Notes: generated by a model not told the origin, from the letters alone. 32,000 nucleotides of DNA from Nostoc sp. PCC 7120 = FACHB-418 (GCF_000009705.1 NC_003272.1:6330001-6362000); one strand, 5' to 3'; counted from the first letter of the stretch, positions 1 to 32,000 are shown. Numbers and translations are program-made.

Positions 1-65
1 CTATAAGGTCACTGTAAAGCTAGGTTATTTTTTTACATTATTGAATACAGGCAATTCACTCTGAC

Positions 66-1379
66 TTACTGGCTAGAGATTGGCAAAGTAATAATAAATT
101 TTGTTCCCTTACCCAAAGTTGACAAGCACTTAATTTTTCCATTGTGCTTATCCACAATAATTTGATGGGTGATGGCTAATCCTAGTCCAGTTCCCTTGCC
201 TACAGCCTTAGTTGTAAAAGATGGCTCAAAAATTCTGTCTTGCACCTCAGGAGGTATACCAAGAGCATTATCTTCAATGCAAATTGTCACACCTGCCCGC
301 TCCTGATCAACCGATGTAGTAATTGTAATTGTGTGAGGTTCAGAAACATTTATTTCCTGGTCTGAACATTTCTGATGGAGATCATCAAAGGCATCTATAG
401 CGTTGGCGATAATGTTCATAAATACCTGGTTAAGCTGCCCAGGATAGCAAGTGATTGGTGGCAAAGTACCATATTCTTTGATCACCTCGATTTTTGGGCG
501 ATCGCTTTGGTCTTTCAGGCGATGTTTCAGTAACATTAAGGTACTATTCATACCTTCATGAATCTGAAACTCTACCTTAGAGGAGATATCAGATCGGGCA
601 AAGGTTCGTAAAGAAAGGCTGATATCCTTCAGCCGATCAATCCCTTGGTGCATTGACCCCAAGATTTTTGGTAAATCTTCTGCTAAATACTCTAAGTCGA
701 TTTCTTCAACTAATTCTTCAATTTCCGGGTCTGAGTGTGATAATTTTTGCTGTTGCAGATGCACTAAACGAAGAATATCCTTGACATATTCCTCAATATG
801 AGAGCAATTGCCACTAATAAAACCAATTGGGTTATTAATCTCATGACCTATACCAGCCACAAGTTGTCCAAGGGTGGACATTTTCTCACTTTGGATGAGT
901 TGTATTTGGGTTTGCTTTAACTGTTGTATGGATTGAGTTAATTCTGCTGTCCGTTCTTGGACTTTTTGTTCTAGAGTACGGGTGAGATGGGATATTTTCA
1001 GGTGTAACTTTAATCGAGCAATAACTTCTTCATGTTGGAAGGGTTTGGTAATGTAGTCAACTGCACCAATTTCTAGTCCTTTGACTTTATCTGTAGCATC
1101 AGACAAGGCTGTCATGAAAATGACCGGAGTATTCTGAGTTATGGGATTGGCTTTCAATCTACGGCAAGTTTCAAATCCATCAATACCTGGCATCATGACA
1201 TCAAGGAGAATCAAATCAGGATGAGCATATTCTGTTTGTTCTAGCGCCGACTCTCCATCCGTTGCCATGAGAGCTTTCCAACCACATCCCTGAACTGCTT
1301 CTGATAAAACTTTCAGATTATTCGGGTTGTCATCTACTAAAAGGACATATGTTGGCTGTACAAGAGATTCGGTGATCAT
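66..1379 (-). CDS. Hybrid response-regulator/histidine kinase (N-terminal REC, coiled coil, HisKA, HATPase_c)
   Basis: 437-aa ORF. REC motifs: [29 protein letters not shown]-box: [13 protein letters not shown]-box: [12 protein letters not shown]-boxes: EDNALGIP and [10 protein letters not shown]. Its ATG overlaps the stop of the upstream kinase gene in an ATGA at 1376-1379. Confidence 0.9.
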
Positions 1380-4183
1380 GGATGCGACTCCGTTATGACA
1401 AATGATTTCAGGAACTGGCGAATTTTTGCGGTTTGGAAGTTGGTAGTAAGTTTACTCAACTCAGTGGCAAAGGGAGTTAGCTGACTATTATGCTGAATTA
1501 GCTCTCTAAGAATTCCCTCAATCGCTGGTATATCCCCCATCATGGATAGATGATAGAGTTGTTGCAAAACATCCTGTGATGGCAGAACCAATTCAGTAGG
1601 AGTTGTAGGCCCTGGTTGAGGAGATAAAGACAAAGATGCAGATGGCGCATAAATCCACTCGACTTGGAGTAGCGATCGCAGCGCATTGAATAGTTCATCA
1701 ATTTGTAAGGGCTTGGGCAAAAACGCTGTTGCTCCAGCCTGCAAACTCCGTTGGCGATTTTCCTCGAATACGCTGGCACTAGAGACAATGATGGGGATAG
1801 AACTAGTTTGTGGATTCTCTTGTAGCTGAACCATTAGCTCAAAGCCATCCATATTAGGCATAGCTAAATCAAGCAGAATCAAATCTGGGTGATGTTCATT
1901 GACCATCTGTAGTCCCTGTTTGCCGTCGCTTGCTTCTAGGGTTTGACAGCCAATTTCTTGTAGCAGACTGTTTAACATAGAACGGTGGTTGTCATCATCA
2001 TCGACAATCAAAATTTGCGGCGCGCTACCCTGAATACCAATGACTTTCTGGTGCATTGGGGCATAGGTCTGCCAATCATGGGAAATTGGTACTGGAAGTG
2101 TTACATCCAACCAGAAGATACTTCCTTCACCCAGACGACTCTGTACCTGAATTTGGCTACCCATTAATTCGGCAATTCTTTGACTGATGGCTAATCCTAA
2201 ACCAGTACCTTCAGATTGCCGTCTGCAATCACCCACTTGCTCAAAAGCTAAGAAGATTTTTTCCAGTTGCTCCGGGGACATACCCACGCCTGTATCTTCA
2301 ATCTGGAAACGAATTTTGGCAACAGAGGATTGCTGATTATCTTGATCTTGAGTGTCCAGTAACTCTACTTTAAAAGTCACTCCGCCGCTATCCGTAAATT
2401 TGACAGCATTGCCAAGTAAATTGATCAGCACTTGCCTGAGGCGCTTTTCATCCACCTCCATGACTGTTGGTAGGCGATCGCCCATAGAGACTTTGAATGC
2501 AATCCCCTTTTGTGCTGCTCGGATACTACAAATCTCGCTCACACCATGTAAGAAAGTTGGCAGATGTACATTAGCCACCACCAACTCTAATTTACGAGCT
2601 TCAATTTTTGACAAATCAAGAATGTCATTAATCAGTAGTAAAAGATGTGAGCCACATTGGTGAATAATGTTCACTCCCTCTAAGTCTTTCTCCCTCAAAT
2701 TGGGTGATACCTCTAGCACCTGAGCAAAACCAAGGATGCCATTCAGTGGTGTGCGTAGTTCGTGGCTCATATTAGCCAGAAACTCACTCTTGGCTTGGTT
2801 AGCAGCGTCGGCAGCTTGCTTGGCTTCTAAGAGTTCATGAGTCCGCTCTTGGACTTTTATCTCTAGGGTTTTGGAATAATCTAAAAGTTGACTATTAGCA
2901 ATTTCTAATTGCTGATTTGCTTCTTCCAACTTCTGCTGTTTATAGGCATTAGTTGTGGCAATCACACTAACAATGAAAGCTGCTAAAGGGGGTGTGACCG
3001 GAATCAAAACACCATGCAGAAACATTCCATAGCCACCTCCCAGAAATGCCCCACTGATGGATGTGGTTGTCCAAAGAATTTTTCCGCCTGGAATCCGTCG
3101 TCCACTGCGTGCGCTAGCTAACAACCAACTACCGCTAGAACCGATCACAGACCATAAAATAATCCAGCTTGCCATAAACAAGCCAGAAAAACCACGCAGA
3201 TTCGCTTTCCCTGTTCTTGCCCCTCGTACCAGTTGATGAGCAATATTGGCATGGATCACAACACCTGGTGTAGGTTTTTGAGCAGAAATCAAGGATGAGC
3301 TAAAAGGTGTACTAAAGAAATCGTTGGTACTGGCAGCAGTTGAACCGATAAAAACCATGCGATCGCGCATCAGTTCTGGAGGAATTTTCCCTGCCAACAC
3401 ATCACGCATGGTAACTGTGCGAAAGGCCGCTTCTGAGCCGTACCAGTTAAGTAAAATTTGATAGCCGCCCAAATCAGCATCCGTATAACCCGCACTTGAA
3501 TTTTGTAGTGGTAAGTGTATTTGCTTACCCAAACGAAACTTTTGCTGTTTGGCATCAACTGATTCTAAGCTGATTTTTTCGGCTTTTAGGTACTTGAGTG
3601 CGACAAGAGTTGCTAGTCCGGCTTTGATTTTGCCTTCTTCTTTGGTATCGACCGCAGTCAAGAGGGCGCGGCGCACATGGCGATCGCCATCCAACACCAA
3701 ATCAGCTAATCCTACTTGGTCATTTTTTTTCAGTTCAGGCGGCGGATTGACACGTTCACCAGTGATTTTCTCAACCCCAATCAAATTAGGTGTAGTGCGA
3801 AAAACTTCCGCGAGTTTTTCATACCCCTTACCTTCCGGTAAATCACGATAGAGATCCAAACCAATGGCACGAGGTTGTTGCGCTCGGATTTTTTCTAGTA
3901 ACTCTGCCAGTGACCAATCTGGAATCGGCCATTTACCAACCGATTGGATATCCTGTTCATCAATTGTGATAACGATGATTTCGTCAGCCATTGTATTGTG
4001 GGAACACTCCAAAAGGGTATTTGCTTCACACGAACGTAGTCGCACCCATTCATCACGAAGTTTCCACTCAAGCAAATTGAAAATACCCAACGATTGTCCG
4101 ACAATAATCGTTAAGGCAACACTAGGCGTAATAATCAAGACACTGCGAGTGCGCTGGATGAAAGCTTGGAATTTGCGCCACAT
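1376..4183 (-). CDS. CHASE2-domain sensor hybrid histidine kinase (TM, CHASE2, 3 TM, coiled coil, HisKA, HATPase_c, REC, C-terminal helical tail)
   Basis: 935-aa ORF. N-terminal TM helix followed by a CHASE2-type region ([20 protein letters not shown]...AIGLDLYRD...[10 protein letters not shown]). A hydrophobic block spans about aa 330-415. H-box: [16 protein letters not shown]-box: [11 protein letters not shown]-boxes: DTGVGM and [11 protein letters not shown]: [10 protein letters not shown]...[15 protein letters not shown]...KP. Confidence 0.9.
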
Positions 4184-4220
4184 AGTTCCGTCACACGCTT
4201 TAATTAAAATTGATGAGCAT

Positions 4221-4282
4221 TAGGGATAGGTAGGGATAGGGATTGGGTTTGAGGAATAAATTTTTCTAGTTCCCAATCCCTA
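4221..4282. repeat. Intercistronic G-rich decamer duplication plus 11-bp inverted repeat (hairpin)
   Basis: TAGGGATAGG occurs twice in tandem (4221-4240). TAGGGATTGGG (4237-4247) is the exact reverse complement of CCCAATCCCTA (4272-4282), with a 24-nt A/T-rich loop. It lies between the DUF928 stop (4290) and the CHASE2 kinase start (4183). Confidence 0.7.
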
Positions 4283-4289
4283 ATCTTGA

Positions 4290-5276
4290 TTAATTAGCAG
4301 ACGCTAATAACGGAGCTTTAACAATCTCCTTCAAGCTAACAGAAGAAAGAAGTTCTTCCCATTGCTTGAGGATAGTTGCATTCTTGGGTTGAGATGTGTG
4401 CAGGGTAGCCAGTGTTTCTACACAGTCATACCAAACGCCAGATTTGCCGAAAGCAGTTGCTCGCTTCAAGGCATCTCTCTGCTGCATTGCCGTTGCCAGT
4501 TCAGCAGTGGGTTGGATGCGCTGAATCCAACCATCAACATAAGGTGTACTAGGATTGAGTTTTCCATCCACCTTTAGTGCCAAAAACCACTGGTAGTTTT
4601 TCCCTAAGGCTAAAGCTGGTGCGTCTGCTGGTAATTTGACTCCCATGACCCCAGTTTTCCCAGCAACAGGAATGGTGGTTTGATACTGGGTATTGCCAGC
4701 TTCATCCTTGAGACTGAAGACAGCCTCTTCTGCATTAGTAGCAGGTATATACACCATAATGGTGGGACGCTCAGATACCGTTGTGCCATAGAAGCTTTGG
4801 GGTAAGAGTGCAATTAGGGCTGCTGGACCTGCTGCTCCCACAGTTGAAGGATTCAAGTAGTAAGTACCAACGCGAGAAGCTCCTCCACTTGCCTCTTGAG
4901 GTGCGCCTTTGTCAGAAGCGGGAGTAAAGAGTTCGCCTCTGGAAGCTCCTCCAGTTGCTTGTCTAGGAGCGGCATTGCGAGAGTTAGGTGTAAAGAGATT
5001 ACCTCTGGAAGCTCCTCCAGTTGCGTGCCTGGGAGCGGCATTGCGAGAGTTAGGTGTAAAGAGGTTGCCTCTGGAAGCTCCTCCAGTTGCGTGCCTGGGA
5101 GCGGCATTGCGAGAGTTAGGTGTAAAGAGATTACCTCTGGAAGCTCCTCCAGTTGCTTGTCTAGGAGCGCCGCTATCGATTGGTGGGGTAAAGGTTATAC
5201 CGTAGGCACTATTCCACATACCGCTAGTCATTAGAGCAATCAAGCCCAATGTACTAGCAAAATATCCAAGTCTCAT
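4290..5276 (-). CDS. Secreted DUF928-family protein with an N-terminal 22-aa tandem repeat array
   Basis: 328-aa ORF. Signal-peptide-like N-terminus (MRLGYFASTLGLIALMTSGMWNSAYG). It carries 4 full and 1 degenerate copies of APR(Q/H)ATGGASRGNLFTPNSRNA. The C-terminal about 190 aa (YYLNP...MVYIP...YQWFLALK...VDGWIQR) matches what I recall of DUF928. The family call is from memory only. Confidence 0.8.
   Translation of the reverse strand: MRLGYFASTLGLIALMTSGMWNSAYGITFTPPIDSGAPRQATGGASRGNLFTPNSRNAAPRHATGGASRGNLFTPNSRNAAPRHATGGASRGNLFTPNSRNAAPRQATGGASRGELFTPASDKGAPQEASGGASRVGTYYLNPSTVGAAGPAALIALLPQSFYGTTVSERPTIMVYIPATNAEEAVFSLKDEAGNTQYQTTIPVAGKTGVMGVKLPADAPALALGKNYQWFLALKVDGKLNPSTPYVDGWIQRIQPTAELATAMQQRDALKRATAFGKSGVWYDCVETLATLHTSQPKNATILKQWEELLSSVSLKEIVKAPLLASAN
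4872..5168. repeat. 66-nt coding tandem repeat (about 4.5 copies) inside the DUF928 gene
   Basis: GGAGCGGCATTGCGAGAGTTAGGTGTAAAGAG... recurs with a 66-nt period, for example near 4965, 5031 and 5097. This corresponds to aa 37-135 of the minus-strand protein. Central copies are nearly identical at the nucleotide level. Confidence 0.9.
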
Positions 5277-5464
5277 GATTCTATCCCTTGTTTGATGAAA
5301 GGTAATACTAAGTAGATTTATTCTGATTGCGGGAAGAAGCTTGTAAGGTCTCTTTAGCTACTAATCAAAGTGAAGAATAGCTGATACCAATATAAACCAA
5401 CTTTGGCTAAATATAGGTAAAAGATATTGCAAAGATTTTAATGCGTCTACGCATTATTACTTAA

Positions 5465-8020
5465 TCACAACCAGTTACCAACCAGAACGAAGGCAGACCA
5501 AAAGAAAGGATCTTGGAAATCAGTTTGGTGAATCAGGTTGATTTGGGCTTGCCTCAATGCTTCGGCTTTGGTGATTTTGGGCTTTCGTAGTTGGTCATAG
5601 AAGCGCGTCATCAGCATCTCAGCAGCTTTATCTTTAACGGGCCAAAGGGTGGCAATAGTTGAGCGAGCGCCGGATTTGACCGCTAAACCTGCCAGTCCCA
5701 GAACGGCGCGATCATCTCCAGTTGCAGTGTCGCAGGCACTAAGTACCAATAATTCGATCGCCTTTGATGAATCACCACTACGATTTTTGAGTAGTTCAGA
5801 CAAATCTTTAACATTCACTTGTCCATCCCAAGTCAGTAAGAAAGTATCTTCGATACGGGAACTGAACTGTCCGTGGGTAGCTAGGTGAACCACATCGGCA
5901 CGGCTAGACTTGATACGATCTGCTAGGGCTTGACTGGTGAATTTCTGATTCAACAGCATCGAAGAAGGTATTGTCTGAGAAATTTGCTTCACTTCTGATT
6001 CCACAGCAGGTAAGGCAGCAAAACCAGAGCGAGATTCGCTAATACCAGCGACGATCGCCTTAATTTTGTTTTGCTCCAGGGATTGAGCAGCCATTAGTTG
6101 CAACCCTGGTGAGAGAGCCACTGCATATTTCTCGATCAGATATTGCTGTCCATCGAATAAAGCGGCTATTGGTATATTCCGCAACTTTCCATCTAAAACA
6201 AACACTAGTGTTTTGGTATTTTTAAATGCTTGTCCTTCTTCTGCTGGACGAATCAGCCAATCATACACTTGTTGAGACAATCGCGCCCGAACTTGGGAAT
6301 CGGAAACAGGGTTGAGGGCTACTAACAAATTATCAAGAGTTTGTTCGATATCAGCTTGAGATTTACGGGTTACATAGTAACGCAGAGGCTTTCCCGCTTG
6401 GGAGAGAATCACCGCCAAGCGATCGCTGAGAATAATGGGATAAATAACTGTCGCAGAGGAGTCAACTTTGTCAATCTGCTGGGCTTTATCTAAACAAGCC
6501 TCGCGGAAAAAGTTATCAAGTTCGGCAATTTGTAACGATTCGATCAATTCACGGGCCTGCATTAAAGCAGTCTGGGTTGGTTGTTCTTCTAGAAGTAGAC
6601 CCACTAACTCCCGATAGACAGGCTCTACACTTTCGCGGAAAGAAAATTGAACATCCGGGTTAACTGCAACCATATCCCCCCGCAATGCTTTTAATGACTT
6701 AACTGCTTCTGTATAAGCTGTAATCGCTTTTGGGCGATCGCCCTGCTGCTTAAACAACTGTCCTACTTGCCATGCTGATTGAGCGATGATATCGTCAGCT
6801 TGGAGTTGACGGGCAATATTGAGGGATTTTTGGGCTACTTCCTTGGCTTCAGTCCACTGCTTTGTGCGACGATAGAGTTGTCCCCATTGATACAAAGCAT
6901 ACGCTTGGGCTGGAGAATCTTCAATCTGTTGTGCAGACTTAACAGTCAATGCCATCAGTTGCGCCAAATCTTTAATTGGTAAAACTTGGTCAGGTTTTTC
7001 CAAGCGATTCAATGTAGCCACAAAATTAATGGCTGCGTAAAGTGAGCTATGGCTGGGTGGTAGTTCCGACAACTTTTGTTGTAATTGAGGTGCTAGGGGA
7101 ACTGCATATTCTAGTTTGTCGTAATCTATCAATAATTTGAACCGAGCTAAACGCGCTTGCAAGGATTCATTTGGGTTCGTGGCTGCTTTTTCTGCGTCTT
7201 CAAAGTAATTTAATGCCACTTCTGGATCTTGGAAGTCAGAGGCAACTTTCCCCAGACTCGCAAGAATAGAACTTAAATGAGTTTTAGCGCCAATTTTATT
7301 AGCAGTGGCTAAACTTTGTTCTAAGATTAGCTGACTTTTATTATCACCAATCGCGTGTAAAGTTAAACCCAGCGATCGCAACCCACTCACTTTAACTTCC
7401 GAATCTGGCATTTGTTGGAGCTTTTGCGTTAATATCTCCAATTGTTGTTTCGAGCGGCGATAAAATCCCAAACTTTGTAAGGCTTGTGCTTGATTGATTT
7501 GACTACCCAAGCTGCCCATATTGTCGCCTGCTTGTTCATAATATTTTTGAGCTTGTTGCCAAATTTCTAGAGCGGTTTCAGCCTTGCCAGTACGTAATCG
7601 TAAATTTGCCTGAGTATTTAATATCTGCGCCCAGATAATTGCATCAACAGAAGGTTTAGCCGTTTGCAGAATTTTCACACTTTGCTCTATAGATTGTCTA
7701 GCAGTGTCCCACTGATTAAGTTCCTGTTGTGCTAACGATAAGTAACTCAAGCTGAGGGCTTCATTGGTGCGATCGCCCTGGATATGATATTTCTGTGCTG
7801 CCGTTTGCCATGTTGTAGCAGCTTCCGCAAAACGTCCTGCATGGTAAAGGTTTCGTCCTTGTTCTAACCCATTGGTAGCTTGAGGAGTGGATAATGACAC
7901 GTTGAGAGTTGTCTGTAACGGTATAGATGCTTTTGCAGGGGCGATGGTCACCGCTAAACACAAGCTCAGAATACTTAAACACAGATAAAGCCAAGGATTT
8001 TTTTTGATGGGGAAAATCAT
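5465..8020 (-). CDS. Signal-peptide TPR-repeat / CHAT-domain (caspase-like) protein
   Basis: 851-aa ORF. N-terminus MIFPIKKNPWLYLCLSILSLCLAVTIAPAKA is signal-peptide-like. About 450 aa of TPR-like helical repeats follow (recurrent A..Y/W..A...Y...G patterns). The C-terminal CHAT region has an intact His/Cys dyad context: VVHLATHGQF (His codon 5873-5875) and LLVLSACDTATG (Cys763, codon 5732-5734). Confidence 0.88.
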   Translation of the reverse strand: MIFPIKKNPWLYLCLSILSLCLAVTIAPAKASIPLQTTLNVSLSTPQATNGLEQGRNLYHAGRFAEAATTWQTAAQKYHIQGDRTNEALSLSYLSLAQQELNQWDTARQSIEQSVKILQTAKPSVDAIIWAQILNTQANLRLRTGKAETALEIWQQAQKYYEQAGDNMGSLGSQINQAQALQSLGFYRRSKQQLEILTQKLQQMPDSEVKVSGLRSLGLTLHAIGDNKSQLILEQSLATANKIGAKTHLSSILASLGKVASDFQDPEVALNYFEDAEKAATNPNESLQARLARFKLLIDYDKLEYAVPLAPQLQQKLSELPPSHSSLYAAINFVATLNRLEKPDQVLPIKDLAQLMALTVKSAQQIEDSPAQAYALYQWGQLYRRTKQWTEAKEVAQKSLNIARQLQADDIIAQSAWQVGQLFKQQGDRPKAITAYTEAVKSLKALRGDMVAVNPDVQFSFRESVEPVYRELVGLLLEEQPTQTALMQARELIESLQIAELDNFFREACLDKAQQIDKVDSSATVIYPIILSDRLAVILSQAGKPLRYYVTRKSQADIEQTLDNLLVALNPVSDSQVRARLSQQVYDWLIRPAEEGQAFKNTKTLVFVLDGKLRNIPIAALFDGQQYLIEKYAVALSPGLQLMAAQSLEQNKIKAIVAGISESRSGFAALPAVESEVKQISQTIPSSMLLNQKFTSQALADRIKSSRADVVHLATHGQFSSRIEDTFLLTWDGQVNVKDLSELLKNRSGDSSKAIELLVLSACDTATGDDRAVLGLAGLAVKSGARSTIATLWPVKDKAAEMLMTRFYDQLRKPKITKAEALRQAQINLIHQTDFQDPFFWSAFVLVGNWL

Positions 8021-8573
8021 AAAAATTACTGATAAATTTGCTGTTTAGAGGTTTCCATGAAACGATTCATCTTGCACACTTATATTGCCCAGTTATCACC
8101 GTGAACTATCAATGGAGACCTGCTTTTACCTTTGGGTAGCTAGTCAAATTCCTGTGGGGAACGGAAAATTCAAAATCAATCACCCCATGAATCAATCTGG
8201 AGTCTTGCATACTACTTTATTGTTGGTAAATTACTTCCACCTTGAGAAACGACAACACAGGTTAACAAAATATAGGGGGTATAAATCCCCGTTACAACAC
8301 GGAAAAAGCGAATTGCGAATTGCTTTAATGGTTGGTGTGAATAGGCAGGAGATTCATCTGCCATCAACTAAATTTTGCCGTCAACCTTAGAGGATGTTTG
8401 AAAAGTCAAGCGAAATACCTGATCTTGAGAGTGCTTGACTCTTTTGAATATTAGATAAATCTTTCAGCAGAAAGAAACGGTAAGTCAAACTAATTCTTAA
8501 GAATGATGAACAGATTAGTTAAGATTTGGAATTATGGCAACAACACCGCCACAAAATATGAGGCAAAAAATAT

Positions 8574-8789
8574 ATGAGATCGCCAGAAATTCAAACAACA
8601 GAAAATACAATTGATCAGATTAATCCTCAAAGCTCCTACAAAGCTGAATCTATCACTCAGGTAGGAAGAAATAATAGAATAACTGATCCAAATTTACCCT
8701 ATAAACGATTACTTTACATCTCGGCTTTGGTGATATTGGTGGCTTTCCTATTTGTTGCTGCCATTTACTACGGAGTTATCAACCCTTAA
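8574..8789 (+). CDS. Hypothetical small tail-anchored membrane protein (71 aa)
   Basis: ORF with a polar N-terminal half and one C-terminal hydrophobic helix (LLYISALVILVAFLFVAAIYYGVI). GAGG lies about 11 nt upstream of the ATG. No recognisable family, so it may not be expressed. Confidence 0.3.
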   Translation: MRSPEIQTTENTIDQINPQSSYKAESITQVGRNNRITDPNLPYKRLLYISALVILVAFLFVAAIYYGVINP

Positions 8790-8923
8790 TACTAATTCTC
8801 GATGAAGTTGCGCTTAATTATTTTAGAACTAGCAAATTATCATCAGAAATCCTCCGCGCTAACCACCCTGCGGTTTCGCTCTTAGCGTTCTCGTAGAGTA
8901 GCCGAAGCGTCTACAGCGTTAAA

Positions 8924-9046
8924 AAGGCTAAAATTTAGTTAAGAAGAATAGTAGGTTGGATTGAGAGGCAGCGAAACCCAACAAAGCCTTGATAACGTTG
9001 GGTTTTGTTCCTCAACCCAACTTACGCCAGTTTTAGTTTTAGCCTT
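8924..9046. repeat. Nested palindromic MITE-like dispersed repeat (Nostoc-type GTTGGGTT...AACCCAAC units)
   Basis: Unit A is 8951-8982 (GTAGGTTGGATTGAGAGGCAGCGAAACCCAAC). Unit B is 8997-9025 (GTTGGGTTTTGTTCCTCAACCCAACTTAC). They are inverted copies of one about 30-nt unit. Outer arms AAGGCTAAAA (8924-8933) and TTTTAGCCTT (9037-9046) are also reverse complements. The unit resembles a repeat family I recall as abundant in Nostoc/Anabaena genomes. Confidence 0.65.
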
Positions 9047-9585
9047 AACTGAACCGTATTGCGGTATGAGCTATTTTCACTTTAAACCCAGCAATTAGTT
9101 TTCCCAGCCTACTTTGTTAAGAATGGTGCAATTGATTTACTTAACCAATCTCATCAATAATCCAGTATTAAATCAACATAGCCTATTGAATTATATGTAA
9201 TTTGCAGCTTAATATTTTTCATCAAGAAATTCAAATTTTGTTAAAGATTAAGCTCATCCTAAAACAGAAATGATATAGGCTACATGGAGCATCAGCAATG
9301 TGTAGAAAACTACAAACTCATTTAGTAATGAGAATCCGTCTCTAGTTAGATGGTAGCAATGGTAATTAATTTGTTTATTAATTCTAGGCTCATGAATTGC
9401 ATCATACTGCCTCAAAATGTAAGTTCAAAAATTAAGCGTGTTCAATCCTAATAATCCCCAGCCTTGGCTATTAGTATTGACCTCCATTTGTAGGCTGAAA
9501 GGATGTTGATTCAATTGCAAAAATTTGCTGGCTCATGAGAACTAGCAATTTGGATTAGCGTTTCAGGAGGATATGACTAGAATAC

Positions 9586-11814
9586 ATGGCTACAAAATAT
9601 CCTAAATTTAGCCGGGATCTGGCTCAAGATCCGACGACACGTCGAATTTGGTATGCGATCGCCACAGGAAATGACTTTGAAAGTCATGATGGCATGACCG
9701 AGGAAAATCTCTATCAAAAGATTTTCGCCACTCACTTCGGTCATGTTGCCATCATTTTCTTGTGGGCATCAAGTCTGTTGTTCCATGTTGCCTGGCAAGG
9801 TAACTTTGAACAGTGGATTAAAGATCCGCTCCATATTCGCCCCATTGCCCATGCAATTTGGGACCCCCACTTTGGTAAACCAGCCATAGAAGCTTTTAGC
9901 CAAGGTGGTGCTAACTATCCCGTGAATATTGCTTACTCTGGTGTTTATCACTGGTGGTATACCATCGGGATGCGGACGAATAACGACCTCTACCAGGGTT
10001 CAGTTTTCCTGTTGCTGTTAGCAGCCTTATTCCTGTTCGCAGGTTGGCTACACTTGCAACCCAAGTTCCGTCCTAGTTTGACTTGGTTTAAGAGTGCTGA
10101 ACCTCGTCTGAATCACCACTTAGCTGGTTTGTTTGGCGTTAGCTCCTTGGCTTGGGCTGGTCATTTGATTCACGTCGCCATCCCCGAATCTCGTGGGGTT
10201 CATGTGGGCTGGAGAAACTTTCTCACCACTTTGCCTCATCCAGCAGGTTTAACACCATTCTGGACAGGTAACTGGGGTGTTTACGCCCAAAATGCAGATA
10301 CGACCGGGCATATTTTTGGCACATCCCAAGGTGCAGGAACCGCTATTTTGACTTTTTTGGGTGGTTTCCATCCCCAAACAGAGTCTTTATGGTTGACTGA
10401 TATGGCGCATCACCATCTAGCGATCGCTGTCATCTTTATCATCGCCGGGCATATGTACCGGACTAACTTCGGAATTGGTCACAGCATCAAAGAGATGCTT
10501 AACGCCAAACAATTCTTTGGTATCCGCACTGAAGGTCAGTTCAACTTACCCCATCAAGGGTTATACGACACATACAACAACTCTCTACACTTCCAGCTGT
10601 CCATACACTTGGCAGCATTAGGGACTGCATTATCGTTAGTGGCGCAACATATGTACTCGCTGCCGCCTTACGCCTTCATAGCTAAGGACTACACAACACA
10701 AGCGGCGCTATATACCCATCACCAGTACATTGCTGGGTTCTTGATGATTGGTGCGTTTGCCCATGCTGGCATTTTCTGGATACGAGATTACGACCCAGAG
10801 CAAAATCAAGGTAATGTCCTTGACCGCGTATTGAAGCATAAAGAAGCGATTATCTCTCACCTAAGTTGGGTGTCGCTTTTCTTAGGTTTCCATACCCTGG
10901 GAATATACGTTCACAACGATGTTGTAGTTGCCTTTGGCACTCCAGAAAAGCAAATTTTGATTGAGCCAGTGTTTGCTCAATTCATCCAGGCTGCTCATGG
11001 CAAACTGCTTTATGGGATGGATACTTTATTATCTAACCCAGATAGTATTGCTTATACAGCTTGGCCAAACCACGCTAACGTCTGGTTGCCCAACTGGCTA
11101 GACGCGATTAACTCTGGCACTAACTCTTTATTCTTGACCATTGGCCCTGGTGATTTCTTGGTACACCATGCGATCGCTCTCGGCTTGCATACCACCACCT
11201 TGATTTGTGTTAAGGGTGCGTTGGATGCCCGTGGTACTAAGCTGATGCCCGATAAGAAAGACTTCGGCTTTACCTTCCCCTGTGATGGGCCTGGACGGGG
11301 TGGTACTTGCCAAACCTCCTCTTGGGAACAGTCTTTCTATCTGGCTCTCTTCTGGATGTTGAATCTCCTGGGCTGGGTAACTTTTTACTGGCACTGGAAG
11401 CATCTAGGAGTCTGGCAAGGTAATGTTGCTCAGTTTAATGAAAACTCTACATACCTGATGGGTTGGTTCCGTGATTACCTGTGGGCTAACTCTGCTCAGT
11501 TAATTAACGGTTACAATCCCTACGGCACAAATAATTTGTCTGTCTGGGCTTGGATGTTCCTCTTTGGACACCTAGTTTGGGCTACCGGCTTCATGTTCCT
11601 GATTAGCTGGCGTGGCTACTGGCAAGAGTTAATTGAAACTCTGGTTTGGGCGCACGAACGCACGCCATTAGCTAACTTAGTTCGTTGGAAAGATAAGCCT
11701 GTAGCTTTATCTATTGTCCAAGGTTGGTTAGTCGGTTTAGCTCACTTTACTGTTGGTTACATCCTTACCTATGCAGCATTCCTCATCGCCTCAACGGCTG
11801 GTAAATTCGGTTAA
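9586..11814 (+). CDS. psaB: Photosystem I P700 chlorophyll a apoprotein A2 paralogue (orphan PsaB, PsaB2-like)
   Basis: 742-aa ORF, near full-length colinear with PsaB as I recall it. N-terminus: [25 protein letters not shown] loop: [12 protein letters not shown]. Also conserved: [27 protein letters not shown] (P700 His, A0 Met, quinone Trp) and the C-terminal [10 protein letters not shown]. No psaA lies upstream. AGGAGG sits at 9565-9570. Confidence 0.95.
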
Positions 11815-11848
11815 AAAATTTTGATATCCTCTGACCTTAGCCATTGTC

Positions 11849-11884
11849 CCCCTTGATCCTGTTAGGTGAAAAGGGGATTTTTTT
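11849..11884 (+). terminator. Rho-independent terminator candidate downstream of psaB
   Basis: CCCCTT (11849-11854) pairs with AAGGGG (11871-11876) around a 16-nt loop. A T7 tract follows at 11878-11884. It lies 35 nt after the psaB stop. Confidence 0.6.
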
Positions 11885-12161
11885 CTCAAATTTGGCTTAA
11901 ATTTCTAAGAGATGTCGGTGTAAAAGGGTTGTCAAGCAAAAAGTTAAGTATCAGATAACCAGTCAGACCACTATTCAACACATGGTCCATAACAAAAAAC
12001 GTTTCAAATGTACTAATGAGGGTTATTTTTGGAGTAGGGATGGCGACTATAACGGCAGTAAAAATATATCTGCTACTGAGGCTGGTTTACAAAAGCAGTC
12101 TAGAGGCTCGAACTGTTTGTGTTGTGAACTCAGTACAGACAGTTCAGGGCTACTTAAAAGC

Positions 12162-12189
12162 CTACGCTCATCGCTTGCGATGAGCGTAG
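12162..12189 (-). terminator. Perfect 13-bp inverted repeat, candidate terminator for the convergent minus-strand gene
   Basis: CTACGCTCATCGC (12162-12174) and GCGATGAGCGTAG (12177-12189) are exact reverse complements. On the minus strand the hairpin is followed by GCTTTTAAG, a short U tract. It lies about 100 nt downstream of the 12287 stop. Confidence 0.45.
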
Positions 12190-12286
12190 TTAGTTTACCT
12201 TAATCTATTGCCGAATCTACTGCTTATAGACTACGCAAAGTTAGAAACTATTCCTGTTACTTCTATGATCACGATATCAAAGTCAC

Positions 12287-13153
12287 TCAACTTTTTCTGT
12301 GATGTAATCGCTCATCATCTTTATCAATGTCTAATTCCTCACGACGAAGAGTCTCTTCGGCTTCAACTGTATCTCGTTCGACCACTTTATTAATTTTCAC
12401 TTCTTCACGCAAAACTGCTTCCTTGTGAATATCAGGAGTTTCTTCATAAATGTCTACACGAGTCACTTCTCCTTCACGGAAGTCAGCCTCAGCAGGCGAT
12501 ACAGATCTCGCGCCTTCTCCTGGAGTAGTACGTTCAATGATGACCCGTTCTTTCTCAACTGGTACAGAAACTCTTGCTGTCTCATTTTCTACGTGTTTAC
12601 CAACAGAGACTTCTCCAGTCTTAACACGGGATTTATTAGCAACTAAGCGTTCTTCATATAATTTCAGATTTTGGTGATTTCGCTCATTCATATCGTAAAG
12701 ATTTGGTTCCTGTTCATACCTATATGTATTACGATCGTGAGCAACTGAAGGAGCATCTACAGGTGTTGAAGTCTCTAAACGTTCTTGTCTAACTGGAGTA
12801 CGATAAACACCACGCACCTTTTCCTCGTAGTCGTAATCGATTTCTTCCAAATCATTAAAATCTGGTAGATTTTCTACTTGCTCTTTCGTCAGTCCATTAG
12901 CGTACACACGCCGATTAGTGTAATTAAATCGGGAACGCCCAATTGGTAATAATACTTGTCTACCAAAGAACCAAAAACCTGTATCAACCACTAAATACCG
13001 GAAACGACCTGAATCATCTACCAAAATGTGTTTTACAGTGCCAACTTTGTCATTGTCGATGTCTGAATAAACATCAAAATCTTTGATGTTGTAGTTATCA
13101 AATTCAGTATCTCTATAGTCGGCAGCAAACTCTTCTAGTTTGTATAAAGCCAT
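12287..13153 (-). CDS. PRC-barrel + DUF2382 domain stress protein (YsnF/AvaK-like)
   Basis: 288-aa ORF. The N-terminal part (VGTVKHILVDDSGRFRYLVVDTGFWFFGRQVLLPIG) is PRC-barrel-like. The C-terminal part has repeated charged V/E-rich segments (LKLYEERLVANKSRVKTGEVSVGKHVE...VPVEKERVIIER...) typical of DUF2382. A strong SD (GGAGGAAG) lies about 8 nt upstream of the ATG. Confidence 0.8.
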   Translation of the reverse strand: MALYKLEEFAADYRDTEFDNYNIKDFDVYSDIDNDKVGTVKHILVDDSGRFRYLVVDTGFWFFGRQVLLPIGRSRFNYTNRRVYANGLTKEQVENLPDFNDLEEIDYDYEEKVRGVYRTPVRQERLETSTPVDAPSVAHDRNTYRYEQEPNLYDMNERNHQNLKLYEERLVANKSRVKTGEVSVGKHVENETARVSVPVEKERVIIERTTPGEGARSVSPAEADFREGEVTRVDIYEETPDIHKEAVLREEVKINKVVERDTVEAEETLRREELDIDKDDERLHHRKS

Positions 13154-13326
13154 GTTATTCTTCCTCCGAGAGCTATATTTACGATCCTAAAGACTTATCT
13201 TTCTACTTCTTCTTCCTGAAGGCTGAGATAATAGCAATCTTTTTCTATTAAAAGTTGAGGTAAAATTGAGATTGTTAAATATTTCTCAAGCCGAAAATTA
13301 TTTACTGACACCGATTGATTTCACAC

Positions 13327-14277
13327 TTATTGAACATTTTGTTTGTTAATAGGAGATCGCACAATATACTGATTGGCAGGTAAATTCTCTGCTAACGGAT
13401 CTATTTTATTTTTGGCAACTAAAGTTTGGTAAATTAAAGCGCTAACTTCCCCTCTAGTTGTAGGTTTATTGGGATTAAGTACTCTCAGATTGGGATAATT
13501 AACCACTATATTTTCCTGGGTGGCTGCGGCTACGCTACCAATAGCATATTGCGGAATTTTACTAGCATCATCGTAAGTATTAGTCACAAGCAATGATGCA
13601 GGCTTACTAGCTTCTGCTACTTCTTGCTCAGTTGTTAAAGGTGTTGAAGGTGTGGGAACATTAACTGGAGCAGCCTGAGCTTGTGGAATTAATAAAGGCT
13701 GCATCAAACTTGTGATTGCCAGAGGCAAGAAAATCTGTCTTTTTGTGGTTCTGCGTGTAGTTTTTTGGGGAAACACACTCTGTGTAATAGTAGGTTCGGT
13801 AACTGCTTGTGTAGCAGTTAAATTTAAACCTCTATTTAAAGCCACAATAGCCTCAATTCTAGAAACGGGTTGATTAGGACGAAAATAACCATCAGGATAA
13901 CCCGTCATAAATCCTTGTTGATAGGCTTCTTCAATAGGACGAACAGCCCAATGGCTCGTAGGAATATCTTTATATACAGCACCACTTTCTATTTGACGAA
14001 TGGGTTGCTGATCAAAAGCTTTGCGAATAATGGCTGCAAACTCATCCCGATTTACTGGCTGTTTTGGTCGAAATGTTCCATCAGGATACCCAGCCACAAT
14101 ATTTCTTGCAGCTAAACCCTGAATAAATGGCTGCGCCCAGTAACTAGACGGAACGTCACTAAAGGTGGTTACTGGTGAAGATTGGGCATATGTTTCTAAT
14201 GCTCCAATTGCAAGTACTGTCAAATTTAAAGTTAGTAAAGATATACCTGCTGATGCTAACCGCTTTAACTGAGTCAT
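13327..14277 (-). CDS. S-layer homology (SLH) domain-containing secreted protein
   Basis: 316-aa ORF with a signal peptide (…LAIGALETYAQS). Two N-terminal SLH motifs are present (FSDVPSSYWAQPFIQGLAARNIVAGYPDGTFRPKQPVNRDEFA and YKDIPTSHWAVRPIEEAYQQGFMTGYPDGYFRPNQPVSRIEA), plus one C-terminal SLH-like motif. AGGAG lies upstream of the ATG. Confidence 0.85.
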   Translation of the reverse strand: MTQLKRLASAGISLLTLNLTVLAIGALETYAQSSPVTTFSDVPSSYWAQPFIQGLAARNIVAGYPDGTFRPKQPVNRDEFAAIIRKAFDQQPIRQIESGAVYKDIPTSHWAVRPIEEAYQQGFMTGYPDGYFRPNQPVSRIEAIVALNRGLNLTATQAVTEPTITQSVFPQKTTRRTTKRQIFLPLAITSLMQPLLIPQAQAAPVNVPTPSTPLTTEQEVAEASKPASLLVTNTYDDASKIPQYAIGSVAAATQENIVVNYPNLRVLNPNKPTTRGEVSALIYQTLVAKNKIDPLAENLPANQYIVRSPINKQNVQ

Positions 14278-14567
14278 TATGTATAGCTCCTAATCTTAAT
14301 AATTGTATTTTTCTCGTGACTCCATTGTTACTAGTAAATAGTGGATTTTTGGTGGATTCGTGTTTTTTAAAAGTAAATTAATACCACCGACTGAAACCAT
14401 CTTATTTCTTTAGAAGTAATTCACATATAATCAAAAGCTAAGTTCATTAATGGTGAATCAATTATGATAAAAATGCAATGATTATAAGGATACGCATCCA
14501 TAATTGCTCGCATTATAAATAATGTTTCGTTCCAGACAAGTAGAACAAAGTAAATAATTAAAGATTT

Positions 14568-14646
14568 GTAGTGAGAACTAAAGTTCTCTCTGCGAGAGGC
14601 TCCGCGAACAGAAAAGGACTTTAGTCCTTATTACGAACTAAGTCCT
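14568..14646. repeat. Dispersed-repeat-like cluster of short palindromes
   Basis: GAGAACTAAAGTTCTC (14573-14588) and AGGACTTTAGTCCT (14615-14628) are both palindromic. A related ACGAACTAAGTCCT follows at 14633-14646. The motif style (GTAGTGAG.ACTAAAGT..TC) resembles a repeat family common in Nostocales intergenic DNA. Confidence 0.5.
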
Positions 14647-14757
14647 ATTATTTTTACATTGCTTAAGATAGGTTGGTTTTTTCCAGTCGTTATACTTATT
14701 TGACAATTAGGAATATAGCTAATTTATTTAGAGAATTCCATCCAGCTATATGACTAC

Positions 14758-14785
14758 TATTGAACAAACTTAAGTTTGTTCAATA
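14758..14785. promoter_or_regulatory. 28-bp perfect palindrome in a divergent intergenic region (candidate operator or hairpin)
   Basis: TATTGAACAAACTTAAGTTTGTTCAATA is its own reverse complement over all 28 nt. It lies about 185 nt upstream of the DUF389 gene start and about 480 nt from the divergent SLH gene start. Confidence 0.5.
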
Positions 14786-14968
14786 ATCAAATTGGATGAC
14801 TATAGTGTTAATTTAAGCCGAGGAAATAACTCAATATATCCTTCGAGCATAATCTGCTTGATCATAGGCATTGCTGGCGATAATTAAATGTTTTGTTTCA
14901 GGAAATATTTCTTTGGGTAGTAGAGATATTACCTGAAAAAGCAACATGGTTAGCTGTAGGAGGTGAAA

Positions 14969-16258
14969 ATGCGTCAACTTATTATCCAAGTGCCAAGAGG
15001 CAACGGAAAAGCAGTGATTGACATTGCCAAATTCCATAACGGCACAAATTTGGCACGATTTGAAGGGAATGCAGACGAACCAATTGATGTAGTGATAGTT
15101 CATGTTTCTAATCGAGAAGTAGGGAAAGTTATAGAGGAATTGCAAGACTTACCCAAAGTACATATCACGCTGATACCAACTGGTGTGATGGCTTTACAAC
15201 CACCTGCATCGGAAGCACCGCAGCAAGTTGTGGATGTCGAGGAACGTAGCCCGATTGAGATATTGCTCTCTGGTTTGCAGAGTGTAGGCTCTTGGCAAGG
15301 CTTTCTGAGTTATGCCGCACTCGCAGGCTTTGTAGTTTGGATTGGATTATATACAAATACAACTTACTTGCTAGTAGCGGCGATGCTGATTGCGCCATTT
15401 GCAGGCCCGGCAATGAATACAGCCATTGCTACGGCTTGGGGCGATCGCTCACTCTTGGGGCGGAGTATTTTACGATATTTTGCAGCTTTAACCGTCACGA
15501 TTTTTACTACTTGGTTACTTAGCCTCATATTACGGCAAGAAATTCCTACAAGTTTAATGTTAGACAATAGCCAAGTTTCAGCAGTGGCAGTAATTTTACC
15601 ATTAGCTGCCGGAGCAGCAGGGGCGCTTAACTTAGTACAATCAGAACGCAGTAGTTTAGTATCTGGCGCGGCTACAGGAATGTTAGTTGCCGCTTCCTTA
15701 GCCCCACCTGCGGGAATTATCGGTATGGCCAGTGCAATTGGCAGGTGGGATATGGTAATTTCTGGCGTATTTTTGCTGTTCTTGCAACTATGCGGCATCA
15801 ATTTATCGGCTGCTCTCTTGTTCCGTATGTTTGGGCTGTCTGCTCAAGGAACTCGCTATCAGCGCGGTAAAAAACAAGTATTCTTTTCTGCATTGGTAAT
15901 CACTGTCATTACCTTGGCAGGTTTACTCACATGGCAATTTATAAATTCACCTAATCTTCAACGTTCTAGCCTGGCCCAACGTGCTAACGCTCAAGTGCAA
16001 AAAACCGTCGAGCAAGTGGGTTTAGCAAAATTGGTTGAGTCGAATGTGCGCTTTACACGCGCCAACATTGAAGGACAGGAGACTCTACTTTGCGTGATTT
16101 ATGTACAGCGTCAACCACAAGTGACATTATCTAGTGCAGAAATTAGCGATCGCCTCACCCAAGCTATTCAAACTCAATTATTAAAACAAGCTTTTAATGT
16201 CACACCTTTAGTTGATGTCAACGTGCTAGAAACTCCTTTAGAAAATACAGGGGTGTAA
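14969..16258 (+). CDS. DUF389 family integral membrane protein
   Basis: The ORF track starts at GTG 14963, but AGGAGG (14958-14963) overlaps that GTG and sits 5 nt before ATG 14969, so I prefer 14969. A soluble about 90-aa N-terminal domain is followed by multiple TM helices rich in G/A (LIAPFAGPAMNTAIA, AAGAAGALNL, GAATGMLVAASLAPPAGIIG), typical of DUF389/TIGR00341-type proteins as I recall them. Confidence 0.8.
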   Translation: MRQLIIQVPRGNGKAVIDIAKFHNGTNLARFEGNADEPIDVVIVHVSNREVGKVIEELQDLPKVHITLIPTGVMALQPPASEAPQQVVDVEERSPIEILLSGLQSVGSWQGFLSYAALAGFVVWIGLYTNTTYLLVAAMLIAPFAGPAMNTAIATAWGDRSLLGRSILRYFAALTVTIFTTWLLSLILRQEIPTSLMLDNSQVSAVAVILPLAAGAAGALNLVQSERSSLVSGAATGMLVAASLAPPAGIIGMASAIGRWDMVISGVFLLFLQLCGINLSAALLFRMFGLSAQGTRYQRGKKQVFFSALVITVITLAGLLTWQFINSPNLQRSSLAQRANAQVQKTVEQVGLAKLVESNVRFTRANIEGQETLLCVIYVQRQPQVTLSSAEISDRLTQAIQTQLLKQAFNVTPLVDVNVLETPLENTGV

Positions 16259-16295
16259 GCGTATAGGGGTATATGGGGTGTAAGGGAAAAAACTA

Positions 16296-16316
16296 ATGAC
16301 TCATGACTCATGACTA
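16296..16316. repeat. Heptamer tandem repeat ATGACTC/ATGACTC/ATGACTA spanning the channel gene start
   Basis: Three consecutive heptamers place ATGs at 16296, 16303 and 16310 in three different frames. Only the third opens the long ORF. Confidence 0.85.
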
Positions 16317-17116
16317 AGCTTTCAGAGAAACAAGCCCTAGAAAAAGAACGCAGCGAAGTTTTGCAACAGTTGGAAGATTGGCTAGAAACGCCTATGTTGG
16401 TGCTGGGCTTTGCGTGGTTAGCACTATTCATTATTGAGATTATCTGGGGGTTAAATTCTTTACTACAAGCCGTTAGCATTGCTATTTGGATTATTTTTAT
16501 TTTAGATTTTCTACTGAAACTAGCGATCGCTCCTCATAGACCTTCCTATATCAAAAGCAGCTGGCTAACAGTTATTTCTCTGTTTTTGCCTGCACTGCGA
16601 ACTTTTCGGATTATCCGAGTCATCAAAATATTACGAACAGCACGGGCTGTAAGAGGGCTACAACTATTGCGAGTCGTGACTCGTGCTAACCGAGGAATGA
16701 GGGTTTTGGCCGCTAGTGTGAGCCGTCGAGGGTTTGGTTATGTTGTGGTGTTAACAATGATTGTGACTTTACTAGGAGCAGCAGGGATGTATACGTTTGA
16801 GAATGAAGTGCCTGTGGAATCTGGACTGCATAACTATGGCACTGCTTTATGGTGGACAGCAATGCTCATGACCACCATGGGTTCTGAGTATTGGCCGAAA
16901 ACCCCTGAAGGTCGGGTGCTATGTTTTTTCTTGGCGTTGTATGCTTTTGCTGTGTTTGGTTATGTGACTGCAACTCTGGCGACATTCTTTATTGACCGAG
17001 ATGCTGATGATGATGAAGCCGAATTAGCCGGAGCAAAATCTATCGAACTGCTTCAGAGTGAAATTGCAGCATTAAGAGAGGAAATTCAACAATTATTGCA
17101 TCGAAGTTCAAATTAA
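16310..17116 (+). CDS. 6TM voltage-sensor-containing ion channel (KvAP-like fold) with a non-canonical selectivity filter
   Basis: 268-aa ORF. The S4-like helix RTFRIIRVIKILRTARAVR has 7 basic residues at every third position (16598-16654). The pore region YGTALWWTAMLMTTMGSEYWPKTPEGRV is colinear with K+ channel ALWW..TTVGYGD..P, but the filter reads TTMGSEY (16871-16891). An acidic, coiled-coil C-terminal tail follows. Confidence 0.85.
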   Translation: MTKLSEKQALEKERSEVLQQLEDWLETPMLVLGFAWLALFIIEIIWGLNSLLQAVSIAIWIIFILDFLLKLAIAPHRPSYIKSSWLTVISLFLPALRTFRIIRVIKILRTARAVRGLQLLRVVTRANRGMRVLAASVSRRGFGYVVVLTMIVTLLGAAGMYTFENEVPVESGLHNYGTALWWTAMLMTTMGSEYWPKTPEGRVLCFFLALYAFAVFGYVTATLATFFIDRDADDDEAELAGAKSIELLQSEIAALREEIQQLLHRSSN

Positions 17117-17195
17117 TAGACCAAAACCCCTATAACGCTCAAGTGCGTACTTCACGAGATGGTAACGGCAAAGTAGATTCTTAAACTAACGAAAG

Positions 17196-18545
17196 ATGAA
17201 AAACGTCAAGATTAGCAAACTCTGGGATCAGCTCCACTCCAGTTATTGGTTCATACCAGCAGTTATGGCGGTAGTAGCTACTGCTTTAGCTTTTACAATG
17301 CTGAATCTTGACCGTACAGACAAGGTAGAAATTGATTATTGGTGGGTTTACACTGGTGGGGCTGATGGAGCGCGATCGCTCCTAGAAGCTGTCGCAGGTT
17401 CAATGGTTAGTGTTGCAGCTACAGCCTTTTCAATTACCATCGTGGCACTGCAACTAGCTGCTGCCAATTTTGGCCCCCGCCTTCTACGTAATTTTATGCA
17501 GGATACTGGTAATCAAGTTGTACTTGGTACATTCCTTGGTACTTTTGTCTACTGCTTATTTGTACTCAGAACAATTCGAGGCGAAGGAGATGGATACAGC
17601 CAATTTGTACCACAACTAGCGGTAACAGTCGGCATTTTACTAGCAATAATTAGCATTGGTATTCTGATTTATTTTATTCATCACGCTTCTACAATCATTC
17701 AAGCGTCTCATGTAATTCAAAATGTGAGTGCAGATTTGCATTCAGCAATTAAGCGACTATTCCCCGAAAAAATAGGGCGTGGTAAACCAGAAGATAGCCT
17801 TGGAGTTGCAGAAATTCCTCCGCCTTTGGAGGAAGAAGCTGTACCGATTCGAGCCAATAGAACTGGTTATTTACAAGCAATTGATAATGAAGAATTAATG
17901 AAAATTGCTTGTCATTATAATTTGCTTATACATTTGCAAATTCGTCCAGGAAAATTTGTAGTTCAAGGTAGTGATTTAGTCTTGATTTTTCCTGGACACA
18001 AACTGCATTCAAAACTGACTAAAAAAATTAATAATGCCTTTATTATTGGTAAAGAACGGACAGAGCAACAGGACGTAGAATTTCCCATCAATCAGTTAGT
18101 AGAAATTGCCTTACGCGCAATTTCTCCTGGAGTCAATGACCCATTTACTGCAATTCGCTGTATTGACCAATTAAGTACCGGATTCTGTCATCTTGTGCAA
18201 CGAAAGTTTCCTTCACCTTATCGCTACAATCATAATCAGCTACGCATCATTGCCGAAGGCGTAAAGTTTCCTGGATTAATGGATACAGCTTTTAACCAAA
18301 TTCGCCAGTATGGACGTTCTGATATTGCAGTGATTATGCGTTTGTTAGAAGCTATTGCTTTAATTGCAACTTATACTAAAAATTCCCAATATCAAGCAGC
18401 CCTACGGCATCATGCTGACATGATTTTACAAGATAGTTGTGAGGTAATCTCACAAAAACAAGACCGTAAAGATGTAGAAGAAAGATATTACCGAGTTATT
18501 AAAAATTTAGAAAATGATAGCGATATTAAAAATTGGAAATCGTAA
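17196..18545 (+). CDS. DUF2254 domain-containing membrane protein
   Basis: 449-aa ORF. The N-terminal 4-TM region (SYWFIPAVMAVVATALAF..., SMVSVAATAFSITIVALQLAAANFGPRLLRNF, ...) is followed by a soluble C-terminal half. The FGPR(L/V)LRNF signature matches my memory of DUF2254. Confidence 0.75.
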   Translation: MKNVKISKLWDQLHSSYWFIPAVMAVVATALAFTMLNLDRTDKVEIDYWWVYTGGADGARSLLEAVAGSMVSVAATAFSITIVALQLAAANFGPRLLRNFMQDTGNQVVLGTFLGTFVYCLFVLRTIRGEGDGYSQFVPQLAVTVGILLAIISIGILIYFIHHASTIIQASHVIQNVSADLHSAIKRLFPEKIGRGKPEDSLGVAEIPPPLEEEAVPIRANRTGYLQAIDNEELMKIACHYNLLIHLQIRPGKFVVQGSDLVLIFPGHKLHSKLTKKINNAFIIGKERTEQQDVEFPINQLVEIALRAISPGVNDPFTAIRCIDQLSTGFCHLVQRKFPSPYRYNHNQLRIIAEGVKFPGLMDTAFNQIRQYGRSDIAVIMRLLEAIALIATYTKNSQYQAALRHHADMILQDSCEVISQKQDRKDVEERYYRVIKNLENDSDIKNWKS

Positions 18546-18567
18546 AATTATTTTTGGGTAAGTATAT

Positions 18568-19146
18568 ATGCAAAGTTTAAATTGGAGAGGTTATCGAGTT
18601 ATCGCCTGGATAGGACAAGCTCTATTGGCAATATTTGTGATAGCCGCAGGATTTCAAGGTAAGTGGTTAAATGCTTTGGGTCTAGCATTTTTCCTTGTAG
18701 CATCTTTTGTATTTGTGGTGCGAGATGATAAATTACCCACCTTGTTTGATTTTTTATTTGTCTTAGCTGCATTGCTAAATGCTACTGGTTGGGTGTGGAA
18801 TTTATTTGGTAAGCCAGGGCTTTATGACGAGATTGTTCATGCTTATACGACCTTTGCAATTACCTTAGCTCTCAGTTTTTTAGTTTATAGTCCAATGTTA
18901 AATCTATTTCGGAATCATACACTTTTGTATCTGGTAACAATTACCAGTTTTGGCATTGCTATTGGTGCTTTATGGGAAATTGCAGAATGGTCTGCGGGGA
19001 AAGTTCTTAGCACTGAAGTAATTGAAAGTTTAGATGACACAATTATTGATTTAGTGATGGACTCTCTTGGGGCTGGATTAGCTGCTTTAACTAGTCTTTG
19101 GGCGTTGAGACAGTGGGCAAATAGCTATCTAGAGGCACATGATTGA
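18568..19146 (+). CDS. Hypothetical integral membrane protein (about 5 TM helices)
   Basis: 192-aa ORF starting 22 nt after the DUF2254 stop. It has five hydrophobic segments and acidic motifs WEIAEW and DDTIIDLVMDS. The family was not recognised with certainty. Confidence 0.6.
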   Translation: MQSLNWRGYRVIAWIGQALLAIFVIAAGFQGKWLNALGLAFFLVASFVFVVRDDKLPTLFDFLFVLAALLNATGWVWNLFGKPGLYDEIVHAYTTFAITLALSFLVYSPMLNLFRNHTLLYLVTITSFGIAIGALWEIAEWSAGKVLSTEVIESLDDTIIDLVMDSLGAGLAALTSLWALRQWANSYLEAHD

Positions 19147-19222
19147 CAACATGGGACTCACATTTAAACTGCCTAATCTTCAAGCAATTTAAAAGAAGCC
19201 TATTCAGGCAAGATATATACTT

Positions 19223-20254
19223 CTAAGTATCATTTTTTTGCCAGTGATTTAGGACATCCTCTACCAAAATCTCTTTGATCCAAATTTGCAACACAATTAC
19301 TAGTGGTACAGCGAGAAATACACCTAGAAAACCAAAAAAACTGCCAAAAAAGACCACCGCTACTAAAGTAACAGCAGGCAAAAGTGATGCTTGGCTTTTC
19401 ATTACTAAAGGTAATATAACTAAACTTTCAACTTGCTGAATTCCGAAATACAAAGCTATAACAGCAAGGATTTTCCAAGGTGCTTCACTTAATGCTAATA
19501 GTGCAGGTGGAATCACACTCAAGGTAGGGCCAACATTGGGAATAAATTCTAATAATCCTGCCAAAATTGCATTAACTAATGGCAATGGTATGCCCAAAAT
19601 CAATAATCCAATATAGCTTAATGTTGCAATGACCAGCATAGTTAGGAGTGTGCCTTTTATCCAACCAGTTAACGAGACTGCACATTTATTGAGAATGTCA
19701 TCAACTCGCCGACGATAAAAAGCAGGAAATAGCATGATAAACCCCTGCTGATAGGGCGATGGATCGGCTAATAACATGATGGTAAGAGCCACGAAAAGCA
19801 ACAAACCTAAAATAATTGAAAGCGAGCTACTGACCAATCTAAAAAAGTTGTCTATCAACCGATTTAACCAATCTTGTAAACCTTGAGTCAGATACCTAAT
19901 TCCTTGAATACTTTCTAATAGTTGGTTAGGAATTATATTTTGTAACCAATTGTTCCACAATCGCAATCTTTCTACTGCCAGTGGCATAATATCATCGAAT
20001 TGTTGCAATTGCTCAACCAGACGTGGGACAATTAGTGCAAAGAATACGGCTAAAACAGCTACTAAAAGAGCAACTGATATAGCAACGGCTGGGCCCCGTC
20101 TGAGCCGGAATTTTTGTAAAAAAGTTACTAGTTGATTGAGGACTGTTGCTAATACTATAGATGCAAATACTACCAAAAGAATTTGCCGAGTCTGCCACAA
20201 AATATAAAGAGATATAACAAAAGCAAGAAAGCCGATTAACTGTCCCAATCGCAC
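19223..20254 (-). CDS. AI-2E family transporter (PerM/UPF0118-like permease)
   Basis: 343-aa polytopic ORF with family-typical organisation. Features include N-terminal TM pairs, a central amphipathic loop, FIPNVGP and GFLGVFLAVPL motifs. Confidence 0.8.
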   Translation of the reverse strand: MRLGQLIGFLAFVISLYILWQTRQILLVVFASIVLATVLNQLVTFLQKFRLRRGPAVAISVALLVAVLAVFFALIVPRLVEQLQQFDDIMPLAVERLRLWNNWLQNIIPNQLLESIQGIRYLTQGLQDWLNRLIDNFFRLVSSSLSIILGLLLFVALTIMLLADPSPYQQGFIMLFPAFYRRRVDDILNKCAVSLTGWIKGTLLTMLVIATLSYIGLLILGIPLPLVNAILAGLLEFIPNVGPTLSVIPPALLALSEAPWKILAVIALYFGIQQVESLVILPLVMKSQASLLPAVTLVAVVFFGSFFGFLGVFLAVPLVIVLQIWIKEILVEDVLNHWQKNDT

Positions 20255-20462
20255 AATGTAGCCCCCATTTTTATAATTACCAGCTATTGTGCTGATTCTA
20301 ATTACTTCAAAATACCTATATCATTTTGCTAAAGAAGCTTCTGAAAGACTGATTTTTGAATAGTAGCAATATATCTATATGGGAATAGAATTTAGGACTT
20401 TTATGAAAGAGTTAATCTGAGCAAAAGAGGTGAGTATTGAAAGCTGTGTTCAAAATACATGA

Positions 20463-21701
20463 TTACCTTTGCTGCTTGGCGTAGAGTTTAGCCAAGGGTA
20501 CAGCTGTAAAACCGTGAGCCAAGATGGAAGCACAAATGACTAGACTACCTATAGTCCAGGTTGCTTCTATACCTGTCTGACGCAGTGAAAGGAAAGCATA
20601 AAAAATTGCTGCTACACCAATAGGGCCGAACCACCCTAAAAACAGAGCATCCTGTATTCTTCGCAACTGACCAAGAAGGGGACGCAGTAAAAGCACGACT
20701 GGTAGTCGGCGCAGTAACAGAACCGCTACAGCCAATAGCAGACCTTTCCAACCTAACTCTAACCATTGCTGCCAAGGTATATATAGACCCAATAGCACGA
20801 AAATATACAAAGTAAAAAAGCGGTCTACTGCTTCCTGTACGTTCTCTTCTTCAGCTCTGTCACGGCCGCCCACAACCATATCAAATGCGATTCCCGCCGC
20901 AAAAACTGCCAAAATACCATCACTACCAATTAATTTCACAAGACCCAATACAGCTAATGAAAGAGCTACGGTATAAGCTAGAAAAGACTGCTTCTCTATG
21001 GTTTGTTTGGTTTCAGCCCATTGCAAAAGCCACCCTGCTAGGTAGCCAATCAGCAATCCCATCAACACAGCTGCTCCTACTTCCCACAGTAAAATTTTAG
21101 TGAGCCAGTGAATTAGAGCTTCTTGTGGTGGTTTGGTCAAGATCAGAATCGGTAAAAGCACAAACGGATAAGCCAATCCATCATTTGCAGCAGACTCAGC
21201 AAAGATACCGTAGCGAATGCGTTCGGGTAGGTTCTGCTCGGCGATTTTCCCCGTGACAACGGAAGTAGAAACAACCGGATCGGTAGGAGTAATCACAGCC
21301 CCAACCAACATAGATACCCAAAAAGGTAGACCTAATAGCAGATATACCAATAGTCCACTAATTAACCACATCAAAGGCATCAACAACCCTAACAGTACCG
21401 CTAGAATGTGCCAATGTGTGAAAGGGTAGGCTTTTGGTAGGCGCAACGCTACCCCCATCACTTGAATTGCGATCGCTAATCTTGCTCCCTGTTCTAAAAT
21501 TATCTCTGGTTTACCCCAGTGAGCAAGGTCAATTAAGCCAAACACAGATGGACTCAATAAAACTCCAACTACCAAAGCTATAAGAGGATCTGAAAGAAAC
21601 AATCGCTCTTTGAGCCAGCCAGATAACAGCCCAAGAGCTAGCACTAGTCCACCCAGGGTCATCAAGGCTATATTGATTTCTATTGAGGTTAACTGGCTCA
21701 T
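20463..21701 (-). CDS. Cation:proton antiporter, CPA1 (NhaP/NHE-type Na+/H+ exchanger)
   Basis: 412-aa polytopic ORF. It has the CPA1 signature FAESAANDGLAYPF (ND motif) and PTDPV in a preceding TM. There are about 11-12 hydrophobic segments. Confidence 0.85.
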   Translation of the reverse strand: MSQLTSIEINIALMTLGGLVLALGLLSGWLKERLFLSDPLIALVVGVLLSPSVFGLIDLAHWGKPEIILEQGARLAIAIQVMGVALRLPKAYPFTHWHILAVLLGLLMPLMWLISGLLVYLLLGLPFWVSMLVGAVITPTDPVVSTSVVTGKIAEQNLPERIRYGIFAESAANDGLAYPFVLLPILILTKPPQEALIHWLTKILLWEVGAAVLMGLLIGYLAGWLLQWAETKQTIEKQSFLAYTVALSLAVLGLVKLIGSDGILAVFAAGIAFDMVVGGRDRAEEENVQEAVDRFFTLYIFVLLGLYIPWQQWLELGWKGLLLAVAVLLLRRLPVVLLLRPLLGQLRRIQDALFLGWFGPIGVAAIFYAFLSLRQTGIEATWTIGSLVICASILAHGFTAVPLAKLYAKQQR

Positions 21702-21777
21702 GAGTTTATATTTTTAACAATTCAAAAATTCCTGCAAGCTGATCATCGAAAGTTTTAAAATTAGATACAAAACCTGT

Positions 21778-23610
21778 TTAGTAACTATAATTAAAATACC
21801 TAGTTGCAGATAACTTCCTCAGTGACATTCGCTCCAGATGCTGCAAAATCTGGGCAACTAGTCGTGAGTCTATGACAGACTTATTTACCCAATCATCAGC
21901 CCCAACAGCAAATATTTTTTCAAAGGTATTGACATTAAAATTATTAACGAGAAACAGCACTGGTAAAAATTGCCAGTAAGGATCATTACGTACTACCTGG
22001 CAAAGTTCAATCCCATTAATATGCGGTATTTCTAAATCTAGAATTAGCAAATCAGGAGAAAATTCTATCAGAGTATCCCAAAAATATTGCGGCTCTTTAA
22101 GAGCTTTTACGGTAATTCCTAAAGCTTCTAGATATCGATGTAGAAAATTTAATAAATGGAGATTATCATCTACAATCATGATTTTCGTTTTAGTAATCCC
22201 AGTTTGTGGTAATACTTGAATAACTGACTCAAAAATTTGGCTAGAAGGCAGATATTTTGGCAAAAAAGCACAGCCGCCAGCACGGGCAACTTCTACACGC
22301 TTAATAAAATTATTTTGATTAGTAAGTATTAAAATCGGTATTTGAGGCGATAGCTGAGATAATTCTCTTAGTAAACTTAGACTATCTTCTTCAATATCAA
22401 TATCCAGTATTACCACATCAGGATTTAAAGATGCAATTATAGTTCTACTACCTGCAATATCATGAGTAATTTTAACTTTTATTCCCAGGTTTACAGCTTC
22501 ATCTAGCAATCCGTTAAAAACTTGCTGATCATTGCTAATCACCAATAGCAGATTTTGATGTTGCTCCAAGGAAGTTTTTTCTAGATTCCTGGGCAACGCC
22601 GTTAGCAGTTTATCTAAATAAAAACATTTGGCTTGGGTGATCAAATTTTGATTCTGAAATAAATCTTCTATTTTTTTAGCTAATAATGAAGCGTGTGGAA
22701 AACCAAAACTCCCCAACGAACCAACCAATTTGTGAGCTTCTTGCTCTGCCTCTTGCTGCATTTGCAGGTCAAGCGTACCTTTTCTTAAAGCATTCACCGC
22801 TTCTTTAAAAAATGCAATCCGTGAACCAACCTTTGCTTTGAAATTTTCTCGCTCTTGAGCAATGGCTGTGAGTAGAATTTGCTGCTGTGTTAAATTTATT
22901 TCTGGCTCAGTTATCAGACAATTTGCTTCATGAGCTAAAGCTTTCAAGCGATAACCCATCCCGTAAACAGTTTCGATAAAAGCGTAGTTAGCACCTGCTG
23001 CTTGTAATTTCTGTCGTAAACTTTTGATATGAGATTTAATCGTGTTTTCTTCTGGTGGATCTTTTTCCGCACTCCAAAGTTTTTCTACAATTGCACCCCG
23101 GCTAAAAGTACGTTGGTTGTTGCGTAAGAAAAGCTCTAAAATACTAAATTCTTTGGCTGTTAAATTTAGTGGCTTGTCTGCATAAGTTACCTCACAACTA
23201 CTAGGGTCAAGGCGTAAGCTTCCCCATGCTAAAACAGGAGGTAAAGAAGTATTTCCTCGACGTAATAAAGCACGAATACGAGCTGATAACTCTTGAAAAT
23301 CAAATGGTTTGACTACATAATCATCTGCTCCGGTATCTAAACCTAGAATTTTATCAGTTTGAGAATCTTTTGCTGTTAACAGCAGAATCAGCATTTGATA
23401 GCCTGCTTGCCGTAATTGTCGACAAAGACTGATACCATCCAGTTTCGGTAGAACAACATCTAACAAAATTAGTTCATAGTTACAAACACTCACCAATTCC
23501 CAAGCAACTTCACCATCAGCAGCAATATCAACTGCATAATGTTGTTTAGTCAGAGTTGTTGCCATAGCTTGAGCCAGCAGATCATCGTCTTCAACTAAAA
23601 GAATTCTCAT
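21778..23610 (-). CDS. Multidomain response regulator: REC, OmpR-type winged helix, HPt, REC-like, REC
   Basis: 610-aa ORF.
- REC1: ILLVEDDD, ILLDVVLPKLDG (D51), LTAKD, KP.
- wHTH: aa about 125-223, LTAKEFSILELF...VYGMGYRLK.
- HPt-like motif: EAHKLVGSLGSFGF (His293, codon 22732-22734).
- REC-like 2: aa about 355-465, VVILDID, ILILT, LPK, but it lacks the N-terminal acidic pair.
- REC3: aa about 476-595, IMIVDDN, LLILDLEIP, VNK, with the Thr/Ser position replaced (FLVNN). Confidence 0.85.
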   Translation of the reverse strand: MRILLVEDDDLLAQAMATTLTKQHYAVDIAADGEVAWELVSVCNYELILLDVVLPKLDGISLCRQLRQAGYQMLILLLTAKDSQTDKILGLDTGADDYVVKPFDFQELSARIRALLRRGNTSLPPVLAWGSLRLDPSSCEVTYADKPLNLTAKEFSILELFLRNNQRTFSRGAIVEKLWSAEKDPPEENTIKSHIKSLRQKLQAAGANYAFIETVYGMGYRLKALAHEANCLITEPEINLTQQQILLTAIAQERENFKAKVGSRIAFFKEAVNALRKGTLDLQMQQEAEQEAHKLVGSLGSFGFPHASLLAKKIEDLFQNQNLITQAKCFYLDKLLTALPRNLEKTSLEQHQNLLLVISNDQQVFNGLLDEAVNLGIKVKITHDIAGSRTIIASLNPDVVILDIDIEEDSLSLLRELSQLSPQIPILILTNQNNFIKRVEVARAGGCAFLPKYLPSSQIFESVIQVLPQTGITKTKIMIVDDNLHLLNFLHRYLEALGITVKALKEPQYFWDTLIEFSPDLLILDLEIPHINGIELCQVVRNDPYWQFLPVLFLVNNFNVNTFEKIFAVGADDWVNKSVIDSRLVAQILQHLERMSLRKLSATRYFNYSY

Positions 23611-24142
23611 GAAAAGTAGTCATTTCTAGACGAAACCCTAAGCGCCATCATTAAATCTCTATAACTTAGGTTATCCCCGTTTTAGTTGTACAAGGCATCT
23701 ATCAAAAGCAATGCTTAGGCTGAAAGATAGTACAGTAATCAGCGCCAAGAGCTTTCCAGAAAAGACCATCTGCATAAACTCACGCTAGAACGCAAAAGGC
23801 GATCGCGCATCATATGCTCAGTTGTCAATACTCCTTGGTATAGAAATAACTCCGTATCAGCTTTATAGCAGAAAAACGAGTCTTGCTTGTCTCTCCACGC
23901 ATCAGGTAGAGCCAATGCTGCTGAAGGATATTTTGTATTTAATCGAAGCTTACGGTGTCACAAAATTCTGCCTCTAAGTAGAAGATATACTACTCAGTAA
24001 TCTTTATAATTCATAAGTGGATTAAGTTATGTTCGCTAAGAATATATCAACCTTCATAACTATCAAATTATTATCAGTAGCCAAAAATTAGTTGCTTGGC
24101 TTTGCTGAATGAATTGCAGTTCAACGAGGAAATAAAATTGCC

Positions 24143-26074
24143 GTGTCTTCATTAAGGACTTTTGAAGATAAGCAGCCGCAAATCCGGACTTCGCCTAGTT
24201 TAGAGTTTTGGAAAGGGGTGGGTCAAATTACCGGCTGTACCCTTTTATCAATCACCACGCTGACAAGTTCTGTACTAGCTGGGGGACTGCTTGGTTTAGC
24301 TATTAGTTTCCGTGATTTACCAAGCGTTAGAACAATCAGGAATTTTGTACCTGCTGAAACAACTTATATCTATGACATTAAAGGCAGGCTATTGGCAAGT
24401 ATTCATGGGGAAGTTAATCGTGAAGTAGTCCCTTTAAAGAAAATTTCTCCTCACCTGAAACGAGCAGTATTAGCCAGCGAGGATACTTCTTTTTACCATC
24501 ACCACGGTATCGATCCTGTTGGAATAGGGCGTGCTTTAGTGGTTAACTTAGAAGCTGGGGAAGTGCAGGAAGGTGGCTCTACTCTCACCATGCAATTGGT
24601 GAAAAACTTGTTTTTATCTCAAGAGCGTACCTTTACACGGAAAATAGCAGAAGCAGTGCTGGCAATTCGTTTAGAACAAGTTCTCAGTAAGGATGAGATA
24701 TTGGATCTGTATCTCAATCAAGTTTATTGGGGTGATAACAATTATGGTGTCCAAATGGCTGCGCGTTATTACTTTAATAAGTCAGCCGCAAATTTAAACT
24801 TAGCTGAATCAGCTATGATGGCAGGATTACTTCCTGCACCAGAAAATTTCAGCCCGTTTATTAACCTGGAATTAGCAAAACAAAAGCAGAAAGAAGTGCT
24901 GTTGAGAATGCTGGAATTAAACTGGATTAGCCAGCAGGATTATAATCAGGCTCTTAAGCAAAAGATTCAACTGAATAACAAGAGAACTTTAGAAGGTAGT
25001 GCTGCACCTTATATAACTAATAGCGTAGCGCAAGAGTTGGTGAGAAGGTTCGGACGTGATGTCCTGCTTAAAGGTGGACTGCGGGTGCAAACAACCATTG
25101 ATGCTCAATTCCAAATGATGGCCAACAAAACGGTCAAGCGTTGGCATCAAAGGCTAAAACGTCAAGGGCTAAGAAATAATCAAATAGCTTTAGTAGCTAT
25201 TGACCCGCGTACCCATTTTATTAAAGCTTTAGTTGGTGGCGTGGATGCTAAAACTAGCGAGTTCAACCGAGCAACTCAAGCACGCCGTCAGCCAGGGTCT
25301 GCTTTTAAGCCGTTTGTTTACTATGCTGCTTTCGCTAGCGGCAAATTCACACCTAATACAATAGTGCAGGATACTCCAGTCAGGTATCGTGATGGCAATG
25401 GTTGGTACTCTCCACGCAACTACGATAATAGTTTTATGGGAGCAATACCAATTCGCACAGCTTTATCACTATCTCGGAATATTCCGGCAATCAAACTTGG
25501 CAAAGCTGTAGGTCTAAATAGAGTTATTGAAACTTCTCGGACTTTAGGTATTACAAGTCCGATGGAACCTGTAACTTCTTTGCCTTTAGGTGCAATTGGT
25601 GTAACGCCTGTGGAAATGGCTAGTGCCTACGCTACTTTGGCAAATTATGGCTGGCAATCACCGACTACATTAATCATGCGTGTCAGTGATAGTAATGGCA
25701 ATGTTTTGATAGACAATACACCTAAGCCTCGTTTAGTTTTAAATCCTTGGGCATCTGCATCTGTGATTGATGTGATGCAGTCTGTAATTAATAACGGTAC
25801 AGGTAGAGCGGCGGCTATAGGTCGTCCGGCGGCTGGTAAGACAGGCACAACTTCATCAGAAAGGGATGTTTGGTTTGTGGGTACTGTACCACAATTGACA
25901 ACTGCGATCTGGGTAGGAAGAGACGATAACAAAAGATTAGGTTACGGCGCAACAGGTGGTGGCACGGTTGCTCCTATATGGCGCGATTTTATGCAAAATG
26001 CGCTTAAAAACTTACCAGTCGAGAACTTCAAGCGACCTTCTAATTTTCCTCGCCCTCGGCCGAATAAAAAATAA
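24143..26074 (+). CDS. Class A penicillin-binding protein (GT51 transglycosylase + transpeptidase), paralogue 1
   Basis: 643-aa ORF with a GTG start; there is no in-frame ATG before the TM helix. GT51 motifs: EDTSFYHHHGID, GGSTLTMQLVKN, RKIAEAVLA. Transpeptidase motifs: SAFKP (SxxK), SRN, KTGTT. Confidence 0.9.
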   Translation: MSSLRTFEDKQPQIRTSPSLEFWKGVGQITGCTLLSITTLTSSVLAGGLLGLAISFRDLPSVRTIRNFVPAETTYIYDIKGRLLASIHGEVNREVVPLKKISPHLKRAVLASEDTSFYHHHGIDPVGIGRALVVNLEAGEVQEGGSTLTMQLVKNLFLSQERTFTRKIAEAVLAIRLEQVLSKDEILDLYLNQVYWGDNNYGVQMAARYYFNKSAANLNLAESAMMAGLLPAPENFSPFINLELAKQKQKEVLLRMLELNWISQQDYNQALKQKIQLNNKRTLEGSAAPYITNSVAQELVRRFGRDVLLKGGLRVQTTIDAQFQMMANKTVKRWHQRLKRQGLRNNQIALVAIDPRTHFIKALVGGVDAKTSEFNRATQARRQPGSAFKPFVYYAAFASGKFTPNTIVQDTPVRYRDGNGWYSPRNYDNSFMGAIPIRTALSLSRNIPAIKLGKAVGLNRVIETSRTLGITSPMEPVTSLPLGAIGVTPVEMASAYATLANYGWQSPTTLIMRVSDSNGNVLIDNTPKPRLVLNPWASASVIDVMQSVINNGTGRAAAIGRPAAGKTGTTSSERDVWFVGTVPQLTTAIWVGRDDNKRLGYGATGGGTVAPIWRDFMQNALKNLPVENFKRPSNFPRPRPNKK

Positions 26075-26692
26075 GAACTATATGGGCTACTTGTAGTTTT
26101 GTAGCACCAAATTTAATTTCAACCAAGCTAGATATAACCTAAAATCGCGTTGCATAACAGTGGGATCAATTGAGGCAAGCAGGGGATGCACCCAGCCTGT
26201 AGCTCCTGAATTCAGCAACTCACCTAAAATTAAGTGAATGCCGACAGCCTCACCCATTGCAACTATCCGCATGGGCTGTGGCATTAAGTGTTGTCATGAT
26301 TATTTTGGGCATCATTCGCTACACCCTTTTTTACATCAATAGCGATCACAACTTCGGTTTCTAAGAAAGCAGCAGTAAATATTGTTGGGCATAGAGCAAA
26401 TATCTTACTTTTGATTCCATTTTTTATAACTTATGTTAGAGAATTGTCTTTTTAAATTGGTTGTAATAATTAATTATATTTTATCATAGAAAAATGATTA
26501 CTAATAGCATACCTCTTATGAATCACTAAAAATGGAGAAAATATTTTAACTTGATTTGCAATCTTTAATAACATCATAAAGTCAGATTTTTTATGAATGA
26601 ATATGTCATATCAAAAACATAATATTTTAAGAGCAACCGTGTAATTGATAGTTTAAAGATTTAATTCACCCTTGTAAATAAATATAACTATC

Positions 26693-28624
26693 GTGTCTTC
26701 ATCAGAAAATATTGAACAGGAACAACTACTAATTCAGCCTTCACCTAATTTTGAGTTTTGGAGAAAAGTAGGTTTAGTTACAGGTGGTACTCTCTTATCA
26801 ATTAATATGTTGGCAATTTCTATTGTGACAGGAGGGTTAGTTGGCTTATTTATTAGTTTCTATAATTTGCCACAGCTTAGACAAATACGCAATTTTGTAC
26901 CAGCAGAAACAACATATATATACGACATCAAAGGTAAGCTTTTGGTAGGGTTGCATGGAGAGGCTAATAGAAAATTTGTGTCCTTAGATCAAATTTCTCC
27001 ACATCTAAAAAGAGCAGTCTTAGCTATTGAAGATAGTTATTTTTACAATCATCACGGTATCGACCCCGGAGGTATAGGACGTGCTGCGTTAGTTAATTGG
27101 GCATCAGGTACTGTGAAAGAGGGTGGTTCTACCATCACTATGCAGTTGGTAAAAAATCTGTTTTTATCTCGCGATCGCGCTTTAAGCCGCAAAATAGCAG
27201 AGGCTGTATTAGCAATTCGCCTAGAGCGTATTCTCAATAAAGATCAAATTTTAGAACTGTATCTTAATCAAGTTTACTGGGGTCATAATAACTATGGTGT
27301 GCAAACAGCAGCCCAGTCTTACTTCAATAAATCAGCACAAGATTTAACTTTGGCTGAGTCAGCTTTGATGGCTGGCCTTATCCAAGCTCCAGAAAAATTT
27401 AGTCCTTTTGTGGACATGAATTTAGCTAGACAAAAGCAAAGGCAAGTCTTGAGAAGGATGCGGGAATTAAAATGGATTACGAAACAAGAATATGATGATG
27501 CTCTTCGACAACAGATTCAATTAGGCAAAATTAAATCTTTTAAAGCTAGTGTTTTTCCTTATGTCACTAATGCCGTATCACAGGAATTAATTGAAAAATT
27601 TGGGCGTGATGCTGTACTCAAAGGTGGAATGCGGGTGCAAACAACAGTATCTAGTGATTTACAAATAATTGCAGAAGAAACTGTAAAAAAATGGCACAAA
27701 ACTCTTAAAGAACGAGGGTTAAAAAACAATCAAATTGCTTTAGTAGCAATAGACCCACGTACTCAATTTGTCAAAACCTTAGTAGGTGGTGTTGATTCGC
27801 AAAAGAGCGAATTTAACCGTGCAACTCAAGCCCAGCGTCAACCTGGGTCTGCTTTTAAGTCGTTCGTCTACTATACTGCTTTTGCCAGTGGCAAGTTTAC
27901 GCCCGATACAAAGGTACTAGATTCTCCAGTCAGCTATCCTGACGGGGATAAAACTTACTCTCCACGCAACTACGATAATACCTTTAAGGGTGCAATGCCA
28001 ATTCGTACTGCTTTAGCACTTTCTCGCAACGTCCCTACGGTGAAGCTTGGTAAATCTGTAGGAATGAATAATGTGATCAAAACTTGCCGTACCTTGGGAA
28101 TTACTAGTCAAATGGAACCTGTAAGTTCTTTACCATTAGGCGCGATTGGTGTTACGCCACTAGAGATGGCTAGTGCCTATGCAACTTTTGCTAATTATGG
28201 TTGGTACTCTTCTCCAACACTCATTACCCGTGTGACTAATAGTAGTGGTGATTTATTATTAGATAATACCCCTAAGCCTCGTCAGGTTCTTGACCCTTGG
28301 GCATCGGCCGCCATTTTAGATGTGTTGCAATCAGCAGTGAAGGAGGGAACCGGTAGAGGTGCGGCTTTAAACCGTCCAGTTGCTGGCAAAACTGGTACAA
28401 CCTCTTCAGAAAGAGATATCTGGTTCATAGGTACAGTACCACAGTTAACAACAGCCATTTGGGTAGGTAGAGATGATAACGGACAATTAGCTAGGGGTGC
28501 AACAGGCGGAGGTATGGTTGCTCCCATTTGGCGTGATTTTATGCAGAAGGCGCTTCACGATGTACCAGTCGAGAAATTCAAGCCACCTTCTAATTTTCCT
28601 CGCCCTCAGCCAAAGAAGAAATAA
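26693..28624 (+). CDS. Class A penicillin-binding protein (GT51 transglycosylase + transpeptidase), paralogue 2
   Basis: 643-aa ORF with a GTG start. An in-frame TAA lies at 26675-26677 and no ATG intervenes. GT51 motifs: EDSYFYNHHGID, GGSTITMQLVKN, RKIAEAVLA. Transpeptidase motifs: SAFKS, SRN, KTGTT. It is colinear with paralogue 1 without visible indels. Confidence 0.9.
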   Translation: MSSSENIEQEQLLIQPSPNFEFWRKVGLVTGGTLLSINMLAISIVTGGLVGLFISFYNLPQLRQIRNFVPAETTYIYDIKGKLLVGLHGEANRKFVSLDQISPHLKRAVLAIEDSYFYNHHGIDPGGIGRAALVNWASGTVKEGGSTITMQLVKNLFLSRDRALSRKIAEAVLAIRLERILNKDQILELYLNQVYWGHNNYGVQTAAQSYFNKSAQDLTLAESALMAGLIQAPEKFSPFVDMNLARQKQRQVLRRMRELKWITKQEYDDALRQQIQLGKIKSFKASVFPYVTNAVSQELIEKFGRDAVLKGGMRVQTTVSSDLQIIAEETVKKWHKTLKERGLKNNQIALVAIDPRTQFVKTLVGGVDSQKSEFNRATQAQRQPGSAFKSFVYYTAFASGKFTPDTKVLDSPVSYPDGDKTYSPRNYDNTFKGAMPIRTALALSRNVPTVKLGKSVGMNNVIKTCRTLGITSQMEPVSSLPLGAIGVTPLEMASAYATFANYGWYSSPTLITRVTNSSGDLLLDNTPKPRQVLDPWASAAILDVLQSAVKEGTGRGAALNRPVAGKTGTTSSERDIWFIGTVPQLTTAIWVGRDDNGQLARGATGGGMVAPIWRDFMQKALHDVPVEKFKPPSNFPRPQPKKK

Positions 28625-28745
28625 GCATTTGGATGATGTTATGGCTAATTGAAAAACAACTATTTCTTGTCAGGCATAATTTGAAACCGATCGCCTACTC
28701 AATGACTAAATTGCTGAGAATTTACCAGACATTTTACTCAGACTG

Positions 28746-30425
28746 TTAACAATGGTGATTATGTTGAATGGTATTTACTCCTCTGCTTTCTTCTGTAATG
28801 GGCAATTTGACCGTAAATGTGGCTCCTTGTCCTATTCCCTGGCTTTGGGCTTGGATTGTACCACCATGCAGTTCTACCAGATGACGTGCGATCGCTAGTC
28901 CTAAACCTAGTCCTTTATTTGACCGAGTATGGCTACTATCTGCTTGACGAAAGCGTTCAAATATATGAGGTAGAAAATCAGCACTAATACCCTGACCCGT
29001 ATCAATTACTTGAATTTGAGCATAGTGAGGAATCGGGCATGAAACATTAGTTTCGTCCCCCCTGTTTCCCAATCCCCAGTCACCAGTCCCCAATTCCTTT
29101 GACAAACACACCTCAATGCGTCCGCCGTTGGGTGTAAATTTGATCGCATTGGTGAGTAGATTTAACACAACCTGTAGCAAGCGGTCTGAGTCACCCCAAA
29201 TTTTGTCTATGGAAGTATCAGGTCTAGATTTAATTTGAATACCCTTATTATCTGCGAGTGATTGTACAACTTCTATAGCATCTGTAATTACTTCTACTAA
29301 ATCAACCAAATCAATGGAGAGCGAAAGTTCTCCCCTAACAATACGTGAAATATCAAGCAAGTCTTCAATCAGTTGCATTTGCAAATTAGCGTTGCGCTCA
29401 ATTGTCTCAAGAGCAAGACTGGCTCTCGCTTCATCTAGCGCACCCGTTTGCAGCATTCCAGCCCAACCGATAATTGCGGTCATGGGGGTGCGTAGTTCAT
29501 GGGACACTATGGCTAAAAAGTCGTCTTTGGAACGGTTTGCGGCTTCTGCTTCAGCGCGTGCGGCTTGTTCTCGCAGTAGTAATTGCTCTTTTTCTTCTTC
29601 AGCTTGTTTGCGTTCAGTAATATCTTGCATAATTTTAGAGAAGCCGCGCAGATTGCCATTTTCATCTCGTAAAGGTGTGATCAGACAATGCGCCCAGAAA
29701 AATGTGCCATCTTTACGAATGTGCCAGCGATTCTCCCTAGAAAAACCTTCTGTTAAGGCTTGCTTTAATACTTGTTGTGGTTGTCCACGCTCAATAGCTT
29801 CGGGCGCAAAAATTAGCTCAAAAGGTTGACCAATAATCTCTGCTTCTTGATAACCTAAAATACGTTCTGCGCCAATATTCCAAGTAGTAAAGTTAGCGTT
29901 GGAATCGAGCATGAAAATTGCGTAATTAGTGACTCCTTCTACTAGCAGCCGATAACGTTCCTCACTTCGACGTAGATTATACTGGCTTTGAAGTAGACGC
30001 TCATAATTTTGTTGGGCTACTCGTGCATTCATCTGAGCTTGCGATCGCGCCTGGCGCAGTGCAGAATTAAGTGAGCTAATCAATAATCCGACTAACACAA
30101 ACTGAAGCAACCCCACTACACTAAATCCACTGACAGCCAGAGAATAAAAAGGGTGTAAGAGAAAGTAGGAGCAGACTACAGCAGACAAAAAAGTTGCCAA
30201 CAATCCTGAGTTGAAGCCTCCATACCAGGAACTCACCATGACAGCAGCTAAAAACGGTGGGTAAATGGAATTGAGCCTCTGGATCTGCCACAGAAGTAAT
30301 GTCAGTATAAGAGCCAGCAAAACGCTGAAGAAAGCAATACTATGGCTTTGTGGTTGCGATGACCTCTGGTCAGTCAAAGACCTTCGCCAAAGATTGGGAA
30401 AAGCCCATCGCGTCAATTTCCGCAT
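28746..30425 (-). CDS. Membrane-anchored (DUF4118-like) PAS sensor histidine kinase
   Basis: 559-aa ORF. The N-terminal 3-4 TM region resembles DUF4118 ([26 protein letters not shown]...). A coiled coil follows, then a PAS domain ([17 protein letters not shown]...[14 protein letters not shown]...[13 protein letters not shown]). H-box: [16 protein letters not shown]-box: [15 protein letters not shown]-boxes: DTGQGIS and GLGLGLAI. Confidence 0.9.
29067..29094. repeat. STRR1-like heptamer run (TCCCAAT CCCCAGT CACCAGT CCCCAAT) inside the kinase coding sequence
   Basis: Four consecutive heptamers related to CCCCAGT. On the coding (minus) strand they are read in frame as part of [15 protein letters not shown], between the N-box and the G1 box of the HATPase domain. 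Confidence 0.8.
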
Positions 30426-30589
30426 TTTAGATTACTTCGGTAATGCCATTGGTTTATTCAAGTTCTGCACAAGTTTTCCACTTTCAACTTTTATCTTAAA
30501 AAATTAATCTTCTCTTCAGAGTATGGTGATTTTCAATATTTCCCCTCACTTCACAATCATAATTCCGATGAGCGAGGAAAATAACCACG

Positions 30590-30961
30590 ATGAATAGTAA
30601 ACAAATTTTAGTTATTGATGACGAAGATGACATCCGCCAATTGATTCAGACTTGTCTAGAAATCATGGGGGGTTGGAATGTGTTGACTGCTACTTCAGGT
30701 CATCAAGGATTACTTTTAGCTGAGTCATCTCAACCTGATGCCATCCTTTTAGATATCATGATGCCTGATATGGATGGTTTGACAACTCTTCAAAAACTCC
30801 AGGCTAATCAAATCACTAAACATATACCTGTGATTTTACTAACGGCCAGAGGACGCACATCTGACCAGCGTTTATTTACCCAACTGGGAGCTAGAGGCAT
30901 AATCAGTAAACCATTTAACCCTCAAAAACTTGCTGCTCAAGTAGCAGCAGCCTTGAAATAA
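30590..30961 (+). CDS. Single-domain CheY-like response regulator
   Basis: 123-aa ORF. REC motifs: ILVIDDEDD, AILLDIMMPDMDG, LLTARG, SKPF. GAGGA lies about 10 nt upstream. It is divergently arranged with the PAS kinase (164-nt spacer). Confidence 0.9.
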   Translation: MNSKQILVIDDEDDIRQLIQTCLEIMGGWNVLTATSGHQGLLLAESSQPDAILLDIMMPDMDGLTTLQKLQANQITKHIPVILLTARGRTSDQRLFTQLGARGIISKPFNPQKLAAQVAAALK

Positions 30962-31389
30962 AGTAAATGAATAAATCAGCAAGACTGTTTTAAGTTCAGT
31001 TATCATGGGCTTCAATTATTAATATTCCTGCCTAGATATAATGGCATATTTGATGGAAAACTAGTATATCTATAGTCTTAGTAAGCTCACTCTTAAGTAT
31101 TAATTTATTCGGAAAATATATATTTTCCACTAGTTTTCCACCTTTATCTTTTAGTTTATTAGTGAATATTGGTCAAATTTAAGTTTTAAGATATATTTAT
31201 ATTTAACAATGTTAAGACTTAACATCAAATCACAGTTGGTATTTATGTCGCAATTCTATTTAATATGCTTATAATTACATGAATTAAATTTAGGTAAACA
31301 TAAGCATTTTTAGTTTTTTTTGTCACTAGATATAACTGTTCTTATTTTAAATAAAGAAGTAACCAAATGAAATTGTCAAGGAGGTATTT

Positions 31390-32000
31390 ATGTACAATCT
31401 CAATCATTCTGGTTTGAAAAAAATGGGATTAACAGGAACAGCCTTTGGAAGTTTACTAATTGGCTTGTCTACAATTTCTCAATCAGCAGTAGCACAACCA
31501 CAAATGCCCACAGTTAATCCTTGTCCCAGTATTTTTTACGAAGAACCACATCGTAATCGAGTTATGGTTCCACCCGGATGTCCGCCGAATGCTGCAACTT
31601 TAAGATTACAACAGCAAGGGCAAACATTAGGTCAACCAACTATATTGGTGGTTCCTCGGCGTACAGGTGTACGACCCATACAGCCACCTGTCCCTGAAAG
31701 TCGGCAAAGTGCGATTGCCACTATTACACCAACAGCAGGTACTGTCGATGTAAAGCTAAAAAATAACACTAATGCTGGTATTTCTTATCAAGCAATTGGT
31801 CATACACAGCCTCGCTATATTACAGGTGGACAAGAGTTTATTCTGAGAAATTTACCAACGCCTGTCACTATTACTTTGGTACGTGAAGATGGTGGACTGC
31901 TAAAAGTAATGCCGATGTCTACCTCCCAAGGGGTGCTTTCAGTCTCGTTAGATGAAACAACCAATTTCGATAATAATCAAGGTGTCTTGAGAATTCAAAG
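31390..32000 (+). CDS. Secreted hypothetical protein, 5' partial (runs off the window end)
   Basis: I translated this myself; it is absent from the ORF track because no stop lies in the window. AAGGAGG at 31378-31384 is followed by ATG at 31390. The frame stays open for 203 codons to the window edge. A signal-peptide-like segment is present (MGLTGTAFGSLLIGLSTISQSAVAQ). It has a Pro-rich linker and then a beta-rich region. No family was recognised. Confidence 0.65.
   Translation, partial: MYNLNHSGLKKMGLTGTAFGSLLIGLSTISQSAVAQPQMPTVNPCPSIFYEEPHRNRVMVPPGCPPNAATLRLQQQGQTLGQPTILVVPRRTGVRPIQPPVPESRQSAIATITPTAGTVDVKLKNNTNAGISYQAIGHTQPRYITGGQEFILRNLPTPVTITLVREDGGLLKVMPMSTSQGVLSVSLDETTNFDNNQGVLRIQ

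Follow-up and report, generated by a model that had tools for sequence, protein, structure and literature searches.

A conserved CHAT-DUF928-CHASE2 gene block in Nostoc sp. PCC 7120, probably a cell-envelope sensing system

Introduction

Why should a cyanobacterium keep, side by side, the genes for a caspase-like protease, a DUF928 protein, and two histidine kinases, one of which carries a CHASE2 sensor domain? The question is raised by positions 66 to 8020 of a stretch of DNA from Nostoc sp. PCC 7120 (NC_003272.1:6330001-6362000). This whole 32,000-nucleotide stretch is called the window here. The four genes at these positions are inherited as a unit, encoding three proteins with predicted extracytoplasmic parts together with a two-kinase output. 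There is good support for reading them as an extracytoplasmic signalling module, and the block is probably a previously undescribed cell-envelope sensing system. For CHASE2, an orphan sensor domain, DUF928 becomes a concrete candidate as protein partner.

The gene block

ORF calling places four co-directional genes on the minus strand of the window, where all features given below also lie. These encode, in order of transcription, a TPR-CHAT protein (8020..5465, 851 aa), a DUF928 protein (5276..4290, 328 aa), a CHASE2 hybrid histidine kinase (4183..1376, 935 aa), and a REC-kinase (1379..66, 437 aa). The original prediction had described just this arrangement, with gaps of 188 and 106 nt and a 4-nt overlap, and the ORF coordinates return the same values. 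The CHAT/DUF928 intergenic region (5277..5464) accounts for the 188 nt and the DUF928/CHASE2 kinase region (4184..4289) for the 106 nt; the overlap, at 1376-1379, is an ATGA in which the REC-kinase start overlaps the CHASE2 kinase stop.

The 188-nt region holds no promoter or terminator signal beyond chance, and no Rfam family. Right behind the DUF928 stop codon, the 106-nt region contains a stem-loop of 10-13 bp, GGGAUUGGG…CCCAAUCCC, whose RNA folds at -22.8 kcal/mol (z=-2.8 against shuffles). It was rejected as a terminator because no U-tract follows it.

The four proteins

The TPR-CHAT protein opens with a predicted signal peptide (aa 1-31, nt 7928-8020), followed by an array of some 10 helical repeats of TPR type (aa ~50-445, nt 6686-7873) and the CHAT domain, of predicted caspase fold (aa 580-849, nt 5474-6283; Pfam E=5.6e-63). 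The match to CHAT (PF12770, clan CD) scores 213.5 bits against a cut-off of 24 and spans profile positions 2-289 of 289; TPR_12 is also matched. The catalytic residues are His716 (nt 5873-5875), in the motif HLATHG (aa 712-717), and Cys763 (nt 5732-5734), in LSACDT (aa 760-765), so that the intact His/Cys context read from the DNA at the outset, C763 included, is indeed there. Because this dyad is invariant in 82/82 aligned relatives, the protease looks active.

An AlphaFold2 (AF2) model of this protein is confident in the TPR array; the CHAT part has pLDDT<50, with aa 630-800 at 25-45, and Foldseek on the model returned TPR matches only. In its TPR part, the protein is similar to peptide-binding TPRs, among them those of LGN/Pins and kinesin light chain. 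Sequence search detected no solved CHAT structure matching the protein.

A signal peptide is likewise predicted at the start of the DUF928 protein (aa 1-26, nt 5199-5276). After it come five tandem units of 22 aa (aa 27-136, nt 4869-5198), and then the DUF928 domain itself (aa 131-323, nt 4308-4886; Pfam PF06051, E=1e-58), at 198.6 bits against a cut-off of 26 over profile positions 2-184 of 184. The label "repeat protein" was apt, since GGASR recurs with a 22-aa period at aa 43-47, 65-69, 87-91, 109-113, and 131-135. At the DNA level, the repeat is a 66-bp unit in 3.7 copies at 92% identity.

The repeat belongs to the family, not merely to this protein. A motif found across the family, F-x-P-P…P-x-Q-A-T-G-G-A-S-R-G, opens the DUF928 proteins, with five copies here and 3-7 copies in orthologues. 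A logo built from 426 units has a period of 22 in 329/343 spacings, with F, T, P…P, Q, A, G, G, A, S, and R near-invariant. Among 150 diverse representatives of the family, at least 98 carry one or more copies by a strict pattern; relatedness at E<=1e-3 extends to 4461 50%-identity clusters. A family feature defined here is a signal sequence followed by the motif F-x-P-P…G-G-A/G-S/T-R, and the Nostoc protein has both. This N-terminal motif is a new observation.

The AF2 model of DUF928 has a 7-strand sandwich (163-253) and four helices (258-312), at pLDDT ~88-93, and Foldseek matched it to the MtxA C-terminal domain and to Ig/FN3/CBM folds. The domain therefore models as an Ig-like sandwich plus helices, that is, as a binding module rather than an enzyme.

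In the CHASE2 kinase, the CHASE2 domain (PF05226; aa 23-349, nt 3137-4117; E=7e-64, 216 bits against a cut-off of 26.3) is predicted to be periplasmic. By hydropathy, TM1 (aa 16-34) and hydrophobic segments at aa ~329-409 flank it, which agrees with the earlier placement of CHASE2 between TM helices. Pfam then finds HisKA, with H474 in HELRTP, HATPase_c, and a REC domain (aa 724-835) with its DD…D residues and an acceptor at about D772. The C-terminal tail, some 100 aa, has no assigned domain, and no Hpt domain was detected there or in the block. NCBIfam hybrid-kinase matches all fall under their cut-offs. The REC-kinase has REC (aa 12-123, D60), a HisKA-like H-box HEINNP (H179), and HATPase_c (aa 315-434); it shows no TM segment by hydropathy and is soluble. 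The term "two-kinase phosphorelay" is read from domain order alone, and phosphotransfer to the REC-kinase is what we infer from it. The conserved block contains no DNA-binding response regulator and no regulator with an output domain.

The assignment of signal peptides and topology relied on hydropathy and on criteria applied by hand rather than on a trained predictor. By these, the CHAT N-terminus, MIFPIKKNPW-LYLCLSILSLCLAVTIA-PAKA|S, is a classical Sec signal, and a signal-like N-terminus is kept among relatives. That of DUF928, MRLGYFASTLGLIALMTSGMWNSAYG|ITFTPP, is plausible, but weaker than that of CHAT. Both signal peptides had been part of the original prediction. A Cys pair that co-varies across the DUF928 family (both present in 65, both absent in 52, mixed in 33) also counts in support of an extracytoplasmic location. 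Thus the CHAT, DUF928, and CHASE2 proteins all carry features that are predicted to place parts of them outside the cytoplasm.

Conservation of the block

Neighbourhoods were counted at orthologous loci in 80 species genomes. The gene just upstream of DUF928 is CHAT in 76 of 78 loci, the one just downstream is the CHASE2 kinase in 74 of 75, and the REC-kinase comes next after the CHASE2 kinase in all 73. This arrangement, kept in about 75 other species genomes, is far beyond chance, and across about 190 species genomes the CHAT-DUF928-CHASE2 block persists as a stable locus, conserved vertically. In the closest genome (93.6% nt), homology ends exactly at the ends of the block, at window positions 50-8062. 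A CHAT orthologue is on record from Trichormus azollae.

That the three families recur as neighbours, often with two-partner secretion (TPS) genes, was part of the original prediction; surveys begun from the DUF928 side and from the CHASE2 side both reproduced it. Some loci are rearranged (DUF928, CHASE2-HK, REC-HK, CHAT), some have another output (TPS, CHAT, DUF928, CHASE2-PAS-cyclase), and one order is CHASE2, DUF928, CHAT (convergent), FHA. The association outlasts both the shuffling of gene order and the change of output from kinase to cyclase. DUF928 lies physically between CHAT and CHASE2 in several of these different orders, a position that fits a linking role.

Not all parts of the association are equally tight. 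In 7/8 divergent DUF928 lineages, a CHASE2 gene comes next after DUF928, and in 3/8 (L086/87, L092, L094) the pair has no CHAT gene within 10 kb. CHAT is therefore no obligate neighbour; DUF928-CHASE2 is the tightest and most general pair, which is a new point. Starting from CHASE2, eight cyanobacterial plasmid loci gave DUF928 adjacent in four (and two weak cases) and CHAT within 8 kb in six.

CHASE2 partners elsewhere

In the proteobacterial loci examined, the slot of DUF928 is filled by another family. In 3/3 of them, from Variovorax, Burkholderia thailandensis, and Leisingera, a FecR-domain protein with a signal peptide is encoded immediately upstream of CHASE2. As with DUF928, a signal-peptide protein abuts CHASE2 from upstream, and the output is a kinase or a cyclase; unlike the cyanobacterial block, these loci are without CHAT or TPS genes. 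The shared position suggests that, as a rule, CHASE2 is accompanied by a protein partner in the periplasm. DUF928 was rejected as a homologue of the FecR domain (hhalign probability 0.3%); the two share gene position and predicted compartment alone.

The N. punctiforme plasmid pNPUN01 also has DUF928 next to CHASE2, following it, and CHAT domains occur in the cluster too. It differs from the block in that the CHASE2 protein carries a CHAT domain fused to its cytoplasmic N-terminus, while a second CHAT is part of a WD40-TPR-CHAT protein; a trypco2 protein is present as well. Going by this fusion, CHAT can also serve CHASE2 as an output, acting downstream, rather than as an input. This WD40/CHASE2/DUF928 cluster was noted, as species-specific, in PMC5587647, the only published mention of DUF928 beside CHASE2 that we found; the general module was not recognised there.

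The only CHASE2 receptors whose input has been studied are those of one characterised pathway in Sinorhizobium meliloti, NsrA - CyaK/CyaD1/CyaD2, where a proteinaceous signal reaches the CHASE2 protein by way of a separate envelope protein, NsrA (PMC7529298, PMC13001267). As in our proposal, an inner-membrane CHASE2 protein has a separate envelope partner; it differs in that the output is an adenylate cyclase, the partner is large and outer-membrane-associated, and neither DUF928 nor CHAT is reported (PMC7529298, PMC13001267).

A proposed mechanism and its alternatives

How might such a module work? We consider it probable that the CHASE2 ectodomain has in DUF928 a periplasmic partner of its own, whose Ig-like/helical domain docks on or near CHASE2 and sets how active the hybrid kinase is, either as a co-receptor or as a tethered inhibitor or ligand. 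A more tentative step, which we would not yet bet on, concerns the array. Here, (F-T-P-x6-P-x-Q-A-T-G-G-A-S-R-G)n would be a linear docking and cleavage element, bound by the TPR superhelix of the CHAT protein; the Cys protease (His716/Cys763) would cut it, the simplest site being after the invariant Arg; and the cut would remove or release part of DUF928, switching the CHASE2 kinase. The hybrid kinase would then pass phosphate to the REC of the translationally coupled, soluble REC-kinase, and from there to an unlinked regulator. Taken with all its steps, from partner through cleavage to relay, this account of the block as a conserved cyanobacterial envelope-sensing module has slightly less than an even chance of being right. 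That CHAT cleaves DUF928, and that CHASE2 reads the product, is a plausible hypothesis.

In most relatives, the module sits beside a two-partner secretion system made up of TpsB and between one and four TpsA-like exoproteins. From this usual wiring, the primary cue is likely to be a surface or secretion event, and not a small diffusible molecule. TpsA-like genes occur within 10 kb upstream in 61/75 orthologous loci, immediately beside CHAT in 36, and a ShlB/FhaC-type TpsB lies at the far edge in 21 loci (at least 21 of the 80 genomes).

This invites a different choice of substrate. The TpsA-like proteins carry a conserved Gly/Arg motif of their own, …F-V-A-T-G-R-G-G-V-P-x-N-P…, which 97/99 orthologues have at the C-terminus and which can still be recognised in 6/6 of the distant TpsA proteins associated with clusters; judged by their motifs, they and DUF928 are equally plausible as CHAT substrates. 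The exported protease might then process or release TpsA-like exoproteins at the C-terminal …C…F-V-A-T-G-R-G-G-V-P-x-N-P… module, much as SphB1 matures FhaB, while DUF928 and CHASE2 monitor secretion or surface state, with DUF928 a co-sensor and no substrate. Pseudanabaena ABRG5-3 has CHAT, TPS, and CHASE2 together without an annotated DUF928, and the processing of surface proteins by secreted clan-CD peptidases is a known theme (PMC3482391). However, 14/75 loci, and the present window, have an intact block and an invariant dyad with no TpsA nearby. Neither TpsA nor TpsB is found in the whole 32-kb window by tblastn and Pfam, just as the want of a ShlB/FhaC-type partner had been remarked, so that the TpsA and TpsB genes would have to be elsewhere in this genome. 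One CHAT-DUF928 pair has neither TPS nor CHASE2 within 10 kb, and the constrained, copy-number-variable DUF928 array would be left unexplained. The whole of this account we hold to be unlikely, if worth serious attention. It weighs against the envelope-sensing account, in turn, that repeat number in DUF928 does not vary with the count of TpsA genes (rho -0.11).

With DUF928 kept as the substrate, a bolder reading makes its array a polyprotein precursor of ~22-residue peptides (G-x-L-F-T-P-x6-P-x-Q-A-T-G-G-A-S-R), cut by CHAT after the invariant Arg and sensed by CHASE2. This is improbable. If true, cyanobacteria would possess a peptide signal for filament-level communication that is processed by a caspase-like protease and tunable through copy number, and CHASE2 would have its first defined ligand class.

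Two-component genes, of course, often stand beside their targets, and here the genes are co-directional, possibly one operon, with no strong internal terminator found. The CHASE2 kinase might thus sense an unrelated small molecule or envelope state, CHAT, DUF928, and TpsA being simply the surface proteins that it regulates. Such a view would be more compelling if Pfam found a DNA-binding regulator in the conserved block, which it does not. Further, the association is kept where the output is a cyclase and where shuffled or convergent gene orders break up co-transcription, the CHAT-CHASE2 fusion on pNPUN01 exists as one protein, and the FecR-domain family in the same proteobacterial slot argues for a physical partner. 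We give mere co-regulation little chance.

There remains the TPR-CHAT architecture, which is also that of Csx29 in the type III-E CRISPR Craspase. In Csx29, an N-terminal TPR array controls protein-substrate access to a CHAT caspase fold with a His/Cys dyad; the protein is cytoplasmic, bound to gRAMP/Cas7-11, and activated by RNA. Both proteins have TPR before CHAT, with the dyad. Identity with Csx29/Craspase is ruled out, since no cas or defence model matches, the window has no such genes, and the present protein has a Sec-type signal. The shared architecture still bears on a broader idea, that TPR-CHAT is a caspase-like effector of conflict or cell death, as in Craspase/Csx29 or the STAND/EACC caspase systems, with CHASE2 as its trigger; caspase-CHASE2 fusions have been discussed in the context of apoptosis and immunity (PMC8195603), and in the pNPUN01 relative WD40-TPR-CHAT occurs alongside a trypco2 protein and a CHAT-CHASE2 fusion. 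However, with no meaningful PADLOC match, no cas, STAND, or toxin genes in block or window, a conserved Sec-type signal on the CHAT protein, and a stable vertical locus in about 190 species genomes, unlike patchy defence islands, this idea is very improbable.

Comparison with characterised systems

For the envelope-sensing module, the best functional analogy is the envelope stress system CpxA-CpxP-DegP of E. coli. There, a small secreted accessory protein governs the periplasmic face of a sensor kinase, and an envelope protease removes the accessory; by analogy only, DUF928 would be the accessory, CHAT the protease, and the CHASE2 protein the kinase. No component is homologous, of course: sensor domain, accessory fold, and protease clan all differ. 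The protease of the block is a clan CD Cys protease, whereas that of Cpx is an HtrA Ser protease; DUF928 is Ig-like plus helices with a repeat array, unlike the Cpx accessory; and Cpx has nothing that corresponds to the second REC-kinase or to the tie with two-partner secretion.

The Bordetella FhaB/FhaC two-partner secretion system, matured by SphB1, a subtilisin autotransporter, invites a second comparison. Like it, most relatives, the present window not among them, have TpsB/TpsA beside an exported, candidate maturation protease. The cyanobacterial TpsA-like proteins differ from the Bordetella case in being short (~820-850 aa), in having a distinctive Cys-flanked C-terminal module, and in being coupled to a sensor kinase.

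The four-gene block and its conservation

The block (66-8020, reverse strand) consists of four open reading frames which, in transcription order, encode a TPR-CHAT protein (8020..5465, 851 aa), a DUF928 protein (5276..4290, 328 aa), a CHASE2 hybrid histidine kinase (4183..1376, 935 aa), and a soluble REC-histidine kinase (1379..66, 437 aa). CHAT and DUF928 are separated by 188 nt, and DUF928 and CHASE2 by 106 nt; the two kinase genes share a 4-nt ATGA overlap. Pfam matches every domain named in the original prediction at full length and with a high score. The CHAT motifs HLATHG and LSACDT lie at residues 712-717 and 760-765, which makes C763 the nucleophile. Thus, the four co-directional genes, their gaps and overlap, their domains, and the cysteine all stand as the original prediction had them. 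No NCBIfam model covers the DUF928 protein, and the kinases have only generic kinase matches below threshold.

Across the block, promoter and terminator scans and Rfam returned nothing above chance. Directly 3' of the DUF928 stop codon (4184-4289, reverse strand) lies a stem-loop of 10-13 bp, GGGAUUGGG…CCCAAUCCC, with a folding energy of -22.8 kcal/mol (z=-2.8) and no U-tract after it. Its role could be to limit read-through toward the kinase genes or, alternatively, to stabilize the DUF928 message.

The DUF928 protein has 190 relatives in a scan of one genome per species; the best 80 loci were analyzed with 10-kb flanks. Here, genes were identified by phmmer in six-frame ORFs, using the window proteins as queries. 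Among these best 80 of 190, CHAT lies directly upstream of DUF928 in 76 of 78 testable loci, a CHASE2 kinase lies directly downstream in 74 of 75, and the REC-kinase follows the CHASE2 kinase in 73 of 73. A CHAT ortholog is also on record for Trichormus azollae. The module is real and conserved, and no earlier description of it was found in the literature searched.

The closest genome found, that of Nostoc parmelioides FACHB-3921, carries a block 96% identical in protein and 93.6% in nucleotide sequence. Nucleotide similarity between the two (window 50-8062 against 4561-12570 of the N. parmelioides locus, L004) is confined to the four genes, and both flanks are unrelated. The block therefore sits in different genomic contexts in two close relatives; it is retained while its surroundings change.

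Generality of the association

The genome scan covers the orthologous DUF928 subfamily only. It was complemented by look-ups of eight divergent DUF928 proteins and by a reverse search from CHASE2. The divergent DUF928 proteins share only 40-51% identity with the query; each was placed on its contig. In seven of the eight loci a CHASE2 gene follows DUF928 immediately, its output being a hybrid kinase with a REC-kinase in five and a PAS-adenylate/guanylate cyclase in two; the eighth has CHAT and DUF928 without CHASE2. A TPR-CHAT gene is in the flank in five of the eight, in one of these after the REC-kinase instead of before DUF928. Four of the loci have TpsA-type genes, and two have ShlB.

From the other side, the window CHASE2 region was compared by tblastn with the PLSDB plasmids. 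This gave eight cyanobacterial loci at 27-41% identity, which were read from their annotation, with Pfam for unannotated ORFs. DUF928 is adjacent in four of these, with two further weak candidates, and six have CHAT at a distance of no more than 8 kb. Four loci contain FHA/TPS genes and two an Omp85-type gene; a single locus contains none of the above. A third recurrent order appears here, RR-CHASE2-DUF928-CHAT(convergent)-FHA, so that DUF928 adjoins both CHAT and CHASE2 in three arrangements.

If a genome is taken to hold ~7000 genes, with CHASE2 or CHAT genes numbering in the tens (our estimate), chance adjacency would be well under 1% per gene, which puts these repeated independent adjacencies far beyond chance. 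Thus, the statement in the original prediction that DUF928, CHAT, and CHASE2 genes recur as neighbors, often with genes like those of two-partner secretion (TPS), is confirmed and extended, starting from DUF928 and from CHASE2 alike.

On the Nostoc punctiforme plasmid pNPUN01 (L098:5654-8227), a single protein joins CHAT (aa 92-410) to TM-CHASE2 (aa 460-784). A DUF928 gene follows it, and ahead of it lie genes for a trypco2 protein and a WD40-TPR-CHAT protein whose N-terminus is hydrophobic. In this fusion CHAT, which lacks a signal sequence, comes before the first TM helix and is therefore cytoplasmic.

Some typical cyanobacterial DUF928/CHASE2 contigs lie in metagenome bins with non-cyanobacterial labels (L074 and L086/L087, titled Actinomycetota bacterium MAG; L071, an Acetobacteraceae MAG). 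Binning contamination is the most likely explanation for these, rather than horizontal transfer.

Two-partner secretion genes

Within the 10-kb flanks, 61 of 75 loci have one to four tandem TpsA-like genes upstream of CHAT, encoding proteins of ~820-850 aa with an N-terminal TPS domain (PF05860). A TpsB gene of the ShlB/FhaC type (POTRA_2 + ShlB) is seen in 21 loci, probably an undercount since it lies at the far edge of the flank. On this evidence, the full ancestral layout reads as TpsB-TpsA(n)-CHAT-DUF928-CHASE2-HK-REC-HK.

The window belongs to the minority (14 of 75) with no adjacent TPS genes. The original prediction had noted that no ShlB/FhaC-type partner is present, and this holds for TPS genes and their remnants alike: the gene-poor 1.5 kb upstream of CHAT (8021-9585, GC ~0.37-0.39) contains no ORF longer than 101 aa, no Rfam match, and no TpsA or TpsB relic.

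The TpsA-like proteins end in a Cys-flanked module, …Q-Q-I-A-T-G-C…S-F-V-A-T-G-R-G-G-V-P-Q-N-P…W-S-D-x-R-D…L-T-C-A-A. Its two conserved cysteines and the core F-V-A-T-G-R-G-G-V-P-x-N-P are found in 97 of 99 orthologs (for example at L003:4500-6968, and in L005 and L020, all related loci), and variants of it are recognizable in six distant cluster-associated TpsA proteins.

Topology and compartment

Topology was assessed from hydropathy and classical criteria, with no trained predictor. At the N-terminus of the CHAT protein, a basic n-region (K6 K7) is followed by a hydrophobic core of 17 residues and then by A-K-A|S; this signal-type pattern is kept in the orthologs and in one divergent paralog. 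In the DUF928 protein of the window the hydrophobic core is weaker, with A-Y-G|I-T-F-T-P-P at its end. In its orthologs the typical predicted site is A-x-A|V-T-F-T-P-P, so that the mature protein would begin exactly at the first unit of the motif array described below. The CHASE2 domain is flanked by a TM helix (16-34) and a hydrophobic block (~329-409).

The wider DUF928 family adds a further indication. Two cysteines, one a few residues past the N-terminal motif and another in the β-sandwich (W…C), tend to be kept or missing as a pair; by rough pattern matching on family representatives P0121-P0270, 65 have both, 52 have neither, and 33 are mixed. This suggests a disulfide that, in most members, would tether the motif-proximal segment to the domain, as fits an oxidizing compartment. 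The subfamily of the window has lost both cysteines. From the signal-type N-termini, the TM flanks of CHASE2, and the co-occurring cysteines, it is reasonable to suppose that the CHAT, DUF928, and CHASE2 parts come together outside the cytoplasm.

The DUF928 protein

DUF928 is a large family (4461 clusters at 50% identity, E<=1e-3) that is essentially unstudied; in the literature searched, a single paper was found to mention it, in passing. The AF2 model places a seven-strand β-sandwich at aa 163-253 and four helices at 258-312 (pLDDT ~88-93); the N-terminal array is modeled with low confidence. The best structural match of the domain is the C-terminal domain of MtxA from a magnetotactic bacterium (4Z29, E=2e-5), followed by CBM, FN3, and Ig-like modules. 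On its modeled fold, the domain is a binding scaffold and not an enzyme.

The array is built from a motif with 426 units in the ortholog set and a period of 22 in 329 of 343 spacings. F, T, and P are near-invariant, as are, further on, P, Q, A, T/S, G, G, A, S, R, and G; between T-P and A-P lie six variable residues. There are five copies in the window protein and 3-7 in its orthologs, protein lengths step by 22 residues, and the repeat is detectable in the DNA as well. Across the diverse family, most members have a single copy of F-x-P-P…P-x-x-T-x-G-G-A/G-S/T-R after the signal peptide, and a minority have 2-8. A constrained short linear element in a flexible N-terminus is the sort of feature that would be recognized by the groove of a TPR array or the cleft of a protease.

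The motif element Q-A-T-G-G-A-S-R-G bears a loose likeness to V-A-T-G-R-G-G-V-P of the TpsA module, too short and too differently ordered to be taken as homology. Repeat number does not correlate with the number of TpsA genes.

The CHAT protease and its candidate substrates

All 82 aligned CHAT sequences retain both His716 and Cys763, even where the locus lacks TPS genes; the enzyme is thus probably active. The AF2 model of the protein, made from a shallow alignment of sequences 77-84% identical, gives a confident TPR array and an unusable CHAT domain. Foldseek with this model finds LGN/Pins, OGT, and Ctr9, with separase first at rank 49, and is uninformative on the protease; a profile search of PDB sequences returned TPR proteins only and no CHAT structure. 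The TPR part most resembles peptide-binding TPRs such as those of LGN/Pins and kinesin light chain, which is consistent with TPR recognition of the DUF928 motif.

Two proteins are candidate substrates. One is DUF928, through a motif with an invariant arginine. The original prediction had the TPR array capture DUF928 and the protease process it, and we hold tentatively that CHAT may bind and cleave the motif array, thereby gating the CHASE2 kinase. The other is the TpsA-like protein with its Cys-flanked C-terminal module; that CHAT would mature TpsA instead of cleaving DUF928 we consider somewhat less likely. An anti-phage defense role can be set aside, the PADLOC matches being trivial REC and TPR similarities.

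A proposed protein partner for CHASE2

CHASE2 is a widespread sensor domain whose ligands have been unknown since its first description. Motility, biofilm formation, and symbiosis are governed by kinases, cyclases, and c-di-GMP enzymes under its control.

In all three proteobacterial loci studied (Variovorax, Burkholderia thailandensis, and Leisingera), a gene for a FecR-domain protein lies immediately upstream of, and abuts, the CHASE2 gene. These loci (L100:5576-6871, L101:5482-6846, and L102:6306-6830) are on a plasmid or chromid, and in two of them the FecR-domain gene follows a response regulator gene. The output is a kinase or a cyclase, and two of the three FecR-domain proteins have a hydrophobic signal-type N-terminus. 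FecR-CHASE2 is a conserved pairing, with no earlier description found in the literature searched. DUF928 and FecR-domain proteins share the gene slot; homology between them is not detectable.

The ligands of CHASE2 were still an open question in 2023 (PMC10581220). The only CHASE2 pathway studied is that of the Sinorhizobium meliloti cyclases CyaK/CyaD, which respond to a proteinaceous signal via a separate envelope protein, NsrA (PMC7529298, PMC13001267). The NsrA pathway, together with DUF928 and FecR proteins in the same slot, supports the view that what a CHASE2 domain reads is a protein partner. The ligand question thereby becomes a set of testable hypotheses, in which CHASE2 would read a protein instead of a small molecule.

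In the block, DUF928 is probably the periplasmic partner of CHASE2. The mechanism as a whole, with its protease step, is only partly supported. In kind, the block resembles Cpx, where an accessory protein and a protease control a sensor kinase; unlike Cpx, it is made of entirely different parts and is tied to type Vb secretion. Cyanobacterial CHASE2 genes are accompanied by a dedicated secreted DUF928 protein and, in most cases, by an exported caspase-like protease and two-partner secretion. If the mechanism is true, it would give a first function to DUF928, with its more than 4000 sequence clusters, and a role to an extracytoplasmic bacterial relative of the caspases. The block is readily manipulated genetically in Nostoc or Anabaena strains.

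Kinase output and the rest of the window

In the hybrid kinase, a canonical H-box (HELRTP, H474) is accompanied by an ATPase domain and a receiver; no Hpt domain was detected in its ~100-aa tail. The REC-kinase combines a receiver (D60) with a kinase core (H179) and lacks a TM segment, and its gene is translationally coupled to that of the hybrid kinase. The pairing is kept without exception, suggesting control of the second kinase by the first via the receiver of the second. The conserved set holds no regulator with an output domain. Other two-component proteins of the window lie outside the block: a REC/Trans_reg_C/Hpt/REC regulator of 610 aa (21778-23610, reverse), a DUF4118-PAS histidine kinase (28746-30425, reverse), and a single-domain receiver (30590-30961, forward).

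The remaining genes of the window, in this Nostocales cyanobacterium, encode SLH and PRC-barrel proteins, ion transporters, a lone PsaB, and two class A penicillin-binding proteins. The psaB gene (9586-11814, forward; PsaA_PsaB, 1269 bits) is full length, has no psaA upstream, and is probably an extra psaB paralog. The two penicillin-binding proteins (Transgly + Transpeptidase; 24143-26074 and 26693-28624, both forward) stand in tandem; both are exactly 643 aa and they align without gaps at 69% identity, which indicates a tandem duplication.
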